Of a stretch of 64,000 nucleotides of DNA, positions 1 to 64,000 are shown one piece after another. Position 1 is the first letter of the stretch; the number at the start of each line of letters is the position of its first letter. The notes under the pieces were generated by a model. The model did not search any database, was not told the DNA's origin, and saw only the letters and a program-made list of their open reading frames with translations. Where the stretch lies: the NCBI GenBank assembly GCA_903857255.1, contig CAIODY010000034.1, positions 8,127 through 72,126 on the forward strand, in the 5' to 3' direction. This stretch comes from an uncultured bacterium. Its GTDB lineage: Bacteria > Bacteroidota > Bacteroidia > Chitinophagales > CAIODY01. Position numbers and translations under genes: made by a program.

Positions 1-497
1 GCTACAAAGATAGGGTTGATTTCAGAATTATCAAACAGATACCATTTATCAACTGCAAAAACAAAATGCTTAAAAAAATTATCAATGCCTCGTTGGTAGC
101 GGCGTTCAATCACATTAATGGGAATATTGTGTCCGCCTTCGCTCACTCTTTTTTGCACTCGTTTTTTTGCCAACTCAACATTATTCAACCAAAAGAAAAG
201 CAAGATAACTTGATAACCTTTTGATTGTGCCAATTGAATGGTTTGCAAATAACTTTTGGTAGTTAAAGTAGTTTCAATGGCAAAATCTTTTTGTTGAAGT
301 AGCAATTCGTGAATGCGATGCAACATAATTCTGCCAGCTTCAAAAGCAACGGTTTCAGGTTGAAAAGGTGAAAGTCCTTTAGCAATAGAATCAGCATTTA
401 CAAATTCGTTGCAATGAATTATTTCGGGCAGAACAGTATTGCTGGCAGTAGTTTTACCTGCACCGTTGCAGCCTGCTATGATGTATAAATTTGCCAT
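1..497 (-). CDS. Zeta-toxin/PezT-like P-loop ATPase (COG4185 type); the C-terminal end runs off the window
   Basis: Own translation from the ATG at complement 495-497: MANLYIIAGCNGAGKTTASNTVLPEII... Walker A motif GCNGAGKTT. The frame stays open to base 1. It is absent from the ORF track because it is truncated. Confidence 0.6.
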   Translation of the reverse strand, partial: MANLYIIAGCNGAGKTTASNTVLPEIIHCNEFVNADSIAKGLSPFQPETVAFEAGRIMLHRIHELLLQQKDFAIETTLTTKSYLQTIQLAQSKGYQVILLFFWLNNVELAKKRVQKRVSEGGHNIPINVIERRYQRGIDNFFKHFVFAVDKWYLFDNSEINPIFV

Positions 498-589
498 TGA
501 TTAATTTCATCGCAAATATAAAACAAAGTTGCAGCAAACAATTATTTGAAAATGGTTGTCAGTGCCACCCATAAAAAAATCTCGAATCA

Positions 590-660
590 TCGCCCATTGC
601 CTCGGTTAGTGTCCCCACTAACCGAAATGGTGATGTTCGTGAGGACACGAACCTCGGCGA
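590..660. other. Compact structured intergenic element: two perfect hairpins closed by a short outer helix
   Basis: Pairings seen: tcggttagtg (602-611) with cactaaccga (616-625), a 10-bp stem; gttcgtg (635-641) with cacgaac (646-652); ccatt (594-598) with aatgg (626-630); tcgc (590-593) with gcga (657-660). On the minus strand the long hairpin has a GGGA (GNRA-type) loop and the element is followed by a T7 run. Confidence 0.3.
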
Positions 661-692
661 AGAGATAAAAATTGCTTCATAAAAATTAGTTT

Positions 693-1406
693 TTAGTTTG
701 TCAAGCCTATGTTTATACCCATTTGTATTGTTGGTAAAAGGTCAGTTTTTAGTTTAATGTTGTAAAATATTCTTGTATCAATACCATCAGATTCCCAATT
801 TTGTATTACTTCCGAAAATTGAGTTGAATTAACTGGATTGAAATCCGAGCGGATATACTTTAGTCGCAACCCCAAACCACCATAGAAATCAATTATAAAC
901 TTATTAATGTTAACTCTTTTTCCAACTAACCCATTCAGACTAAATACCTTTGTAAAATAAAAGGCATTATATTGAATCCCACTATTAAAAACATATGGGT
1001 AAACATCTGTATAATCGTATCTATAGTCGTGATAATATCGATAACAAAAAATAAGTTCAGAATAAATTGGATTTTTAATTTTTTCCATTCTCATTAAACC
1101 TAAGCCAATTTTATAATTCCCTTTCCCAGAATATTGTCCTTCAAAGCTATTTCCCTCATCACCATAATAAAAGACCTGCATCTTTGGTATATAATAAGAA
1201 CCTAAAATATCGAGATTTATATATCTACTAACTCTTCTCTCAATCCCCAATCTAAATTCACCAATAGTTATAGGCTGCAACAAATTCATCTTCACCGCCC
1301 ATCCATTCTTCCACGAAAAATGATAAGGTATAGTATCGGTTTTATTGCTTTGGCTATGTGCAGCTAAGGCAATAAAAAGCAAGGGAAAAAGAAATAGTTT
1401 TTTCAT
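693..1406 (-). CDS. Putative outer-membrane beta-barrel protein, tandem paralog A (DUF3575-like pattern)
   Basis: Signal peptide MKKLFLFPLLFIALAAHSQ. Shares the motifs YHFSWKNGWAVK, FYGGLGLR and C-terminal QMGINIGL with the ORFs at 1765-2460 and 2470-3132. Confidence 0.6.
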   Translation of the reverse strand: MKKLFLFPLLFIALAAHSQSNKTDTIPYHFSWKNGWAVKMNLLQPITIGEFRLGIERRVSRYINLDILGSYYIPKMQVFYYGDEGNSFEGQYSGKGNYKIGLGLMRMEKIKNPIYSELIFCYRYYHDYRYDYTDVYPYVFNSGIQYNAFYFTKVFSLNGLVGKRVNINKFIIDFYGGLGLRLKYIRSDFNPVNSTQFSEVIQNWESDGIDTRIFYNIKLKTDLLPTIQMGINIGLTN

Positions 1407-1741
1407 GTGGTAGGGGTTTTAAAGTTGATGGCATCTATAGCATAATATAAATCTTGTTCAGTCTGCGCTGTTGATTGATGATTATCATTTAATAATTTCC
1501 ATTCCATTGCCAATGTTGCCATATAATAGCCTAAATACCAAGGCTCATCCCCCGTACTCAATTCTTTGTTGACCCTATCACCCAATACTAATCCCGACCC
1601 ATTGCTACTGCCTTGAAACATAAAATTTTTCAATCGTTCTCTGTAAACCCAATATTTTTGTTTATTATCGTTAGTACCTCCAGCAATTAATTGAGAAATG
1701 CAAGAGAAGAAACAGATAAGTAAAAAGATTTTATTTTTCAT
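1403..1741 (-). CDS. Small secreted hypothetical protein, possibly the N-terminal remnant of a larger gene
   Basis: Signal peptide MKNKIFLLICFFSCISQLIA. Its stop overlaps the next gene's start (ATGA at 1403-1406). 112 aa with no recognisable complete domain. Confidence 0.4.
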   Translation of the reverse strand: MKNKIFLLICFFSCISQLIAGGTNDNKQKYWVYRERLKNFMFQGSSNGSGLVLGDRVNKELSTGDEPWYLGYYMATLAMEWKLLNDNHQSTAQTEQDLYYAIDAINFKTPTT

Positions 1742-1764
1742 GACTTTTGTTATTTGCTTATGAT

Positions 1765-2460
1765 TTAATTAACCTTTAACCCAATATTTATTCCTAATTG
1801 TAGAGATGGGATATACCCAAATTGAATAGTTTCTGGTAGCAATCCAATTCCGACTATTGTATGTGTTTCAGTTTGCCAATTAGTTGTAGAAATTATTGCC
1901 GATGAAGAATTTGAAGAAAATATACTTCTAATAAGTTTTGTTCTTAATCCTACTCCACCATAAAAATCAAAGACTAGCCTTTTTGTTTCCAAACGTTTGC
2001 CATAAAGAACCTGAAAGCAAGTTATTTGGTAATAGTATTGTTTAAAAATTTGAGGATTATCATTAGACAATGAGGCGTCTAATACACTTTTATAAAATGT
2101 CGATAATTCAAAGTAATTCGATTGTCTTGGAAATGGTAAAAAATATTTATAATCAATTCCCACCTTATACCCATCATACTTATTATTTATCGCATCATCT
2201 TTACTGAAAAACAAATTTGCAACTACATTAATAAATTTAGACCCAAAAATTTCAAAACTTGAATGATTTGTTATTTTCTTTTCGATATAGAATCTAATCT
2301 CTTCACCTGGTAAAATTTGTAGTGGTGCAATCTTAACTATCCATTTGTCGGCAAACGAAAAATGGTAATTAGTGGTATCCCTAATATTTTTATCCCCGCT
2401 GTACCCAAATGTTTTAATTGCAATAACTAACACAGAAAGCAGAATAAATATTTTCTTCAT
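1765..2460 (-). CDS. Putative outer-membrane beta-barrel protein, tandem paralog B
   Basis: Signal peptide. Motifs YHFSFADKWIVK, FYGGVGLR and QLGINIGL are shared with paralogs A and C. Confidence 0.6.
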   Translation of the reverse strand: MKKIFILLSVLVIAIKTFGYSGDKNIRDTTNYHFSFADKWIVKIAPLQILPGEEIRFYIEKKITNHSSFEIFGSKFINVVANLFFSKDDAINNKYDGYKVGIDYKYFLPFPRQSNYFELSTFYKSVLDASLSNDNPQIFKQYYYQITCFQVLYGKRLETKRLVFDFYGGVGLRTKLIRSIFSSNSSSAIISTTNWQTETHTIVGIGLLPETIQFGYIPSLQLGINIGLKVN

Positions 2461-2469
2461 TTTTGAATT

Positions 2470-3132
2470 TTATTTAGTTTTTAATCCAAAATTAATGCCT
2501 AATTGAATTGATGGAAAGAATGCGATTCCATCATGGTCAACATAATGATGCCATGGTGTTAAAATGGGGCTATCGGTATATTTTGTAAAAATTGTTTGAA
2601 CAAATTTTGTTCTTAGCCCAATGCCTCCGTAAAAATCAAAAAAAGCATTTTTGGCGTATTGTATTCTTCTTCCATAAAGAAATTGAATACAACCAACTTG
2701 ATAGAAATATTGTTCGTTCACTCCAATTAAGTTAAGGTGCTCATGAAAAGCATTATGATATTTTTTGTAAAAAACATCAACCTCAAAATAATTGTTAGTC
2801 TGTTTGATTAAATTAATGTAGGCAGCTCCAATTTTATAATTATCACTGCCAATATTTGTCTCTAAAAAAGCATCCCCACTTTGTACATTATCATAAAATG
2901 CATTTGATGGAAGTTTGTTAGTGAAATAGGCTCCAAACAATTCAACACTTTTATTCTTTGTGATTCTTTTTTCAACATAAACTCTTGCTTCAGCATCTAA
3001 CAAAGCAAAAGGTGCAACCTTTATAGCCCATCCATTTTTAAATGAAAAATGATAAGTGATAGAATCTTTTTTGCTTTGGCTTTTAGCATCCAAGGAAAAA
3101 AACATCAACAACAAAAGAATAAGTTTTTTCAC
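2470..3132 (-). CDS. Putative outer-membrane beta-barrel protein, tandem paralog C
   Basis: Signal peptide. Motifs YHFSFKNGWAIK, FYGGIGLR and QLGINFGL are shared with paralogs A and B. Confidence 0.6.
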   Translation of the reverse strand: MKKLILLLLMFFSLDAKSQSKKDSITYHFSFKNGWAIKVAPFALLDAEARVYVEKRITKNKSVELFGAYFTNKLPSNAFYDNVQSGDAFLETNIGSDNYKIGAAYINLIKQTNNYFEVDVFYKKYHNAFHEHLNLIGVNEQYFYQVGCIQFLYGRRIQYAKNAFFDFYGGIGLRTKFVQTIFTKYTDSPILTPWHHYVDHDGIAFFPSIQLGINFGLKTK

Positions 3133-3160
3133 ACTTCAAACTTATTACATTTTTTGTAAT

Positions 3161-3192
3161 AAAAAAATCCCGAAGCAGGGCTGCTTCGGGAT
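3161..3192 (-). terminator. Rho-independent terminator after the zinc-ribbon gene
   Basis: Hairpin atcccgaagcag-ggc-tgcttcgggat, followed on the minus strand by a T-run (plus-strand A-run 3161-3167). Confidence 0.7.
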
Positions 3193-3245
3193 TTTGTATT
3201 TTCATTGTACTTAATACCTAATACTTTGTACAACTGTTGTTGTAA

Positions 3246-3986
3246 TTACATATCAATAGCTTCATCTACCAATATTCTGCCGCAATGTTCGCAAGCAGTA
3301 ATTTTGCGGTGTTGCTTAATTTCCATTTGTTTTTGAGGAGGAATACGGTTGAAACAGCCGCCACATGCCCCACGGCGAATAGGCACCACTGCCAAACCAT
3401 TTCTATAATTTTTACGAATCTTATCGTAGCTCATCAATAAGCGTTCTTCAATATTTTCGCGATGATGCGTTGATTGGCTTAATAAATCATTTTCTTCCGA
3501 TTCCGTTTCATCAATCAAATCAGTCAATTCAGTTTTCTTAGCTTTCAAAAACTTTTCTTTTTCCTTAATGTGCTTTTGAGCAGCTTCTAAATTGCTTTGT
3601 TTCAATCTTAATTCTTCCGCCGCATCTTTAGCCCGTTTTTCATTCAACTGTGCTTCCAGTTTTTGCATTTCAATCTCTTTGCTCAATGCATCAAACTCAC
3701 GATTGTTCTTCACATTATCTTGCTGCTTTTCATATTTTTTAGCAGCCGCTTCGGCATCTTTCTTAGCCGCTTTGTGGTTGTTAATTACATCTTCCGCTTT
3801 TGTAACTTCTTCTTCCAAATGCTGAATACGCACTTTCAAGCCTTCCAACTCATCTTCCATATCTCTCACTTCCATTGGCAATTCACCACGAAGTGTTTTG
3901 ATTTCAGTAATTTTTGAATCAATTTTTTGCAATTGATACAAATCTTTTAATTTCTGTTCAGTGCTTATTTCTTTTATTGCAGCCAT
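3246..3986 (-). CDS. C4 zinc-ribbon coiled-coil protein (COG1579 type), the usual partner of Nif3
   Basis: Long coiled-coil region, then C-terminal CGGC...CEHC. Lies immediately downstream of the Nif3 homolog, a known conserved pair. Confidence 0.8.
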   Translation of the reverse strand: MAAIKEISTEQKLKDLYQLQKIDSKITEIKTLRGELPMEVRDMEDELEGLKVRIQHLEEEVTKAEDVINNHKAAKKDAEAAAKKYEKQQDNVKNNREFDALSKEIEMQKLEAQLNEKRAKDAAEELRLKQSNLEAAQKHIKEKEKFLKAKKTELTDLIDETESEENDLLSQSTHHRENIEERLLMSYDKIRKNYRNGLAVVPIRRGACGGCFNRIPPQKQMEIKQHRKITACEHCGRILVDEAIDM

Positions 3987-3987
3987 T

Positions 3988-5085
3988 TTATTGAAAATAT
4001 TTTATTGGATTAGTGCTAATTTTAGTTTTAAGGAGCGCAAAGGTAGGATATTTTTTTGATAAAATTTCAAATAATAAGTCCATTGTAAATTGCTCACTTT
4101 CATAGTGCCCAACATCGGCAATCACCAAGCTGTTTTCCGCATCAAAAAACTCATGATATTTAAAATCGGCAGTGATAAAGAAATCGGCTTTAGCTTGCTT
4201 GGCTTGGTCCAATAAAAAACTTCCCGAGCCACCGCAAACAGCAACTTTACGCACTTCCCTACCCAGCAATGCGGTATGACGAATGCAATCAGTTTTCAAA
4301 TTTTGTTTTATCAATTTCAAGAAATCAATTTCAGCCATTTCTTCACTCAATTCACCCACCATCCCGGCGCCAATTTGCGGATGCTCATTCTCTAACAAAT
4401 AAATATCGTAAGCCACTTCTTCATAAGGATGAGCAGCTAATAAAGCAGCTATTATTTTTCTTTCCAAATGCAACGGGAAAATAGTCTCTATTCTAACTTC
4501 ATTTTCATGGTGAGTTTTATTTCTTTCCCCAACAAACGGATTGGTGGTTTCATTGCCTTTGAAAGTGCCTATCCCTTCCACATTAAAACTGCATTCGTCA
4601 TAATTACTGATAGTACCGCAGCCTGCATCAAACAAAGCTTTTCGCACATCGTCAGCATGTGCTTTTGGAACAAAAGTTACCAGTTTTTTCAACTGATTGT
4701 TTTTGGGTGATAATATTTTGCAATTACGCAAACCCAATTTTTCAGCGATTTTATTATTTACACCAACCATCACATTATCCAGATTAGTGTGAATAGCATA
4801 GATAGCAATATTGTGTTGAATGGCTTTCATCACAACCCGTTCTACATAATTTTTTCCGTTTAATTTTTTCAATCCTTTAAAAATAATAGGATGGTGTGCA
4901 ATGATTAAATCTGCCTTTTGCTCGATGGCTTCATCCACAATTTCTTCTGTTGAATCTAAGCAAATTAATGCTTTGTGAACAGTAGAAGAAGAATTGCCAA
5001 CTATCAAGCCTGCATTATCATAACTTTCCTGTAAGCTGCTTGGTGCAATAGTCTCAAGATAATTTATTATTTCAGTTAAAATCAT
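3988..5085 (-). CDS. Nif3-like dinuclear metal-centre protein (YqfO/YbgI family)
   Basis: Motifs DNAGLIVG, AHHPIIF and VGHYESE. I moved the start to the internal ATG (MILTEIINYLE, 5083-5085) because the track's N-terminal extension covers a terminator hairpin at 5107-5142. Confidence 0.85.
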   Translation of the reverse strand: MILTEIINYLETIAPSSLQESYDNAGLIVGNSSSTVHKALICLDSTEEIVDEAIEQKADLIIAHHPIIFKGLKKLNGKNYVERVVMKAIQHNIAIYAIHTNLDNVMVGVNNKIAEKLGLRNCKILSPKNNQLKKLVTFVPKAHADDVRKALFDAGCGTISNYDECSFNVEGIGTFKGNETTNPFVGERNKTHHENEVRIETIFPLHLERKIIAALLAAHPYEEVAYDIYLLENEHPQIGAGMVGELSEEMAEIDFLKLIKQNLKTDCIRHTALLGREVRKVAVCGGSGSFLLDQAKQAKADFFITADFKYHEFFDAENSLVIADVGHYESEQFTMDLLFEILSKKYPTFALLKTKISTNPIKYFQ

Positions 5086-5106
5086 TTCAATATTTTTTGT
5101 AAAGAA

Positions 5107-5142
5107 AAACGGCTCGTGAAAAATTAATTCCATGAGCCGTTT
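5107..5142 (-). terminator. Probable terminator of the gldKLMN operon
   Basis: aaacggctc (5107-5115) pairs with gagccgttt (5134-5142). A T-rich tract follows on the minus strand. The 18-nt loop is long for a terminator. Confidence 0.45.
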
Positions 5143-5166
5143 AACAATTTTTTTATTCAATAAAAA

Positions 5167-6129
5167 TTAATAACTCCACAAATCGTGTTCGAAGTTAAAA
5201 ATTTCAGTTTTCACTCTTTCTCCTTCTAATAATGCATCTATACCGTTGGCATAATCAGCAATACGTTCATCATTTACGTTAGAAACCTTAATGATGTAGC
5301 TGCTGAAATAACGGAACTCCATGATGTCTTCCCAAGTCATTCTCACAGCATCATTTTGAGGATTGTAAATTTCTTTTTTTGCAAAAATAGGGCGCATATC
5401 GGGGTAGTAAACCCAATACATTGTCGTTAATAATGAACTTCCGCCTGAACTTAAATCCAAAATAGGCGCAATTCCTAAAATACGCACTTGCATAGTTGAC
5501 GTTTCTTCATCAAAAAACCAATCTTCCTTCAAGCGAAATTGATAAATTTTATTTACATCCAACTCACGAACTTTAGGTACATAACCTGTTACCTCACCAG
5601 TTGTAATATCTGTAACTGGCACTGTATCAACACCAGCGCCAATAGTTTTAATAGCAGAAATTTCTTTCTTAACTATAAAATCTTCATCATCAAAAGCGGT
5701 TACTTCACCGTTTAAAACTGCTCTATGAATAACATCAAAGAAGGTTTCATTAGGAAAATGATAAGGGAATTTAAAAGGCAAATTCATTTTCTCACGAACA
5801 TCAATTACTCTCCAAATTCTTTTTTGCCAAAAGATGTCAGCCTCACGAACATAATCATAAGGAATAATGCTTTTTTCCTTAAAATTATTTCGTTCGTAAA
5901 CTCCGTTCAATCTTTGTGAAACTGGTAATGGCTTTAATCCTCCGCTGGCTTGCACAGTAGAAGAATCCTTTCCATTAGGATTATTGGTAGAATCATCAGC
6001 CAACAATTTTACTGTTGACGACTGTTCAGCACCAAAATCTATTTTAGCGGTTTGTGCTGCCATCAATTTTGAATTGAAAAGCAGAACAACCATACCAAAA
6101 ACAACGAATTTTAAAATCTGTTTTTTCAT
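5167..6129 (-). CDS. gldN: Gliding motility / T9SS protein GldN (PorN)
   Basis: Signal peptide, motif DIFWQKRIWRVIDVREKMN, and position directly after gldM. Confidence 0.85.
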   Translation of the reverse strand: MKKQILKFVVFGMVVLLFNSKLMAAQTAKIDFGAEQSSTVKLLADDSTNNPNGKDSSTVQASGGLKPLPVSQRLNGVYERNNFKEKSIIPYDYVREADIFWQKRIWRVIDVREKMNLPFKFPYHFPNETFFDVIHRAVLNGEVTAFDDEDFIVKKEISAIKTIGAGVDTVPVTDITTGEVTGYVPKVRELDVNKIYQFRLKEDWFFDEETSTMQVRILGIAPILDLSSGGSSLLTTMYWVYYPDMRPIFAKKEIYNPQNDAVRMTWEDIMEFRYFSSYIIKVSNVNDERIADYANGIDALLEGERVKTEIFNFEHDLWSY

Positions 6130-6138
6130 ACGAATTGA

Positions 6139-7713
6139 TTATTGAATTATAACAGTTAATGGTGGCAATTTACGAGGTGTGCCATCGCAACCACGAGCAT
6201 AAATATTATCGAAAATAAATTGGTCGCCTGGTTTAGCAGAACCAACCCATCCTTTTATTTGGTCGTTAAACATATTACTGCTGATGCCAGTTGCAATTTT
6301 TGTATCCTGACGTTTTGCTGTGTAATAGCAGTCGTATTTAGTCACCTTAAAAGTACAATCAAATAAGAAGTCTTTCAACACAGCAGAAATACCTGCTTGC
6401 GCTTTAAAGTTAGTTGCAGGCATTTTACCACCCGAAAAACCCCCAATCTCTGCAATTGGGTCAGGAATACGTTTGATACGGAATGGGAAAGCACCAACTG
6501 AATTAACTTTACCATCAGCACTTTTGCCATTCAATGAAATTGAAGTAGTACCTGAACCTAAATTATCAACTTTAATAGTGTAATGACCAGCAGAAACTTT
6601 TGTTAATGCGCCGAAAGAGGTACTTGCATCTACTTTATCAGGTGTATAACCTGCAGCCGAAACCGTAATTGGGTTATCAACACCTATGTAAATCGCATTC
6701 ATTTTTTCAGCAGAAACAGAGCCAAAAGGTTTAATAACCTGGTATTTTTGAGGTTTGGAATTATAAACCTTTTCTTTTCCATCGGGTCCAGTAATTTTAA
6801 TAGTAACCTTATATTCATGCTCTCCTTCGCCGCCACCTAATGAAATCATACCTTTTCCACTTTCTACTTTCACTGGCGAACCATTGACAAGCACTGTTGG
6901 GCTTTGTTTAGTATCAAATGCGGATAAGAAAGCATTAGCTTTAAATTGTTGACCTTCGGCAATAATTGTAGGTCCATCAGGAACAACTTCAGCAGTTAAA
7001 GTATCAAATTTAAAATCAGTTTTACCAATCGTTTTTAACAATTCATCAATTACATCTGATTCGGCAGTACGAATATTTTGTTCAATTCCATTTAAAATAG
7101 TAACACCAGCCACAGCAGGTACTGAATGGAAATTATGAAACCACCATTTCTTCTCAATATCACCTTCCCCATCGGGATAATCATCAGCCCTTAAAGCAAT
7201 CTGTTTATCCAAACTAATCAAATAAGCTCCACTAACTCCTGGAATTCCTTTTAACAAATTCACCAAATTGTGTCGAGTATCATTAATGTTTTTTTGAACT
7301 TGCGAACCGATAGTTCCTTTCTCATCAGGACCAATAAAAATATCACCAGCAGCATCCAAATCCTTCTCATTTTTTAAGCGGTGAGTTTCGGGTTCGTAAC
7401 CTTCGGCTTTAGTAATAATTTGTTGTTTGTACTTTTCAATTTCATCAAAAAGCGCATCGGCAATTTTTTTAGCTTGCTTAGAACGGTCATAAGCCAATTG
7501 AGCTTTCCCTTTATTTAATTCATATTGGTCATCAATAATTTTATAAGTTAATTGATTTTTAGTTTTAAGTGCTGTTTGACCAGTAACAATACCATTATTA
7601 ACGATATTGAAAGCGTTCAAAATTTCAGCAGAAACGTTCATCGCCAGCATGGCTGTTAACACGAGATACATCATGTTAATCATCATCTGCCGAGGTTCTT
7701 TGGGCATTGCCAT
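6139..7713 (-). CDS. gldM: Gliding motility / T9SS protein GldM (PorM)
   Basis: N-terminus PRQMMINMMYLVLTAMLAMNVSAEILNAF is typical of GldM. Single N-terminal TM segment. Lies in gldL-gldM-gldN order. Confidence 0.9.
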   Translation of the reverse strand: MAMPKEPRQMMINMMYLVLTAMLAMNVSAEILNAFNIVNNGIVTGQTALKTKNQLTYKIIDDQYELNKGKAQLAYDRSKQAKKIADALFDEIEKYKQQIITKAEGYEPETHRLKNEKDLDAAGDIFIGPDEKGTIGSQVQKNINDTRHNLVNLLKGIPGVSGAYLISLDKQIALRADDYPDGEGDIEKKWWFHNFHSVPAVAGVTILNGIEQNIRTAESDVIDELLKTIGKTDFKFDTLTAEVVPDGPTIIAEGQQFKANAFLSAFDTKQSPTVLVNGSPVKVESGKGMISLGGGEGEHEYKVTIKITGPDGKEKVYNSKPQKYQVIKPFGSVSAEKMNAIYIGVDNPITVSAAGYTPDKVDASTSFGALTKVSAGHYTIKVDNLGSGTTSISLNGKSADGKVNSVGAFPFRIKRIPDPIAEIGGFSGGKMPATNFKAQAGISAVLKDFLFDCTFKVTKYDCYYTAKRQDTKIATGISSNMFNDQIKGWVGSAKPGDQFIFDNIYARGCDGTPRKLPPLTVIIQ

Positions 7714-7774
7714 AACTCAAATAAGATTTTTTTGTTAGTTAAATGATTTAAGAATATTTTGAGGGCAATTATTA

Positions 7775-8584
7775 TTATCTTGAACCGCTCATTGCGCTCA
7801 ACATATTGCCATAAACATTATTTAAGGCAGACAGATTTTTGCTTAATGAAGCCATTTGTTCTTTGTATTTAGCACTATCTTCCAACGAACTATTCATATT
7901 GTCCATTGCTTGAAGCAAGTTGCCATAATATTTATTCATGGCTTGCAAATGAGAAGTAGTGTCTTGCAACTCCAACTCATACATAGCATTCAATGAAGAT
8001 AAATTTTTAGTTACGCTTTGAATTTGCTCGTGAAATGCTTGTGCACCTGAACCCATTGAGCCAATTGATTTTACATTTTCAGCAGCTTCAACAAATGCAC
8101 CATTCATGGATGACAAAGTATTTGCGGCGGTTTTAGCACTTGATGCGTATTCATTAGTTGCTGCTACTGCATCAGAAATGTCGCTCATTTTATTGGCGTT
8201 GTCAGCAATTTTTTTGAAGCCGTCCCCTAATTTAGAAAATACTTCATCACTTACCCCAACTTTTTCCATCAAATTACCAACTTGTTCGTTCATTGGTGCT
8301 TGTGACGGATTTTTACGAACAAAAGTTTTATCTACTTCGGGTGCAATATCCAAATTTGGATGTACACGTTCCCAATAATAATCTTTATGAGGCGGAAGTA
8401 ATCCAAGCAACGCAAATAAAAAGGCTTCTACCAACATCCCAATCATCAACATTTGTGTTGCACCAGGCCAGTGAAGAATTTTAAACAAGGCTCCCAAAAT
8501 AACTACCGAGGCTCCGACACCGATGATGGCGTTTTTAAATCTTTTACCTCTTTCTGTTTCAAAAAAATGTGCAATACCCGACAT
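7775..8584 (-). CDS. gldL: Gliding motility / T9SS protein GldL (PorL)
   Basis: N-terminus with two TM helices (GASVVILGALFKILHWPGA). Synteny with gldK and gldM. Confidence 0.9.
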   Translation of the reverse strand: MSGIAHFFETERGKRFKNAIIGVGASVVILGALFKILHWPGATQMLMIGMLVEAFLFALLGLLPPHKDYYWERVHPNLDIAPEVDKTFVRKNPSQAPMNEQVGNLMEKVGVSDEVFSKLGDGFKKIADNANKMSDISDAVAATNEYASSAKTAANTLSSMNGAFVEAAENVKSIGSMGSGAQAFHEQIQSVTKNLSSLNAMYELELQDTTSHLQAMNKYYGNLLQAMDNMNSSLEDSAKYKEQMASLSKNLSALNNVYGNMLSAMSGSR

Positions 8585-8631
8585 AATTTTTAGTTGGTTT
8601 TTTTAGTTATGAAATTATTGTTGAAGAAAAA

Positions 8632-9912
8632 TTATTTTTGTAAATCACTTATTGAACGCCCTAAGAAAGTTTGAATACAACGGAATCCAATATAACATTT
8701 TGCAGTATCTTGAAATTCGTATTCACGAACACCGCATTGCAATTTGTAGCCAATATCTTTCCATGAACCGCCACGAATTACTTTGCGTTTCATGGCATTT
8801 TTATCATCATCTTTTGCAACATAGCTGATAGCTGATTCTAAATCGTGAGTGAAGGCGTAAGCATTTTCAAAATAAATATCTTCACACCATTCCGAAACAT
8901 TTCCAGCCATATTATACAAACCAAAATCATTAGGAAAATAGGCATCGGCTTTTACTGTGTAAACGCCACCATCTTCCAAATAGTTTCCTCTCATTGGTTT
9001 GAAATTAGCCAAAATACAACCTTTTGCATTTCTTAAATAAGGACCACCCCATGGGTATGGTGAGTTATCATGTCCACCACGAGCTGCATATTCCCATTCC
9101 GATTCATAAGGCAAACGGAAATCATCACCGCTCATTTTGTTATTCAAACGGTCGAAATCACTCATGAATCTTGTGCGCCAAATAGTAAATGCTTTTGCTT
9201 GTTTCCAATTTACGCCCACAACTGGATAATTATCAAATGCTGGATGACTAAAATAATTTCTTGTTAAAGGTTCATTATAAGCGTAAGTGTAATCATGAAT
9301 CCAACACATAGTGTCAGGATAAATATTTATGATTTCATTTTTCAAAAACTGATTTCTTGGTTTTTGACGATTTTCTTTTTTAGCCGCTTCTCTCCAATCA
9401 ATCCAAACGAAGTCATAATTCAATTTACCTGGGTCAACAGCTTTTTGCCCCCAATAACTATTTTCAGGTGTGTATAATAAATCAGCTAACTTATCTTTAT
9501 TATCTTCCAAATTCCAATCAATTTCTTTTTCCCAATTAATTCTTTCATGTTCACCACCTGGGTCTAACAAATAGTCATCCCCCAATAATTTATGAGCTAT
9601 CGAATCACGAACCCAATAAGCAAATTGGCGATATTCATTGTTAGTAATTTCAGTATTATCCATGAAAAAACCTTGTACAGTAATAGAACGTGGGCGTTGA
9701 ACCAATGTTCCGTTTACATCTTGGTCGCTGGGTCCAACATGCAATGTACCTGAATGCACATAAACCATTCCGTAAGGAATTTCAAGAGAATATTCAGGTC
9801 GGTCTAATACACCAAGCAACTGACCATTGTAACCTGAATGACCGCAACCAGCGGCGATTACACCAAAAATTGCGATAGCAATAAACAAACAATTTTTAAA
9901 TAATTTTTTCAT
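8632..9912 (-). CDS. gldK: Gliding motility / T9SS lipoprotein GldK (PorK), FGE-sulfatase fold
   Basis: Lipoprotein signal ...AAGC. Motifs VNWKQAKAF and RGGSW are typical of the formylglycine-generating-enzyme fold. Synteny. Confidence 0.9.
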   Translation of the reverse strand: MKKLFKNCLFIAIAIFGVIAAGCGHSGYNGQLLGVLDRPEYSLEIPYGMVYVHSGTLHVGPSDQDVNGTLVQRPRSITVQGFFMDNTEITNNEYRQFAYWVRDSIAHKLLGDDYLLDPGGEHERINWEKEIDWNLEDNKDKLADLLYTPENSYWGQKAVDPGKLNYDFVWIDWREAAKKENRQKPRNQFLKNEIINIYPDTMCWIHDYTYAYNEPLTRNYFSHPAFDNYPVVGVNWKQAKAFTIWRTRFMSDFDRLNNKMSGDDFRLPYESEWEYAARGGHDNSPYPWGGPYLRNAKGCILANFKPMRGNYLEDGGVYTVKADAYFPNDFGLYNMAGNVSEWCEDIYFENAYAFTHDLESAISYVAKDDDKNAMKRKVIRGGSWKDIGYKLQCGVREYEFQDTAKCYIGFRCIQTFLGRSISDLQK

Positions 9913-10121
9913 TATTAATGTTTAGGTTGTTAATTCTCGTCCACCCTTACAATTTGTTATAAGGGAGACAAAAGTAAACAGATAATTCAAATTTCCAAAT
10001 ACGCCGTGTATTGTATTTCAACACACTAAATAAACAACGAATTTAAAACTGAACAACTTTTTCTTTGAGTTTATACTGATAAAGATAAAAAAAGTTTCAG
10101 AAAATTGAAAAAAAAATTTTG

Positions 10122-11111
10122 TTACAAAAATCTTGGGTTGTAAACAATCTTGCCACGAGGTGGCGGTGGCGGTGGAATTAAGCGATAATGTAAGCCAATT
10201 TCATTGGAGCCAATTGAGGTATGATGTAAAGTTGAGATTGTTAAATCGTAAGAATAAACTGCAAATAATTCAGGTTTGATTTGATAACCGATGGTGAAAA
10301 TAATGGCATCGGCAGTTGTTCCAGAAAAACCTCGAAATCCTAAACCGCCTGTTATCATGCGTTTGTAAACGGCTAAGAAATTAAGGTCGAGTGTAGTTTT
10401 TGTTAAGTCAGATTTGAACAAAATGTTTGGCGAAATTTTCCAATTGTTGTTAATTTCTCTATTATACTGTGCTTGCAAATAAATTGTTGGCGGATATTTT
10501 ATTTGCCCCGAACCATTGCCTGTTGAGAACTTCAAAGGCACGGGTAATAAATGTTGCACTGCCAATCCAACAAAAAATTTATCAGTAATCAAACTTGTTC
10601 CAATACCTAAATCAGGTGCAAATGAATTCACTGTACCTGTTGGTAAGTCAGGGTCGTTGTGATTAATACTACCATCATCATAGCTGCCATCCGAAGCTCG
10701 AAGTTTATCGCCAAAAATACTGTATTGCAATAAACCTAATTGCACACCAGCATTCAAATAACCAAAACTGAATTTCTTTTTATAGGCATATTGCAGTTGC
10801 AAATCAGTGGAGCGATGTGCTGCTGCATAATCATTCACCAATGAAATTCCTACGCCACCTTTTAATTTCTCATCAGGCAATTGTGCATAAAACGATTGCG
10901 AAAATGGTTGCCCATTGAACAAGGTATATTGACTGCGAAATGAGCCGCCAGCAGCCAATCCATTATAGCTTCCCGCAAAAGATGGATTCCAAACAAACGA
11001 TAAAAATGGAGATTGAGAAAACTGTGCATCTTCTTGCGCTTGAATATTTTTCACATTTAAAAATGCGAAAAACAAACAAAACAAAACACCATATTTTATT
11101 TTAAAATTCAT
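10122..11111 (-). CDS. PorP/SprF family T9SS membrane protein
   Basis: Signal peptide followed by QEDAQFSQSPFLSFVWNPSFAG (the PorP/SprF N-terminal signature). Lies directly upstream of gldK. Unusual C-terminal PPPPPP tract. Confidence 0.85.
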   Translation of the reverse strand: MNFKIKYGVLFCLFFAFLNVKNIQAQEDAQFSQSPFLSFVWNPSFAGSYNGLAAGGSFRSQYTLFNGQPFSQSFYAQLPDEKLKGGVGISLVNDYAAAHRSTDLQLQYAYKKKFSFGYLNAGVQLGLLQYSIFGDKLRASDGSYDDGSINHNDPDLPTGTVNSFAPDLGIGTSLITDKFFVGLAVQHLLPVPLKFSTGNGSGQIKYPPTIYLQAQYNREINNNWKISPNILFKSDLTKTTLDLNFLAVYKRMITGGLGFRGFSGTTADAIIFTIGYQIKPELFAVYSYDLTISTLHHTSIGSNEIGLHYRLIPPPPPPRGKIVYNPRFL

Positions 11112-11153
11112 TCAAAAAATCGAGCAACAAACGTAATCAGTTTTTAGCATAAC

Positions 11154-11194
11154 GCAAAAAAAGCCGAATACTTATAATGTTAAGCATTCGGCTT
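11154..11194 (-). terminator. Rho-independent terminator after hppD
   Basis: aagccgaat (11161-11169) pairs with attcggctt (11186-11194). A T-run follows on the minus strand. Confidence 0.65.
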
Positions 11195-11218
11195 TTTCAA
11201 AATCATTTAAAATGAAAA

Positions 11219-12355
11219 TTATAAATTTCCTCTCAATGCTTGTTCACGTTCGATGGATTCAAACAAAGCCTTGAAGTTGCCTTTACCAAAGGATTGTGCG
11301 CCTTTGCGTTGAATAATTTCGAAAAACATCGTTGGTCTATCTTGCACAGGTTTTGTGAAAATTTGCAACAAATATCCTTCGTCATCACGGTCAACCAAGA
11401 TGCCTAATTTTTTTAGTGGCGCAATTTCTTCATCAATTTTTCCTACACGTGCAGTTAGTTCTTCATAATAAGAATCAGGTACTGATAAAAATTCAACTCC
11501 TCTGGAAGTCAGTTCTGTAACGGTTTTCACGATGTCGTGTGTTGCCACTGCAATGTGCTGTACGCCTTGACCTTGATAAAAATCTAAGTATTCTTCAATC
11601 TGCGATTTCTTTTTTCCTTCGGCTGGTTCGTTAATTGGAAACTTGATGAAACCATTGCCATTACTCATTACTTTGCTCATCAATGCGGAATATTCTGTTG
11701 AAATATCATTGTCATCAAACGATAATAAATTGTAAAAGCCCATTACATTTTCATAAAAACTTACCCAAGTATTCATTTCATTCCAACCCACATTACCGAC
11801 ACAATGGTCAACGTACAACAAGCCAACATCATTGGTTTTGAGTTTGTTTTCCCATTTTTTAAAACCTGGTAAAAAATCGCCTTTATAATTTTTTCGTTCA
11901 ACAAAAATGTGAACGGTATCGCCATACAAATGAATACCGCTGCGTTTCACTTCACCCATTTCATCTTTTTCAATCGTCGGTTCCATAAAAGATTTTGCAC
12001 CACGTTTCACAGTTTCGTTGTATGCTTGCTCGGCATCATCCACCCACAAAGCCAATACACGAACGCCATCGCCATGTTTGCGATGATGTTCAGCAATATA
12101 ACTTTCAGAGTTTAATGCTGATGTAAGCACCAATCGAATTTTGCCTTGTTGCAAAACATAACTGCAACGGTCTCTTAAACCTGTTTCCAAACCTGCATAA
12201 GCAACGGGTTGAAAGCCGAAAGCATTTTGATAATACAAAGCCGATTGTTTTGCATTACCAACATATAATTCAATATAATCAGTGCCGTTGATGGGTAAAA
12301 AGTCCGCAGCTGTATTGGCATTCGGACGAGATGAATAAGCTGTTGCTGTTGACAT
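11219..12355 (-). CDS. hppD: 4-hydroxyphenylpyruvate dioxygenase
   Basis: Two VOC-type repeats; GVQHIA and FFEIIQR motifs; about 378 aa. Confidence 0.9.
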   Translation of the reverse strand: MSTATAYSSRPNANTAADFLPINGTDYIELYVGNAKQSALYYQNAFGFQPVAYAGLETGLRDRCSYVLQQGKIRLVLTSALNSESYIAEHHRKHGDGVRVLALWVDDAEQAYNETVKRGAKSFMEPTIEKDEMGEVKRSGIHLYGDTVHIFVERKNYKGDFLPGFKKWENKLKTNDVGLLYVDHCVGNVGWNEMNTWVSFYENVMGFYNLLSFDDNDISTEYSALMSKVMSNGNGFIKFPINEPAEGKKKSQIEEYLDFYQGQGVQHIAVATHDIVKTVTELTSRGVEFLSVPDSYYEELTARVGKIDEEIAPLKKLGILVDRDDEGYLLQIFTKPVQDRPTMFFEIIQRKGAQSFGKGNFKALFESIEREQALRGNL

Positions 12356-12399
12356 AAAAATTATTTTTGAGTTTAAATCTTTTACAAAATTACGAAGAA

Positions 12400-13245
12400 T
12401 TAATAATCGCCCAACGTTTCGGGCAATTGTGCTAAGGCATTTGCCAATTGCTCATCATTTGGTGCAATGCCATGCCACGAATGGTCGTGCATCATAAAAT
12501 CGACACCAAAGCCCATGGTTGTTTTCATCAAAATCATTTGCGGTTTGCCATCGCCCACATTTTCTTTACAGCGTTCCAAAGTGCTTACAACATCGAACAT
12601 ATCATTGCCATTCATCTGAACAACGCTCCAGCCAAAGGCTTTGAACTTGGCTTCCAAATCGCCATTCGCCATTACCTTTTCAGTTGGTCCATCAATTTGT
12701 TGCAAATTCCAATCAACAATCGAAATTAAATTATCCAATTTATGATGTGCTGCAAACTGCGCTGATTCCCAAATCTGACCTTCCTGCAATTCGCCATCGC
12801 CGTGCAAACTAAAAACTAAGTTTTTGTCGCCATTCATTCGTTTGCTGAAAGCTGCTCCACAAGCCACACTCATACCTTGCCCCAAAGAACCCGATGCAAT
12901 GCGGATGCCCGGCAAATGGTCGTGAGTAGTTGGATGCCCTTGCAATCGAGTATTCAATTTTCGGAAAGTGCTCAATTCTTTCACTGGAAAATAACCAGCA
13001 CGAGCCAAAATGCTGTACATCACTGGAGAAATATGTCCGTTGCTTAAAAAGAAAACGTCTTCATTTTTTCCTTCCATTTTAAAATCTGGATTATGCTGCA
13101 TTACCCTAAAATAAAGGGCTGTAAGCACATCAGCACAACCTAATGAACCACCAGGATGACCACTTTTTGCACCATGAACCTGACGTAAAATATCTCTTCT
13201 TACTTGACTTGCTGTTTTTTCTAATTGAGCTATATCTGGTGACAT
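12400..13245 (-). CDS. Transketolase, N-terminal (TPP-binding) subunit of a split enzyme
   Basis: Motifs SGHPGGSLG and HGDGELQEG; 281 aa. No C-terminal subunit is adjacent. Confidence 0.85.
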   Translation of the reverse strand: MSPDIAQLEKTASQVRRDILRQVHGAKSGHPGGSLGCADVLTALYFRVMQHNPDFKMEGKNEDVFFLSNGHISPVMYSILARAGYFPVKELSTFRKLNTRLQGHPTTHDHLPGIRIASGSLGQGMSVACGAAFSKRMNGDKNLVFSLHGDGELQEGQIWESAQFAAHHKLDNLISIVDWNLQQIDGPTEKVMANGDLEAKFKAFGWSVVQMNGNDMFDVVSTLERCKENVGDGKPQMILMKTTMGFGVDFMMHDHSWHGIAPNDEQLANALAQLPETLGDY

Positions 13246-13315
13246 AATTTTTTATTTGAGATTGCAAATGAACGTATGTTTTGATAAAATCTTCGATGAA
13301 CTTTTCAACGAATGT

Positions 13316-14806
13316 TTATAGCACACTCCAACTCACCGAACCATCTTTTTCATCTTTTAATTGAATGCCTTTTTCTGCTAATTGATTTCTGATTAAATCG
13401 CTGGTGGCAAAATCTCTTTTTGCTTTTGCTTCTTTTCGCAAATTGATTAACACCTGCAAAGCTTCATCCAGCTTATTGTTGGCGGCAGTTGTATTTTCAT
13501 TTTTCAAACCAAAAATATCAAATAAATAGTCGTGTAAATTTTTTTTCAACGAATCAATCCCAGCCTGACTTATTTCTGATGACTTGATTTGTCCGCCTTT
13601 CAATGAATTTACAATCGAAGAAAGTTCAAACAAATTCGCAATCGTTTTTGCCGTATTGAAATCATCATCCATGAAGTCTTTACAACCAATTACTAAATTT
13701 TCAATCTTCAAATCCCAATCTGTTTTGTTTGAATTCCTAATTCCTAATTCATAATTCTTAATTTCTTCCTCCGCTTCCATCAAGTATTTCAAGCCCTTTT
13801 CAGCATCTTGCAATCCTTTTACATTAATGTCCAATTCAGAGGAATAATGCGATTGCAAAAATAAAAACTTCAACACACTCGGCGCATAACCTTTATCCAA
13901 CAATGGATGATTGCCTGTTACAAATTCCATTGGCAAAATAGAATTACCCAAACTCTTACTCATTTTTTGTCCGTTGAAATTGAGCATGTTGGTATGTAAC
14001 CAATACTTTGCTCCACCGTGATTGCAGCTACCTGTGTTTTGTGCAATCTCACATTCGTGATGCGGAAATTTCAAATCCATTCCACCACCATGAATGTCAA
14101 ATTGTTCGCCCAAATATTTTGTACTCATCGCCGAACATTCTAAATGCCAACCCGGAAAACCCTTTCCCCATGGGCTGTTCCACTGCATGATGTGTTCTGG
14201 TGATGCTTTTTTCCAAAGTGCAAAATCAATCGAATTTCTTTTTTCTTCTTGTCCGTCCAAATCGCGATAACCAGCCATCAACTCATCAATATTTCTTCCG
14301 GATAGAGTGCCATAGCCGTGTTCAGCGTTATATTTTTTTACATCAAAATAAATCGAACCATTCACTTCATAAGCAAAACCATTTTTCAAAAGCGTTTCAA
14401 TCATCTCAATTTGCTCAATGATATGACCTGTAGCGGTTGGTTCTATTGTTGGAGGAATCGTGTTGAAAGCATCCATGATGCGATGAAAACTCACTGTATA
14501 TTTCTGAACAATTTCCATTGGTTCCAAACTTTCTAACTTCGCTTGCGATTCCATTCTGTTCACCCCTTCGCCCCGTTCATTGGTCAAATGCCCAGCATCA
14601 GTGATGTTGCGGACATAACGCACTTTGTACCCCGAATAAGTGAGATAACGATAAATCATATCAAACGAACAAAATGTTCGCAAATTTCCAACATGCGGTT
14701 CGCTGTAAACAGTTGGTCCGCAAACATACATGCCCACGTGTGGCGGATGTAGCGGTTCAAATTTTTCTTTTATTCGGGTAAGTGTATTGTAAATATGGAG
14801 CGACAT
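13316..14806 (-). CDS. cysS: Cysteine--tRNA ligase
   Basis: HIGH-type motif (PHVGN), KMSKS motif and CGPTVY. Confidence 0.95.
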   Translation of the reverse strand: MSLHIYNTLTRIKEKFEPLHPPHVGMYVCGPTVYSEPHVGNLRTFCSFDMIYRYLTYSGYKVRYVRNITDAGHLTNERGEGVNRMESQAKLESLEPMEIVQKYTVSFHRIMDAFNTIPPTIEPTATGHIIEQIEMIETLLKNGFAYEVNGSIYFDVKKYNAEHGYGTLSGRNIDELMAGYRDLDGQEEKRNSIDFALWKKASPEHIMQWNSPWGKGFPGWHLECSAMSTKYLGEQFDIHGGGMDLKFPHHECEIAQNTGSCNHGGAKYWLHTNMLNFNGQKMSKSLGNSILPMEFVTGNHPLLDKGYAPSVLKFLFLQSHYSSELDINVKGLQDAEKGLKYLMEAEEEIKNYELGIRNSNKTDWDLKIENLVIGCKDFMDDDFNTAKTIANLFELSSIVNSLKGGQIKSSEISQAGIDSLKKNLHDYLFDIFGLKNENTTAANNKLDEALQVLINLRKEAKAKRDFATSDLIRNQLAEKGIQLKDEKDGSVSWSVL

Positions 14807-15243
14807 TATTGATTGTTCAAATAATTTTGAATGAATTGTTTGGGTGTAAGAATGGGAATTTTCGAGTGCTTAAAATCTTTTGTATTTCGAGTTACGATGC
14901 AATCAGCACCATAGTGAAATGCTGAATAATAGTGCATTGCATCTTCCCAATCAAAAAAATTGGAAGCCAAAGCTTCATCAACAATTTTTTGGTTGGATGG
15001 CGTAATTTGAACAAACGTTAATGCTTTTATCAATGCTTGTTTGGCTTGATTTTCAGAATATTCTTTTCGCAAAAAAGATTTTGCAAAAGCAAGTGTGGTA
15101 ATATTTGTGCAGACAATAATTTTATTGAAATCAATTAATGTAAACACTTCTTTTGCATGTTGCTTATCCAACGAATCACGATGTTTGCAAACGAAATCAA
15201 GAAACACATTTACATCCACATAAACTGTTTTGTATTTTATCAT
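14806..15243 (-). CDS. PIN-domain ribonuclease toxin (VapC-like)
   Basis: N-terminal acidic YVDVNVFLD, plus DWEDAMHY and IVTRNTKDF. 4-nt overlap with the upstream antitoxin ORF. Confidence 0.75.
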   Translation of the reverse strand: MIKYKTVYVDVNVFLDFVCKHRDSLDKQHAKEVFTLIDFNKIIVCTNITTLAFAKSFLRKEYSENQAKQALIKALTFVQITPSNQKIVDEALASNFFDWEDAMHYYSAFHYGADCIVTRNTKDFKHSKIPILTPKQFIQNYLNNQ

Positions 15244-15491
15244 CCATGCTTTTTTAACAGTTCTTGATAAATAATTTCATCATCAGATTCGGGCCAAGCA
15301 CCTAATGCTTCGCCGCTTATTTCTTGAACTCGAGGACTGATTTCAATTCTATCCACTTTCTCTTTTTTTTCTGTCAAAGAATTTAAAAAGTTTTGTACCA
15401 ACGCTGAAACGCTGGTGTGGTGCGTTTCGGCATATTGTTTTGCTTTTTTGATGACGTTTTTATCAAAACTTAAAGTTAGCTTTGCATTCAT
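15240..15491 (-). CDS. Antitoxin (DUF6364-like) of the PIN toxin
   Basis: 83 aa. LTLSFDKNVIKKAKQYAETHHTSVSALVQNFL is typical of small antitoxins paired with PIN genes. ATGA overlap with the toxin. Confidence 0.7.
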   Translation of the reverse strand: MNAKLTLSFDKNVIKKAKQYAETHHTSVSALVQNFLNSLTEKKEKVDRIEISPRVQEISGEALGAWPESDDEIIYQELLKKHG

Positions 15492-15553
15492 ACATTTCAG
15501 TTTATACGTACAAAGATACTTGTTTTACGTACAAATCCAAAACTTGAAAAATA

Positions 15554-16171
15554 TTGCCGCAACATCTCGAAATAAAAACGCTTGATTCGCATTTGATGGT
15601 TTGGAAAATCATTGAACCGATAAATTATTTTGAAGAAAAATTATCGAATTGGCAAAACGATTTTCATCAAATAAAAAGTGAAAAGCGAAAATTACAATTT
15701 GCTGCAAGCCGCTATGTGGCTGCATTACTCACCAATATTTTTGATGCTTCGCAATTTGCCAACGCTGAAGACCGAAGACCATTTATCAAAAACTCTGCAT
15801 TGCAAATTTCCATTTCGCACGATGAAAATTGGGTGGCAGTAATTGTGTCAAAAAACAAAGTGGGCATCGATATTTTTTGCCCCACCGAAAAAGTTTTTCG
15901 AGTGGCGCACAAATTTTTAAGCGATGAAGAAAAAACATTTTTGCAAAATTATTTTAGCAACGAAAATGAAAACCTAAAATGGTACAGCATGCTTTGGTGT
16001 GTGAAAGAAACAGTGTTTAAATGGATGAGAAAAGATGGCGTTGAATTTAAAGAAGATATGCTGCTGCAAAAAATTGAATCGGCTGAAATATGGATGAACA
16101 CTGCATTCTGCGGCGAAATAAAAGTGCAAACAAAATTTGAAAAAGAATTTTGTTTGAGTTGGTTAGCCTAA
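15554..16171 (+). CDS. 4'-phosphopantetheinyl transferase (Sfp type)
   Basis: Motifs ISISHDENWVAV, GIDI and WCVKETVFKW. TTG start as given in the track. Confidence 0.8.
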   Translation: MPQHLEIKTLDSHLMVWKIIEPINYFEEKLSNWQNDFHQIKSEKRKLQFAASRYVAALLTNIFDASQFANAEDRRPFIKNSALQISISHDENWVAVIVSKNKVGIDIFCPTEKVFRVAHKFLSDEEKTFLQNYFSNENENLKWYSMLWCVKETVFKWMRKDGVEFKEDMLLQKIESAEIWMNTAFCGEIKVQTKFEKEFCLSWLA

Positions 16172-16274
16172 CTAAAATTAGGTATAGCAGCATTTTTATT
16201 TTGACGCTTGTTAATTAATTCCTAAATTTGGAAACTATTCCATTTTTCAACGGCTCATAAATCCCATTTCACCC

Positions 16275-19200
16275 ATGAAACTGAACGCCGAAACCCTATC
16301 GTATTTTAATCAATCTACCCATTGCATCTGCATTTGCAAACAAGCAAAAAACAAAAATTTGGAAACCGAAATTCAGGTAGTTTATCTGAACGACAGATTT
16401 CGAGAACATTTTAAAATAGCAGCGTCTAAGCCTTTGTATGTAAAGCCGCAAGATTTTTTTCCTGAATTGCTAAATAATGATTTGATTCATTTGGTAAAAG
16501 AAGTTTTTGAAAATGGGCAAGCCAAAGAGTTTACAATCAAATCTGAAATACCGAAAGTAGGCGAACTTTTTTTAGATACACAATTGCTGAAGTTTCAGAA
16601 TTATGTTATCATCAAATTCAAGAACAATAAATCTTCTAAGCAAATTGAAAAGGAATTGCTCGATAAAGATTTGATGCTGAAGGATGCGTATAAGTTATTA
16701 AAAATGGGTTCGATGTCGATTGATTTGAAAACAAAAAAAATTTCAACATCACTCGATTTGAATGAATTACTTGAATTACCAGCAGAGAAAACTTATTTAA
16801 CCTATGATGAGTATTTAAACCTAATCTCACCCGATGACAGAAGCGAATCGGAAGCCAACCAAAAGATTATATTAAATGGCGGAACAGTAAATGTTGAGCG
16901 AAAAATAATTACCCCAAAAGGCAACATAAGATATTTGGAATCTGCTGCCAAAGCCATTTTTGAAGACGGAAAAGCTGTTAAAATAATTGGCACTATACGA
17001 GATATCACCAAACGAAAAGAAGAAGAAATTTTCATCAAAAAAACCGAAGAAAAATTAATTGAAAAATCAAAAATGTTGGGAGAGGCTCATCGCCTTTTAA
17101 ACATGACAACATTTAAAATTGATATGGCAACAGGTATCATGCATTCTGATTTTGATTTTCAAGAATTTTTTGAAATGACCAAAAGTGATGAGCCATTTAC
17201 CATCCCTACATTGATGAGTTTTTTCGATGCAAAAGACCAAGAAGAAATAAAAGCTAATGAACAACGAATATTAAATGGTGATGGTAATGTTTTTATTAAG
17301 GAGAAAAAAATTACTACTGCCAAAGGCAATATCAAATATGTTGAAATAGCAGACAGAGCAATATTTGAAGATGGAAAATGCGTTCATGTTGTCGGTACTT
17401 TTCGAGATATTACAAAGCGAAAAAAAGAAGAATTATTTTTGATGGAAGCTGAAAGGAAATTAATTGAAAATTCTAGACTAACTGATATCTCTCATGCTTA
17501 TCTGAAGATGGGAACTTATCACATTGATTTAGCAACAAAAACAATTTATTTTTCACAAAACCTTGCCAATGTTTTAGAGTTGCCAATTAGTCAAAACCAA
17601 ATTTCATTTCTCGATTATTTAAACTTAATTCATCCAGATGAAAAAACTGAAGCAGCCGAACGGCTAAAGAAAAATTTATTTGAACATACACCTTATACTT
17701 TAGAACGAAGGATGATAACTGGAAAAGGAAATGAAATTATTACTGAAATTACAGGTTATCCAATTATTGAGGATGGCAATTGCATTAAATTCATTGGCAC
17801 TTTAAGAGACATCACTCAAAAGAAAAAAGCAGAACAACTGCTGATTGATACGCAAAAAAAATTAGAACAGAGTTTACAGCAAACAGAACATGCACATAAG
17901 ATTTTGGACATGTGCACTTTTGTTACAGATTTGAAAACAGGCATCAATCATACCAATTATGACTTTTCCGTTGTTTATGAATTAAGCGAAAAGAAGCCAT
18001 ACTACACTATTCAAGACTACTATAAATATTTAAGTACCGAAGATAAAATTGCAGCAGCCGAAAATCTAAAAGAACTAGTAAACGAAGGAAAACCATTTTC
18101 ATCAGAAAGAAAAATTATTACTGAAAAAGGAAACATCAAATATATAGAACTAACAGGTCAACCTATTTATGAAGATGGAATTGTAACAAAATTTTTAGGC
18201 ACATTCCGAAATATTACTGAAAGAAAAGTAGCCGAATTGAAATTACAAGAAACAGAAAAAAAATTGAGCAGCACCTTAAAAATGCTGAATGAAGCTCATG
18301 AATTATTGGATATGGGCGCTTATACAGTTGATTTAATTACCAAAAAGGTTACATCCGAATTAGACATCAATGAATTGTATGATTTGCCAGAAGGCAATAC
18401 CGAATTCACACTGGATGATTACTTTAAATACATTCAAAAAGACGAGCAAAAAGAATCGGAAGAAACATTTGTTCGATTAATTGAGCATGGCACACCATTT
18501 ACAAAAGAACGTAGAATCACTACTGCTAAAGGAGTTGACAAGTATGTTGAAATAACTGGAAACCCTGTTTACGAAAACGGAAAGGTTACAAAAATTACTG
18601 GTACATTTAGAAATATCACTGCCAGAAAACATCAAGAGATTCATCTAATTAACACCGAAATAAAATTATTAGAGGCGCAAAGTTTATTACAGATGGGCAC
18701 TTTTGAAGTTGATTTAATCAATAAAAAAACAGAGCATTCGCTGGAACTGTGTGATATACTGGAGTTTGATGAACCAACAATGATTAATGATACAATTGAA
18801 TTTTTAAGCTATGTACATCCTGACGAACGACAAATAGCAGATGAACACATGAAAGCACTCATCACAGGCTGCACTGATGATTACAAGGTGGAGCGAAAAA
18901 TGCTAACAAAAAAAGGCAATGTTAAATACATGGAAGTGGTTTCAAGACCAATAATAATAAACGGAAGAGTAATGAAATTTGGCGGCACATTTAGAGATGT
19001 TACTGAAAAAAAATTGCAAGAAATTTGGATGGAAGAAAATCAGCAACGCTTGAAAGAAGCCAGCCTATTGCTTCGCAACGGCACTTTTTCATTGGATATG
19101 GAAACCAAATTAGTAACAGTTTCAGATGAAGTTTTAGAAATTGTAGATAACAAAATTCCAAAACAATTTTCCGCCACCGAATTTTTCAATTACTTACCTG

Positions 19201-20954
19201 AATCAACAAGAAAAAATTATTACGAAAAATTTATTGAAAAATTAGAAAACAATTTGCCAGTAAAAGATATAGTGAAGTTGAAATTTGCTGATGAAACACA
19301 TCGCTATTTTGAAGTAACAGGAAAATTATCGGAAAACAAAAAATTTTACAAAGGCAATTTCCAAGATGTAACTGAACAACATGAAAAAGATAAGGCTTTG
19401 CATCAAAGCGAAGAGCGATTCAGAATGTTGTTTGAAAACACACCATCTATGTATTTCATCATGGATGAACAAGGCACAATTGTTTCTGTCAATCAGTTCG
19501 GAGCAGATACTTTGGGCTATAAAAAAACTGATTTAATCAATCAATATCATTCCATTTTATTCCATCCATCCGACAAATATTCAGTTGCCAAAAACCTTGA
19601 ACTATTAAAGCTTTCACCAAAAAATTATATGCAGTGGGAAGCTCGGAAAATCAAGAAATCGGGTGAAATAATTTGGGTAAAAGAAACTGCAAGAATTACC
19701 AAAAGTCAAAGAGGCGAAAACATTTATTTAATCGTTTGCGAAGACATCACCAGCGAAGTTCAAAATAGAATTTTGGTAAACAAAAAACAAACTGAATTAA
19801 TTAAAGCAAAAGAAAAAGCCGAAATGGCAGCAACCGAAAAATTGCATTTCACCAGCATCATGAGCCATGAAATAAGAACGCCATTGAATGCGGTAATTGG
19901 CATGAGTAATTTATTGCTAATGGAAAATCCACGTAAAGACCAAATCAGTGAATTAAATACACTGAAATTTTCAGCCGAAAATTTATTAATGCTGGTAAAT
20001 GATGTGTTGGATTATAGCAAAATTGAGGCAGGAAAAGTTGAGTTAGAAAAATCGCCATTCGAAATTCGTCAGTTGATTTATAACATTCGTAGCAGCTATA
20101 AATTCAAAGCCGATTCAAAAGAAATTTTCATCAACACATTCATTGATGAAGAAATCCCAACGATGCTAATTGGCGATGTGATGCGACTTGGGCAGGTGTT
20201 GAACAATTTAATTTCCAATGCAATTAAATTTACCGATAAGGGATTTGTAGAAATTTCGCTTCGCAAAATTCAGTATGCAAAAGATAGTGAAGTAAAAATC
20301 AGATTTGAAGTAATTGACACAGGCATTGGTATCCCGAAAGAAAAACGACAACTTATTTTTGATAGTTTTTCGCAAGCAGCTTTAGATACGTCAAGACGAT
20401 TTGGTGGTACTGGTTTGGGTTTGACCATCACTAAAAAATTGATTCAATTATTTGGCAGCGAAATTTATGTTGAGAGTGAAATTGACAAAGGCTCAACTTT
20501 TTATTTCGATTTAGTTTTTGAAATTGCACCACAACAAAAATTTGAAGTAATTGAAATTGATGGAATAAAAAATGATTTAACTACTTCAAAAAAAGTTTTA
20601 TTGGTGGAAGATAATCACATCAATAAAATCGTAGCCACCAAATTTTTGAATAAATGGAACTTGAATGTAGAAACTGCTATCAACGGAAAAGAGGCGTTGA
20701 AAAAATTAGATGCGAATCATTACGATTTGATTTTGATGGACTTGCACATGCCTGAAATGAGTGGTTTGGAGGCTTGCAGAATAATTCGTAATCATGAGAA
20801 TGTATCGTTTAAAAACATTCCAATCATTGCTTTAACGGCAGCAGCCATTGATAATGAAAAGGAAAAAGTTTTATCAGAAGGCATGAACGATTACATCAGT
20901 AAACCATTCAATCCAGAAGAATTGAAAGAGAAAATTTTCAAACATTTGTCATAG
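16275..20954 (+). CDS. Hybrid sensor histidine kinase/response regulator with multiple tandem PAS modules
   Basis: Seven repeated ~135-aa modules, each ending GT(I/F/L)R(D/N)(I/V)T, then one canonical PAS. H-box SHEIRTPLN (about nt 19866). HATPase motifs DTGIGI and GGTGLGL. C-terminal receiver (LILMDLHMPEMSG). Confidence 0.9.
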   Translation: MKLNAETLSYFNQSTHCICICKQAKNKNLETEIQVVYLNDRFREHFKIAASKPLYVKPQDFFPELLNNDLIHLVKEVFENGQAKEFTIKSEIPKVGELFLDTQLLKFQNYVIIKFKNNKSSKQIEKELLDKDLMLKDAYKLLKMGSMSIDLKTKKISTSLDLNELLELPAEKTYLTYDEYLNLISPDDRSESEANQKIILNGGTVNVERKIITPKGNIRYLESAAKAIFEDGKAVKIIGTIRDITKRKEEEIFIKKTEEKLIEKSKMLGEAHRLLNMTTFKIDMATGIMHSDFDFQEFFEMTKSDEPFTIPTLMSFFDAKDQEEIKANEQRILNGDGNVFIKEKKITTAKGNIKYVEIADRAIFEDGKCVHVVGTFRDITKRKKEELFLMEAERKLIENSRLTDISHAYLKMGTYHIDLATKTIYFSQNLANVLELPISQNQISFLDYLNLIHPDEKTEAAERLKKNLFEHTPYTLERRMITGKGNEIITEITGYPIIEDGNCIKFIGTLRDITQKKKAEQLLIDTQKKLEQSLQQTEHAHKILDMCTFVTDLKTGINHTNYDFSVVYELSEKKPYYTIQDYYKYLSTEDKIAAAENLKELVNEGKPFSSERKIITEKGNIKYIELTGQPIYEDGIVTKFLGTFRNITERKVAELKLQETEKKLSSTLKMLNEAHELLDMGAYTVDLITKKVTSELDINELYDLPEGNTEFTLDDYFKYIQKDEQKESEETFVRLIEHGTPFTKERRITTAKGVDKYVEITGNPVYENGKVTKITGTFRNITARKHQEIHLINTEIKLLEAQSLLQMGTFEVDLINKKTEHSLELCDILEFDEPTMINDTIEFLSYVHPDERQIADEHMKALITGCTDDYKVERKMLTKKGNVKYMEVVSRPIIINGRVMKFGGTFRDVTEKKLQEIWMEENQQRLKEASLLLRNGTFSLDMETKLVTVSDEVLEIVDNKIPKQFSATEFFNYLPESTRKNYYEKFIEKLENNLPVKDIVKLKFADETHRYFEVTGKLSENKKFYKGNFQDVTEQHEKDKALHQSEERFRMLFENTPSMYFIMDEQGTIVSVNQFGADTLGYKKTDLINQYHSILFHPSDKYSVAKNLELLKLSPKNYMQWEARKIKKSGEIIWVKETARITKSQRGENIYLIVCEDITSEVQNRILVNKKQTELIKAKEKAEMAATEKLHFTSIMSHEIRTPLNAVIGMSNLLLMENPRKDQISELNTLKFSAENLLMLVNDVLDYSKIEAGKVELEKSPFEIRQLIYNIRSSYKFKADSKEIFINTFIDEEIPTMLIGDVMRLGQVLNNLISNAIKFTDKGFVEISLRKIQYAKDSEVKIRFEVIDTGIGIPKEKRQLIFDSFSQAALDTSRRFGGTGLGLTITKKLIQLFGSEIYVESEIDKGSTFYFDLVFEIAPQQKFEVIEIDGIKNDLTTSKKVLLVEDNHINKIVATKFLNKWNLNVETAINGKEALKKLDANHYDLILMDLHMPEMSGLEACRIIRNHENVSFKNIPIIALTAAAIDNEKEKVLSEGMNDYISKPFNPEELKEKIFKHLS

Positions 20955-22151
20955 TTGCTTATTCAAATGTTTTGCTAAACAATAACCCATACTAAAATTT
21001 GCTTGCAGCAAATAGCCGCCAGTTGGTGCATCCCAATCTAACATTTCACCGATGCAAAAATGTTGAGGCAGTTTTTTCAATTCAAAATCAGTATTGATTT
21101 CATTCAGTGAAATTCCTCCAACTGTTGAAATGGCTTCGTCAATTGGAGCTAAACCAACAACTTTTATTGGTAAACTTTTTATCGCTTTTACCAAAGTATT
21201 CATGTTGGTAAATTCTTCTTTGCTTAAATAAAATTTTAAAATTGCAGTGGCAGTTTTACTCAAGCCGATTTTTGTTTCTAAATGATTACTCAAGGAATTT
21301 CTTTTGGGCTGATTCAATTTTTCTAAAACTTCTTGATGACTGAAAATAGGCTTGAAATCTACACAAATTGTAGTTTCCGCATTTTCACTCAATAGTTTTC
21401 TAATTGTTGAAGTCAACGCATAAACTGCGCCGCCTTCCAATCCGAATTTTGTGATTACCACTTCGCCTTTCAGTTCTTTATCACCACATTTTATAGAAAT
21501 ATTTTTTAGTGATTGCCCTTCGGCAATTTTTAGAAAATCCTTTTTCCAATCAATTTTCACGGCACAATTTGAAGATTGAAATGGAATAACTTGAATTCCT
21601 TTTTTCTCAAAATAATTTATCCAACTCCCATCAGAACCTGTAACTGACCAGCTTTTTCCGCCTAAAGCAAATACAATTTTATCTGCTGAAATAGCTTCAA
21701 CTCCACTATTCGTTTCGAATTGCAATTCATTATTTTCAGTCCAACCTTTCCATAAATATTGCGTTTTGATTTGAACATTTTTCTTTTTCAAAACTTCTAC
21801 AATTGCATTCAACACTTCAATCGGTTTACTATTTTTTTCTGGAAATACTCTGCCGCTTGTACCTATGAAAGTATCGATACCAATAGCTTTCAGCCAACTG
21901 ATTAAATCGTTGTTAGAAAATTCAGTAATTATTTTTTTTAAAAAATCAGCAGGTTTGTAGCGTTGAATAATTTTTTGTAAAGGCTCTGAATGTGTGATGT
22001 TTAATCCGCCATCGCCAGCCACTAAAAATTTTCTACCCAATGCTGCATTGCGTTCATAGATGGTAACATCGAATTTATTTTCATCCAAATGCGCCGCTAA
22101 CATCAGTGCTGATGCACCTCCTCCAATAATTGCAATAGATTGTTTAGGCAT
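20949..22151 (-). CDS. FAD-dependent oxidoreductase of the HI0933/BaiN family
   Basis: N-terminal dinucleotide motif IAIIGGGASALMLA; about 400 aa; C-terminal family pattern. Confidence 0.8.
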   Translation of the reverse strand: MPKQSIAIIGGGASALMLAAHLDENKFDVTIYERNAALGRKFLVAGDGGLNITHSEPLQKIIQRYKPADFLKKIITEFSNNDLISWLKAIGIDTFIGTSGRVFPEKNSKPIEVLNAIVEVLKKKNVQIKTQYLWKGWTENNELQFETNSGVEAISADKIVFALGGKSWSVTGSDGSWINYFEKKGIQVIPFQSSNCAVKIDWKKDFLKIAEGQSLKNISIKCGDKELKGEVVITKFGLEGGAVYALTSTIRKLLSENAETTICVDFKPIFSHQEVLEKLNQPKRNSLSNHLETKIGLSKTATAILKFYLSKEEFTNMNTLVKAIKSLPIKVVGLAPIDEAISTVGGISLNEINTDFELKKLPQHFCIGEMLDWDAPTGGYLLQANFSMGYCLAKHLNKQL

Positions 22152-22268
22152 TGGTTAAAATCAAAAAGTTTTGAAAAAAACAAAATAGTTGTTGAGTTAA
22201 TACAAATCAAACTTGCTTAACAATGACCAACAAAATTTCAATTAGGCATCACTATAATTTTAAGTTCA

Positions 22269-25200
22269 TCATTTAAATGCAATTTGCTTGGTATCGGCTT
22301 CGGCTACTTTATTGAAAAAATCTTTGAAAGCATTGTAATCAGCTGGGTTTAAAATATCAGCAGTCGCTTTCATTTCACGGGTGACTACAATTTTTCCGGC
22401 ATGACTATAATCATAATTCAAATGATATTCAGCCACCGAACAAGTTAAATTAACCGAAGCAGGTTTTTCTTGCAAAGCTACACCAGCAGGCAATTCGATA
22501 GTCAATTGCTCCATATTGTAAGGGATTGGATTATATGCCCAAGTCAAAAACGGATAGTTGCGTTTCTCCAGCGAAATAAAATCTAACGATTCTACTGCAT
22601 CGGTCCAAGGCAGGCGAAATATTTTCATGCCAGCCACTTCGTTCACTGCTTTTTTCACGGTGAATGAATATTCCATTTTCACCGTGTCTTGCAATTTTTT
22701 CAAATCGCCCAATTTCAAATAATTCAATTTGGTAGGTGTGCTAAAACTGCCCGATACATTTTGGGTTAAAGTTTTCTCCCTTTCTTCCTGCCCTAAATCA
22801 ACATAATCACTTCGTAATGAAGATGCCATTGCACCCCAACGAGTAATGTTTCGGCTGAAAGTCATATCATTATTTTGAAAACTAATTGTGCCCGTTCTTT
22901 CCACCCGATTATGAATGATAGTTGGCAAATCAATTTTGGTTAAAGTGCTTGCTGCTTCGTCATTATCACGAGGGATAAACAAACTGTTGGCTCTAAAATC
23001 TTCTGATGGCAAATTTGCAAATGCTAATTTTTGGTCAGTGAGTTCGATGTAATATTTTTTATCGCCCAAAGTCAGCAATGAAATGCAATGATTAAAATCC
23101 ATCGAAGGCAAATGCAAATGATTTTCGCCATTGCTTCGAGTATCAACCAACACCAAATTAGCTTTCAAACCAGCTTCTTTACACATGGCTACAAACAGCG
23201 TAGATACATCTTTGCAATCGCCCAATTTAGTGGCTAATGTTCGGGCAGCTTTTTGCGGAATGATAGCGCCGTGCATAAACGATATATTGCTGTAAGCAAT
23301 GTTGGTAGCAATATAATTGTAAATCAGTTTTGCTTTTTCTAAATCAGTGAAGTTGGTTTTATCTTTCAATAAATCAGCTACTACTTCTTTCACTTCAAAA
23401 TCTTGTTTGGCTTTTGATGAAGATAAATCACTGTACCAATTGCTCATAAATTTCCAATCAGGAATGCTTGATAAACTCAAGGTTGGTGCAACATCCACTA
23501 GTTCAGGCATATATGGTTCTGATTTTATCGCCGCTTGATTTTCTAATTGCCAAGTGTACAACTTCATGCCTTCCAGATTTTTTATCGCAGGCTTTAAATC
23601 ACCATTTAGTATTTCGTATTGAAATGTTTTTCCATCAGGCACCAAAATGCTGTAACGGGCTTTGGCCGATGGAATGCCATATTGAAAATGAAACTGGTCC
23701 CAGAAATATTGCGATAGTTTTCCAGTAGCATAGCTTTCAATTTTATACAACAAATGAATCGCATCACCAACCTCTAAATTAGTGAACACCACTGTGCCAT
23801 CGTTTTCTTCGGCTTTCACACGGCTGCCATCAGCTTTTAATAATTCAGCTTTATCCAATACCACACGTTGCGAATAAGGATTGTAGCCAATTTGATATTG
23901 TTTCCAAGTTTCAATGCCCGATTGATTAAAAACTTTCACCAACAATTCTTCTTTTTGTTCAGATGCATTTTCAGGATAAATGATGCGTTGTGTTTCGTTT
24001 AATAAAATAATACTGTTGTCATTCGGGTAATCTTTAGCCGTTGGTGAATTCTTGTACAAGTCATAAGCATCAGCCGTTTCGAAGTTTTCATACAAATCTT
24101 TTTTGCCCTCTAATTTTCGCAAGGCAGCTCTTGAATCGTAATCAGTTGGTGCATAGCTAATCGCTTTTTGATAAGCAGCTTTGGCTTCCTCAGTTTTATT
24201 CATAGCTTCAAAAATCTTTCCTCTATCAGCAAAATAAGCCCCTACATAAGGAGCTAATTCCAACGTTTTATTGTTCCAATTCAATGCTTCTGTATAGTTT
24301 TGCGTTTCATAATACACATCACTCAATTGGCTGTAAAAGCCCACCGCATAAGGGAAATCAGTGGTTCGTTTCCTCATCATATCCAACGCATCAGCTTTGC
24401 TGCCATTTTTAAACAAATGTTCAATCAGCATTTTTTCAGCTTGTTCGCTGTAATACTTTTTGCAAAAATCTTTTACAATTTTAATTGCCTTGTTTTCATC
24501 TTTCGATTTATTCAATTCAATGTTGTAAGCCAAATTCATCAGCTCTTCATTTTCAGGATGTTCAGCATACATTTTCTTACCAAATTCAATCAATTCAGGA
24601 ATTTGTTTTTTATTCGCAAACAAGCCCAGTTGATAGGTTTCCACTAAATAATCATCATGGTAAATGGTTTTAATTTTATCCATCAACTTAGCCGTTTCAT
24701 CATAATCTTCCCGATTATTGGCTTCGCTAATTTTCAATTGCAAAGCTTCTAACGATTCGGCATCGGTGCGTTTTATCTTTTCTTGTTCTTTAGTTAAATC
24801 AGTTTGGTTTTTATCACGAGCATAAGCTTCAATCATTCTATCGCTGATGTAAGTATTGTTAGGTGCCAATGTTTGTGGATGCTTCAGCACTTTTCGGGCA
24901 TCGTAAATTTTATCATTTCGCATCAACACATCAGCATACAGCAATAAATTGGTTAAATCATCTGGCTTGTTTTTTAATTCTTTTTCAAAAAAATCTTCGG
25001 CAAATAATGGCTCTGCAACAATCTTGTAATCAGCAGATTTGTTGTATTCTTGTGTTTTGTTAGAAGAAGTAATGCCGCTGATTGGATTACCTTTTTCATC
25101 AGTGAGGCGGATTAAAAAATTAGCAGCATTCGTTTCGCTTTCGCCAATCTGCACCAAGAAACGATTGTAGCCTTTGTTCAATTTTATTTTCTGATTGTAA

Positions 25201-26021
25201 ATATCTAAATCAGCATTTCGTTCGGTTGCTTCGCTTAAAATATTGCAATCATTTACCCATATTTTCATTGAGCCGCTGCATCCAGCACGTAAAGTAACTT
25301 CCTGCTCTGTTGCGCTATACACATAGGTTTGAGCAAACATGATGGAGTTATCAATACTAAAATAATAATCGAAATAAAACCATCGGTCATCGCGTTGAAA
25401 CGGCGGCGCAAACCATTTTACAGCAGCACCCACTTTATCTTTAAATTCTTCATCGGTTTTATTTTTCAATGCACCCCATTCTTTATTAAAACCACTTCCG
25501 CTGGTATTATCAAATGTGCCTAACACTTGCCAGTTATCAATACTTCCAATTTTATCATACTCATTTTTGCGTTCTTTAAATTTGTTGATGCTTTCAAAAT
25601 GATGCCCCAAAGCCACATGTGCCATGGCTTTCAGCGTTCCATGTGCTTTGGTATCATTGATAATTTGATTCAAAAATTTAACTTTTGGTTCGCTCAAATT
25701 TGCCCGTGAGCCATACAAAATCGGCATACTCCAATACGCATATAAATACGGGTAAGGATTGTTGGATGAATTATAAAACTGTGTGAAAGTTTGAAATGCG
25801 CTATCGTTTTTATTGCAAGTCCATTGCACCATCATCAAGCCCAAATAGGCTTTGTCTTTATTCGGTTCATTATCCTCGATTGCTTTTGCAAAAAGCATTT
25901 TGGCTTCATTGCGTTGGTTGTTATTAAAGGCTTGCCAAGCTTTTTCATAATTACCAGCGAATGTTTTGATGGAGATGAAAGCCGCAATGGCAGTAAGTTG
26001 CAGTGGTTTGCTAAAATTCAT
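22269..26021 (-). CDS. Large secreted TPR + DUF3857-like + transglutaminase-like domain protein
   Basis: Signal peptide and TPR-like repeats. Transglutaminase-core Cys context GDCKDVSTLFVAMCKEAGL. Confidence 0.7.
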   Translation of the reverse strand: MNFSKPLQLTAIAAFISIKTFAGNYEKAWQAFNNNQRNEAKMLFAKAIEDNEPNKDKAYLGLMMVQWTCNKNDSAFQTFTQFYNSSNNPYPYLYAYWSMPILYGSRANLSEPKVKFLNQIINDTKAHGTLKAMAHVALGHHFESINKFKERKNEYDKIGSIDNWQVLGTFDNTSGSGFNKEWGALKNKTDEEFKDKVGAAVKWFAPPFQRDDRWFYFDYYFSIDNSIMFAQTYVYSATEQEVTLRAGCSGSMKIWVNDCNILSEATERNADLDIYNQKIKLNKGYNRFLVQIGESETNAANFLIRLTDEKGNPISGITSSNKTQEYNKSADYKIVAEPLFAEDFFEKELKNKPDDLTNLLLYADVLMRNDKIYDARKVLKHPQTLAPNNTYISDRMIEAYARDKNQTDLTKEQEKIKRTDAESLEALQLKISEANNREDYDETAKLMDKIKTIYHDDYLVETYQLGLFANKKQIPELIEFGKKMYAEHPENEELMNLAYNIELNKSKDENKAIKIVKDFCKKYYSEQAEKMLIEHLFKNGSKADALDMMRKRTTDFPYAVGFYSQLSDVYYETQNYTEALNWNNKTLELAPYVGAYFADRGKIFEAMNKTEEAKAAYQKAISYAPTDYDSRAALRKLEGKKDLYENFETADAYDLYKNSPTAKDYPNDNSIILLNETQRIIYPENASEQKEELLVKVFNQSGIETWKQYQIGYNPYSQRVVLDKAELLKADGSRVKAEENDGTVVFTNLEVGDAIHLLYKIESYATGKLSQYFWDQFHFQYGIPSAKARYSILVPDGKTFQYEILNGDLKPAIKNLEGMKLYTWQLENQAAIKSEPYMPELVDVAPTLSLSSIPDWKFMSNWYSDLSSSKAKQDFEVKEVVADLLKDKTNFTDLEKAKLIYNYIATNIAYSNISFMHGAIIPQKAARTLATKLGDCKDVSTLFVAMCKEAGLKANLVLVDTRSNGENHLHLPSMDFNHCISLLTLGDKKYYIELTDQKLAFANLPSEDFRANSLFIPRDNDEAASTLTKIDLPTIIHNRVERTGTISFQNNDMTFSRNITRWGAMASSLRSDYVDLGQEEREKTLTQNVSGSFSTPTKLNYLKLGDLKKLQDTVKMEYSFTVKKAVNEVAGMKIFRLPWTDAVESLDFISLEKRNYPFLTWAYNPIPYNMEQLTIELPAGVALQEKPASVNLTCSVAEYHLNYDYSHAGKIVVTREMKATADILNPADYNAFKDFFNKVAEADTKQIAFK

Positions 26022-26154
26022 GGAGAAGAAATATTAAGACGCTAAAGTATTTACGATAGGCTAATTTTCAAGAATTATTTTGTGATTTAATTCTACACCA
26101 ACTTTAATCTTTCAATTGTTAAACATCAACAGTAAAAATATGGTAGTTGTTTAA

Positions 26155-26190
26155 GCACAAAAAAAGGCGAAATTTTTGGTTTCGCCTTTT
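26155..26190 (-). terminator. Rho-independent terminator after the OmpA-family gene
   Basis: ggcgaaa (26166-26172) pairs with tttcgcc (26180-26186). A T-run follows on the minus strand. Confidence 0.65.
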
Positions 26191-26212
26191 TAAAATTTTG
26201 TCCCATAATCTG

Positions 26213-27682
26213 TTATTTCAACTTCATTTCCACTCTTCTGTTTTGTGCTTTATTTTGCAAAGTAGTGTTAGCTACTAAAGGCATTGTATCGCCAAACCCT
26301 TTAGCAGTCAATCGTGCAGCATCAATTCCTTTTTTCACTAAATATGCTTTCACAGCATTGGCACGTTTATCACTTAATTCTAAATTCTTTTTTGCATCGC
26401 CTACATTATCGGTATGTCCGTTAATATCTAATTTGTAATGGGCATTTTCTTTCAACACAATTATAGCCTTATCTAACGAAGCATAAGAAGAACTCAACAA
26501 CATTTCGCTACCAGTAGCGAAATTGATATTGTGAATTAATACATCCAGCTTTTGTTGGTCTTCTACTTTTACCGTTTGCATAGGACAGCCATTATTTTCA
26601 ATAGTGCCTTTTACATCCGGACATTTATCATCTTTATCAGCCACACCATCGCCATCTTTATCAGGGCAGCCATTGGTAGCAGCAGTTCCCCTTTCATTTG
26701 GGCAAGCATCTTTAGTATCTGGAATGCCATCACCATCTGCATCTGCAGGGCAACCACTGTTGGCAGCTACACCAGCCACAGTAGGGCATTTATCCATGTA
26801 ATCAGGCACGCCATCACCATCTGTATCAGGGCAACCATTGGTAGCAATTGTTCCTTTTTCATTCGGGCAATAATCTTTGTCATCTGATATTCCATCGCCA
26901 TCCGTATCAGGGCAACCATGCAATTCGATAGAACCTTTTACGGTTGGACATTTATCAAAATAATCAGGTACACCATCACCGTCAGAATCAGCAGGGCAAC
27001 CTTGTTCATTCACTTTCACACCCATTGCTGTATTCGGACAATTGTCTTTCCAATCAGGCACGCCATCACCATCGCTATCTCGTTTGGTATGAATTGGAAA
27101 ATTGAAAACAAAACCCAAAGTGTGTTGAGCAAATCTATCCCCTTTGCCATTCATCAAGCCATCAATTTCATCATTTTTAGTAATGCCATAAACTGATTGC
27201 AATTGAAAATGAATATCCTTCGCTAAGCGAATTTTTATACCATAACCCAATTCAAAAGCCAATGCAGATGTACGCCCGATGGTATATTCTGAATTTGCAA
27301 ACATCGCTGCCGAGCCGATTAAAAAATAAGGTGCAATACGAGCATCTTCTTTCAAAAATTTTCCATTGTTCAATTTCAAATGCAAACGAACACCATAATC
27401 AAAAAAATTACCATCGAAATGAACCGAATCATTTTTGTGAAATGCCCAATTAGAATAATTTACAAACGCAAAACCATCTAAATATGGATTGATATAATAA
27501 CCAACAGAGAGACCATAGGTTGATTTTTCAGTGTTGAATTGATAAAATAAATTATCACCCATATCGCCGCGATAGCCCGAGAAACCTGCATGTAAGCCTA
27601 ATGCCCATTTATCAGTTTTGTCTTGGCTAAATGCCAATGATGCGCAACAAATCACGACAATAAAGAGTAGAATTTTCTTCAT
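26213..27682 (-). CDS. OmpA-family outer membrane protein with six thrombospondin type-3 (calcium-binding) repeats
   Basis: N-terminal beta-barrel region. Six D(S/T/A/K)DGDG(V/I)(P/S/A)D...CP repeats. C-terminal OmpA domain (NRRVEMKL). Confidence 0.9.
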   Translation of the reverse strand: MKKILLFIVVICCASLAFSQDKTDKWALGLHAGFSGYRGDMGDNLFYQFNTEKSTYGLSVGYYINPYLDGFAFVNYSNWAFHKNDSVHFDGNFFDYGVRLHLKLNNGKFLKEDARIAPYFLIGSAAMFANSEYTIGRTSALAFELGYGIKIRLAKDIHFQLQSVYGITKNDEIDGLMNGKGDRFAQHTLGFVFNFPIHTKRDSDGDGVPDWKDNCPNTAMGVKVNEQGCPADSDGDGVPDYFDKCPTVKGSIELHGCPDTDGDGISDDKDYCPNEKGTIATNGCPDTDGDGVPDYMDKCPTVAGVAANSGCPADADGDGIPDTKDACPNERGTAATNGCPDKDGDGVADKDDKCPDVKGTIENNGCPMQTVKVEDQQKLDVLIHNINFATGSEMLLSSSYASLDKAIIVLKENAHYKLDINGHTDNVGDAKKNLELSDKRANAVKAYLVKKGIDAARLTAKGFGDTMPLVANTTLQNKAQNRRVEMKLK

Positions 27683-27728
27683 AAAAAATAGATTTTGATT
27701 AAATTGAAAAACAAAAGTAGAAATTTAT

Positions 27729-28787
27729 TTAGTTAAAATTACGAATCAACGCTGCCAGTTTTTCAACACCTGCCATCGGCATTGCATTATAAATTGAAGC
27801 TCTGAAACCGCCTGCTGTTCTATGTCCTGCGATATTGATAATTTCGTTGGATGCAGCTGAGTGCATAAATTTTTCTTCCAACAATTTTTCCTTTGCTTTA
27901 AAAACAATATTCATTTGGCTGCGAAATTCTTTTTCCACTTCGCAAATAAAATTAGGATTGGCATCAATCGCTTCGTACAACATTTTTGCTTTTAAATTAT
28001 TATTGGCAAAAATGTTTTTCAAAGTTTGTTTTTTCATCCATCGCAACATCAAAAGGCTTATGAACACTGCATATACGGATGGTGTACTATAAATTGATTT
28101 TGCATCAACATGATTTTTGAAATTGAAAATAGCTGGCACATTTTCATTTATTTTTTCCAACAAATTTTTCTTCAACAGCACTATGTTGCTACCAGCAGTT
28201 CCCAGATTTTTATGGGTGCTTGCATAAATAAAATCGAATTGATTGTAGTTAATTTTTCGACTCAATATATCACTACTCATGTCGGCAAACAGAGGAATAT
28301 TAAATTTTTCAAAGTTTTTCCATTGTGTTCCTTCAATGGTGTTGTTGGTAGTAATGTGCAAATATTCTGCGTCAATATTTTTTGTTACGAAGCTTGGAAT
28401 GTAGTTGTAATGCCTATTTTCAGACGATGCAATGATTTTTACCTTGCTAAAATATTTTGTTGCAGCAATTGCTTTTTCGCTCCAATAACCTGTGTTTACA
28501 AATGCTGCTGATTTATTTTTTGTTAGAAAATTCATTGGTATCATGGCAAACAAATTACTTGCGCCACCGCTTAAATAAAGAATTTCAAAGTCATCATTCA
28601 ATTCACACAATTCTTTTAACAGCGATTTTGCTTCGTCTAAAATTTCTTCATACAAATAGCTGCGGTGTGAAATTTCTAAAATGCTTTGATGAGCTTTGTA
28701 ATGTAAAACAGCTTCTGAAGCCTGTTGTAGCACTTCAGGTGGTAACATTGCAGGACCAGAATTAAAATTGTAAATCATCTTTTTCAA
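27729..28787 (-). CDS. serC: Phosphoserine aminotransferase
   Basis: N-terminus FNSGPAMLPPEVL; PLP-lysine context STHKNLG. Confidence 0.9.
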   Translation of the reverse strand: MKKMIYNFNSGPAMLPPEVLQQASEAVLHYKAHQSILEISHRSYLYEEILDEAKSLLKELCELNDDFEILYLSGGASNLFAMIPMNFLTKNKSAAFVNTGYWSEKAIAATKYFSKVKIIASSENRHYNYIPSFVTKNIDAEYLHITTNNTIEGTQWKNFEKFNIPLFADMSSDILSRKINYNQFDFIYASTHKNLGTAGSNIVLLKKNLLEKINENVPAIFNFKNHVDAKSIYSTPSVYAVFISLLMLRWMKKQTLKNIFANNNLKAKMLYEAIDANPNFICEVEKEFRSQMNIVFKAKEKLLEEKFMHSAASNEIINIAGHRTAGGFRASIYNAMPMAGVEKLAALIRNFN

Positions 28788-28789
28788 AA

Positions 28790-30361
28790 TTAAGGTGGTG
28801 TGATTTTAAAAATTTGCAAGCCGTAAATTTTACCTTCCGTGATTTCTTTAAAATTATAAAAACTTTTCAAACTATCACTTTGGTCTGTCTTCCAATGCCA
28901 ATAAAAATAATAGTTGATGTTGTTTTTTTGCAACTCGTTTTTCAATCTTTCTCTTTCATTCCAATGCACTGGGTTGATAATTACATTTTGCAAATCGGTT
29001 GCAAAACATGCGTACTGCGTATCATCGTAGTTTCCACCTTCGCCCAATACAATCCCTTTAAGTTTAAAATCGTTTTTCAATCGCATTGAAATTTCATGAA
29101 CATATTTTTCCCTATTATTCAATTGCAGAGCAAGTGTAATCGGGAAAAGATAAAATGAAATTAAAAAAAAACTGACCAATCCGATTTTAAAAACTCGAGA
29201 AAACCCATTATTTAAAATCCATTGCTCAATAAAAACACACCCGAAAATTATTGTCAGAAAATTCAAAATAAAATAATACCGATACTCACCATGCATCAAC
29301 CAATAACCCGAACAATAAACTGGCATGCTCAGCAAAAATATTTTTAGATTTTTTTTCTGATGAGTATCATTTGTTTTTTGAAATACAGTAATAGCAGTTA
29401 TTAAAAGCAATGTGAAAACAAAAACACTAAATTGATTTATTATTTCCCAAAATGCAACTAATGATTCTTTGATGTGGTTTATCTCAAATAATATGGTGCT
29501 TTTCGAATCAAAAAAGCTCACATATTTTCCTTGCACGTAAAAAACATCTTCTGTAAAATCTGTAGCTGATGAATTAGATGGAAACAAAAAAAAATGTTGC
29601 GATGAATTTATATTACGAACCCAATTGTTCAGTTCTAATGAAATATCAATTTTGCCCGAAGTGCAGTAAATTAGCCCTATTTGATACTTCTGGCTGATAA
29701 AAAAAATCCATGGCAATGCAAAAATGAAAAATGAAATAAACACAACTGCTGCATTTTTAATTTTCCAATCATTGTTTTTGTGAAAAAAAACTATGCAAAC
29801 CAAAAAGTGTAATAAAAAAAATGGAAAGAAATAGTACTTTGAGAAATAACAAAATGCTGCTGCAACTCCCAACAAAATTGCCTGCTTTACATTTTGCAAA
29901 TATTCATCCTTAAAAATCAGAAAAAAATAAAAAAATAACCCTGCCAACAAACAAATATCCACTGCTATATCAAACAGGGAATAGAGAAGCAACAGACCAG
30001 TAGCAGTAAAGGTTACAGCAATTTTCAATCGTTTGTTTTTTATTGAAAAATTACTTAAAATATTAAAAGTAAAAACTGATAAAAATCCAATCAAAACGCT
30101 TGCAACTTTGGCAGCAATAATTTTATTTAAGCCAACTAATAAAAATGGCACAATGCACCATGAAATCATCGGACTCCAAAATCCGTTGATGGCATCTTTA
30201 AAATTTCCATTTGCATATTTCACAGCTATATTCGTGTATGATTCTCCATCAGGGTCAACAAAATATTTGTAGTGTGGAAATAAAACAATTGCCATTATTA
30301 AATATAATGCAGTGCAAAAAATAAAATAATTTTTCTCGGTATATGCAATCAGTTTTTTCAT
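28790..30361 (-). CDS. Polytopic membrane glycosyltransferase, GT-C/GT39 (ArnT/PMT-like)
   Basis: More than 10 predicted TM segments. First-loop acidic motif VDPDGESY. ATGA overlap with the murF stop. Confidence 0.6.
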   Translation of the reverse strand: MKKLIAYTEKNYFIFCTALYLIMAIVLFPHYKYFVDPDGESYTNIAVKYANGNFKDAINGFWSPMISWCIVPFLLVGLNKIIAAKVASVLIGFLSVFTFNILSNFSIKNKRLKIAVTFTATGLLLLYSLFDIAVDICLLAGLFFYFFLIFKDEYLQNVKQAILLGVAAAFCYFSKYYFFPFFLLHFLVCIVFFHKNNDWKIKNAAVVFISFFIFALPWIFFISQKYQIGLIYCTSGKIDISLELNNWVRNINSSQHFFLFPSNSSATDFTEDVFYVQGKYVSFFDSKSTILFEINHIKESLVAFWEIINQFSVFVFTLLLITAITVFQKTNDTHQKKNLKIFLLSMPVYCSGYWLMHGEYRYYFILNFLTIIFGCVFIEQWILNNGFSRVFKIGLVSFFLISFYLFPITLALQLNNREKYVHEISMRLKNDFKLKGIVLGEGGNYDDTQYACFATDLQNVIINPVHWNERERLKNELQKNNINYYFYWHWKTDQSDSLKSFYNFKEITEGKIYGLQIFKITPP

Positions 30362-31647
30362 TCTACAATTTTTTCCAAAGTCATACCACGTGAGCCTTTT
30401 AATAAAAATGTGTGTTGCTGAAATTGATTTTCATACAACCAATTTTTTACTGCCTGATGATTTTCAAAACACAAAAATGAAGTTGGTCTGTTTTCAGTTT
30501 TTGCAAATTCGTTTCCAACTAAAATCACTTTTGCAAATTTTAAATTTTGTAACAACTGAATAATTTGCTGATGCTCAAACTGGCTGTGGTTGCCCAATTC
30601 AAACATATCACCCAAAATGGGAATTTTATTTTCCAATGGTAATTGTGCAAAACTTTCCAATGCTAATTTCATGCTGCTCGGGTTAGCGTTGTAACAATCT
30701 ACAATAAAATTGTTGCCATTTTTTTCTACCCATTGCGAACGATTATTGGCTGGTTTATAATTTTCAACCGCATTTTTTATTTGTGACGAACTCACACCAA
30801 AATAGCTGCCAACACAGCTTGCAGCAATTATGTTGATGAGATTATAATTACCCGAAAGTTGCGATTGAAGAGAGAATTTTTCTTCGTTGATTTTTATTTC
30901 TGCTTCTAAAAAAGGAAATGATTTTTTGATAGAACCGAAGCACCCAACTTGCAAACTATCACTATAAAATATTTGCTGTAAACCAACTGATGCAGTTTTT
31001 AAATCAATATCACTTGCGTTTACAAATGCAGTGCCATCAATGATTTTCAGGTAATCAAACAATTCAGCATTGGCTTTTTTTACACCTTCAATATTTCCAA
31101 AACCTTCTAAATGGTCTTTGCCATTATTCGTAATTAAGCCAAAATTTGGTTCAGCAATTTCACACAACCGTTTTGTTTCCAACAAATGATTGGCACCAAT
31201 TTCAATCACTGCAATTTCAGTATTCATCGGCATTTTGAGCAAAGTGATGGGAACACCAATATGGTTATTAAAATTGCCAAATGTTGTATACACTCGATAT
31301 TTTTCACTCAAAACTTTGCTTACCAATTCTTTGGTTGTTGTTTTTCCATTTGAGCCACCAATCGCAATTACTGGAATTGAAAATTGCTTGCGATGATGAT
31401 TAGCTAATTGTTGCAAACATTGCAAAACATCATCCACCAAAATACATTTTTCATTTAACACAAATCCATTTTCATCTACCACGACATAAGCTGCACCAGC
31501 ATTTAGAGCTTGTTGAGTAAATTCATTGGCATTAAATTTTTCACCTTTCAACGCAAAAAAAATATCGCCCGAATTTATTTTTCGGGTATCAGTGGTGAAC
31601 TGAAACTTTTGTTGAAGAAAAATTTTATAAAGATTTTCGATGGTCAT
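30358..31647 (-). CDS. murF: UDP-N-acetylmuramoyl-tripeptide--D-alanyl-D-alanine ligase
   Basis: Motif GGSNGKTTTKE and Mur ligase architecture. The start is taken at the internal ATG (MTIENLYKIF, 31645-31647), which removes the 32-nt overlap with ubiX. Confidence 0.9.
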   Translation of the reverse strand: MTIENLYKIFLQQKFQFTTDTRKINSGDIFFALKGEKFNANEFTQQALNAGAAYVVVDENGFVLNEKCILVDDVLQCLQQLANHHRKQFSIPVIAIGGSNGKTTTKELVSKVLSEKYRVYTTFGNFNNHIGVPITLLKMPMNTEIAVIEIGANHLLETKRLCEIAEPNFGLITNNGKDHLEGFGNIEGVKKANAELFDYLKIIDGTAFVNASDIDLKTASVGLQQIFYSDSLQVGCFGSIKKSFPFLEAEIKINEEKFSLQSQLSGNYNLINIIAASCVGSYFGVSSSQIKNAVENYKPANNRSQWVEKNGNNFIVDCYNANPSSMKLALESFAQLPLENKIPILGDMFELGNHSQFEHQQIIQLLQNLKFAKVILVGNEFAKTENRPTSFLCFENHQAVKNWLYENQFQQHTFLLKGSRGMTLEKIVE

Positions 31648-31660
31648 TTTTTCAAAAAAA

Positions 31661-32227
31661 TTATTCGCCCCATTTAAATGATTTTGTTTCAAAATCGGCT
31701 AATTGCAAAACACGGTCAATTACAGTAGCAGCAACCTGTTCAAGCGTTTGAGGTTTGGAATAAAACGATGGCGTTGCTGGGCAAATGATGCCACCAGCCA
31801 ATGTTATTGTTTCCATGTTTTTGATATGAATTAAATTCAGTGGCGTTTCACGAGTTACTAAAATTAATCGTCTTCTTTCTTTCAACATTACATCAGCAGC
31901 TCGGGTGATTAAATCATCCGAAATTCCGTTGGCAATTCTACCTAAAGTCCCCATCGAGCATGGACAAACAATTAATGTATCATAGCCAGCAGAACCACTT
32001 GCCAACGGCGAACTAAAATCATTTTTATCAAAAAATTGAAACGAATATTTTTTGAAATCTTCATTCTCTAGTTCCAATTTCCAAACTTCTTTGGCGTTAT
32101 TACTCATTACTATTCCGCATTTTTCAATTGTTGCTGAAAGCTGCGAAAGCTTATCCAATAATACTTTGGCATAAATACTTCCGCTTGCACCTGTAATAGC
32201 TATACCAATTTTTCGAGTTGAGTTCAT
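31661..32227 (-). CDS. ubiX: UbiX-family flavin prenyltransferase
   Basis: Motif IGIAITGASGSIYA; 188 aa; flavoprotein fold pattern. Confidence 0.9.
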   Translation of the reverse strand: MNSTRKIGIAITGASGSIYAKVLLDKLSQLSATIEKCGIVMSNNAKEVWKLELENEDFKKYSFQFFDKNDFSSPLASGSAGYDTLIVCPCSMGTLGRIANGISDDLITRAADVMLKERRRLILVTRETPLNLIHIKNMETITLAGGIICPATPSFYSKPQTLEQVAATVIDRVLQLADFETKSFKWGE

Positions 32228-32348
32228 GCTTCAAATATCTGCTTTTTCAATTTAAAATTGTTTGCTAAAAAAATATTTTGACAATTTGCGAAATGGTTTA
32301 TTTTTGTTGCATCTTTAATTACAAAAAACATTTACTCAATATTCAAAA

Positions 32349-32753
32349 ATGGAAAACAACAACGGAAGCGACAAGCGAATGAATGACAGTGTTTACTCTC
32401 AAAAATTTAGAGCAGGAAAGCGTCGCACATATTTTTTTGATGTTCGCAGCACCAGAGGAAATGACTATTTCATCACCTTAACAGAAAGCACCAAACGTAC
32501 TGATGGCAATGGTTACGACAAACATAAATTGTTTTTGTACAAAGAAGATTTCAATGAATTTTTAGCATTATTGAATCAAACTATCAATCATGTAAAAACA
32601 GAATTGATGCCCGATTATGACTATGATGAATTTGCAAAACGCCGGGCTGAAGCACAAAAAGCTTGGGAAGAACAACGTGCAAATGGTGGTGGCGAAACTT
32701 CTACATCAGCCGAACATCAGGAAGATGACCACAGCGATGTAGATAAATGGTAA
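32349..32753 (+). CDS. PUR-alpha-like nucleic-acid-binding protein (DUF3276 family)
   Basis: FRAGKRRTYFFDVRSTRGNDYFITLTES is characteristic of Bacteroidota DUF3276 proteins. Confidence 0.75.
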   Translation: MENNNGSDKRMNDSVYSQKFRAGKRRTYFFDVRSTRGNDYFITLTESTKRTDGNGYDKHKLFLYKEDFNEFLALLNQTINHVKTELMPDYDYDEFAKRRAEAQKAWEEQRANGGGETSTSAEHQEDDHSDVDKW

Positions 32754-33105
32754 TCGGATTTTTTTGTTTTATGCAACAACTAACAAAACATCACAGCCGA
32801 AGTAAAGTCAGCTAATATTATTCCAAAATCAATTTTCATCCATCTGATTAAAACTAACAGTGTATTTACTTTTAAAAAACTCTTATGCCTTCATTAAGCC
32901 ATAAGTGAGAAATAAATACTTAAAAAACATTGTGGTGATTTCTGAAATTTCTGAACGTATTGTTTTGAAATTATTTGGCAAACGCAAAAAATAAATAGCT
33001 GACGTAACTACTGTTGGGCATTGAAAAAATATTTATGGCTAAAAAATCAGTCGAATTTTTTCTATCTGCCCATTCATTCTCTATTTCTTTTCTTAAAAAA
33101 TTAAA

Positions 33106-34305
33106 ATGAAACTTTTCCCCAACTTAGTAAAAGGTGTAACCGAATCGCTACAATTTATTTTTGAAAAAAATTATCAAGCCGATAAAGTGCTTGATTATTT
33201 ATTTAAAGGCAATCCAAAATGGGGTGCTCGTGATAGAGCTTTCGTTGCTGAATCGGTGTATGATATGGTTCGTAGCTGGCGCAAGTTGTGGGCGATTTAT
33301 GAAAATGAAATTACTTTTCACGAACCAAAATTGATGCGCTTGTTCGCCATTTATTGGTTGTTGAAAGGCAATGATTTGCCACCTTGGGAAGAGTTTAAAG
33401 GCATTGATAAGAAATATATTTTTGATAAAGCCAAACAAAATTTTCCACGAGCAATTGAGTTTTCATTGCATGATGAATTGGATGAAATTGGTTATGTCGA
33501 ATTGGGTGAACAATGGGAAAAAGAATTAGCGGCAATGAATCAGCCAGCGAATATTGTGTTGCGAACCAACACTTTAAAAACCACCAAACGTGAGCTTCAA
33601 AAGGCTTTGCAACGCGATGATATTTTGACTTTGCCTGTTGATGAAGCACATGACGCATTAGTATTAAACGAACGAAAAAATGTTTTTGCACACCCACTTT
33701 TCAAGCAAGGTCATTTTGAAGTGCAAGATGCAGGCTCACAAATGATTGCTCAATTTTTGGATATTCAACCAGGTATGAGAGTGATTGACGCTTGTGCAGG
33801 TGCAGGCGGAAAAGCCTTGCACATTGCAGCTTTGATGGAAAACAAAGGACGTATTGTAGCAATGGATGTAGAAGAAAAAAAGTTGGCAGAGATGCGTCAA
33901 CGAGCCAGAAGAAATGGTGTGAGCATCATCGAAACAAAATTAATTGAATCCTCAAAAACAATAAAAAGATTAAAAGATACTGCTGATAGATTGTTGATGG
34001 ATGTGCCTTGCAGCGGTACTGGCGTGATGAAACGCAACCCTGATGCAAAATACAGAATTGATAAAAAATTCATCGAGCGATTACTGATTACGCAACAAGA
34101 TATTTTGCAACGCTATTCGCAAATGCTGAAACAAAAAGGGTTAATGGTATATGCTACTTGCAGTTTACTGCCTTCGGAAAATAAAATGCAGGTTGAAAAA
34201 TTTCTAAAAGCGAATGCTAACTTTGAATTGATTGATGAGAAAACCCTTTATCCATCAGCATTTGGCTTTGATGGATTTTATATGGCACGATTAAGAAAGA
34301 ACTAA
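33106..34305 (+). CDS. RsmB/NOP2/Sun-family rRNA cytosine-C5 methyltransferase
   Basis: SAM motif DACAGAGGK; catalytic motifs DVPCSGTG and ATCS. Confidence 0.85.
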   Translation: MKLFPNLVKGVTESLQFIFEKNYQADKVLDYLFKGNPKWGARDRAFVAESVYDMVRSWRKLWAIYENEITFHEPKLMRLFAIYWLLKGNDLPPWEEFKGIDKKYIFDKAKQNFPRAIEFSLHDELDEIGYVELGEQWEKELAAMNQPANIVLRTNTLKTTKRELQKALQRDDILTLPVDEAHDALVLNERKNVFAHPLFKQGHFEVQDAGSQMIAQFLDIQPGMRVIDACAGAGGKALHIAALMENKGRIVAMDVEEKKLAEMRQRARRNGVSIIETKLIESSKTIKRLKDTADRLLMDVPCSGTGVMKRNPDAKYRIDKKFIERLLITQQDILQRYSQMLKQKGLMVYATCSLLPSENKMQVEKFLKANANFELIDEKTLYPSAFGFDGFYMARLRKN

Positions 34306-35042
34306 AATTTTTTCTGAATCAAAAATTTCTCCACCTCAATTTGCTTTTTCCCCCAACTCAATTCTTTGGTTTCAACCATTTCGGTTAGTTCGTATAACAA
34401 ATGTAGTTGCTCATCAGGAGTGAGATTGCTGTTATCCACCTCAATCGCATCATCGGCTTTTCGCAGCGGACTTTCTTCTCGGGTAGAATCAATTCTATCC
34501 CGTTCTGCCAAATTATTTAGCACTTCATCCAACGAATTATTGAAGCCTTTGGCAAGCAATTCGTCATGCCGTCTTCTGGCTCTAATCATTGGATAAGCCG
34601 TGAGAAATATTTTTAGTTCGGCATCTGGAAACACAGTGGTACCAATATCTCTACCGTCCATCACTACTCCTTTTGTGGCACCAATTTTTCGCTGTTGCGC
34701 TACCATGGCTTGCCGAACAGATTTGATGGTACTCACTGGCGAAACAAAACTGCTCACTTCCATGGTTCTAATTTCTTGTTTCACATTCATACCATTCAAC
34801 CAAATTTCGGGAGCAGATTTTTCATTTAATTCAAAATGCAAATGAATATTTTTCAACGCTTCTGTTACCGCATTTTCATTTTCAATGGCAATGTGATTAC
34901 GCAAAAAATAAAGCGTTACGGCACGATACATTGCTCCTGAATCTACGTAAATATAATTTAGTTTTTGAGCTAATTGCTTTGCTACTGTGCTTTTTCCGCA
35001 ACTTGAAAAACCATCAATAGCCACAATTATTTTTTTGCTCAT
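34302..35042 (-). CDS. cmk: Cytidylate kinase
   Basis: P-loop IAIDGFSSCGKSTVAK and motif DGRDIGT. Confidence 0.9.
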   Translation of the reverse strand: MSKKIIVAIDGFSSCGKSTVAKQLAQKLNYIYVDSGAMYRAVTLYFLRNHIAIENENAVTEALKNIHLHFELNEKSAPEIWLNGMNVKQEIRTMEVSSFVSPVSTIKSVRQAMVAQQRKIGATKGVVMDGRDIGTTVFPDAELKIFLTAYPMIRARRRHDELLAKGFNNSLDEVLNNLAERDRIDSTREESPLRKADDAIEVDNSNLTPDEQLHLLYELTEMVETKELSWGKKQIEVEKFLIQKKF

Positions 35043-35078
35043 AAAATTTTAAATAGAAAAATGGAGTGATGAAAGAAA

Positions 35079-35660
35079 TTATTTTTTCTCTTTAGAGTAA
35101 GCTTCATTCATGCCTTTCAGCACATCAGGTGTTACATCCAATTCATCTTTTGCAAATAAAATTCCGCTACCTTTTTGATAACCTAAAATGTAATCAAAGT
35201 TTTTTTCTTTATTATAATTTTTCAAATAATCATGAATCTGATTAGCCAATTTATCATTCATGTCCTGCAATTTTTTTCCGTAGGCATCCTGCAATTCTTC
35301 TTTGCGTTGCATTAAGTTTTGTTGCTTGCGTTGCAAATTTTCTTGCGTCGATTGTGCTTGTGATGCAGTCATACTTGATACTTTAGCTTGTGCATCTTCA
35401 TATTCTTTTTGTAATGCAGCCGCTTGAGCATTCAATGAATTTGAATTATTTTCTTCTTCAGCTTTCAATTCATTTTTTGTTTTTACAAAAAAATCATAAT
35501 GCTCTAAAAGCGTATCGGTGTTGATGTACGCAATGTGCATGTCTTTCAAATTCATCGCAGATGGCTTTGCGTCAGCATTTGGCGATTTGAAATGAAAATA
35601 ATACAAGACTGCCACTGCAATTGCCAACACCACATTTAACCCGATTGATAAATTTTTCAT
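35079..35660 (-). CDS. OmpH/Skp-family periplasmic chaperone
   Basis: Signal/anchor segment followed by a long coiled-coil, Q/K/E-rich region; about 190 aa. Confidence 0.75.
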   Translation of the reverse strand: MKNLSIGLNVVLAIAVAVLYYFHFKSPNADAKPSAMNLKDMHIAYINTDTLLEHYDFFVKTKNELKAEEENNSNSLNAQAAALQKEYEDAQAKVSSMTASQAQSTQENLQRKQQNLMQRKEELQDAYGKKLQDMNDKLANQIHDYLKNYNKEKNFDYILGYQKGSGILFAKDELDVTPDVLKGMNEAYSKEKK

Positions 35661-35682
35661 GCTTTTATTTTTTGAAAATTAA

Positions 35683-36015
35683 TTAAGAGATTTTTTTTAC
35701 AACACCTGTGTTTTCGCCAAACATATTGGCAAAGGTTTTCATGTTCAATGCCGCTTCTTCGTTGCCAGTAGAGCGTTTCAGCGTATCAGCCATGGTGTGC
35801 AGCGTTTGATAAAAATACAAATTCATTTCTTCCACAGGCATTTCTTTTGTCCACAAATCAATTTTCAAAGTTTGTTTGGCATCACCATCCCATAATGAAA
35901 CCATCATCGCTTTGCAATCCTGTGGCTGGTTTCCAGCTTGTGATGCTTGCCACGTAATTTTTTCGGGCATTTGTTGTTTGTCTAAATCGATGTCGAAAAT
36001 AATTTGATTGGGCAT
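35683..36015 (-). CDS. gldC: Gliding motility protein GldC
   Basis: IFDIDLDKQQMPEKITWQAS...MMVSLWDGDAKQTLKIDLWTKEMPVEEMNLYFYQTL matches the GldC pattern as I remember it. The start is placed at the internal ATG (MPNQ, 36013-36015); the track's 55-aa extension looks non-coding. Confidence 0.8.
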   Translation of the reverse strand: MPNQIIFDIDLDKQQMPEKITWQASQAGNQPQDCKAMMVSLWDGDAKQTLKIDLWTKEMPVEEMNLYFYQTLHTMADTLKRSTGNEEAALNMKTFANMFGENTGVVKKIS

Positions 36016-36316
36016 TTTTAAATTCTGAATTTGGCTGCAAATGTAAGGCTTGAAATTTTTATTGTGGCAGAAAAAATGAGTAGAAAAAATTGTAGCCATG
36101 TTGGTAGAAATTAAAAACTGCTGTTGGATTTGTGGCAGGGATTGAAGCGAAAATCCTTTTGCTGCATAGGTTTTGAGCATTGGGCAAAAGATTGTAGCGG
36201 AAAGCCCGTGTGCCGCCCAACAAAATATTTTTGTGGAAGAAAAGATGCGCTATTCCTTTTGTAACAAAACATTGCAGCAAATCTGCTATTTTTGTTTTCG
36301 ATAAAAATGAAATGAA

Positions 36317-38698
36317 ATGACGAACGAAAAAGAAAAATCAGTTTTGGCTTTTGAAGATTTTAAAAAAGAAGTTTTAAAAGATTTTCAAGTTGCTTGCGAA
36401 AGCCGTGAAGCAAGTTTGCTTGGGCGAAAAGAAGTGCTGACGGGCAAAGCCAAATTTGGAATTTTTGGTGATGGGAAGGAATTGCCACAAATAGCCATGG
36501 CAAAGGCTTTTAAGAATGGTGATTGGCGTAGTGGTTATTACAGAGACCAAACTTTTATGTTGGCTGCCGAGATGGTTTCGATGCAAGAATTGTTTGCACA
36601 ATTATATGCTCATCCTGATGTGAATGCCGAACCAAATAGTGGTGGAAGGCAGATGAATGCTCACTTTGCAACACGATTAATCAATGATGATGGAAGTTGG
36701 AAATCATTAACCGATAAAAAAATCACATCGGCTGATTCGTCACCAACGGCTGGGCAAATGACTCGTAGCTTGGGTTTGGCGTTGGCTTCAAAAAAATTCA
36801 GAGAAATAAATCAATTAAAATCGTTCAATAATTTTTCGGAAAATGGTAATGAAGTTTGCTTTGTAACCATTGGCGATGCTTCCACTTCCGAAGGTCATTT
36901 TTGGGAAACCATTAATGCTGCTGGTGTTTTGAAAGTGCCGTTGGCAGTGTGTGTGTGGGATGATGGTTATGGAATTTCAGTTCCGAAAAAATATCAAACC
37001 ACCAAAGGCAGCATTAGTGAGGCTTTGAGCGGTTTTGAAATCAACGAAAACGGCGATGGCTTTTTAATTTACAAAGTGAAAGGCTGGGATTATGCGGCTT
37101 TGTGCGAAGCATTTACCGAAGGAATTTCGCTTTGCCGAAAAAATCATACGCCAGTTTTATTTCACATTGAAGAAGTTACGCAGCCGCAAGGGCACAGCAC
37201 CAGCGGTTCTCACGAGCGTTACAAATCACCTGAAAGATTGCAATTTGAAAAAGATTTTGATTGCATCGTGCAAATGAAAAAGTGGATGTTGGCAAATGCC
37301 ATCGCAAATGAAGATGAAATAAAAACGATTGAAGAAAATGCCAAACAAACTGTTTCATCGGCGAAGCAAGCGGCTTGGAACGCTTATCAGCAGCCGATTA
37401 AACAAGAAATTGCAGAAGCATGTGCAGCGTTGGATAATTTAATCAACGAAAATATTTTGGTTGAATTAGCAACGCAAATCAAACAAAATTTGCAAAGCAT
37501 TAAAGAACCTTTCCGCAAAGATATTGTGAGTGCATTAAGAAGAATTTATGCTGAAGCATCAGCTTATAATGCTTCATCTGTAAGCACTTTGAAAAATTTA
37601 ATTGACCAATACAAAGCGGAAAATAAATATCGCTACACCACAAATTTGCATAGCGAAACACCTTTGAATGCAATGAAAGTGGCAGAAGTGAAAGCGCAAT
37701 TCGATGAACAATCACCTGTGTTGAATGGCTTTGAAATTTTAAATAAATTCTTCGATGAAACATTTGCCAACAACCCGTTGGTAGTGGCTTTTGGCGAAGA
37801 TTTGGGACATATCGGCGATGTGAATCAGGGCTTTGCTGGCTTGCAAGAAAAGCATGGCATCGAACGAATTTTTGATGTAGGTATTCGTGAAGCAACTATC
37901 ATGGGACAAGGCATTGGCTTGGCGATGAGAGGCATCAGACCGATTGCCGAAATTCAATACTTGGATTATTTGCTGTATGGTTTGCAACCGTTGAGCGATG
38001 ATGTGGCAACGCTGCAATATCGCACTGCTGGCGGACAACGAGCGCCTTTGATTGTGCGTACTCGTGGACATAGATTGGAAGGAATTTGGCATACAGGTTC
38101 GCCCATGCAAATGATTTTGGGCTCACTTCGAGGGATGTATTTTTGTGTGCCACGAAATATGACACAAGCCGCTGGCATGTACAACACTTTGCTAAAAAGT
38201 GATGAACCAGGTTTAGTGATTGAATGTTTGAATGGTTATCGTTTGAAAGAAAAATTACCGAATAATATTGCTGAATTTACTGTGCCATTTGGTATGCCCG
38301 AAATTCTGCAAAGTGGCTCTGATGTTACGTTGGTAACGTATGGTAGTTGTGTTCGCATTGCACAAGAAGCGATGGAAATGCTACATAAAAAAGGTGTTTC
38401 GGTAGAGTTGATTGATGTGCAAACTTTACTACCATTCGATGTGAATCATTCGATTGTGGAATCGTTGAAAAAAACTAACCGCATTTTATTTTTTGATGAA
38501 GATGTGCCGGGTGGCGCATCTGCGTACATGATGCAACAAGTGATTGATGTGCAAGGCGGCTATTATCATTTAGATACGCCAGCCAAATGTTTGAGTGCTG
38601 TGGCAAACCGCAGTGCGTATGGAACAGACGGTGATTATTTCTGCAAACCCAGTGCTGATGATGTGTTTGATGCGGTGATGGAGTTGATGAGTATTTGA
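36317..38698 (+). CDS. Fused alpha/beta E1 component of a TPP-dependent 2-oxoacid dehydrogenase
   Basis: TPP motif IGDASTSEG in the N-terminal half; transketolase-like pyrimidine-binding half and C-terminal domain; 793 aa. Confidence 0.85.
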   Translation: MTNEKEKSVLAFEDFKKEVLKDFQVACESREASLLGRKEVLTGKAKFGIFGDGKELPQIAMAKAFKNGDWRSGYYRDQTFMLAAEMVSMQELFAQLYAHPDVNAEPNSGGRQMNAHFATRLINDDGSWKSLTDKKITSADSSPTAGQMTRSLGLALASKKFREINQLKSFNNFSENGNEVCFVTIGDASTSEGHFWETINAAGVLKVPLAVCVWDDGYGISVPKKYQTTKGSISEALSGFEINENGDGFLIYKVKGWDYAALCEAFTEGISLCRKNHTPVLFHIEEVTQPQGHSTSGSHERYKSPERLQFEKDFDCIVQMKKWMLANAIANEDEIKTIEENAKQTVSSAKQAAWNAYQQPIKQEIAEACAALDNLINENILVELATQIKQNLQSIKEPFRKDIVSALRRIYAEASAYNASSVSTLKNLIDQYKAENKYRYTTNLHSETPLNAMKVAEVKAQFDEQSPVLNGFEILNKFFDETFANNPLVVAFGEDLGHIGDVNQGFAGLQEKHGIERIFDVGIREATIMGQGIGLAMRGIRPIAEIQYLDYLLYGLQPLSDDVATLQYRTAGGQRAPLIVRTRGHRLEGIWHTGSPMQMILGSLRGMYFCVPRNMTQAAGMYNTLLKSDEPGLVIECLNGYRLKEKLPNNIAEFTVPFGMPEILQSGSDVTLVTYGSCVRIAQEAMEMLHKKGVSVELIDVQTLLPFDVNHSIVESLKKTNRILFFDEDVPGGASAYMMQQVIDVQGGYYHLDTPAKCLSAVANRSAYGTDGDYFCKPSADDVFDAVMELMSI

Positions 38699-38723
38699 TT
38701 AGCGAATTAGAAGATGAGAAAAT

Positions 38724-39218
38724 TTGAAAATGATAAAAGGCAAGATTAATACTTTCGGATTTTGGTTATACCCAATAATGATAGTGTTTTATTTTGGGTT
38801 GTTTATTTTTATGCTTTTAATTAATGAAAGCCAAAAAGATTTTATCATTAGCAGTATTTTTTGTTTCTTTTGGATTGCTATATCATTCCCAATATTTTGG
38901 AAAAACAAATTGATAACTATTGACACTTCAAATTCAAAAATCATTTTCACTCAGGTAATCACTCGACAAAATGAAATTTACAATTTCAATGAAATTGAAG
39001 GTTACGTTGATGTAATTAAAAAGCCATCACGTGGCAAATCATTTAGAGTTTTGTATTTGATGCAAAACAAAAAAATTATCAAGAAAATTTCAGCATTTAC
39101 TTTCTCGAACTTAGATGAATTGGAAAGTGGGTTAAAGCCCATAAAATATTTTGGGCGAATTAATGACTCGTATTCTCTTCGATTCAAAACTTTATTTAGA
39201 AAAGATATAACAGTATAA
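38724..39218 (+). CDS. Hypothetical membrane protein (2 TM segments plus a small soluble domain)
   Basis: ORF with two hydrophobic helices. No family recognised. Confidence 0.45.
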   Translation: MKMIKGKINTFGFWLYPIMIVFYFGLFIFMLLINESQKDFIISSIFCFFWIAISFPIFWKNKLITIDTSNSKIIFTQVITRQNEIYNFNEIEGYVDVIKKPSRGKSFRVLYLMQNKKIIKKISAFTFSNLDELESGLKPIKYFGRINDSYSLRFKTLFRKDITV

Positions 39219-39242
39219 CAAAGCTCCGTTCTTTAAAAAACC

Positions 39243-39626
39243 ATGCACAAAAAATATTTCACACTTTACGCCATTGCAGTTGTTGTATTAATTGCAATTT
39301 ATTTTTCGCTTTTAAAATTCAAGGCAACTGACATGCAATTGCATACTGACTTTTTGCTTTGTGCAATTTTCTTTGCAGTACTTTCTCCATTACTTTTTTT
39401 ATTCGGTGTGAAAGGTTTACAATCGAAAAACAATATTGGATTTATGAGTTTTTTCTATGGCAGTTTTATGATTAAACTCTTTTTGTCACTTGGCTTTGTG
39501 ATGATTTATTTATCGCAAATAAAAAACGTACAATGGTCATTCATAGCCGTTTTCGGGCTGTGCTACTTTTTATTTAGCGGCATTGAAACTGCTTGCTTGA
39601 TGATGGGTACAAAGAAAAAAGACTAA
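39243..39626 (+). CDS. Hypothetical small membrane protein (about 4 TM segments)
   Basis: ORF with four hydrophobic segments. No family recognised. Confidence 0.45.
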   Translation: MHKKYFTLYAIAVVVLIAIYFSLLKFKATDMQLHTDFLLCAIFFAVLSPLLFLFGVKGLQSKNNIGFMSFFYGSFMIKLFLSLGFVMIYLSQIKNVQWSFIAVFGLCYFLFSGIETACLMMGTKKKD

Positions 39627-39631
39627 ACCAA

Positions 39632-40372
39632 TTACCAGTTTCCTTCTTTTAGCAATTCAGTTTGCATAATCTCAAACGCATGCTGTTTAAGCGTTTCGGC
39701 ATCACGCCATTTTAATCCTTGCGCTTTTAATACAGGTAAATATTTTACGTTAATAAATCCAGGGCGAATTTTTAAAGCACTAAATCTGTTCAAAATTTGT
39801 TGCGTTCCTGTAATAATAAAAGGCTGAATATTGGTTTGTGTTTCAATCGCAATACGGAATGCGCCATCATAAAAACTTGCTAATGGCTCATCGCCCATAT
39901 TAAAAGTTCCTTCTGGAAAAATTACTACCGATGTGCCTCGAACAATTTGTCGTTTCAATAATTTCACACTTCTTGCTCGGTTATAAGGGCTGCTTCTATC
40001 CACCGAAATTGCCAGCGAACGATAGATTGGACCGAACAACGGAATCTTCCCCATTTCAGCCTTGCCTAAGGGTTTGAAGTATTTTGGAATAGCAATAAAA
40101 ATCAAAGCTGCATCCATATATGAACGATGATTGGCAATAAAAATTTCCGACTCATCTTCAATAATATTTTCTTTTCCTTTTACTCTGATTCGGATAAAAC
40201 AAACGATGAAGAAAATTTTTGTCCAACCTCTATTGATTTTAAAAATCACTTCGCTGCAACGTGGTTCGGGCAATAATTGGCAAATCATAATTAATGAAAA
40301 AGCAATTAGCAACGACACCACAAAAAAACTCACAACCCATACTCGGTATGGAAACCAAATAATTTCTTTCAA
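39632..40372 (-). CDS. plsC: 1-acyl-sn-glycerol-3-phosphate (lysophospholipid) acyltransferase
   Basis: Motifs NHRSYMD and FPEGT. Confidence 0.85.
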   Translation of the reverse strand: MKEIIWFPYRVWVVSFFVVSLLIAFSLIMICQLLPEPRCSEVIFKINRGWTKIFFIVCFIRIRVKGKENIIEDESEIFIANHRSYMDAALIFIAIPKYFKPLGKAEMGKIPLFGPIYRSLAISVDRSSPYNRARSVKLLKRQIVRGTSVVIFPEGTFNMGDEPLASFYDGAFRIAIETQTNIQPFIITGTQQILNRFSALKIRPGFINVKYLPVLKAQGLKWRDAETLKQHAFEIMQTELLKEGNW

Positions 40373-40446
40373 CTTTTTAAACTTAAATTTTGACGAATGT
40401 TGGTGAAGGTAATAAATACGAATGGCTTATTGTAAGCCATGAAAGA

Positions 40447-41436
40447 TTAATATGCCCATTTAATCCAAATGCTGCCCCATGTAAAGCCGCCACCAAAGGC
40501 AGCTAACAAGATATTGTCACCTTTTTTTAATTGACTTTCATAATCCCACAAACAAAGTGGAAGTGTGCCGCTTGTGGTATTTCCATAACGATGAATATTC
40601 AACATCACTTTTTCATCGGGCAAGCCACAACGCTTGGCGGTGGCGTCAATAATGCGTTTGTTGGCTTGATGCGGCACGAGCCATGCAATATCATCGCCTG
40701 TTAAATTGTTGCGTTTCATGATTTCTTCCGCCACATCAGCCATGCCGACAACGGCGAATTTAAAAACTGATTGACCTTCTTGATAAACAAAATGTTGCTT
40801 AGCTGTTACTGTTTCCATTGTAGGCGGATAGGCACTTCCACCAGCTTTTTGATGCAAATGTTTACATCCACTTCCATCACTTTTTAAAATCGAATCTTGA
40901 ATTCCTAAACCTTCTTCATTGGGTTCTAACAAAACTGCACCGGCTCCATCGCCAAAGATGACACAGGTTTGACGGTCGGTATAATCAATAATGGCACTCA
41001 TTTTATCAGCACCAACAATCACAACTTTTTTATGTGTGCCTGCTTCAATAAATTTTGAACCCGTTGCCAGAGCATATAAAAACCCACTGCAAGCGGCGTT
41101 GATGTCGTAGCTCCAAGCATTTGTTGCACCCACTTTATCGCAAATAATATTGGCTGTGGCAGGAAAAATCATATCGCCAGTTACGGTGGCACAAATCAAT
41201 AAATCAATTTCATCTGCTTTTATTCCACGTTTTTCCAACAAACGATTAACGGCTGCAATGCCCATCACACTTACGCCCTGACCTTCGCCTTTCAAAATTC
41301 TACGCTCTTTAATTCCTGTTCTTGAGGTTATCCATTCATCGTTGGTGTCCACCATTTTTTCTAATTCTTGATTCGTCAAAATATAATCGGGCACATAGCC
41401 AGCAACGGCGGTGATGGCGGCAGAAATTTTATTCAT
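40447..41436 (-). CDS. fabH: Beta-ketoacyl-ACP synthase III
   Basis: Active-site context AACSGF, with HQAN and GNTSSG-type motifs. Confidence 0.95.
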   Translation of the reverse strand: MNKISAAITAVAGYVPDYILTNQELEKMVDTNDEWITSRTGIKERRILKGEGQGVSVMGIAAVNRLLEKRGIKADEIDLLICATVTGDMIFPATANIICDKVGATNAWSYDINAACSGFLYALATGSKFIEAGTHKKVVIVGADKMSAIIDYTDRQTCVIFGDGAGAVLLEPNEEGLGIQDSILKSDGSGCKHLHQKAGGSAYPPTMETVTAKQHFVYQEGQSVFKFAVVGMADVAEEIMKRNNLTGDDIAWLVPHQANKRIIDATAKRCGLPDEKVMLNIHRYGNTTSGTLPLCLWDYESQLKKGDNILLAAFGGGFTWGSIWIKWAY

Positions 41437-41536
41437 GAAAATTATTTTAAGAAAACAAAAGTAAAAATAGTAGCGACAAATTTTACAAGCATTTTTGAAT
41501 ACTTAATTTCTCTTTCAACTTTATAACTTCACAAAC

Positions 41537-43372
41537 TCACAATTCAAATTCCCAAACCGTTCGGTAAGTGCCATGCGTTTCGATATAAGTCAGAAATGAA
41601 TTATAAAATGCATCACCACCAATAGTTGCGCTATCACCAATCACATACAATTGTTCTTTTGCTCGTGTAATGGCAACATTCATGCGCCGATAATCTTTCA
41701 AAAATCCAATATCATTTTCATCATTGCTGCGAACCAACGAAAGAATTATCGTTTCTTTTTCTTGCCCTTGAAAACTATCAATGGTGCTAATTCGCATGGT
41801 TGGTAAAATTTCTTTTCCAGCAGCCACTTGACCTGAATAAGGCGAAATCACTGCTGTTTCAGTAGGATTCAAATTTTCATTTTCTATCAGTTTTTGAATC
41901 AATCGCAATTCTCCTTCATTTTGCAAACTCGTGCCATCGCTGCCTTTTGTTTCATTAAATCCCGAACCTGCGGTATCAATAAAACAAATATGCTGGGCAA
42001 TATTATTGAGGTGCGATGCGGTTTTCAGCAAGCCTTCATAAAAATAATTGCTCGAAAATTGTGCAATAGATTCCCTCATTCGGTATTGTGTATTCAACAA
42101 AAAAACTTGCGAAATTTTCGTAAAACTCACTTCTAAAATAGAGCGATTGAAACCTAATTTCATCGCATCACGACTTAGAACTGTAGGAGGTAATTGTAAA
42201 TGGTCGCCAGCTAATACATATTTTTCAGCAAACGGAAATATACACCAAGCCAACGGTTCAAGGCATTGCCCAGCTTCGTCAATCACTAAAGTTTGAAATT
42301 TTATTCCTGCAATTTTTGAATCATTCAAACCAATAGGTGTTCCTAAAATCACATCCGCTTCTTCATACAATTTTTGTTCGTTGTAAGCCTGAATATTTTT
42401 TATTTCGGCTCGAATATTTTTCACTTCTTTAAATAATAAATTGCGTTGCTCACGTTCGGCTTTTCCAAAACTTCGTTTGTATTTCAAAGCCATTCGGCGA
42501 AATTGTTCGGCTCTAAATTTTAGTTCTTTAATTTCTTTTTGTTGTTTACTATTCGCCAATTTTCCTTCGGGTGTGTGTTGGAAAATTGTTTCATCTACTT
42601 TGCTACTATTGCCCACTCGAAGTATCTTCAAACCTTGTGCTATTAAGCCTTTGGCAATATTATCCATTGCTGTATTACTCGGCGCAGACACTAAAATCTT
42701 TTCTTCTTTTTGTACTAATTGAAAAATAGCTTCTACCAAAGTGGTTGTTTTTCCTGTACCTGGCGGACCATGCACAATCGTCATTTCTTCATTTTGAATA
42801 ATGGCATTTACTGCTTGTTGCTGACTTTCATTTAATCGATTATTTCTGAAAGAAACGTTTTCCAACCTCACCCCAACCCTCTCCAAAGGAGAGGGGGCCG
42901 TGGCATGAATTTTATCAAACAATTTAAAAAGCGGTTTATTGCTTTCCAAATTACTCAATATCTCTTTCATAATGGAAGTGGTGTGTTGGTCGGGTGCTAA
43001 TTTTATGCCTACGCCAGCATCTTCAATCCAATCAGGAAAGTCGGGCGCAAAGAGGCGAAACTCACCGCTTCTGCCTTCTACATTCAACAAAATTCCTTTC
43101 ACAGGTTGTTCGCCATTGATGAAACATTCAATCGCAGTTCCATCTCTAAACCGATTAGTTTCGGCAGGAAAATTTAATCGGAAACTGATTTCAGGATAAT
43201 CGGCATAGCCAAATGTTTTTCGTGTAACCACAATTGGATGCAATGCCAAACCTTCTGCCTTCAAGGATTTCAGGCTATGTTGTTGGTCGAGGCTATATCG
43301 TTTTATTTCTTCGGCTTCTTCTAAATTGATACATTGAATGAGCTTTTGAATTTGTGGATGACTGGATGGCAT
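41537..43372 (-). CDS. Superfamily-1 helicase, Upf1/IGHMBP2-like
   Basis: Walker A GPPGTGKTTT, DEAGQ box and C-terminal SF1 motifs (VDSFQGQE, NVAITRAK). Confidence 0.85.
   Translation of the reverse strand: MPSSHPQIQKLIQCINLEEAEEIKRYSLDQQHSLKSLKAEGLALHPIVVTRKTFGYADYPEISFRLNFPAETNRFRDGTAIECFINGEQPVKGILLNVEGRSGEFRLFAPDFPDWIEDAGVGIKLAPDQHTTSIMKEILSNLESNKPLFKLFDKIHATAPSPLERVGVRLENVSFRNNRLNESQQQAVNAIIQNEEMTIVHGPPGTGKTTTLVEAIFQLVQKEEKILVSAPSNTAMDNIAKGLIAQGLKILRVGNSSKVDETIFQHTPEGKLANSKQQKEIKELKFRAEQFRRMALKYKRSFGKAEREQRNLLFKEVKNIRAEIKNIQAYNEQKLYEEADVILGTPIGLNDSKIAGIKFQTLVIDEAGQCLEPLAWCIFPFAEKYVLAGDHLQLPPTVLSRDAMKLGFNRSILEVSFTKISQVFLLNTQYRMRESIAQFSSNYFYEGLLKTASHLNNIAQHICFIDTAGSGFNETKGSDGTSLQNEGELRLIQKLIENENLNPTETAVISPYSGQVAAGKEILPTMRISTIDSFQGQEKETIILSLVRSNDENDIGFLKDYRRMNVAITRAKEQLYVIGDSATIGGDAFYNSFLTYIETHGTYRTVWEFEL
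42866..42904. repeat. GC-rich palindromic mini-element embedded in frame in the helicase gene
   Basis: Sequence cctcaccccaaccctctccaaaggagagggggccgtggc. It contains ccctctcc (42877-42884), aaa, ggagaggg (42888-42895). 27 of 39 bases are G/C by hand count, in an AT-rich gene. It encodes TAPSPLERVGVRL. Confidence 0.55.
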
Positions 43373-43423
43373 TTATTGAAAATAAAAAAGGCTTCTGAAA
43401 TAAGAAGCCTTTTTAGTAAAAAA

Positions 43424-44866
43424 TTATTTTGTTCTGTTTCGTAAAAATTGAAATAATAAGCGCATGCCGTATCCAGTACCGCCTTTGCCCCAATAGCTGG
43501 CTTCGGCAAATGCAAACGATGGACCAGCAATATCATTATGCACGTAAGGATAATTGGTGAAATTTTCTAAAAATTTTCCAGCAGTCATCGCACCACCGTC
43601 AGCACCACCAACATTTTTCAAATCAGCAATGGATGATTTCATGCGGTCGCCATACTCTTCCCAGAAAGGCATTTCAGCGCCACGTTCATAAACCTCATCA
43701 CCAGCTTTTTTAAATTCGCTCATCACCTTTTCGTCTGCATTGCCCATGATGGCATGCCCCCAAGGTCCTATCAATCGGGCTGCTGCACCAGTTAGTGTTG
43801 CAAAATCAATTACCAATTCAGGATTATATTGTTGCGCATAACTTAATGCGTCAGCCAAAATCATTCTGCCTTCGGCATCGGTGTTCAACACTTCTACAAA
43901 AAGCCCGTTATGCATTTTAATAATGTCGCCTGGTGTGTATTCTGAACCGTTGATTCTATTATCGGTTGAAGGAATTAAACCAATCACATGCAAATTCAAT
44001 TTCAATTTTGCAATTGCCATGAAAGTGCCCAACACCACTGCTGCGCCGCCCATATCGCTTTTCATGTGGTCCATCGAATCGGGTGTTGGTTTAATGCTTA
44101 AACCGCCAGTATCATACACCACACCTTTGCCCACCAACACAATTGGTTTTTTGTTCAAAGGCTTTGCTGGCTTGTGTTCCAAGATGCTGAATGTAGGCTC
44201 GATGGGACTGCCCATATTCACAGCCAACAATCCACCAAAATTATTTTGTTTGATTTTTTTCTTGTCCCAAACTTCGGCTTTGAAACCATATTTTTTTGAG
44301 GCTTTTAAAACTTCTTTGCCCAAATCAACGCTACTTAATGAAATCACAGGTTCATTTACTAAATCACGAACTTGATACATCACTTCGCAAATAGTGTTTA
44401 AAGTTTCTACTTCGTTTTTCAATTTTGCATCACCAACTACATTAATAGTTTCTAAAGAATTTTTCTTTTTTGAAGCGTCTTTGAAATATTTGATGAACTG
44501 ATAATTGCTCAACGCCATTCCTTCGGCAACATATAATTGTGCATTAGCGATATGCGATGCATTTACAACATCAACAGTTTTTGTTTTGTATTTATTCAAT
44601 GATGCAGTTGCGCCATTAGCTGCTTTGCGCAAGGCTTCATGCGTTAAATGCAATTGTTTTTTTTCATCAGCCACCAATACAAAAACCATTTTTCCATTTT
44701 CATGAAGTAAGAAAGAATGGTTTTCTTGTTTGATTTGAGCAGCAATAAAATTGCTATTTTCTTTGCTCAATTTGATAGTAGCAGGAATAGAAGATTTTTT
44801 ATCTAAAATCAAAACCAAATTATTTTTTTCGTTGGCTTTGCTCGAAAACAAAATTGCTGTTGGCAT
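43424..44866 (-). CDS. pepA: Leucyl aminopeptidase (M17)
   Basis: Motifs VGKGVVYDTGG and NTDAEGR. The start is probably the internal ATG (MPTAILF, 44864-44866). Confidence 0.9.
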   Translation of the reverse strand: MPTAILFSSKANEKNNLVLILDKKSSIPATIKLSKENSNFIAAQIKQENHSFLLHENGKMVFVLVADEKKQLHLTHEALRKAANGATASLNKYKTKTVDVVNASHIANAQLYVAEGMALSNYQFIKYFKDASKKKNSLETINVVGDAKLKNEVETLNTICEVMYQVRDLVNEPVISLSSVDLGKEVLKASKKYGFKAEVWDKKKIKQNNFGGLLAVNMGSPIEPTFSILEHKPAKPLNKKPIVLVGKGVVYDTGGLSIKPTPDSMDHMKSDMGGAAVVLGTFMAIAKLKLNLHVIGLIPSTDNRINGSEYTPGDIIKMHNGLFVEVLNTDAEGRMILADALSYAQQYNPELVIDFATLTGAAARLIGPWGHAIMGNADEKVMSEFKKAGDEVYERGAEMPFWEEYGDRMKSSIADLKNVGGADGGAMTAGKFLENFTNYPYVHNDIAGPSFAFAEASYWGKGGTGYGMRLLFQFLRNRTK

Positions 44867-45176
44867 AAATTTAATAGAGATGTGGTTTAAAAAATTATTA
44901 AGGCTCAAATGTAATTAATCATCGTGAGAATTGAGGCAATAACAATTATTTAAGGGTTTTTACGGAGTGTTGTAAGCGAAACCATGCAACCAAAAGGCTT
45001 TGAAAGCAGTCTATCTTTATAGCAACAAACAAAAACACTATGCTACTATATTTTACCATATCATTAATCGCTTGGGTAAGCATCGGAAAAATGTTGAAGA
45101 ACATTTTTAGCCATCATTAATTTTTTCTGAAAATAAAACCCACAGCCAACAGCAATCCTGTTATTTTTGCAAACAA

Positions 45177-45623
45177 ATGTTTACAGAAATCAACAATAGA
45201 GCGGCTTCATTTCACTTCAATTTATTAGATAAATACGAAGCTGGTTTGCAATTGACTGGCTCCGAGGTTAAATCTATTCGTCAAGGCAAAATCAACTTGG
45301 GCGATGCTTTTTGCTATTTTCAAGGTGGCGAATTGTGGATTAAAAACATGCACATCAGCGAATATAAATTAGCCAACATCAACAATCACGACCCAATGCG
45401 TATCAGAAAATTGTTGTTGAATAAAAAAGAATTGAAAAAATTACAAACCAAAGTAAAAGAGAAAGGTTACACGATTATTCCCACACGAATTTTTCAAAGT
45501 GAAACAGGTTTTTTGAAAATGGAAATTGCTTTGGCAAAAGGAAAAAATGTTGCCAGCAAAAAAGATTCCATCAAAGAAAAAGACATCAAAAGAGAAACGG
45601 ACAGATATTTAAGTACACGATAA
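45177..45623 (+). CDS. smpB: SsrA-binding protein
   Basis: YEAGLQLTGSEVKSIRQGK and a basic C-terminal tail. Confidence 0.9.
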   Translation: MFTEINNRAASFHFNLLDKYEAGLQLTGSEVKSIRQGKINLGDAFCYFQGGELWIKNMHISEYKLANINNHDPMRIRKLLLNKKELKKLQTKVKEKGYTIIPTRIFQSETGFLKMEIALAKGKNVASKKDSIKEKDIKRETDRYLSTR

Positions 45624-45626
45624 TTT

Positions 45627-46064
45627 TTATTTCACACCACTACTTCCAAAGCCACCTGCGCCTCTTTCAGTTTCGGTGATAACTTCAATAGCTTGCCAAT
45701 CAACGGTTTCATGCTTAGCAACAATCATTTGAGCAATTCTATCAGCGTTGTTGATTGTTTGATGTTCATCAGAAAGATTAATCATTGGCACACCAATTTC
45801 ACCTCGATAATCGGCATCAATTGTTCCAGGAGAATTTATAACAGTCAATCCACGTTTCAACGCTAAGCCGCTTCGGGGGCGAACTTGTGCTTCATAACCA
45901 ATTGGCAATTCAATAAATAAACCAGTTGGAATTAATTTTCTTTCCAAAGGTTTTAAAGTAATTGGTTCGACGATGAATGCTCTCAAATCCATGCCAGCAG
46001 CAGATTTGCTTTCGTAAGCAGGCAATGGATTGTTGGATTGATTGATGATTTTTATCTGGAGCAT
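45627..46064 (-). CDS. dut: dUTP diphosphatase
   Basis: Motifs AGMDL, RSGLA and [11 protein letters not shown]. Confidence 0.95.
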
Positions 46065-46080
46065 TTTGTTCTTATTTTAT

Positions 46081-46650
46081 CTATAAACCTAAAAATTCTT
46101 TCACCAAAATTTCTGCTTCTTTTAAAGTAATTGCTAAATTATCATTCAAAATAGTTACATCAAAATGAGGTGCATGGCTAATTTCGTGTTCGGCTTTGTC
46201 CATTCGTTCTTGCAAACTTTTAGCATCTTCGGTGTTGCGATTTTGCAAGCGTTGAGCCAATGTTAAAATATCGGGCGGCTTAATAAAAATCGCCAAAGTT
46301 TCGGTGGGATATTTTTCTTTGATGTGCAACCCACCCACCACATCTACATCAAAAATCACATGTTTTTTTTCGTTCCAAATGCGTTGCAATTCACTCTTCA
46401 AAGTGCCGTAATACTTGCCTTCGTAAACCATTTCCCATTCTACAAATTCATCGTTTTCGATTTTATTTTTAAAATCATCGGGCGACATAAAATAGTAATC
46501 AACGCCATCTTTTTCGTTGGCTCGTTTTTCACGGGTTGCGGCACTTACTGAAAAAGCCAACTGTGGCAAATGTTGCAGCAAATGCTTTACCACTGTGGTT
46601 TTACCAGCACCGCTTGGCGCAGCAACAACTATTAATTTTCCATTTTGCAT
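46081..46650 (-). CDS. gmk: Guanylate kinase
   Basis: P-loop APSGAGKTT and YYGT motif. Confidence 0.95.
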   Translation of the reverse strand: MQNGKLIVVAAPSGAGKTTVVKHLLQHLPQLAFSVSAATREKRANEKDGVDYYFMSPDDFKNKIENDEFVEWEMVYEGKYYGTLKSELQRIWNEKKHVIFDVDVVGGLHIKEKYPTETLAIFIKPPDILTLAQRLQNRNTEDAKSLQERMDKAEHEISHAPHFDVTILNDNLAITLKEAEILVKEFLGL

Positions 46651-46713
46651 AAAGGGAAGGCGAAGGTAAAAAGAAAATGAGGATGGAAAATTAAATTATT
46701 GCTTATTAATAGC

Positions 46714-47277
46714 CTATTTATCCGAATTCAAAACCTCTTCAATTTTGTAATAAACTTCAATTAGGGTTTTATAATTCGGGTTGGATTTGTGAAACAAAAA
46801 TGAAGTGTAAAGTATCTGACCTTCATTCAGTTTTATTTCGTTGTCAATCTTCACAATTTTGTTTCTGAATTTCGATTTTTCGTACCAACGATTAAACACA
46901 TTGAATCGCAACTTTGATTTTTCATTTTCATCCGAACAGATGTAAACCAAAGCATTTTCAATGTTTGCAAAAAATTGTTCGATAATTGTTTCAATAGTAA
47001 TCGAAACGCCTGCATCCAAAGGTTCTGTTTCATCAGTTGCTTTGTCAATCACAATCTGATAAATGTTCGGAATTTCAACTTCTGCAATGGTTGAAAAAGT
47101 GTGGTCAACTACAAAAGCTATCCGATATAAAATAGAATTTTTGGTAGTGAAATTATAAGTGTTGGTGATGTTGTCGAAAACAAAATTATAAGGGCTTTGC
47201 AAAATGAATTCCTTTTTTTGTAAGCGATGACAAAGATTTTTTGCCTTTGATATAGGCAACAACATCTTCCTTATCAA
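46714..47277 (-). CDS. DUF6169-like hypothetical protein (start uncertain)
   Basis: The pattern SPYNFVF...YRIAFVVD...ALVYICSDENEKSKLRFNVFNRWY resembles what I recall of DUF6169. The track start is a TTG. The region overlaps a 48-codon ORF in another frame. Confidence 0.5.
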   Translation of the reverse strand: MIRKMLLPISKAKNLCHRLQKKEFILQSPYNFVFDNITNTYNFTTKNSILYRIAFVVDHTFSTIAEVEIPNIYQIVIDKATDETEPLDAGVSITIETIIEQFFANIENALVYICSDENEKSKLRFNVFNRWYEKSKFRNKIVKIDNEIKLNEGQILYTSFLFHKSNPNYKTLIEVYYKIEEVLNSDK

Positions 47278-47332
47278 CCATCATTTTTGAAAGTGATTTA
47301 AGAATATCGGCTTTTTTTATTCTTTTCTTCAT
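47186..47332 (-). CDS. 48-codon ORF upstream of, and overlapping, the DUF6169-like gene (either a separate small gene or its frameshifted N-terminus)
   Basis: Own translation: MKKRIKKADILKSLSKMMVDKEDVVAYIKGKKSLSSLTKKGIHFAKPL*. The frames meet at an A7 run (plus-strand T-run 47213-47219). Confidence 0.3.
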   Translation of the reverse strand: MKKRIKKADILKSLSKMMVDKEDVVAYIKGKKSLSSLTKKGIHFAKPL

Positions 47333-47649
47333 GATGCAAAATTAACTATTAAATTTGCTAAATAACAACAATTATTTTAGGGTTAAATGCAACGGCACTG
47401 CTCAATTCAATGCTTTAATAAAGAACATTGACAATGGCTGAAAGACAAACTTTATAAATTTTCAAGAACATGAAAAAACAAATTGAAACAAGAAGTTACC
47501 AAGCCACAACGCTAAAAGGCTATGCGGCAGCTTGGCGACAACTAATACAGCTTAACTTCTACGGTCACAAAAAGAGAAGAAAAAGTACCTTAATAAATTG
47601 GTTTTCTCTTGTCTTTTTTCTATCTTAGAAGCAATAACAAACCTACTTT

Positions 47650-48288
47650 ATGTACGAGCCAAAATATTATTACTTTGATGAAATATACTTTGAAACTATT
47701 CTTTTTGATGACACAACTGACGTGACAATTTTTGGGTATGTAAATGACAAGGAAAAGGACGAATTATTTTGTTGTGATTTTATTTGTCAGTTTTCAGTGT
47801 TGTATGATATTTTATTTTTTTCTGGAAATGATGGCGAAATTTTGATGAATGAAATAAGTGAAAAATTATCGCATGATTTGGAAATACCTACAGAGATAGA
47901 TGTTGTAGAGATTTTAGAAGACCCTTTGTTAATTGACAAACTCCTTCTTAAAGTTTATAAAACACATGAAAAAGATGAGTTTGGTATTTGGAAAGAATCA
48001 AATGAATCTTGTTATTTCATTGATGAAATTATCGATGAAAGCAAGCATCTTAAACCAATTACGGAAGAAGATTTGGACAAAGCTTTAGAGCATGTGAACT
48101 CATTAGAATATGCCAAAGAACAATTTGAAGAACACATGTTGCTTCTAAACAATGGCTACAAATATTACTTGCAACTAATTGAAAAAGAATTTACAGAAAA
48201 GGATGCAAGAAAAATGAGTGGATTAAAAGATGAATTGCTTTTTAGAATTGCATATTATTACAACAAAATAAAACAAAATGAAAAATGA
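47650..48288 (+). CDS. Strongly acidic hypothetical protein
   Basis: 212 aa with D+E clearly exceeding K+R by eye. ATGA overlap with the next gene. No family recognised. Confidence 0.5.
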   Translation: MYEPKYYYFDEIYFETILFDDTTDVTIFGYVNDKEKDELFCCDFICQFSVLYDILFFSGNDGEILMNEISEKLSHDLEIPTEIDVVEILEDPLLIDKLLLKVYKTHEKDEFGIWKESNESCYFIDEIIDESKHLKPITEEDLDKALEHVNSLEYAKEQFEEHMLLLNNGYKYYLQLIEKEFTEKDARKMSGLKDELLFRIAYYYNKIKQNEK

Positions 48289-48992
48289 AAATCAAAAAAC
48301 TATTTGATGAATTAGAAGCGAAGTACAAAAAAGAAAATGGACAAAGCATTTTTGATGAATCGGGAATGATAATGATTAAAGAAAATCAAAAATTAAATTT
48401 TGGTTTTTTTCCAGCAGGTTCAGGAATATTTGTGCCGAATAAAAGTAAAATTCAAGAAGCAGAAATTGAAGAAGGTGGTGCCATGATTTTAGGAAATGAT
48501 TTTGGAACTCTAACTTATCTAGACAAAATTAACAATGGCGATAAAATTGAAGGAGGTAGTTCAACAATTAGAAATTTGAAAAAACTTGGGCTGGAGAATA
48601 AGTCTTTTCATACCAACTTTTATTTGGGAATTCGTGATGATAAAACTCATGAAGGAACAACAATGACTGACAGAATTGCGCCTCTGGAACAAAACTATAA
48701 GAGCTTTTGTTTCAGATTTTTCTTGAAACAATTAGAAATAATAAATCCTAAAGTGGTGGTTTGTTTGGGACATGATGTTAGGTTGGCACTTGCTGAAAAT
48801 GTACAACAGTTCGCTATTTGGAAATCAAAAAGTATTTCGTTTAAAAAACTTTATTCAACAGATAATTTTGTAATTAATGTTGATGATGAGTTAGGAAAAC
48901 GAAAATTCATTGTTATTCCTCACCCATGTTTCGCCAGCAATTTAAAGAAAAATTACGTTGATAAAATTCTAAAAGAATTGACTTTAAATTAA
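48285..48992 (+). CDS. Divergent uracil-DNA-glycosylase-superfamily-fold protein
   Basis: AMILGNDFGT resembles UNG motif A (ILGQDPY). PKVVVCLGHDVRLAL and VIPHPCFAS resemble the UDG-fold core strand and motif B (HPSP). This is pattern recognition only. Confidence 0.45.
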   Translation: MKIKKLFDELEAKYKKENGQSIFDESGMIMIKENQKLNFGFFPAGSGIFVPNKSKIQEAEIEEGGAMILGNDFGTLTYLDKINNGDKIEGGSSTIRNLKKLGLENKSFHTNFYLGIRDDKTHEGTTMTDRIAPLEQNYKSFCFRFFLKQLEIINPKVVVCLGHDVRLALAENVQQFAIWKSKSISFKKLYSTDNFVINVDDELGKRKFIVIPHPCFASNLKKNYVDKILKELTLN

Positions 48993-49048
48993 AGTTTGCA
49001 AATGAAAATCTAACTCAAAAAATACCTCAAAATATTATTTTCAAACTT

Positions 49049-49056
49049 GTACCTTT
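49049..49056 (+). promoter_or_regulatory. Bacteroidota -7 box (TAnnTTTG) upstream of korA
   Basis: tacctttg lies 66 nt upstream of the korA ATG. No clear -33 TTG. Confidence 0.3.
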
Positions 49057-49122
49057 GCGCCGCAAAAAGTCAAACGACTTTTGTGTTCAATCAACAATCA
49101 ATCAATCGTAAATCAAAAATAG

Positions 49123-50976
49123 ATGAGTGCTACAATCGAAAAATTAAGTGATGTTGTCATAAAATTCGCTGGCGATTCGGGCGATGGAATGCAATTAACA
49201 GGTGGTCAGTTTACCAATGCTGCTGCATTGTATGGCAACGACTTGGCTACTTTCCCCGATTTTCCTGCCGAAATTCGTGCGCCACAAGGCACTATTCCTG
49301 GTGTTTCGGGCTTTCAATTACATTTTAGTTCAAACGAAATTTTTACACCTGGCGATAATTGCGATGTATTAGTTGCCATGAATGCTGCGGCTGTAAAATC
49401 AAATTTATTCAACTTAAAAAAAGGTGGAATTATCATTGTAGATACCAATGGTTTTGATGCAAAAAATTTGCGCTTGGCAAATTATGCCGAAGGCGCAAAT
49501 CCTTTAGAGGATGGCACTTTGGATGGTTATAAACTCTACAAAATTGATGTTACGAAATTAACTCGTGAAGCATTAGCCGACATGGCTGGCTTGGGCATGA
49601 AAGAAAAAGACCGCTCGAAAAATATGTTTGTGTTGGGTTTTTTATATTGGATGTATAATCGCAACATGGATTTTACCATCAATTTCTTGACAGAAAAATT
49701 TGGTAAAAAACCAGAGATTTTAGAATCGAATATAAAAGTGTTGAAAGCTGGTTACAATTATGGCGACACCACTGAAACTTTCATGACACGATATGAAGTG
49801 CCAAAAGCAAAAGTTGAAGCTGGAACTTATCGCAGCATCATGGGTAATCAGGCTGTGGCCATGGGTTTTGTGGCTGCTTCACAAAAAAGTGGCTTACCAT
49901 TATTCTTAGCTTCTTACCCAATCACACCAGCATCAGATATTTTACACGACTTATCAAAATATAAAAACTTTGGCGTACGCACTATGCAATGCGAAGATGA
50001 AATTGCATCTATCTGTGCAGCCATAGGAGCAGCTTACGGCGGAAACTTAGCTATTACAACATCTTCAGGACCTGGCATTGCGTTAAAAGGTGAAGCGATT
50101 GGTTTGGCAGTGATGATGGAATTGCCATTAGTTGTTGTAAATATTCAACGTGGTGGACCTTCTACAGGTTTACCAACTAAAACTGAACAAGCAGATTTAT
50201 TACAAGCATTATATGGTAGAAATGGCGAATGCCCTATGGTAGTGATTTCTACGTCAACACCAAGTGATTGTTTTGAAGTTACAATTGAAGCATGTCGCAT
50301 CGCTTTGCAACACATGGTGCCTGTTATGTTATTGAGCGATGGTTATATTGCCAATGGTGCAGAGCCTTGGAAATTCCCTAAAGCCAGTGATATTGCGCCT
50401 ATCGAAGTAAAATTTAAAACAAAATTGGATGAAGGCGAAACAAAATTTTTGCCTTACAAACGCGATGAAAAATTAGGTCGTCCGTGGGTAACACCTGGAA
50501 CGCCAGAGTTGATGCACCGTTTGGGTGGTTTAGAAAAACAACATGAAACAGGTAATGTAAGCTACGACCCTGAAAATCATGAATTCATGATTAAAATGAG
50601 AGCTGCAAAAGTGGAGAAAGTAGCTGATTATATGCCTTTGCAAAAAATTGAAGTGGGTGCTGAAAAAGGAAAAATATTAGTGTTGGGTTGGGGTTCAACT
50701 TATGGTTCGATTAAATCAACAGTGTTAGATTTGATTGCCGAAGGTTATTCTATCAGCCATGCACACGTTCGCTACATGAATCCGTTGCCAAAAAATTTGG
50801 GTGATGTGTTGAAAAATTTCGAACACGTAATTATTCCTGAAATCAACAGCGGACAATTTATTAAAGTGGTTCGTGATAAATATTTGGTAGATGCAAAAGG
50901 TTATAACAAAACACAAGGAACACCAATTTCAAAAACAGAATTGAAGGAATTTATTAAGACCAATTATAGCAAATAA
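49123..50976 (+). CDS. korA: 2-oxoglutarate/2-oxoacid:ferredoxin oxidoreductase, alpha subunit
   Basis: N-terminus VIKFAGDSGDGMQLTG; 617 aa; followed by the beta subunit. Confidence 0.9.
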   Translation: MSATIEKLSDVVIKFAGDSGDGMQLTGGQFTNAAALYGNDLATFPDFPAEIRAPQGTIPGVSGFQLHFSSNEIFTPGDNCDVLVAMNAAAVKSNLFNLKKGGIIIVDTNGFDAKNLRLANYAEGANPLEDGTLDGYKLYKIDVTKLTREALADMAGLGMKEKDRSKNMFVLGFLYWMYNRNMDFTINFLTEKFGKKPEILESNIKVLKAGYNYGDTTETFMTRYEVPKAKVEAGTYRSIMGNQAVAMGFVAASQKSGLPLFLASYPITPASDILHDLSKYKNFGVRTMQCEDEIASICAAIGAAYGGNLAITTSSGPGIALKGEAIGLAVMMELPLVVVNIQRGGPSTGLPTKTEQADLLQALYGRNGECPMVVISTSTPSDCFEVTIEACRIALQHMVPVMLLSDGYIANGAEPWKFPKASDIAPIEVKFKTKLDEGETKFLPYKRDEKLGRPWVTPGTPELMHRLGGLEKQHETGNVSYDPENHEFMIKMRAAKVEKVADYMPLQKIEVGAEKGKILVLGWGSTYGSIKSTVLDLIAEGYSISHAHVRYMNPLPKNLGDVLKNFEHVIIPEINSGQFIKVVRDKYLVDAKGYNKTQGTPISKTELKEFIKTNYSK

Positions 50977-51022
50977 CAATGAACAAATATCAATTGAAAT
51001 ACAAAATTGCGCCTTAATTGTT

Positions 51023-51052
51023 AATTGATATTTGCTAATTGAAAATTGTAAA
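51023..51052 (+). repeat. Direct repeat, copy 1, flanking the four-helix-bundle insert
   Basis: aattgatatttgctaattgaaaattgtaaa. 29 of 30 bases are identical to 51436-51465, including a 23-bp perfect core. Confidence 0.8.
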
Positions 51053-51054
51053 AG

Positions 51055-51407
51055 ATGGCTAGTGGAAGTGAAAATATTATTTTGCAAAAAACATTTTCTT
51101 TTGCTGTCAGAATTGTAAAGTTGAATTGGTTTTTGATAGAGAAGAAAAAAAGTTTGTGCTTGCCAAACAAGTTTTAAGAAGCGGCACTTCGATTGGTGCT
51201 AATGCCGAAGAAGCCGTTGCAAGCCGCAGTAGAAAAGAGTTTATAGCTAAGTTTGGAATTGTTTATTCAGAAGCTAAAGAAACCAAATATTGGCTACGAC
51301 TTTTAAAAGAAACAGAATTGATTGATGAAAAAATGTTCTTATCACTGCTTGATGATTGCGAAGAAATAATAAAGATTGTTTTCAAAATCATTGAGTCATC
51401 AAAATAA
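51055..51407 (+). pseudogene. Four-helix-bundle protein (23S rRNA intervening-sequence protein family), frameshifted
   Basis: Frame 1 (51055-51177): MASGSENIILQKTFSFAVRIVKLNWFLIEKKK... Then the track ORF (51126-51407): ...EEKKFVLAKQVLRSGTSIGANAEEA...EAKETKYWLRLL. Together they reconstitute the family pattern. The frames switch at the A7 run 51145-51151. Confidence 0.7.
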
Positions 51408-51435
51408 TAAATTAATAACTGATTAGCGGTTTCCA

Positions 51436-51465
51436 AATTGATATTTGCTAATTGAAAAATGTAAA
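51436..51465 (+). repeat. Direct repeat, copy 2, immediately upstream of the korB start
   Basis: aattgatatttgctaattgaaaaatgtaaa. See copy 1. Confidence 0.8.
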
Positions 51466-51470
51466 TTAAC

Positions 51471-52496
51471 ATGAGTGAAGTAATTGAAAAAGCAGCATTA
51501 ACAAGTAAAGATTTTGCCAACGACCAAGATATTCGTTGGTGTCCAGGTTGCGGTGATTATAGTATTTTGAAACAAGTGCAAACCATTTTGCCGCAGGTTG
51601 GGGCATCGTTGGAAAACACCGTGTTTGTAAGCGGAATTGGCTGTAGTAGCCGTTTCCCGTATTACATGAACACCTATGGATTGCACACCATTCATGGTAG
51701 AGCAACTGCTATTGCAAGTGGCTTAAAAGCATCCCGACCTGATTTGGATGTGTGGATTATCAGCGGCGATGGCGATAGTATGAGCATTGGCGCAGGACAC
51801 ACCATTCATTTGTTGCGCAGAAATTTAAACGTGAATTTTTTGATTTTCAATAATCAAATTTATGGTTTAACAAAAGGGCAATATTCGCCAACATCCGAAG
51901 AAAATAAAATTACCAAATCTTCGCCGATGGGTTCTATCGACCATCCATTTAATCCTGCTGCATTGGCTCTGGGAGCCGATTCGAGTTTTGTGGCAAGAAG
52001 TGTGGATAGAGACCCAAAACATTTGCAAGAGATTTTAAAACGAGCACATGCACACAAAGGAACTTCGTTTGTAGAAATTTATCAAAACTGCAACATCTTT
52101 AATGACGGGGCTTTTGAGGTGTTTACCGAAAAAGGAACGAAAAAGATGCACACACTTTTAGTAGAAAATGGCAAGCCATTAATTTTTGGCGACAACAACG
52201 AATTGGGAATAAAATTAGATGGTTTTACACCTAAAATTGTAAACTTAAACGAAGGCAATTCTGCCAATGATTTATGGATACATGATGAATCGGAATTGAT
52301 GAAAGCATCGTTGTTGGTTCGCATGTTCGACGACCCAGCAAAAGAAGGTGCAATGCCTCGACCATTTGGTGTGTTTTATCAAAACGATAGATTGGTGTAT
52401 GAAGATGTAATGCATGCTCAAATTGCTACAGCCATGGCTAAACCTGGCGATTTGGATAAATTAATTGCTGGCAAAGAAACTTGGACAGTGAATTAA
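51471..52496 (+). CDS. korB: 2-oxoglutarate/2-oxoacid:ferredoxin oxidoreductase, beta subunit
   Basis: Motif CPGCGDY and TPP motif SGDGD. Confidence 0.9.
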   Translation: MSEVIEKAALTSKDFANDQDIRWCPGCGDYSILKQVQTILPQVGASLENTVFVSGIGCSSRFPYYMNTYGLHTIHGRATAIASGLKASRPDLDVWIISGDGDSMSIGAGHTIHLLRRNLNVNFLIFNNQIYGLTKGQYSPTSEENKITKSSPMGSIDHPFNPAALALGADSSFVARSVDRDPKHLQEILKRAHAHKGTSFVEIYQNCNIFNDGAFEVFTEKGTKKMHTLLVENGKPLIFGDNNELGIKLDGFTPKIVNLNEGNSANDLWIHDESELMKASLLVRMFDDPAKEGAMPRPFGVFYQNDRLVYEDVMHAQIATAMAKPGDLDKLIAGKETWTVN

Positions 52497-52522
52497 TTTT
52501 TGAAGAAATAATTTCATAAAAA

Positions 52523-52557
52523 ATGCCGAACAAAAAATTTTGTTCGGCATTTTTTTA
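52523..52557 (+). terminator. Rho-independent (bidirectional) terminator between korB and the SPFH gene
   Basis: atgccgaacaaaa (52523-52535) pairs with ttttgttcggcat (52538-52550). It has a T7 run downstream and an A-run upstream. Confidence 0.8.
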
Positions 52558-52572
52558 TTTAGATATACAAAA

Positions 52573-53502
52573 TTATTTCTGCGGCAAATTCACCTTATTC
52601 AATCCCATAATTTGGTTCATAGTTTTTTGCATTCCTTCGGCACTGCCATCTAAGAATATCACATTGCCTTTCCCTAATTCAGCAAAGTTCTTAATGGCTT
52701 CTGTCCACATGCTAAACATGATGACATTGGTATCTAAATTAGCTTGTTTCATTTCTTCGGCGGCTTGACTCATGCCTTTTGCCACCTCTTCACGAAACAA
52801 TGCAACGCCTTGCCCACGAAGTTGTGCAGCTACACGTTCGGCTTCAGCAGCAATTTTTATAGCATTTCCTTCAGCTTCGGCAGCCTTAGTTTTTGTGATT
52901 AATAAAGCTTGTCCTTCGTTTTCAGCAGCGGCTTTCAAATTGTTACTGGCAACCACTTTACTCATACTTGCCATGATGGCTTCATCAAAAGTGATATCAT
53001 TGATTTGTAAATCTTGCAAATGATAACCCCAAGTTTCTAATGTGGCATCAATTTGTTCTTTTACAAACTCAATAATTTCACGGCGTTGAACCAATATTTC
53101 TGCTTGTTTTTTTGTTGCAACAAATGAACGAATACTTCCTTCAACAGTCCTTACCAAAGCCTGCATCAAATCACGGTCGCTGATGAATTTGAAAGCCACA
53201 TTTTTAATGGTTTCTTCAGCAGTATTCAATACTGAATATAATAACATGGATTTGAAATAAACATTTGCTTGGTCAATCGTTACAGCCTGAAACTCCAATT
53301 CCACCGAGCGATTTTGAATACTCACTCGTTTGTAAACTTGTTCAACCAATGGCAGTTTGAAATTCAACCCTGGTGCTAATACTCGGCGAAATTTACCAAA
53401 CATGGTAACTACACCAATTGTACCTTGTTGAATGGAAACAAAACTTCCGAATAGTGCGATAACTATTAATGCTGGAAACCAAATAATTTGAATGAGTTGC
53501 AT
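52573..53502 (-). CDS. SPFH/band-7 (prohibitin-like) membrane protein
   Basis: N-terminal TM segment, SPFH core and an Ala/Glu-rich coiled-coil tail. Confidence 0.85.
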   Translation of the reverse strand: MQLIQIIWFPALIVIALFGSFVSIQQGTIGVVTMFGKFRRVLAPGLNFKLPLVEQVYKRVSIQNRSVELEFQAVTIDQANVYFKSMLLYSVLNTAEETIKNVAFKFISDRDLMQALVRTVEGSIRSFVATKKQAEILVQRREIIEFVKEQIDATLETWGYHLQDLQINDITFDEAIMASMSKVVASNNLKAAAENEGQALLITKTKAAEAEGNAIKIAAEAERVAAQLRGQGVALFREEVAKGMSQAAEEMKQANLDTNVIMFSMWTEAIKNFAELGKGNVIFLDGSAEGMQKTMNQIMGLNKVNLPQK

Positions 53503-53563
53503 AAAAACAATTGTTTGAAATTTATTTTATTGAAAGCAAAGGTATAAGAAACAAGTGGTTAAA

Positions 53564-53593
53564 ATAAAAAAGGTTGATTGAAATTAATCAACC
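53564..53593 (-). terminator. Rho-independent terminator after the Lys-rich repeat gene
   Basis: ggttgatt (53572-53579) pairs with aatcaacc (53586-53593). A T-run follows on the minus strand. Confidence 0.6.
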
Positions 53594-53621
53594 AACCTTT
53601 TAAAATTTTGCTCAACAAAAA

Positions 53622-54113
53622 TTACTTGCTATCAGGAGTGATATAAGATTTGTTACCGTTTTTGTTAATGTAATATTTTCCACCACGAGGACCAGTGTGA
53701 ACTGATTCACCATTTGGACCATGCAATTTAGGGTCAACTGCATCAGTTGTTTTTACAGCCGATTCAGCTTTATCTTTCTTTTCAGAAACTTCTTTTTTAG
53801 TTGTTGCGCCTTTTGCTTCAGCTTTTGCTTTGCCTTCTTTTTTCATCGAAGCCCCTGTTACTTCGGCTTTTTCTTTTTTCTCAGCAACTTCTTTTTTGGC
53901 TGTTGCACCTTTTGTTTCAGCCTTTGCTTTGCCTTCTTTTTTTATTGCTGTGCCTTTTGCTTCAGCTTTTTCTTTTTTCACTTTACCTTCTTTTTTTACC
54001 TCTTTTTTCGCTTCTGTTTTTGCTTTTGTATCAGCTTGAGCAGCAAATGATTGTTGACCGAAAAGTAATACCACAACTATTGCAGCACTTACCAAGAATT
54101 TTACTTGTTTCAT
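53622..54113 (-). CDS. Secreted Lys/Ala/Glu-rich tandem-repeat protein with a C-terminal GPRGG-YY motif
   Basis: Signal peptide MKQVKFLVSAAIVVVLLFGQQSFAAQA (start moved to ATG 54111-54113). Repeats KKEGKAKAE(T/A)KGAT(A/T)KKEV(A/S)EKK(E/D)KAE. Tail HTGPRGGKYYINKNGNKSYI. Confidence 0.6.
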   Translation of the reverse strand: MKQVKFLVSAAIVVVLLFGQQSFAAQADTKAKTEAKKEVKKEGKVKKEKAEAKGTAIKKEGKAKAETKGATAKKEVAEKKEKAEVTGASMKKEGKAKAEAKGATTKKEVSEKKDKAESAVKTTDAVDPKLHGPNGESVHTGPRGGKYYINKNGNKSYITPDSK

Positions 54114-54186
54114 TTTAATTTGTTTGTTTGTTTGGGTATGATTTAGCGAATATCGTGCCAATAATTTTATTAAAGAAGAAATAAAG

Positions 54187-55518
54187 CTATATTTTTTTCA
54201 ACTTCCATCGTCCTGATTTTAAATAAAAAATACTGAGTAATACCAATGATGTCCAATAAAACAATTCACTTGCCCAAGCCCAAGTAAGTGATAGTTGCAG
54301 GCGATTGACAAAGCCAAATACATAAGCACAATACACCAACACCGAAATAAATTCTGCTAATAAATTAAACATGGTATTGCCAGTGCCTTGCACCCCCTGA
54401 AAAACCACAGTTGAAAATGATAAAAATAAAATCGCTACACCCAGCATATACAAAGGCTCAATTGCACCATTAATCAAAACAATTTTATTGGTATAAATAT
54501 GCATAATTGGTTTTGCAAACAGCCATAATAAAATCACAAAAAACAAGCTAATTAAAAAGCTCAACATGCCTGCACTTTTGATAGTTTCAATCACTTCATA
54601 TTTTTTGCCTTCACCAATTTTATTACTCACCAGACTATTACAACTGCTAGCAATTGCCCAACAACTAATGGTGAACAAAAACAAAATGCTTCGCATAATA
54701 TTGGCAATGGCAACTGTTTGTTCGCCCATATTTTCTAACACAATAAAAAATAAATACCAAGCACCAAAACTAAAACTATACTGCAAAACCAATGGTGATG
54801 ATAGTTTGAGCAATTGCTTAAATTTTTCTTTTTCAAATTTTGTTTGAAATGAAAAATTATACTGTCTAAAATAATTGTGTAAAAACAAATTGTATAACAA
54901 CACCGCCAAACCACCCAACTCGGCTATAATACTGGCAATGGCAGCACCATCAGTTTGCAAAGCAGGAAAATGAAAATGCCCGAAAATCAAACTATAATCT
55001 AAAAAAATATTGATAGCAGCAGTCACCAATGTGCTGTAAGTAATCACTTTTGTTCTGCCCAAACCAATATAAAATGCATTGAGTGTGCTGATAAAAACGG
55101 TGAATAAAATCCCCCAACTTCGATATTTTAAAAACGAAATACTTTTATCAAAAACACTTTTTGAGTGAATCACTTTTGCTAAAATTATTTCAGCACCAAA
55201 TTGCAAAACCAGAAATGCAACTACGGCGTAAACACACATGATAACAATGTTGTGCATCGTTAGCGAACCAATTTCGCTGAATCGTTTTTCGCCTAATCTT
55301 CGGGCAACTAATATTTGTGTGCCATTGCTAAAACCCCATGACAATACACTTAGCAACATATAAAACAAACCACCCATTGCGCTTACCCCTAAAGATTCTT
55401 CGCCCAATCTGCCCAAGAAAGCAGTGTTGGTAATCTGAATAATATTTTGCGACACCATTCCAATCATGATTGGAAAAGCAATGAGCAAAATTTGTTTGTA
55501 GGTTTTAAAATTGAACAT
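54187..55518 (-). CDS. MATE-family efflux transporter
   Basis: 443 aa with about 12 TM segments and a typical MATE N-terminus (ILLIAFPIMIGMVSQNIIQITNTAFLGRLG). Confidence 0.85.
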   Translation of the reverse strand: MFNFKTYKQILLIAFPIMIGMVSQNIIQITNTAFLGRLGEESLGVSAMGGLFYMLLSVLSWGFSNGTQILVARRLGEKRFSEIGSLTMHNIVIMCVYAVVAFLVLQFGAEIILAKVIHSKSVFDKSISFLKYRSWGILFTVFISTLNAFYIGLGRTKVITYSTLVTAAINIFLDYSLIFGHFHFPALQTDGAAIASIIAELGGLAVLLYNLFLHNYFRQYNFSFQTKFEKEKFKQLLKLSSPLVLQYSFSFGAWYLFFIVLENMGEQTVAIANIMRSILFLFTISCWAIASSCNSLVSNKIGEGKKYEVIETIKSAGMLSFLISLFFVILLWLFAKPIMHIYTNKIVLINGAIEPLYMLGVAILFLSFSTVVFQGVQGTGNTMFNLLAEFISVLVYCAYVFGFVNRLQLSLTWAWASELFYWTSLVLLSIFYLKSGRWKLKKI

Positions 55519-55618
55519 AAAAATCTAACGGCGAAATTAAACATCTTACCGAACTGTCGGTTATCATCTTCATTTAAACTTCAATTCTCTATATTTGCCG
55601 CCACAAAAAAAATCAGCA

Positions 55619-56776
55619 ATGATAAATTTCGATAACACTGAAATTGCTTTTAAAATAAAAAGTAAAAGTGCTTTGCAAAAAGCCAATTTTTTATTTGGCA
55701 TGATGAATAATCAATCGTTGGTAAAGATAGGAACATCAATGGCGCAAATGGCTCTCAACCTGCATTTGCCAGTAAAAACGTTGATTAAAAAAACAATCTT
55801 CGAACAATTTTGCGGTGGTGAAAGTTTGGAAGAATCGAAAGTGATTGTTGATGAATTGAAGAAATATCAAGTGCAATCTATTTTAGATTATGCCATTGAA
55901 GCGAAAAGTGGAGAAGCCGAATTTGATAACACTTTGAAAGAATTGATGCATGTAGTTGATTATGCAGCATCGGCCAATGTTCCTTTTGTGAGTGTGAAAG
56001 TTACAGGCTTGGCAAGATTTGAATTATTAGAAAAACTGCAAGCCAAACAACCATTAACAACAGATGAACAAGAAGAATTTCGTCGAGTAAAAAATAGAAT
56101 GCTCACACTTTGCCAAAGTGCATTCGATAAAAATATTGCAGTGTTGGTGGATGCTGAAGAAACCTGGATTCAAGACCCAGTGGATGCTTTGGTAAATGCC
56201 ATGATGCTTCAATTTAATAAAACAAAAGCAGTAGTATATAACACGGCACAACTGTATCGTCATGATAGATTGGAGTTTTTGAAAAAATGTATTGCACTTT
56301 CAAAAGAAAATAATTTTATTTTAGGGATGAAATTAGTTCGTGGTGCATACATGGAAAAAGAACGCAAACGTGCAAAGGAAATGGGCTATCCCTCTCCTAT
56401 TCAACCCAATAAAGAAGCGACTGATAAAGATTTCGATTTAGCCGTAGCTGCTTGTTTAGATGCTATTCAGCATGTTGCTTTTTTCTGTGCATCGCACAAT
56501 GAATTATCGCATCAAAAGGCTGTTGAGATAATGCTGCAAAAAAATATTCAGCACCATCATTTAAACATTTATTTTTCGCAATTGTATGGCATGAGCGACC
56601 ACATCACTTTCAACATGGCACAAGGTGGATACAATGCTTGCAAATATTTACCGTTTGGTCCTGTTGGCGATGTGATGCCTTATTTAATTCGCCGAGCACA
56701 AGAGAATACAGCTATTGCAGGGCAAATGAGCCGTGAATTGAAATTGATTAAAAAAGAAATTGAAAGAAGAAAATAA
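55619..56776 (+). CDS. Proline dehydrogenase
   Basis: Monofunctional PRODH pattern (FDNTEIAF..., LVRGAYMEKER, YLIRRAQEN). The start is taken at the first ATG. Confidence 0.85.
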   Translation: MINFDNTEIAFKIKSKSALQKANFLFGMMNNQSLVKIGTSMAQMALNLHLPVKTLIKKTIFEQFCGGESLEESKVIVDELKKYQVQSILDYAIEAKSGEAEFDNTLKELMHVVDYAASANVPFVSVKVTGLARFELLEKLQAKQPLTTDEQEEFRRVKNRMLTLCQSAFDKNIAVLVDAEETWIQDPVDALVNAMMLQFNKTKAVVYNTAQLYRHDRLEFLKKCIALSKENNFILGMKLVRGAYMEKERKRAKEMGYPSPIQPNKEATDKDFDLAVAACLDAIQHVAFFCASHNELSHQKAVEIMLQKNIQHHHLNIYFSQLYGMSDHITFNMAQGGYNACKYLPFGPVGDVMPYLIRRAQENTAIAGQMSRELKLIKKEIERRK

Positions 56777-56783
56777 CTAAAAT

Positions 56784-57758
56784 ATGCAAATCATCCGTCG
56801 CCCACGTATTCTTCGTCAATCGCCAGCTATCAGAGCCATGGTGAGTGAAACCATTTTATCGCCCAACGATTTTATTGTTCCACTTTTTATCAACGAAGGA
56901 AAAAATTATAAAGAAGAAATTTCTTCGATGCCTGGTTATTACCGCATGAGTTTAGACAACATCGAAAAAGAAGTGAAAGAGTTGTGGCGTATGGGTTTGA
57001 AGTGTGTTTTATTATTCATCAAATGCGATGATAAATTAAAAGATAACAAAGGCACTGAAGCATTGAACCCTGATGGATTAATGCAACGCAGCATTAAAGC
57101 CATCAAAAATGTTTGCCCTGAAATGTGTGTGATGACTGATGTTGCACTCGACCCTTTTTCCATTTATGGGCATGATGGCATAGTTGAAAATAATGAAATT
57201 GTAAATGACCCAACTGTAGAAGTATTGGCACAAATGAGTGTATCGCATGCCGCTGCTGGTGCTGATTTCGTAGCACCAAGCGATATGATGGATGGAAGAA
57301 TTTTAGCCATTCGTGAGGCATTGGAAGAAAATAATTTTACCAAAACAGGCATCATGGCTTACAGCGCAAAATATGCTTCTTGTTTTTATGGTCCTTTCCG
57401 TGATGCGTTAGATTCTGCACCTGGTTTCGGTGATAAAAAGTCTTACCAAATGAATCCTGCTAACCGAATTGAAGCAGTGAAAGAAGTGATGATGGATATT
57501 GACGAAGGAGCTGATATTGTCATGGTGAAGCCGGCTTTGAGCTACTTAGATATTATCAGAGAAGTGAAAAATATTTCTGATGTGCCTGTGAGTGCTTATC
57601 ATGTAAGTGGTGAATATAGCATGATTAAAGCCGCCGCCGCCCGTGGTTGGCTGAATGAAGACCAAACCATTTTAGAAACAACACTCTCAATCAAACGTGC
57701 AGGCGCTGATTTAATCGCCAGTTATTTTGCAAAAGATGTGGTGAGATTGTTGGGGTAA
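56784..57758 (+). CDS. hemB: Porphobilinogen synthase
   Basis: RRPRILRQSPAIRAMV; active-site region VMVKPAL. Confidence 0.95.
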   Translation: MQIIRRPRILRQSPAIRAMVSETILSPNDFIVPLFINEGKNYKEEISSMPGYYRMSLDNIEKEVKELWRMGLKCVLLFIKCDDKLKDNKGTEALNPDGLMQRSIKAIKNVCPEMCVMTDVALDPFSIYGHDGIVENNEIVNDPTVEVLAQMSVSHAAAGADFVAPSDMMDGRILAIREALEENNFTKTGIMAYSAKYASCFYGPFRDALDSAPGFGDKKSYQMNPANRIEAVKEVMMDIDEGADIVMVKPALSYLDIIREVKNISDVPVSAYHVSGEYSMIKAAAARGWLNEDQTILETTLSIKRAGADLIASYFAKDVVRLLG

Positions 57759-57774
57759 TTGAACTTTCTATTAT

Positions 57775-58449
57775 TTAAGAAACATACTCAAATTTGTAAC
57801 CAACCCCTTTAATCGTTTTAATCACTTCATCTCCTAATTTGCTTCTTATCTTTCTGATGTGAACATCAATAGTTCTATCCCCAACATACACATCATCGCC
57901 CCAAACACGGCTCAATATCTCATTTCTATAAAAAACTCTACCAGGTTTTGAAGCTAATAAACTTAAAAGTTCAAATTCTTTTCTTGCCAAATCAACGGGT
58001 TTATCTTTTTGGAAAACCACATATTGTTCTTTATCAATCACAATATCACCATAAGCCATTTTAGAAGTATTGCCACTGTCGGCACTTCTTCTTAATAAAG
58101 CATTCACACGACTAATCAGCAATCGGGGTTTGATAGGTTTAGCAATATATTCATCAGCACCCACCTCAAAGCCTTTCAGTTCACTTTGTTCATCATCTAA
58201 AGCAGTTAAGAAAGCAATCAAGCAAGTTTTTAATTCAGGTAGCTTTCTGATTTGCTCACAAGCTTCAATACCTGTTTTTTCAGGCATCATAATATCTAAC
58301 AGAATTAAATTAGGTTTGTGTTTCTTCGCCAATTCAATAGCTTCGTTGCCATTTTTACCTGTAATCACCTCATATCCTTCTTTTGAAAGATTATAAGCGA
58401 TGAAATCTAAAATATCAATCTCATCATCTACTACTAAAATTTTAGCCAT
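57775..58449 (-). CDS. OmpR/PhoB-family response regulator (orphan: no kinase adjacent)
   Basis: Receiver domain (ILVVDDE, LILLDIMMP) plus winged-helix domain (VHIRKIRSKL, GVGYKF). Confidence 0.9.
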   Translation of the reverse strand: MAKILVVDDEIDILDFIAYNLSKEGYEVITGKNGNEAIELAKKHKPNLILLDIMMPEKTGIEACEQIRKLPELKTCLIAFLTALDDEQSELKGFEVGADEYIAKPIKPRLLISRVNALLRRSADSGNTSKMAYGDIVIDKEQYVVFQKDKPVDLARKEFELLSLLASKPGRVFYRNEILSRVWGDDVYVGDRTIDVHIRKIRSKLGDEVIKTIKGVGYKFEYVS

Positions 58450-58675
58450 GCTTTTTTTTTATGTTTACAAAGTTCGTTGAAAGCTTTTATTAACCCAATG
58501 TTTTTCTCATTAACTTAATGTTACTAAAAGCGATGAATTGAGCAATGACATTTATTTTATTAAAAACAACAGATAAGTAAAGGCAATAGTCTCCAACAAA
58601 TAATTGAGAAAGAATAAATAGGTTTCTGCTTTTGAAAAACTGCGAAAGATTTTACTGAAGCAGTGCAAAAAAAAA

Positions 58676-58705
58676 TTTGTTGTTTCAAACTTTTTTCTAT
58701 TTTTG
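58676..58705 (+). promoter_or_regulatory. Probable Bacteroidota sigma-A promoter (-33 TTTG, 18-nt spacer, -7 TATTTTTG)
   Basis: tttgttgtttcaaacttttttctatttttg. The -7 box at 58698-58705 lies 26 nt before the ATG. A similar segment recurs at 60226-60256. Confidence 0.45.
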
Positions 58706-58731
58706 TTAAAACATTTAATTACTATTATTTT

Positions 58732-59628
58732 ATGAAGAAAAACGCTTTACTTTTTTTCGCTGCTTTGGCAGTAGGTTATGTTACTTTAACTGCTTATCAT
58801 GCTGGCGCAGGCAATAGTGGCTGGGATTGCACTGGTGCTGAAACAGGCTTGAGCAACCCAACTGGTTGCAAGGGTAGCGGTTGTCATGCATCAAGCACTA
58901 CCGCTAACATTGGTGTTACTTTAGAATTAGATTCGGCTGGTGTTGCCACTACTCGTTATGTAGCAGGTATGAATTACACCGTAAAAATTACTGGCACAAA
59001 CAATGGAAGTACTTCATTGCCAAAATTTGGTTTTCAAATTGGTTGTATTACAGGTTCTACTGCACAAGCTACACCAACTAATGCAGGTACATGGGCAACT
59101 ACAGGCTTACCTGCTTCTACACGTTATACAGGGGCTTCAGCTAATAATTTTGTAGTCAATGTGGTGGAGCAAAGTGCAGCTATTGCAGCCACTTCGGGTA
59201 GTGGTGGTAGCGGAACTACTTATACCAACTCATTTACTTGGACTGCGCCTGTTGCAGGCACAGGCACTATCTCTTTTTGGGGGGTGTTAAATGCAGTGAA
59301 TGGCAATGGCAATCAAGATTCGGGTGATTTGTGGAATACTACTTCCTTAGTAATTTCTGAAAAAACTGCATCAGGAATTAATGAGGTGAATGCTTTAAAT
59401 TTAAACATCTATCCTAACCCTACGCATCAAACTTTAATGGTAAATTGTGCAACACCAGTGCAAACTATGGAAGTGTTTGACATGATGGGTCGCCATGTGA
59501 ATGTGGCTTATACTGCCAATGAAAATCATTATGCATTAAATGTTAGCGAATTAAATGCAGGTATTTATTTCGTTAAAGCATTAGATAGTAAAGGTGCTAT
59601 TGCCTTAGAAAAGTTTATTAAAGAGTAA
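58732..59628 (+). CDS. T9SS-exported protein, paralog 1: N-terminal C-X4-CH motif, reeler/DOMON-like beta-sandwich pattern, type-A sorting CTD
   Basis: Signal peptide MKKNALLFFAALAV. GCKGSGCH (58867-58887). FGFQIG and FTWTAPVAGTGTISFWGV pattern. C-terminal IYPNP...LNAGIYFVK... (T9SS CTD). Confidence 0.7.
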   Translation: MKKNALLFFAALAVGYVTLTAYHAGAGNSGWDCTGAETGLSNPTGCKGSGCHASSTTANIGVTLELDSAGVATTRYVAGMNYTVKITGTNNGSTSLPKFGFQIGCITGSTAQATPTNAGTWATTGLPASTRYTGASANNFVVNVVEQSAAIAATSGSGGSGTTYTNSFTWTAPVAGTGTISFWGVLNAVNGNGNQDSGDLWNTTSLVISEKTASGINEVNALNLNIYPNPTHQTLMVNCATPVQTMEVFDMMGRHVNVAYTANENHYALNVSELNAGIYFVKALDSKGAIALEKFIKE

Positions 59629-59658
59629 TTGTAAATAGGTTTTGTTGTTTTTAGAAAT

Positions 59659-59694
59659 GAAACTCACTTTTGAAATATAGAGTGAGTTTTTTTT
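59659..59694 (+). terminator. Rho-independent terminator
   Basis: gaaactcact (59659-59668) pairs with agtgagtttt (59681-59690). A T-run follows. Confidence 0.7.
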
Positions 59695-59796
59695 GCCTTA
59701 TAAATGAAGGATGCAAAAAAAACATTACAGGCATTAAACCTTGCTTTTAATTTGTAGTCTTCTTAAGGCAAATGTTTAAACAACGACTAAAATAAA

Positions 59797-60207
59797 ATGG
59801 ACAGAAAACAATTTTTAAAATCAACTCTTTTATTAGGTGGATTAGGCTTAGCAGGTTCGGCTTTATTAATTGAAAGCTGTAAAAAATCAAGTAATACTGC
59901 TGCTGTTAATTTCACTTTAGATTTATCGCAATCAGTCAATTCAGCATTAAATTCAGTTGGGGGTTCTGTTGCATCCAATAATGTAGTAGTGATTTGCACT
60001 GCCACAAATACTTGGGTAGCCTTATCGCAATTGTGTACGCATCAAGGTTGTTCGTTAAGTTATTCCAAATCGGCTAAGCAATTAATTTGCCCATGTCATG
60101 GCGGCACTTTTGATACAAGTGGAAATGTAGTTTCGGGCCCACCGCCTTCTGCCTTAACTAAATATACAGTTACTAAAAGCGGAACAGTATTAACTATTAC
60201 AGGCTAA
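59797..60207 (+). CDS. Small exported Rieske [2Fe-2S] lipoprotein
   Basis: Rieske ligand motifs CTHQGC and CPCHG. N-terminus DRKQFLKSTLLLGGLGLAGSALLIESC (Tat-like or lipoprotein signal). Confidence 0.85.
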   Translation: MDRKQFLKSTLLLGGLGLAGSALLIESCKKSSNTAAVNFTLDLSQSVNSALNSVGGSVASNNVVVICTATNTWVALSQLCTHQGCSLSYSKSAKQLICPCHGGTFDTSGNVVSGPPPSALTKYTVTKSGTVLTITG

Positions 60208-60356
60208 AATTTAATCGACAAATATTTTGTTGTTTCAACATTTCTTGTTTTTTTTGTACTTACTGAAACGAGTGATTTTTGTCACTTTTAAAATTGATTA
60301 CTACATCTATTTTTGCAAAAATTATCATTTACTAAAAACAACATCAAAACATCAAA

Positions 60357-61166
60357 ATGAAGAAAATTACACTCTTAACTACTGTAGCTATAATTGCTGC
60401 TTTGTTTATCAATGTAAACAACAATCGTGTTAACTCAAGAAGCAGCGGCGCACCTGCTGGTAATGCAGGCAATCCATCAGCAGGCAATTCTAATTGTTAC
60501 ACTAGTTGCCACAATGAAACAGTTGCCAATCTTTCATCAACACAAGGTGGTGTAACACTTTCACTTCGTGGTGTAGCTGCAACAACTGGCTATTATCCTG
60601 ATTCTACTTATACGGTTACGTCATCAATTTCTGTATCAGCAAGTGGGCACGGGTTTCAAACTACAGCCGAATCTTCTTCAGGTTTTGCTGGAACATTCAC
60701 AGCAGGTTCGGGCAATAAAGTTACAGGCACTAATTATGTAACACATACTTCTCCAATTAGCTCAACACCAGCATCATGGTCTTACACTTGGAAAGCACCA
60801 AGCGCAGGTAAAGGAACGGTTACATTTTATTCAGCCTTTATGACTTACAATGTTCATACATATTTATCTACTTCTGCTTTTACTGAATTAACACCAGTGA
60901 ATACAACAGGCATTAAAAATTTGGATGAATTTGCATTCTCAATTTATCCTAATCCAACAGTTCATAAATTCAATATTTCAGTACCTGAATTGAATAGCTC
61001 ATCAACCATTGAAATTTATGACATCGCAGGAAAATTAGTTCAGCATTTAAACTTTGAAGCAGCTAACAATATCGAAGCAAACATTAGCAATTTGAATGCA
61101 GGAATTTATTTTGTGAAATTAACAGCAGGTAACAAAACAGGCATTTCTAAATTAATAAAACAATAA
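60357..61166 (+). CDS. T9SS-exported protein, paralog 2: SSGAP...C-X3-CH motif, reeler/DOMON-like pattern, type-A sorting CTD
   Basis: Signal peptide. SSGAPAGNAGNP...CYTSCH (60495-60512). GHGFQTTA and WSYTWKAPSAGKGTVTFYSAF. C-terminal IYPNP...LNAGIYFVKL. Confidence 0.7.
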   Translation: MKKITLLTTVAIIAALFINVNNNRVNSRSSGAPAGNAGNPSAGNSNCYTSCHNETVANLSSTQGGVTLSLRGVAATTGYYPDSTYTVTSSISVSASGHGFQTTAESSSGFAGTFTAGSGNKVTGTNYVTHTSPISSTPASWSYTWKAPSAGKGTVTFYSAFMTYNVHTYLSTSAFTELTPVNTTGIKNLDEFAFSIYPNPTVHKFNISVPELNSSSTIEIYDIAGKLVQHLNFEAANNIEANISNLNAGIYFVKLTAGNKTGISKLIKQ

Positions 61167-61178
61167 CTAAATCTTATA

Positions 61179-61213
61179 ACAGCAGTTGCATAACTTGCAT
61201 CTGCTGTTTTTTT
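61179..61213 (+). terminator. Rho-independent terminator
   Basis: aacagcag (61179-61186) pairs with ctgctgtt (61201-61208). A T-run follows. Confidence 0.65.
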
Positions 61214-61229
61214 AAAACACCCAATCAAC

Positions 61230-61619
61230 ATGAAGAAAAACTTACTCTTTGTTATGGTAATAGTTGTTGCAGCCTTATTAATGAATAATGCTTGCAAAAA
61301 AGATAAAGCACAAGCAATTGTTGCAACTGCTAATGTACCAGATACTTGCTCTGCAATTACTTTTACTAAAACGATTATGCCCATCATTACAACCAGTTGT
61401 GCAACAGGCTCTAAATGCCATGGTGCTGGCTCATCGCATAATGTGTATTCTAATTACGCAAGCATTAGCAGTGAAGTAACTAATGGTTTTTTAACTGTAA
61501 GTAGCAATCAAATATTGGGTAAAGGCATTGATATGACTGGTCCGTTAAATGGCAATTTAACGCAATCGCAAATCAATCAATTTATTTGTTGGCTAAATAG
61601 TGGCGCACCAAATAATTAG
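61230..61619 (+). CDS. Small lipoprotein with a cytochrome-c-like (PSCyt/haem-binding-domain-like) pattern but non-canonical C-X5-CH
   Basis: Lipobox LLMNNAC. FTKTIMPIITTSCATGSKCHG (Cys...Cys-His at 61398-61421). C-terminal QFICWLNSGAPNN. Confidence 0.55.
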   Translation: MKKNLLFVMVIVVAALLMNNACKKDKAQAIVATANVPDTCSAITFTKTIMPIITTSCATGSKCHGAGSSHNVYSNYASISSEVTNGFLTVSSNQILGKGIDMTGPLNGNLTQSQINQFICWLNSGAPNN

Positions 61620-61669
61620 TTGGAACACTAATTGCATCTTGTTGTTTTATAATCAAAATCAAATCAATC

Positions 61670-62227
61670 ATGAAAAATTATTTTTTAGTTCTCGTTAGTT
61701 TTTTGTTTGCTTTTTCAACTGTAAAAGCACAAGACATTTACATTGCACCAACTGCCTCTATCGGTTTTTTCTCTGCCACATCTATGGAAAATATTGATGC
61801 AAAAACAAAAGAAGCTTCGGCAGCTATTAATGTGAAAACCAAAAAGATTTTCTTCAAAGTAAAAAACACTTCCTTCATTTTTAAAAGTAGTTTGATGCAA
61901 GAGCATTTTAACGAAAACTATATGGAAAGTGAAAAATTTCCATTCACTCAATTCAATGGTGAAATTGTAGATGCACCTAATCAAGATTTCACAAAAGATG
62001 GTGCTTACGAAGTAACTGTAAAAGGCAAAATGACTTTGCATGGCGTTGAAAAAGAATACACTACCAAAGGTTCTATTGTGGTGAAAGATGGTAAAATAAG
62101 AGCGCAAGCTAAATTCAATATCAAAATGGAAGACCACAAAATAAAAATACCAAGTGTGGTTGGTGCAAATATTGCTGAACAAGTGGAAGTTAATGTTGAT
62201 GCCACTTTTGAGCCACAAAAAAAATAA
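61670..62227 (+). CDS. YceI-family (polyisoprenoid/lipid-binding) periplasmic protein
   Basis: Signal peptide. EHFNENYMESEKFPFTQFNG and GKMTLHGVEKEYT match the YceI-like pattern. Confidence 0.75.
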   Translation: MKNYFLVLVSFLFAFSTVKAQDIYIAPTASIGFFSATSMENIDAKTKEASAAINVKTKKIFFKVKNTSFIFKSSLMQEHFNENYMESEKFPFTQFNGEIVDAPNQDFTKDGAYEVTVKGKMTLHGVEKEYTTKGSIVVKDGKIRAQAKFNIKMEDHKIKIPSVVGANIAEQVEVNVDATFEPQKK

Positions 62228-62239
62228 TCAATTCGTTTT

Positions 62240-62276
62240 AAACCCTGCAAGATTTTATTTTGCAGGGTTTCTTTTT
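62240..62276 (+). terminator. Rho-independent terminator
   Basis: aaaccctgcaa (62240-62250) pairs with ttgcagggttt (62260-62270). cttttt follows. Confidence 0.75.
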
Positions 62277-62308
62277 CAAATTTCCAACTTAAACAAATCA
62301 ATACCAAC

Positions 62309-63256
62309 ATGAAATTTTTGTACCTCTTTTTATTGGCTGCATTGGCAACCACTTCATTAAAAGCACAAGATGATTTAAGCAATTTATTTAAAGACGATAA
62401 AAAATCACACGACCCTGTTACAGCCACTTTTAAAACTACGAGATTAAACATGGGACATTCCATCGAAGTAGTAGGTAAACATCAATTAGATGTTAGAATT
62501 TCACACGTTTTTGGTGAAGTGCATAATACATCAAGCACGGCTGATTTACATTCCTTATATGGTTTAGAAAGTATTTCAAATGTGCGTATTGCTTTTGAAT
62601 ATGGTGTTACAGATAAATTAACAGCAGGCTTTGGTCGCAGCAAGGGTTTTGGTGCAGCTAAAGAATTATACGATGGCTTTTTAAAATACAAATTATTGCG
62701 CCAAACCATTGACAACAAAATGCCTGTAACTGTAACATTGGTGGGCACTGCACAAGTGAGTGGAATGATTGCATCTACCGACCCTACCAGTGAAACCAGC
62801 TATGGTAATTTTTCTCAACGTTGGAGTTATTCAACACAAGCATTAATCGCTCGTAAATTCAGCGAAAAATTATCATTGCAAATAATGCCAACTTGGATTC
62901 ATCGCAATTATGTGGTGGCAGCAAATACTTTAACAAATTTACCTGCTGATGAAAATGATATGTTTGCCATTGGTGTTGGCGGCAGATATAAATTTAGTAA
63001 ACGTAGTGCCATCATTATTGATTGGTTTATGCCTTTTAGCAATTACCGAACACAAGAACACAAACAAGGATTGTATTACAATCCACTTGGAATAGGCTAT
63101 GAGATTGAAACTGGCGGACATGTGTTTCATTTAAGCTTAGTAAACACAGGTGGATTTTCCGAACAAGATTTTATTTCCAACAGCCCAACATCATGGACTA
63201 AATGGGGATTCCGTTTAGGATTTAATATCAGCCGTTGGTTTACTATCGGGCACTAA
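62309..63256 (+). CDS. Outer-membrane beta-barrel protein (DUF5777-like)
   Basis: Signal peptide. TFKTTRLNMGHSIEVVGKHQLDVRISHVFG resembles the DUF5777 N-terminal pattern as I recall it. Alternating beta-strand pattern. Confidence 0.6.
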   Translation: MKFLYLFLLAALATTSLKAQDDLSNLFKDDKKSHDPVTATFKTTRLNMGHSIEVVGKHQLDVRISHVFGEVHNTSSTADLHSLYGLESISNVRIAFEYGVTDKLTAGFGRSKGFGAAKELYDGFLKYKLLRQTIDNKMPVTVTLVGTAQVSGMIASTDPTSETSYGNFSQRWSYSTQALIARKFSEKLSLQIMPTWIHRNYVVAANTLTNLPADENDMFAIGVGGRYKFSKRSAIIIDWFMPFSNYRTQEHKQGLYYNPLGIGYEIETGGHVFHLSLVNTGGFSEQDFISNSPTSWTKWGFRLGFNISRWFTIGH

Positions 63257-63283
63257 TTTTTGTTTCAAAAAAAATAATTTTAA

Positions 63284-63312
63284 AAGGCAATCATTTATGA
63301 TTGCCTTTTTTA
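63284..63312. terminator. Bidirectional rho-independent terminator
   Basis: aaggcaatca (63284-63293) pairs with tgattgcctt (63298-63307). It is flanked by an A-run and a T-run, between convergent genes. Confidence 0.75.
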
Positions 63313-63324
63313 TTTCCATCAATT

Positions 63325-63681
63325 TTACGAATGATAAACTCGTGAAGCGATAATTTTTCCATTTTCAATTACTAATATTTCACCTACTCGTAAATCAGGT
63401 TCATTGGGCGTTTGACGAATATACTCCATAAAAATTTGTTCGTCATCAGCAGTCAATTTAATCACTTCATAATGCAAATTGGGTAAGCGATTAAATGCAT
63501 CAGCCCACCAATTTCGTAAAGCAGCTTTTCCTTTTATCCATCCATTAGTTTCAGGTTGATGAAGTTTTAATTTGGGGCTGTAATGCTCGGCATTATCATC
63601 ATACAAACTCAATAACTTTTTTAAATCGTGTTGATTAAAAGCTTCGAACCATTGATTGGCTATATGTTTTAAGGAATTCAT
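63325..63681 (-). CDS. NTF2/SnoaL-like fold protein
   Basis: 118 aa from the ATG at 63679-63681. WFEAFNQHDLKKLLSLYDDNAEHYSP is typical of SnoaL-like/NTF2 proteins. Confidence 0.65.
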   Translation of the reverse strand: MNSLKHIANQWFEAFNQHDLKKLLSLYDDNAEHYSPKLKLHQPETNGWIKGKAALRNWWADAFNRLPNLHYEVIKLTADDEQIFMEYIRQTPNEPDLRVGEILVIENGKIIASRVYHS

Positions 63682-63737
63682 GATAAAATAAAAAAACAAA
63701 GATAGTTTTCAATTGGCAATAGAAATAAAAAAGCAAT

Positions 63738-63745
63738 TACCTTTG
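63738..63745 (+). promoter_or_regulatory. Bacteroidota -7 box (TAnnTTTG)
   Basis: tacctttg lies 41 nt upstream of the ATG at 63787. Confidence 0.3.
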
Positions 63746-63786
63746 AACAGACTTATAGCAACAATTCAGCAACGATAATTTAACCG

Positions 63787-64000
63787 ATGAAACCAAAGCA
63801 CCCAAAAGAACTTCCATTTTTATTATACGCCGATGCTAATGGCAAAGTATTTGAAGATACCACGATGTACATGGCTGGCAGAAGTGGTTGGGATGCTGTT
63901 GTACCCGAATTAGAAGATTTAATTGAGATGCCCGAAGGCAGTGAATTTTATGTTTTGCCTGGTAGAAAAGCAGCAGGCTTTGATGTAGAAACTGGCGAAT
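63787..64000 (+). CDS. Hypothetical protein, N-terminal part only (runs off the window); possibly the N-terminal region of a Bacteroidota radical-SAM-family protein
   Basis: Own translation: MKPKHPKELPFLLYADANGKVFEDTTMYMAGRSGWDAVVPELEDLIEMPEGSEFYVLPGRKAAGFDVETGE. The family assignment is from memory only. Confidence 0.35.
   Translation, partial: MKPKHPKELPFLLYADANGKVFEDTTMYMAGRSGWDAVVPELEDLIEMPEGSEFYVLPGRKAAGFDVETGE

Follow-up and report, generated by a model that had tools for sequence, protein, structure and literature searches.

Reeler-fold T9SS cargo proteins, a cytochrome-c-like lipoprotein and a DUF5777 barrel in a putative envelope redox module of Bacteroidota

The cluster of six genes considered here (G1 to G6; Table 1) appears to be one case of a conserved, undescribed redox module of the Bacteroidota envelope, a reading to which we give a probability of about one half. 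As judged from its sequences, the module would most likely carry electrons (or metal or haem) between the periplasm and the cell surface. A literature search found no description of such a module, in line with the original prediction that no system of this composition had been characterised.

The six open reading frames lie on the forward strand at 58732-63256 of the window, i.e. the whole stretch of 64,000 nucleotides that was analysed, next to a divergent OmpR-type regulator gene with no adjoining kinase, as had been predicted, and public gene calls concur with them; the ATG start of G1 is backed both by these calls and by the alignment of its homologues. Given the hairpin behind its stop codon, G1 may form its own transcription unit, and the hairpin between G5 and G6 is possibly an attenuator or a partial terminator. 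The regulator matches Response_reg and Trans_reg_C (Pfam), with PhoB as its top NCBIfam match, under the cut-off of that model, and its position makes it a candidate local regulator of the cluster. Regulators of the OmpR type occupy the equivalent divergent position at two other loci (L021, L052); they are not orthologous to that of the window (28-30% identity), and the one at L052, unlike the latter, adjoins a kinase.

Table 1. Features of the cluster and of the T9SS core, in positions of the window
Feature	Position	Strand	Description
T9SS core gldN, gldM, gldL, gldK, porP	5167-11111	-	all five above NCBIfam cut-offs
OmpR/PhoB-family response regulator	57775-58449	-	divergent from G1
G1	58732-59628	+	298 aa
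G1 CKGSGCH	58867-58887	+	C46-X4-C51-H52
Terminator-like hairpin	59659-59690	+	12-bp stem and T-run, 30 nt past G1 stop
G2	59797-60207	+	136 aa
G3	60357-61166	+	269 aa
G3 CYTSCH	60495-60512	+	C47-X3-C51-H52
G4	61230-61619	+	129 aa
G4 CATGSKCH	61398-61421	+	C57-X5-C63-H64
G5 (YceI)	61670-62227	+	185 aa
Strong hairpin between G5 and G6	62240-62270	+	14-bp stem and T-run
G6 (DUF5777)	62309-63256	+	315 aa
Bidirectional terminator-like hairpin, end of cluster	63282-63309	.	common to convergent SnoaL-like gene

G1 and G3 proved to be paralogous (31% identity, E = 4e-19) and to carry type-A T9SS C-terminal sorting domains, both as predicted, with matches to Por_Secre_tail/TIGR04183 at 49-66 bits against cut-offs of 23-27 (Pfam, NCBIfam). 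In G1, a Sec signal is followed by a Reeler-fold N-domain (aa 22-225) and the sorting domain (aa 226-298), and G3 likewise joins a Reeler-fold N-domain (aa ~28-195) to its sorting domain (aa 196-269). The AF2 model of G1 (pLDDT 87.8) finds the F-spondin reeler structures 2zou/2zot/3coo as its top Foldseek matches (E ~1e-5), and the sole match of the N-domain profile to the PDB is likewise the F-spondin reeler (E = 2.7e-4); the copper chaperone YcnI is among the weaker fold matches of G1 (Foldseek rank 32). While G1 and G3 themselves stay under the Pfam cut-off for Reeler, weak Reeler matches occur in 8 of 50 relatives and in P0278. Profile and model thus identify the N-domains as remote Reeler homologues, so that of the "reeler/DOMON" assignment the first half stands and the second fails for these two proteins. 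An ordinary adhesin or Ig fold was rejected on the Foldseek and profile results and on the invariance of the Cys/Cys/His residues.

The FGFQ/GHGFQ and W(T/K)AP..G.GT motifs, which the original prediction had quoted, are present in G1 and G3 and conserved in their family alongside the C-Xn-CH site. G1 has >285 homologues; its C46, C51 and H52 are invariant in the alignment, and C-Xn-CH, including the His after the second Cys, is found in all 203 complete Reeler-type sequences. The Cys spacing is n = 1-6 (mode 5) and varies between close relatives, with canonical CXXCH in the module-linked relatives L018, L019 and P0278; no invariant sixth-ligand residue was found in the Reeler family. Some members are giant proteins, in which the Reeler domain forms an N-terminal head, followed by 1200-2434 aa of Ig-like repeats and a sorting domain. 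G3 has 8 relatives, one of them with a precomputed Pfam Reeler match, and every one examined adjoins G4-like, YceI and DUF5777 genes, in one case in rearranged order; it is the paralogue more tightly bound to the module.

G4, whose lipobox Cys22 marks it as a lipoprotein, contains a single divergent cytochrome-c domain of class-I type, and the predicted F...I.PI....C....CH pattern is present. It has 865 representative relatives, and C57, C63, H64 and W121 are invariant in the family; every sequence has C-Xn-CH, mostly with n = 4, and canonical CXXCH occurs in module-linked relatives (L017, L019, L011, L013). A Met is kept in 78/78 sequences regardless of the Cys spacing, which makes Met102 a candidate distal ligand, and C40 and C120 are likely to form a disulfide. 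G4 itself falls under every Pfam cytochrome cut-off, and no structural match was found for its model. Among its relatives, 23/79 match Cytochrome_CBB3 and others PccH, Haem_bd or PSCyt1, with multi-domain members above the Pfam cut-offs (PSCyt1 88.9 bits, Cytochrome_CBB3 90.3, PccH 60), and there is a match to PccH 4rlr (E = 0.0017). By these relationships, G4 is assigned to the cytochrome-c superfamily as a divergent PSCyt1/PccH/cbb3-type member, as its predicted cytochrome-c-like character had suggested.

The predicted identities of the three remaining proteins were all confirmed by Pfam matches. G2 (Rieske, 56.9 bits vs 20.3; top partial NCBIfam matches to bc1 and b6f Rieske subunits) carries a Tat-like signal at its N-terminus (MDRKQFL), lipobox Cys28 and, in its CTHQGC...CPCHG motif, the predicted cluster ligands C80/H82/C98/H101 and a bc-type disulfide pair, C85/C100, which identify it as a small bc-type Rieske 2Fe-2S lipoprotein. 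G5 (YceI, 52.9 bits vs 23.7; Sec signal peptide) is classed as a periplasmic, lipocalin-like YceI protein of the polyisoprenoid/quinone-binding family, which the passage of PMC8981238 citing Vincent et al. defines via polyisoprenoid/UQ8 binding. G6 (DUF5777, 276.6 bits, E = 2e-82; Sec signal peptide) is a predicted outer-membrane beta-barrel, and its gene anchors the conserved module; a PorP-like identity was tested and rejected, and no solved structure was found among its relatives. With ~270 aa the DUF5777 barrel is small, and sheathing of a cytochrome as in MtrB is unlikely.

Around 33 DUF5777 loci, the neighbours include the G4 family at 27, YceI at 25, Reeler proteins at 23 and Rieske proteins at 11 (L005, L017, L031, L034, L041, L043, L046, L053, L056, L065, L076). 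The genes stay together in five gene orders (L031/L056, L017, L019, L021, L052), and L043 has the order of the window itself. The widest-spread pair is YceI-DUF5777, which extends to Marinimicrobia and Flavobacteriales (L011-L013), and the cytochrome/YceI/DUF5777 core is also present in Marinimicrobia MAGs; since G4-type and DUF5777 genes occur without YceI at L016, L040 and L052, YceI is not an indispensable partner. Viewed from 23 informative loci collected using the G1 family alone, DUF5777 and a G4-family gene lie within 10 kb at 7 (30%), which exceeds the chance expectation, by our own estimate ~1% or less per locus; the module is absent at the other 16 (70%), and many G1-type genes are solitary. 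The conserved unit is thus not six genes, as predicted, but a G4-type cytochrome and DUF5777, with or without YceI, and a beta-sandwich C-Xn-CH protein, to which Rieske is a frequent accessory; what stands of the predicted co-occurrence is a synteny that survives rearrangement.

At three variant loci (L040, L088, L016), the Reeler slot is taken by an EB_dh/DOMON-like lipoprotein, likewise with C-X3-CH (CYGTCH), followed by a G4-type cytochrome and DUF5777 and, at L040 and L088, by genes for a Tat FeS (NrfC-like) and an NrfD-like protein, which strengthens the redox reading. All computational refutation tests proposed with the original prediction were run and none refuted the idea. Its Reeler, cytochrome-c and synteny elements are supported, but the interpretation as a whole only in part, because the conserved unit is smaller, Rieske is accessory, most informative G1-type loci lack the module, the regulator is non-orthologous, DOMON does not apply to G1 and G3, and roles in electron transfer, metal handling and haem attachment are predictions.

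In the mechanism that we propose, the core would consist of the DUF5777 outer-membrane barrel and the one-domain PSCyt1/PccH-type cytochrome lipoprotein, usually joined by periplasmic YceI and a beta-sandwich protein with an N-terminal C-Xn-CH site, here the Reeler-fold G1 and G3, which the T9SS would export to the cell surface, and frequently by a Tat-exported Rieske lipoprotein such as G2. The periplasmic one-electron carriers (Rieske, cytochrome c) would exchange electrons with the quinone pool, via YceI-bound menaquinone or, at the variant loci, an NrfCD-type quinol dehydrogenase, and electrons would pass at or through the barrel to haem-bearing surface Reeler proteins, which may react with an extracellular partner, e.g. 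Fe/Mn/Cu species, reactive oxygen species or a surface oxidoreductase. Gene content, domain homologies, invariant Cys/Cys/His residues (and Met in G4), export signals and conserved clustering are observed; covalent haem, a quinone as YceI ligand, the protein contacts, the direction of flow and the substrate are what we infer. A precedent is the secreted Cbp2D of Cellvibrio, in which a YceI-like UQ8-binding domain and c-type cytochrome domains are found in one protein, and whose X183 domain reduces LPMO copper (PMC8981238, PMC12542752). Against the haem reading stands the mostly non-canonical Cys spacing (X4 in G1, X3 in G3, X5 in G4), whose variability would be explained by a disulfide loop or a metal site just as well as by haem. 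The redox module is further opposed by its monohaem carriers, which offer no obvious haem wire, by the giant stalked Reeler-head proteins, which cannot be wired to the cell along the stalk, and by the high share of module-free G1-type loci; a randomly sampled G4-family member was also a solitary gene.

An alternative that we consider unlikely is the capture and import of metal or haem, in which the C-Xn-CH sites would be reversible binding sites for Cu(I), Fe or haem instead of fixed redox centres. Reeler heads, at the surface or on stalks, would catch the ligand, which would cross the outer membrane by way of DUF5777; YceI and the G4 lipoprotein would carry it in the periplasm or at the surface, and the Rieske protein would reduce the cargo, e.g. 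Fe(III) or Cu(II), for release. Variable Cys spacing is more usual in metal sites and disulfide loops than in haem c, and heads on long Ig-repeat stalks, one of them encoded between two modules (L099), suit "fishing" better than a wire; the YcnI fold match and the induction of a Riemerella YceI-like gene under iron limitation (PMC5429918) point the same way, and all synteny data are compatible with metal acquisition, which the original prediction had named as an alternative. However, two invariant Cys with an adjoining "CH" are the haem-c signature, the conserved residues of G4 with their distal Met are exactly the haem-c set, its relatives are bona fide cytochromes, the NrfCD-like variant indicates electron flow out of quinol, and the recurrent genes of the 33 DUF5777 loci include neither a TonB-dependent receptor nor an ABC importer nor a known chaperone.

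Somewhat less probable still is a role in the handling of envelope lipids or isoprenoids or in oxidative-stress protection, in which YceI together with DUF5777 would transport or retain a polyisoprenoid (menaquinone or a pigment) in the outer membrane region, with the cytochrome and Rieske proteins keeping it reduced or detoxifying peroxides and the Reeler proteins only loosely associated at the surface. The ligand binding that defines the YceI family in the above passage of PMC8981238, the wide spread of the YceI-DUF5777 adjacency, the solitary G1-type genes and the induction of Zobellia YceI genes upon surface attachment, discussed within the oxidative-stress response, would agree with this, but the loci without YceI and the constant module linkage of G3-type genes, rearrangement included, do not, nor do peroxidase, lipid-transfer or Lpt/Mla-type genes recur at the 33 DUF5777 loci. 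The Reeler-fold proteins could also be plain T9SS adhesins or glycan binders with a structural C-Xn-C disulfide, standing beside an unrelated, small cytochrome/YceI/barrel operon, which we regard as improbable. The reeler domain of F-spondin is a heparin-binding module, the giant versions resemble SprB-type adhesins in their architecture, a hairpin parts G1 from the remaining cluster, and module-free loci prevail in the G1 family; a disulfide, however, leaves the invariant His behind the second Cys unexplained, a linkage far above chance and kept across five gene orders argues for function, and the variant loci fill the Reeler slot with another C-X3-CH protein.

The envelope redox module is further supported by the predicted porP-gldKLMN genes, which are indeed present in the same window, ~47 kb from the cluster and outside the cluster proper. 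They encode the T9SS core, on which G1 and G3 depend for their export.

The six co-directional reading frames beside a divergently transcribed regulator gene, which had been proposed from the sequence, were recovered by ORF reading, by Pfam and NCBIfam searches and in public gene calls, the latter giving the same six products for metagenome contigs that belong to this organism. The genes, designated G1 to G6, encode two paralogous proteins with predicted Reeler-type N-domains (G1 and G3), a Rieske lipoprotein (G2), a cytochrome-c-like lipoprotein (G4), a YceI protein (G5) and a DUF5777 outer-membrane β-barrel (G6). Together with their counterparts in related loci (numbered L001 to L099), they represent a module that is built from uncharacterised, non-homologous parts and is putatively of the extracytoplasmic electron-transfer or cofactor-protein kind. 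A sigma-70 promoter scan gave 23 sites as compared with 23.2 in shuffled sequences, using a model that is ill-suited to Bacteroidota promoters.

Table. Positions of the cluster, of its surroundings in the window and of features in related loci
Locus	Feature	Position	Strand	Size
Window	gldK, gldL, gldM, gldN and porP (T9SS core)	5167-11111	-	
Window	4-hydroxyphenylpyruvate dioxygenase	11219-12355	-	
Window	hybrid sensor histidine kinase	16275-20954	+	1559 aa
Window	DUF3857/transglutaminase-like/TPR protein	22269-26021	-	1250 aa
Window	OmpA-family protein	26213-27682	-	
Window	proline dehydrogenase and hemB	55595-57758	+	
Window	OmpR/PhoB-type regulator, divergent	57775-58449	-	224 aa
Window	G1	58732-59628	+	298 aa
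Window	terminator-like hairpin 3' of G1	59659-59690		
Window	G2	59797-60207	+	136 aa
Window	G3	60357-61166	+	269 aa
Window	G4	61230-61619	+	129 aa
Window	G5	61670-62227	+	185 aa
Window	terminator-like hairpin, G5-G6 gap	62240-62270		
Window	G6	62309-63256	+	315 aa
Window	terminator-like hairpin at cluster end	63282-63309		
Window	SnoaL-like gene	63325-63699	-	
L001	upstream ECF sigma/OMP_b-brl_2 genes (~6 further loci beside these three)	342-2337		
L034	upstream ECF sigma/OMP_b-brl_2 genes	5150-5728		
L056	upstream ECF sigma/OMP_b-brl_2 genes	7908-9314		
L021	OmpR-type regulator, divergent from module	1391-2062	-	
L052	OmpR-type regulator, divergent from module	3220-3900	-	
L052	kinase beside regulator	1827-3098	-	
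L019	multi-pass-like membrane protein	6229-6639		136 aa
L020	multi-pass-like membrane protein	2401-2811		136 aa
L040	variant operon	15252-20678		
L088	variant operon	5013-10439		
L016	variant operon	4-1711		
L003	tandem G1-type Reeler/T9SS pair	8001-10007		
L083	giant T9SS protein	9995-13594		~1200 aa
L085	giant T9SS protein	10001-13615		~1200 aa
L086	giant T9SS protein	6789-8825		
L099	giant T9SS protein	9899-17203		2434 aa

The paralogy of G1 and G3 spans both the N-domain and the C-terminal domain (31% identity, E = 4e-19), and the reeler-type β-sandwich that had been suspected in their N-terminal halves is what both fold and profile matching point to. An AlphaFold (AF2) model of the G1 N-domain, built on 50 relatives (pLDDT 87.8), gave seven top Foldseek matches in the PDB, all of which are human F-spondin reeler chains (2zou, 2zot, 3coo; E from 1.3e-5 to 5e-5, TM to target 0.5-0.6). 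The sole significant PDB match of an N-domain-only profile (A4), made from 20 diverse members of the G1 type, the G3 type and others, was likewise the reeler domain of Spondin-1 (F-spondin), with E = 2.7e-4 and an alignment pairing Y-PG-x-x-Y-x-V, GF, aGTF and W-x-AP-x-G-x-G. The F-spondin/reelin Reeler (2zot, 2zou, 3coo; PF02014) is the best structural and the only sequence-profile match, at 14-20% identity, but the animal domains are without the C-Xn-CH site described below, and a terminal T9SS sorting domain belongs to the bacterial proteins only. Pfam Reeler matches, all weak, were obtained for 8 of the 50 relatives (best 0.0033) and, among precomputed matches flagged as ‘weak’, for the G3 relative P0278; searches of G1 and G3 themselves for PF02014 returned no match at E <= 0.1-1. 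The two proteins appear to be remote Reeler homologues, and they are not called as Pfam members. More than 285 relatives of the G1 N-domain were found, annotated solely as T9SS cargo and originating from Bacteroidota or Chitinophagales.

Directly N-terminal to the sandwich, a Cys-Xn-Cys-His site is present in 203 of 203 complete sequences examined, which sets the bacterial family apart. Its spacing varies, with n = 1 in 14 cases, 2 in 15, 3 in 16, 4 in 57, 5 in 84 and 6 in 14, and the site reads CKGSGCH in G1 and CYTSCH in G3, the canonical haem-c motif being found in module-linked relatives (CTSCH in L018, CTACH in L019/P0278). Among other potential ligands in the family none is invariant, one position being H, Q or N. 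A cytochrome-f-like reading of G1, with an N-terminal Tyr and a haem motif on a β-sandwich, was dropped, as neither a fold nor a profile match supports it. Giant relatives occur in four loci (L083, L085, L086 and L099), in which dozens of Ig-like repeats and then the CTD come after an N-terminal Reeler head with CSCH; the giant gene of L099 has cytochrome-c/YceI/DUF5777 modules on both flanks. Such stalked heads fit an action away from the cell and count against a simple fixed wire.

For G4, a word-indexed search returned G4 alone, and an exhaustive search was required to obtain its 865 representative relatives, which comprise single domains of ~120 aa as well as tandems of 2-4 domains. C57, C63, H64 and W121 are invariant in this family, the lipobox Cys22, C40, P51 and a Met-Pro are nearly so, and C40 and C120 co-occur in the manner of a disulfide pair. 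The sequence of G4 alone is below all Pfam cut-offs. Among 79 single-domain relatives, Cytochrome_CBB3 is matched in 23 and PccH, Haem_bd, PSCyt1 and Cytochrom_C in others, and multi-domain relatives exceed the cut-offs (PSCyt1 88.9 bits, Cytochrome_CBB3 90.3, PccH 60). The best solved match of the family profile is Geobacter PccH (4rlr, E = 0.0017), followed by the hydrazine synthase alpha haem domain and cytochrome c6. Foldseek returned nothing significant for the G4 model (pLDDT 80.6), an apo-cytochrome model that retains the signal helix and is a poor query. The cytochrome-c-like pattern read earlier in this 129-aa lipoprotein is upheld by the relatives that pass cytochrome cut-offs and by the PccH match, and G4 may be described, from its sequence family, as a divergent c-type cytochrome domain.

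The closest solved or curated relatives of G4, i.e. Geobacter PccH, Planctomycete PSCyt1 and the C-terminal haem domain of hydrazine synthase alpha, have in common with it the N-terminal pattern T-Y-x-x-D-I-x-P-I-x-x-x-x-C...CH and, further on, a Met and the terminal W-(I/L)-x-x-G-A; G4 differs from them in being a lipoprotein, in scoring below the cut-offs alone and in having C-X5-CH in place of the canonical CXXCH. Across the family the motifs have n = 2 (73), 4 (159), 5 (40) or 6 (8), and CXXCH is present in the module-linked relatives of L011, L013, L017 and L019. The distal-site Met is found in 78 of 78 aligned sequences, whatever the spacing, and since C, C, H and M make up the haem-c set, haem binding is likely retained in G4. 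Export of G4 is indicated by a signal peptide and the lipobox Cys22, after which the protein reads C-K-K-D-K (family consensus C-x-K-D-x), a partial match to the published LES surface-export signal of Bacteroidota lipoproteins, K-(D/E)2 or Q-A-(D/E)2 (PMC5080379). Elsewhere in the family, 2-4 tandem G4-type domains form multihaem-like chains in lipoproteins of 220-510 aa (P0122, P0129, P0134, P0141, P0243), and fusions to thrombospondin type-3 repeats (P0213) and to a SprB repeat (P0187) are seen. P0178 (987 aa), with 15 matched stretches ‘LLPLCHGSGSY...’, looks like a translated DNA repeat or assembly artefact and not a real cytochrome, and was left out of the family counts.

The remaining three products also agree with their first assignment, each passing its Pfam cut-off. 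G2 scores 56.9 bits as a Rieske protein (PF00355, cut-off 20.3) and has a Tat-like N-terminus (MDRKQFL, with RK or RR in relatives), a lipobox Cys28 and the 2Fe-2S ligand boxes C80-T-H82-Q-G-C85 and C98-P-C100-H101, in which Cys85 and Cys100 correspond to the bc-type extra disulfide pair; by these residues its loops are of the bc1/b6f/arsenite-oxidase type. The ligand loops CTHxGC...CPCHG are like those of bc1/b6f Rieske proteins, whereas G2 stands alone as a lipoprotein of 136 aa, can be missing from the module and is not accompanied by a bc-type cytochrome b. The NCBIfam bc1/b6f equivalogs align with it only where the cluster is bound (52-54 bits, their cut-offs being 97-250), and no cytochrome b gene is present in the cluster or in related loci, so that a role of G2 as a bc1/b6f complex subunit was rejected. 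G5 (YceI, PF04264; 52.9 bits against 23.7) and G6 (DUF5777, PF19089; 276.6 bits, E = 2e-82, profile positions 1-247 of 247) both have a Sec signal peptide, and phmmer searches of the PDB gave no solved close relative for G5 and no usable one for G6. G6 matches DUF5777 alone and has no similarity to PorP/SprF, which disposes of it as a PorP/SprF-like T9SS anchor. As to export, the type-A sorting domain (TIGR04183/PF18962) scores 49.4 bits in G1 and 66.2 bits in G3 with a cut-off of 23, and the T9SS core that had been placed in the same window is there, with porP, gldK, gldL, gldM and gldN all above cut-offs, so that G1 and G3 have both the CTD and the machinery that mark T9SS type-A cargo. The gene for 4-hydroxyphenylpyruvate dioxygenase is the immediate neighbour of porP.

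The clustering of these families recurs in other genomes. Starting from G6, 12 loci were retrieved in species genomes (Chitinophagales, other Bacteroidota, Flavobacteriales, Sphingobacterium and Marinimicrobia), with YceI adjoining DUF5777 in nine and a G4-type lipoprotein upstream in most of them; G4-type members missed by phmmer were identified by eye in L010 and, with canonical CXXCH, in L011 and L013. Starting from G3, every relative with context sits in the module, the order being Reeler, Rieske, cytochrome c, YceI, DUF5777 in L017, the same minus Rieske in L018, and reversed in L019 and L020 (DUF5777, YceI, small membrane protein, cytochrome c, Reeler), where the small protein between YceI and the cytochrome-c lipoprotein is multi-pass-like and without a Pfam match. 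For the G1 family, 23 metagenome loci flanked by 4 kb or more on either side were counted; seven have G4 and DUF5777 within 10 kb (five with YceI too, three with Rieske), and 16 are solitary or tandem copies with no module. Tandem G1-type Reeler/T9SS pairs without a nearby module were observed in L003, L048, L061-L063 and L092-L093, which shows that the spread of the G1-type family goes beyond the module. Look-ups centred on G4 led to short contigs or to a solitary gene. The window's own order (Reeler, Rieske, Reeler, cytochrome c, YceI, DUF5777) is repeated in L043, the order Rieske, Reeler, cytochrome c, YceI, DUF5777 is found in L031, L034, L041, L046, L053, L056 and L076, and L021 and L052 have further orders.

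When 33 DUF5777 loci are pooled, a non-independent sample with some duplicates, the G4 family is a neighbour in 27, YceI in 25, Reeler in 23 and Rieske in 11. The linkage is far beyond chance, because by our own estimate, for a 20-kb neighbourhood in a genome that has one DUF5777 gene or two, the chance expectation is ~1% or fewer; chance adjacency is ruled out by these synteny data, and a linkage that survives rearrangement indicates selection for clustering. The composition is modular, with Rieske optional and YceI absent at times (L016, L040, L052). It has to be noted that in 6-8 soil or freshwater loci the module is also immediately preceded by genes for an ECF sigma factor and for a protein of ~470 aa (468 aa) with a C-terminal OMP_b-brl_2 domain, and immediately followed by SecA; these neighbours may be a regulatory pair or lineage-specific synteny (inertia).

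The regulator next to the cluster has no adjoining kinase, and its neighbours are hemB (delta-aminolevulinate dehydratase, haem synthesis) and proline dehydrogenase, directly past it; the adjacency of these two genes to a putative haem-protein cluster is probably coincidental, because it is not kept in the closest relative, L005. Divergent OmpR-type regulators also stand beside the modules of L021 and L052, and these two are orthologous (53% identity) in spite of the different order of their modules. The window's regulator, in the same divergent position, has 28-30% identity to them, on which ground it was rejected as a conserved part of the module. Among the window ORFs scanned there is a single kinase gene, at a distance of 37 kb from that of the orphan regulator; its product is a hybrid sensor histidine kinase in which PAS domains are numerous. 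On the other side of the cluster lie a convergent SnoaL-like (ketosteroid-isomerase-fold) gene and, in public gene calls, a radical-SAM gene, neither of which is conserved with the module. The window further contains the gene of an OmpA-family protein, which combines thrombospondin type-3 repeats with a barrel at its N-terminus; the DUF3857/transglutaminase-like/TPR gene adjoins it.

A variant of the module is seen in L040 and L088, in which an EB_dh lipoprotein (494 aa, PF09459 E = 2e-17, containing CYGTCH), a G4-type cytochrome lipoprotein, DUF5777 (E = 1e-66), an NrfC-like protein with a Tat signal and 4Fe-4S, and an NrfD-like membrane protein stand in a row; in L016, the C-terminus of the same EB_dh-like protein precedes the cytochrome-c/DUF5777 pair (E = 7e-13). 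The whole resembles an uncharacterised quinol-linked outer-membrane redox chain. EB_dh is taken here to be a haem-binding, DOMON-related family, and the slot of the Reeler C-Xn-CH protein can apparently be filled by a DOMON-type β-sandwich, again with C-X3-CH, just as the cytochrome-c/DUF5777 pair can, judging from gene content, neighbour a quinol-dehydrogenase-type module. These variant loci strengthen the redox reading. FRRS1/SDR2 are eukaryotic ferric-chelate reductases that combine Reeler, DOMON and cytochrome b561, and the likeness to them is limited to the association of the Reeler fold with haem/redox modules and to the Reeler-to-EB_dh/DOMON swap of the variant loci, which echoes that pairing; the cluster differs in having no cytochrome b561, a C-Xn-CH within the Reeler domain, and separate genes instead of one membrane protein. 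In E. coli yceJ-yceI, YceI is genetically paired with a cytochrome, and this pairing is common to both, but the cluster is without b561.

The homologies and the clustering that were observed, together with the export signals and the invariant residues of cofactor type, are best accounted for by an envelope redox module, to which a probability of about one half is given. In such a module, G4, G1 and G3 would carry haem c, and G2 and G4 would be one-electron carriers, either periplasmic or anchored in the outer membrane. G5 may hold menaquinone or another polyisoprenoid and in this way provide a link to the quinone pool, a job that NrfCD-like proteins could take in the variant loci, while G6 would supply the outer-membrane site and the T9SS-exported Reeler proteins would act as redox partners at the surface or outside the cell. 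A capture and import of metal or haem, for which the stalked heads and the variability of the Cys spacing speak, is nevertheless considered unlikely. More doubtful still is a function in which YceI and DUF5777 are central and which consists in the handling of isoprenoids or in protection from oxidative stress, and it is quite improbable that the Reeler proteins are plain adhesins beside an unrelated operon, given that both the invariant His and the synteny speak against it. As for the original prediction of a surface electron-transfer or metal module, it is supported in part: it came through all the in-silico attempts to refute it, but the unit that is conserved differs from the six genes it had listed.

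Among known systems, the nearest functional precedent, by analogy, would be Cbp2D/Cbp2E of Cellvibrio japonicus, secreted CBM2 proteins with a YceI-like domain (X158), which binds UQ8, and c-type cytochrome domains (X183/X132), for which extracellular electron delivery has been proposed and of which X183 reduces LPMO copper (PMC8981238, PMC12542752). Both systems have an extracytoplasmic YceI-type polyisoprenoid/UQ8 unit and monohaem c-type cytochrome units; in Cbp2D/E a single protein, secreted by the type II route, unites them with a carbohydrate-binding module, whereas the cluster has separate genes and no CBM and adds the DUF5777 barrel, the Reeler-fold T9SS cargo and the Rieske protein. 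A PDB search revealed no sequence homology between G4 and X183, and there is no LPMO in the window. In the porin-cytochrome conduits, multihaem cytochromes with 8-12 haems pass through a large porin of 20-28 strands. MtrCAB, PioAB/MtoAB and the Geobacter Pcc system share with the cluster the logic of an outer-membrane barrel combined with a periplasmic and a surface (lipoprotein or secreted) cytochrome in a proposed electron-passage role across the outer membrane; the cluster differs in its monohaem cytochrome-like parts, its barrel of ~270 aa and its T9SS surface delivery, with no homologous part. Membership in the Mtr/Pcc-type EET conduits was rejected, there being one C-Xn-CH each in G1, G3 and G4 and G6 matching DUF5777 alone in place of MtrB/OmbB, and the resemblance is one of logic. 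In the literature library searched, no paper mentions DUF5777, Reeler haem proteins of bacteria or cytochromes exported by the T9SS, and there was nothing relevant on a reeler domain with CXXCH or on T9SS together with a c-type cytochrome and extracellular electron transfer.

Bacteroidota are, to our knowledge, not known for extracellular electron transfer. A more far-reaching model, put forward as a speculation, is that they perform it by T9SS-exported covalent-haem Reeler cytochromes, which would form a new class of β-sandwich c-type cytochromes, fed across the outer membrane by the monohaem lipoprotein, quinone-loaded YceI and the DUF5777 barrel, in replacement of the multihaem porin-cytochrome wire, and that this arrangement is widespread and sometimes has long Ig-repeat stalks. 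If it is true, it would give the first evidence of the Reeler fold (reelin, F-spondin, FRRS1) as a haem/redox domain and the first mechanistic haem/redox link for the animal Reeler domain (FRRS1/SDR2, insect ‘defense proteins’), and cofactor-bearing proteins would join the known T9SS cargo. The proteins are small (129-298 aa) and have clear motifs, and they could be studied in tractable relatives, e.g. Flavobacterium johnsoniae. Were the module redox-active, a role would be provided for DUF5777, for the 865-cluster G4-type family, for the more than 285 Reeler-like T9SS proteins and for YceI of the Bacteroidota, and the module would amount to a new route for electrons or metals to and from the surface in a phylum abundant in soil, freshwater and marine environments.

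Follow-up and report, generated by a model that had tools for sequence, protein, structure and literature searches.

Desulfovibrio cytochrome c3 carries the motifs CGTAGCH and CKKSKCH, and in Wolinella the motifs CX15CH and CXXCK depend on dedicated CcsA isoforms. Haem-c motifs of the forms CX3CH and CX4CH are both accepted (PMC10734462; bioRxiv 10.1101/2024.01.05.574438), and for CX4CH there is structural proof in hydrazine dehydrogenase, at haem 3 (PMC6469936); CX5CH is absent from the haem-c motifs described in the literature. In the proven CX3CH and CX4CH sites, two thioether cysteines with three or four residues between them are followed by a histidine, an arrangement that the motifs reported here resemble. 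However, the proven variants are single haems of multihaem enzymes, whereas each of ours is a lone candidate site, with spacings from n = 1 to n = 9 across the families concerned.

For the reeler fold, Kletzin et al. (2015) predicted that Igni_0759 is a monohaem cytochrome c (PMC4429474). The protein was modelled on the F-spondin reeler, the cleft fitted a haem c on Cys28, Cys31, and His32, and the conserved His111 was proposed as a candidate distal ligand (PMC4429474). Together with Igni_1052, Hbut_1376, and Pyrfu_1333 it forms the Desulfurococcales "cluster 38" (PMC4429474), whose members have a canonical CXXCH and a C-terminal transmembrane helix and are predicted cytochromes. According to Table S2 of the same study, CxxCH is retained in the bacterial homologues, "sometimes with different spacing" (PMC4429474), so that spacing variants of this reeler family are already on record and are not new. 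The human F-spondin reeler (2ZOT/2ZOU/3COO) contains neither a C-Xn-CH segment nor haem, and the bacterial domain covered by NF041895 and PF02014 has no recorded function in databases.

Three motif-bearing proteins in one gene cluster

The window, that is, the whole stretch of 64,000 nucleotides that was analysed, had been reported in a sequence-only reading to encode three secreted proteins with Cys-Xn-Cys-His motifs of spacing 4, 3, and 5 and without CXXCH. Translation confirmed this for the proteins named A, C, and D here (Table 1), whose boundaries were backed by gene calls on identical public contigs. The motif of A had been given with a leading glycine, GCKGSGCH; the interval holds CKGSGCH, and the glycine belongs to the codon preceding 58867. 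As had been claimed, the second cysteine and the histidine are residues 51 and 52 in both paralogues, A and C. The window has 126 open reading frames of 80 aa or more, and in all of them together C-X(2-5)-CH occurred only these three times, whereas composition predicted about 0.2 for the whole window. Considering that all three lie in one gene cluster, their clustering is not a chance effect.

Table 1. Features of the gene cluster (window coordinates).
Feature	Position	Strand	Description
OmpR/PhoB-type response regulator	57775..58449	-	Response_reg and Trans_reg_C; divergently transcribed
Protein A, 298 aa	58732..59628	+	Signal peptide, N-terminal reeler-fold/choice-of-anchor-V-like domain, T9SS type-A sorting domain
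CKGSGCH motif of A	58867..58887	+	C46-X4-C51-H52; family column invariant
Rieske [2Fe-2S] lipoprotein, 136 aa	59797..60207	+	RK Tat-like signal, lipobox; PF00355 E 2.1e-15
Protein C, 269 aa	60357..61166	+	Signal peptide, reeler-fold domain, T9SS type-A sorting domain
CYTSCH motif of C	60495..60512	+	C47-X3-C51-H52
His130 of C	60744..60746	+	Candidate distal ligand, in "VTHTS"; aligns with His111 of Igni_0759
Protein D, 129 aa	61230..61619	+	Lipoprotein, divergent monohaem cytochrome-c-like domain
CATGSKCH motif of D	61398..61421	+	C57-X5-C63-H64
Met102 of D	61533..61535	+	Candidate distal haem ligand; within two residues of the family Met column; aligns with "MP" of cytochrome c6
YceI-like periplasmic protein, 185 aa	61670..62227	+	PF04264 E 6.7e-14
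DUF5777 outer-membrane beta-barrel protein, 315 aa	62309..63256	+	PF19089 E 2e-82

All three proteins have an N-terminal signal sequence, consistent with export to the compartment in which haem is attached, and the T9SS sorting domains of A and C imply passage through the periplasm. The Rieske protein retained both boxes (CTHQGC and CPCHGG) and scored 56.9 bits against PF00355, for which the cut-off is 20.3. The response regulator gene adjoined the cluster on all public contigs that carry it, and its product is a possible candidate regulator.

We compared the cluster with 80 related genome loci. A D-family gene lay within 10 kb of a reeler gene in 15 of them, a YceI gene was present in 14, and a DUF5777 gene in 13, the latter mostly as part of the same module. 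A Rieske gene adjoined the reeler gene in no loci other than those of the closest relatives, L001 and L002. The L001 version of D shares CX5CH with that of the window, and L002 contains the same gene set with the order of the Rieske and reeler genes swapped and a D-like gene with a canonical CSGCH. In another locus (L023), genes for two multihaem cytochromes, cytochrome b561, ResB, and CcsA are present in addition. No haem synthase gene was found in the window or in 79 of the 80 related loci.

Two unrelated families behind the motifs

The sequence-only reading had treated the three motifs as one class. This was not upheld, as they belong to two unrelated families and folds, A and C on the one hand and D on the other. 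Homologue alignment, the check that had been proposed for the cysteines and the histidine, showed them to be invariant or nearly so for all three motifs, so that the loss of conservation named there as a refutation did not come about.

A and C are paralogues (31% identity, E 4e-19), each with a T9SS type-A sorting domain (PF18962/TIGR04183) above cut-off at the C-terminus (Por_Secre_tail E 1.6e-13 for A and 5.9e-18 for C). For protein C, which had 550 homologues, the AF2 model (pLDDT 90) matched the F-spondin reeler structures 2ZOT, 2ZOU, and 3COO in Foldseek with TM scores of 0.6-0.71, and superposed on 2ZOT at TM 0.71 with an rmsd of 3.0 Å and 20% identity. The reeler landmarks Y-x-PG-x-x-Y-x-V, GF, and W-x-AP-x-AGTG were also present in the profile-to-PDB alignment. 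For A and C, the earlier suggestion of a reeler domain was therefore correct as regards both fold and family. Curated models matched many of the 122 aligned family members, NF041895 in 118 and PF02014 in 54, and A and C themselves fell below the thresholds of both.

The C family could be aligned with Igni_0759 (hhalign probability 77.8%, E 1.9e-5; BLASTP E 4e-4), with C..CH and THT in register. The cysteines, the motif histidine and the candidate distal histidine thus all correspond in C, whereas A has an asparagine at the distal position and no other histidine in its domain. A and C share with their cluster 38 homologues the N-terminal "SNGAP...C-x-x-C-H", the reeler beta-sandwich, the "THT" histidine, and W-x-x-W-x-AP, but differ from them in having CX4CH and CX3CH instead of the canonical motif and a T9SS sorting domain. 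Cytochrome f is a beta-sandwich c-type cytochrome with a single CXXCH near the mature N-terminus and a Rieske partner. However, it has no detectable sequence relation to A and C, was not among the best 50 of 1,665 Foldseek matches, and is part of the membrane b6f complex, whereas A and C are secreted.

In the reeler-family alignment, which includes P0015, the orthologue of A, both motif cysteines (C47 and C51 in C) were present in all 122 members, and the next residue (H52 in C) was histidine in 118 and methionine in four. The spacing was n = 2 in 67 members, n = 3 in 15, and n = 4 in 40; across the family it spanned n = 1 to n = 5, the n = 1 (CXCH) proteins being from Poseidoniales archaea. 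Canonical CXXCH was the commonest state, found in 63 of 120 homologues and in 60 of the 94 domains in genome loci. The mature domain had exactly the two motif cysteines in 102/122 members. The column of His130 in C held histidine in 108 of the 122 (89%), glutamine in 11, and asparagine in three.

Protein D had 865 representative homologues (clusters at 50% identity) and no Pfam or NCBIfam match at E ≤ 0.1. In contrast to D, its CXXCH-bearing homologues pass Pfam cytochrome cut-offs, and multi-domain homologues match Cytochrome_CBB3 (PF13442), PSCyt1 (PF07635), and Cytochrom_C (PF00034). A D-like protein from locus L007, related to D with a phmmer E of 3e-11, passed PF13442 with 29.2 bits against a cut-off of 27. 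The D-family profile matched PccH (4RLR; E 0.003) with the haem site "VTYxKDIxPIxxxxC..CH" aligned and a two-residue insertion between the cysteines, and it aligned lengthwise with cytochrome c6 through the Met-Pro ligand and the C-terminal helix. The AF2 model of D (pLDDT 83) had no PDB match at E < 1 in Foldseek, a search in which apo models of small haem proteins often fail. This indirect sequence evidence places D in the cytochrome-c superfamily as a divergent relative of PccH, PSCyt1, and Cytochrome_CBB3. It differs from these and from cytochrome c6 in the five residues between the motif cysteines, where CXXCH would be canonical, an extra conserved cysteine pair (C40/C120), and a lipoprotein anchor.

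Among 88 single-domain homologues, C57, C63, and H64 of D were invariant and the lipobox Cys22 was conserved in 87. The distal column held methionine in 86, and in the other two, D among them, a methionine lay within two residues of it. In D, Met102 is followed by a C-terminal helix (residues 112-123 in the model), as expected for a distal methionine, which lies about 40-50 residues downstream. The methionine was conserved whatever the spacing, in all classes between n = 2 and n = 7 inclusive, and the retention of methionine together with both cysteines and the histidine at all spacings would be unexpected had haem been lost. Loop lengths in the whole family ranged from n = 2 to n = 9; among 231 motif instances, 55 had n = 2 and 121 had n = 4. 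CXXCH and longer loops were mixed within 40 of 49 multi-domain homologues, and judging from such sequences long and short loops appear interchangeable. The n = 4 loop has the consensus C-A-[TI]-S-G-C-H in the reeler family and in the D family alike. That two unrelated folds have it points to one and the same constraint from outside, which would be haem with its synthase, and the cytochrome c3 loop CGTAGCH resembles the form CATSGCH.

Haem attachment and its alternatives

In the reading that we favour, with a probability of about 0.55, the motifs of A, C, and D would be variant haem-c sites of an envelope electron-transfer module. The C-Xn-CH segment would attach haem c through an enlarged loop between two thioether cysteines, and the motif histidine would be the proximal iron ligand. 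D would be a small lipoprotein, a monohaem c-type cytochrome with His64 and Met102 as iron ligands and with terminal helices that the Cys40-Cys120 pair probably staples. A and C would be monohaem cytochromes too, but of the reeler fold (beta-sandwich). Covalent attachment of haem would take place in the periplasm and would be the work of CcsBA, the System II synthase of Bacteroidota, which would have to tolerate n = 3-5, and A and C would then be exported by the T9SS and retained at the cell surface. Along with the Rieske lipoprotein, the YceI protein, and the DUF5777 barrel, the three proteins would make up an envelope or surface electron-transfer module. Surface localisation of its proteins and the direction and purpose of electron flow are presumed here, and to name a metal or some other extracellular redox partner as the substrate is guesswork.

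The sequence-only reading had offered haem c or a disulfide that positions a histidine. Haem c is the better supported, because D is a diverged cytochrome-c superfamily member that keeps the distal methionine, because the archaeal homologues of A and C, with the same fold, have been predicted to be monohaem cytochromes c, and because in the reeler family CXXCH occurs more often than any other form and many related loci have it in their D-like neighbours. The redox genes in the cluster and in related loci, the Rieske gene among them, and the precedents for unusual spacing also speak for haem. The disulfide keeps a smaller, though appreciable, chance of being right. It would be a short intramolecular bond that stiffens the N-terminal segment without covalent haem, while the histidine, together with His130 (reeler proteins) or Met102 (protein D), would hold a metal ion or a non-covalent ligand, or would be purely structural. 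Paired cysteines in extracytoplasmic proteins form disulfides by default, a single bond is feasible where the reeler domain has exactly two cysteines, the F-spondin reeler is a non-haem protein, and no cytochrome was matched by D in Foldseek. A disulfide also easily accommodates loop lengths from 1 to 9, and the ranges seen in the reeler family (n = 1-5) and in the D family (n = 2-9) are tolerated more naturally by it than by a haem site; the span exceeds what any haem synthase is known to accept, and this counts against haem. However, a disulfide leaves unexplained why histidine follows the second cysteine in 118/122 and 88/88 proteins, why the cytochrome-type methionine persists in all D-family spacing classes, why canonical CXXCH predominates in the reeler family, and why the D family is homologous to true cytochromes c.

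It is improbable that haem is held only by the CXXCH members and that A, C, and D, with their expanded loops, are haem-less scaffolds for adhesion or binding. The window proteins are indeed divergent and, unlike their relatives, score too low for the Pfam and NCBIfam models, the candidate distal histidine is gone from A, and the methionine of D is two residues off the family column; the distal residue of A and the failure of curated models for all three also weigh against haem in general. The same holds for the absence of CX5CH from the described motifs, for the Foldseek result of D, for an archaeal precedent that is itself a model and, in view of the dedicated CcsA isoforms of Wolinella, for the lack of a synthase gene in the window and in 79 of the 80 loci. 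But there was no relaxation of the cysteines, histidine, or methionine in the n > 2 classes, long and short loops occur within single polypeptides and among D-like genes of the same module, and the Rieske partner is found precisely in the expanded-loop lineage. Slightly less probable still is a non-haem Cu, Zn, or Fe site formed by the Cys-Cys-His triad of surface metal-handling proteins. The exchange of histidine for methionine in four members (CxxCM) is typical of soft-metal ligand sets, and the cluster encodes other metal and redox proteins. Yet the axial ligands of haem show this exchange just as normally, metal sites with free thiols are not common among the exported or surface proteins that aerobes make, adjacent cysteine and histidine rarely ligate one ion together, and D is homologous to haem proteins. 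Functionless chance co-occurrence is favoured by the shortness of the motifs and by a search pattern that admitted several spacings, but the excess over the expected number in a single cluster and, above all, columns that are invariant across hundreds of homologues make it scarcely credible, and the conservation data led us to reject it.

A possible electron conduit and its meaning

A wider proposal, which we hold only tentatively and consider rather doubtful, is that the genes encode an unrecognised outer-envelope electron conduit of Bacteroidota and some other phyla. Its parts would be a CX2-9CH monohaem lipoprotein, T9SS-exported reeler-fold c-type cytochromes, YceI, and the DUF5777 barrel, with the Rieske protein joining them in this lineage. 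MtrCAB and Cyc2 are porin-cytochrome outer-membrane conduits that combine a beta-barrel with periplasmic or surface cytochromes, and eukaryotic FRRS1/SDR2 combines reeler, DOMON, and cytochrome b561 domains and ties the reeler to transmembrane electron transfer to metals. The likeness of the window module to these systems is functional only, and the module has no multihaem cytochromes. If such a conduit exists, Bacteroidota CcsBA would attach haem at cysteine spacings from 1 to at least 5 residues. The reeler domain, which in animals occurs in reelin, F-spondin, and the ferric reductase FRRS1, would then have its origin in a redox module that bound haem.

Should the motifs form disulfides instead, cytochrome scaffolds would have been re-used without haem, a result of narrower interest. 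If the sites do bind haem, CX5CH and the range n = 1-9 would extend the haem-c motif repertoire, and the System II synthase would be far more permissive than thought. Cytochrome counts in metagenomes, which rely on searches for CXXCH and at times CX3-4CH, would be too low, and at least 865 representative clusters (50% identity) missed by Pfam and NCBIfam would gain an annotation. The Ignicoccus reeler cytochromes of 2015 would gain a large and tractable bacterial branch exported by the T9SS. The module of DUF5777, YceI, cytochrome-like lipoprotein, and reeler protein would then be a candidate surface redox system of common aerobic freshwater and soil Bacteroidota.

Motif-bearing genes in the window

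Across the window ORFs of at least 80 aa, no C-X(2-5)-CH motif was found outside the three secreted proteins A, C, and D, the number predicted from composition being about 0.2. The motifs CYTSCH of gene C (60495-60512) and CATGSKCH of gene D (61398-61421) were as the sequence-only reading had described them. That of gene A was also recovered, as CKGSGCH at 58867-58887 (+); the leading G of the GCKGSGCH reported earlier belongs to the preceding codon. As had been claimed, the motif's second Cys is residue 51 and its His residue 52 in A as well as in C; the two proteins share 31% identity (E 4e-19), indicating that they are paralogues. All three genes lie on one strand within a six-gene cluster, whose gene boundaries were the same as the gene calls on identical public contigs. 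The G+C content of the window was 35%, and its closest genome match was the Chitinophagales MAG L001 (88% identity).

Genes of the six-gene cluster and their assigned products
Gene	Position	Strand	Product
A	58732-59628	+	reeler-fold T9SS cargo
Rieske	59797-60207	+	[2Fe-2S] lipoprotein
C	60357-61166	+	reeler-fold T9SS cargo
D	61230-61619	+	cytochrome-c-like lipoprotein
YceI	61670-62227	+	YceI-like protein
DUF5777	62309-63256	+	outer-membrane beta-barrel

The Rieske protein starts with a Tat-like signal carrying RK for RR (MDRKQFLK...), followed by the lipobox LIESC, which suggests that it may be exported by Tat and anchored to lipid. No cytochrome b partner for it was found in the cluster. Strong terminator-like hairpins follow A (59659-59690), the YceI gene (62240-62270), and the DUF5777 gene (63282-63309), so the cluster may comprise several transcription units rather than one operon; 11 such hairpins were found in the region against 3.5 expected. 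The sigma-70 promoter scan was uninformative, with 19 sites found and 19 expected.

Two neighbouring genes were considered as hints of haem supply and set aside. The hemB gene (porphobilinogen synthase; NF006762, E 1.8e-146) at 56784-57758 (+) is the second gene upstream of the cluster, with a response regulator in between, and its adjacency was taken as coincidence; the radical-SAM gene downstream was not HemN-like. Farther away, the ORF at 53622-54161 (-) encodes a signal peptide and then a highly repetitive Lys/Ala/Glu-rich stretch (KKEGKAKAEAKGATTKKEV...). Both other frames of the opposite strand are open across it too, with no obvious link to the motifs.

The reeler family of A and C

The motifs of A, C, and D fall into two families, not one. 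Pfam and NCBIfam scans identified a T9SS type-A sorting domain in A and C, and this tail was the only direct match, with none in the N-terminal domain. A profile search with the latter recovered 550 homologues. Among the 122 aligned family members, 118 matched NCBIfam NF041895 (choice-of-anchor V) and 54 matched Pfam Reeler. For the AlphaFold model of C (pLDDT 90), the top single-domain match among those listed was the human F-spondin reeler domain (TM at most 0.71, rmsd 3.0 Å, 20% identity), which the A/C sequence profile also ranked first, at a marginal E of 0.03. In the genome loci, the reeler domain occupied the mature N-terminus throughout, proteins as long as 1,600 residues included, and no fusion of reeler and D-type domains occurred among 270 proteins.

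The sequence-only reading had left the conservation of the motif to a homologue alignment. In this alignment both Cys (C47 and C51 of C) were invariant (122/122), and the residue after the second Cys (residue 52) was His in 118 members and Met in the other 4, so the His fell slightly short of invariance. Exactly two Cys were present in 102/122 mature reeler domains. A second His, His130 of C, a candidate distal ligand, was kept in 108/122 members and is Asn in A. With n as the number of residues between the two Cys, the 122 members including A and C comprised 67 with n=2 (63 CXXCH and 4 CXXCM), 15 with n=3, and 40 with n=4; the 120 database homologues alone gave 63 CXXCH, 14 n=3, 39 n=4, and 4 CXXCM. 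The genome loci added n=5 reeler proteins and n=1 (CXCH) in Poseidoniales archaea. The C-x-C-H form was seen as GCGCH, GCNCH, or GCSCH in the archaeal homologues L072, L078, L079, and L080 (Poseidoniales / 'Methanobacteriota' MAGs). The CXXCM members P0050, P0078, P0084, and P0093 carry CTHCM, CSQCM, CNHCM, and CSHCM, respectively; His directly precedes the second Cys in three of them, and all four retain His130. To our knowledge, CXXCM has not been described as a haem motif.

Four archaeal proteins with matches to Pfam Reeler, Igni_0759, Igni_1052, Hbut_1376, and Pyrfu_1333, have been predicted to be monohaem cytochromes c, with F-spondin as the modelling template (Kletzin et al. 2015, PMC4429474). 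The published model has a cleft fit for haem with Cys28, Cys31, and His32 on top, and His111 as a conserved candidate distal ligand. The same paper mentions that the Cys spacing of bacterial homologues sometimes differs. The A/C profile matched Igni_0759 in hhalign with a probability of 78% (E 1.9e-5), the C..CH and THT motifs being in register, and BLASTP gave an E of 4e-4. Homology to Igni_0759 is confirmed at the level of sequence.

The lipoprotein family of D

D is unrelated to A and C. Direct scans gave no Pfam or NCBIfam match, and a word-indexed homology search with D found D alone; like A and C, it is too divergent for the curated models. An exhaustive HMMER search yielded 865 representative homologues, each containing between one and four tandem domains (~100 residues apiece), or 15 in the case of one protein. 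Multi-domain homologues with CXXCH matched Cytochrome_CBB3, PSCyt1, and Cytochrom_C, and the D-like protein of locus L007, above the PF13442 cut-off, matched D at E 3e-11. Against the PDB, the family profile scored best with PccH (4RLR, E 0.003), a monohaem cytochrome, in an alignment that needs an insertion of two residues between the haem cysteines. It matched more weakly cytochrome c6 (E 0.023), aligned as far as the Met-Pro ligand, and hydrazine synthase in its haem domain (E 0.013). Foldseek found no significant counterpart of the D model in the PDB, its highest-ranking matches being RecA fragments (E>3).

In the corresponding alignment of 88 single-domain homologues, C57, C63, and H64 of the D motif proved invariant, as did W121, and C22 (lipobox), C40, P51, and the Met-Pro pair were at least 90% conserved. 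The candidate ligand Met (Met102 of D) was present in every spacing class, at the column in 86/88 and within two residues in 2/88, D included. The 231 motif instances comprised 121 with n=4, 55 with n=2, and 46 with n=5, the last count probably inflated by one repetitive protein; n=6 (5), n=3 (2), n=7 (1), and n=9 (1) were rarer. CXXCH and longer loops were mixed in 40 of the 49 multi-domain proteins. The n=4 loop consensus, C-A-[TI]-S-G-C-H, was identical in the reeler and D families. A 'CATSGCH' loop common to two unrelated folds suggests an external constraint, e.g., haem and its synthase.

D also has a second Cys pair. Cys40 (61347-61349; 85/88) precedes the N-terminal helix, and Cys120 (61587-61589; 74/88) lies in a C-terminal 'CW' motif. 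A disulfide between them probably clamps the terminal helices together; neither PccH nor cytochrome c6 shows such a pair. The D homologue P0178 (987 aa) has 15 matched stretches and an odd Pfam match to Spo7. It appears to repeat the N-terminal 'PI...C...CH' segment, with a leucine-rich loop, many times over, and could be either an unusual repeat protein or an artefact of low complexity.

Genomic context and reading of the motifs

Among 80 genome loci encoding reeler homologues, a D-family gene was located within 10 kb of the reeler gene in 15, usually directly adjacent; YceI was present in 14 and DUF5777 in 13. The Rieske gene occurred only in L001 and L002, the two closest relatives. L002 has the same gene set with the Rieske/reeler order swapped, and its D-like gene encodes CSGCH, whereas CX5CH is found in the window and L001. 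In Flavobacteriales-type loci, canonical CXXCH is found in reeler proteins and D-like lipoproteins alike. Between the YceI and D-like genes of these modules lies a small membrane protein (~130 aa, apparently four-helix; L007:9119-9511, L008, L012, L026, and L027, i.e., 5/80 loci), which neither Pfam nor NCBIfam recognised and which the cluster of the window lacks.

In the Bacteroidales locus L023, the module is embedded among two multihaem cytochromes, cytochrome b561, ResB, and CcsA, a much larger redox island. The segment L023:9863-19949 starts with the reeler protein (CTQCH), a Crp-like regulator, a multihaem cytochrome (five CXXCH and one CX4CH), the D-like CX4CH protein, and DUF5777, and continues with a monohaem cytochrome, a 7-haem cytochrome, cytochrome b561, ResB, CcsA, a second DUF5777, and YceI. 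No dedicated haem synthase was found near the genes in the window, and ResB and CcsA were found in L023 only among the related loci.

The most economical reading, to which we assign a probability of about 0.55, is that all three motifs would be haem-c attachment sites with enlarged inter-Cys loops; we are somewhat more confident about D and less so about A. D makes the strongest case through its homology to true cytochromes, the retention of Cys, Cys, His, and Met in every loop class, and the difference in loop length between D-like genes of the same module. The argument for A and C has four parts: the reeler family keeps Cys, Cys, and His (or Met) without exception, canonical CXXCH predominates in it, a second His is conserved (retained in C, replaced by Asn in A), and the genes have a redox neighbourhood. 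Accepted haem motifs include CX3CH and CX4CH (PMC10734462; bioRxiv 10.1101/2024.01.05.574438), and CX4CH is structurally proven in hydrazine dehydrogenase (PMC6469936). CX5CH is absent from the published list (bioRxiv 10.1101/2024.01.05.574438). In Bacteroidota the haem synthase is the System II enzyme CcsBA (PMC13645880).

The chief competitor to haem attachment is a disulfide loop plus His without covalent haem. A simple disulfide loop would tolerate the breadth of spacing from n=1 to 9, a range wider than any haem synthase is known to us to accept; weighed against the conserved ligands and the cytochrome homology, we regard this explanation as rather unlikely. Loss of haem in the long-loop members alone appears improbable next to a ligand set that does not change with loop length, and a non-haem metal site still more so.

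Apart from the archaeal paper, literature searches on bacterial reeler/CXXCH proteins, choice-of-anchor V, and DUF5777 turned up nothing on the family. Cytochromes c of non-canonical spacing, putative cytochromes of reeler fold, and the choice-of-anchor V domain are already known. CX5CH as a candidate haem site, free loop variation within monohaem domains, a large cytochrome-c-like lipoprotein family missed by Pfam, a T9SS-exported bacterial branch of the reeler family, and the conserved DUF5777-YceI-cytochrome-reeler module appear to be undescribed. This module, joined by the Rieske lipoprotein in the lineage of the window, resembles an electron-transfer chain of the envelope or cell surface.
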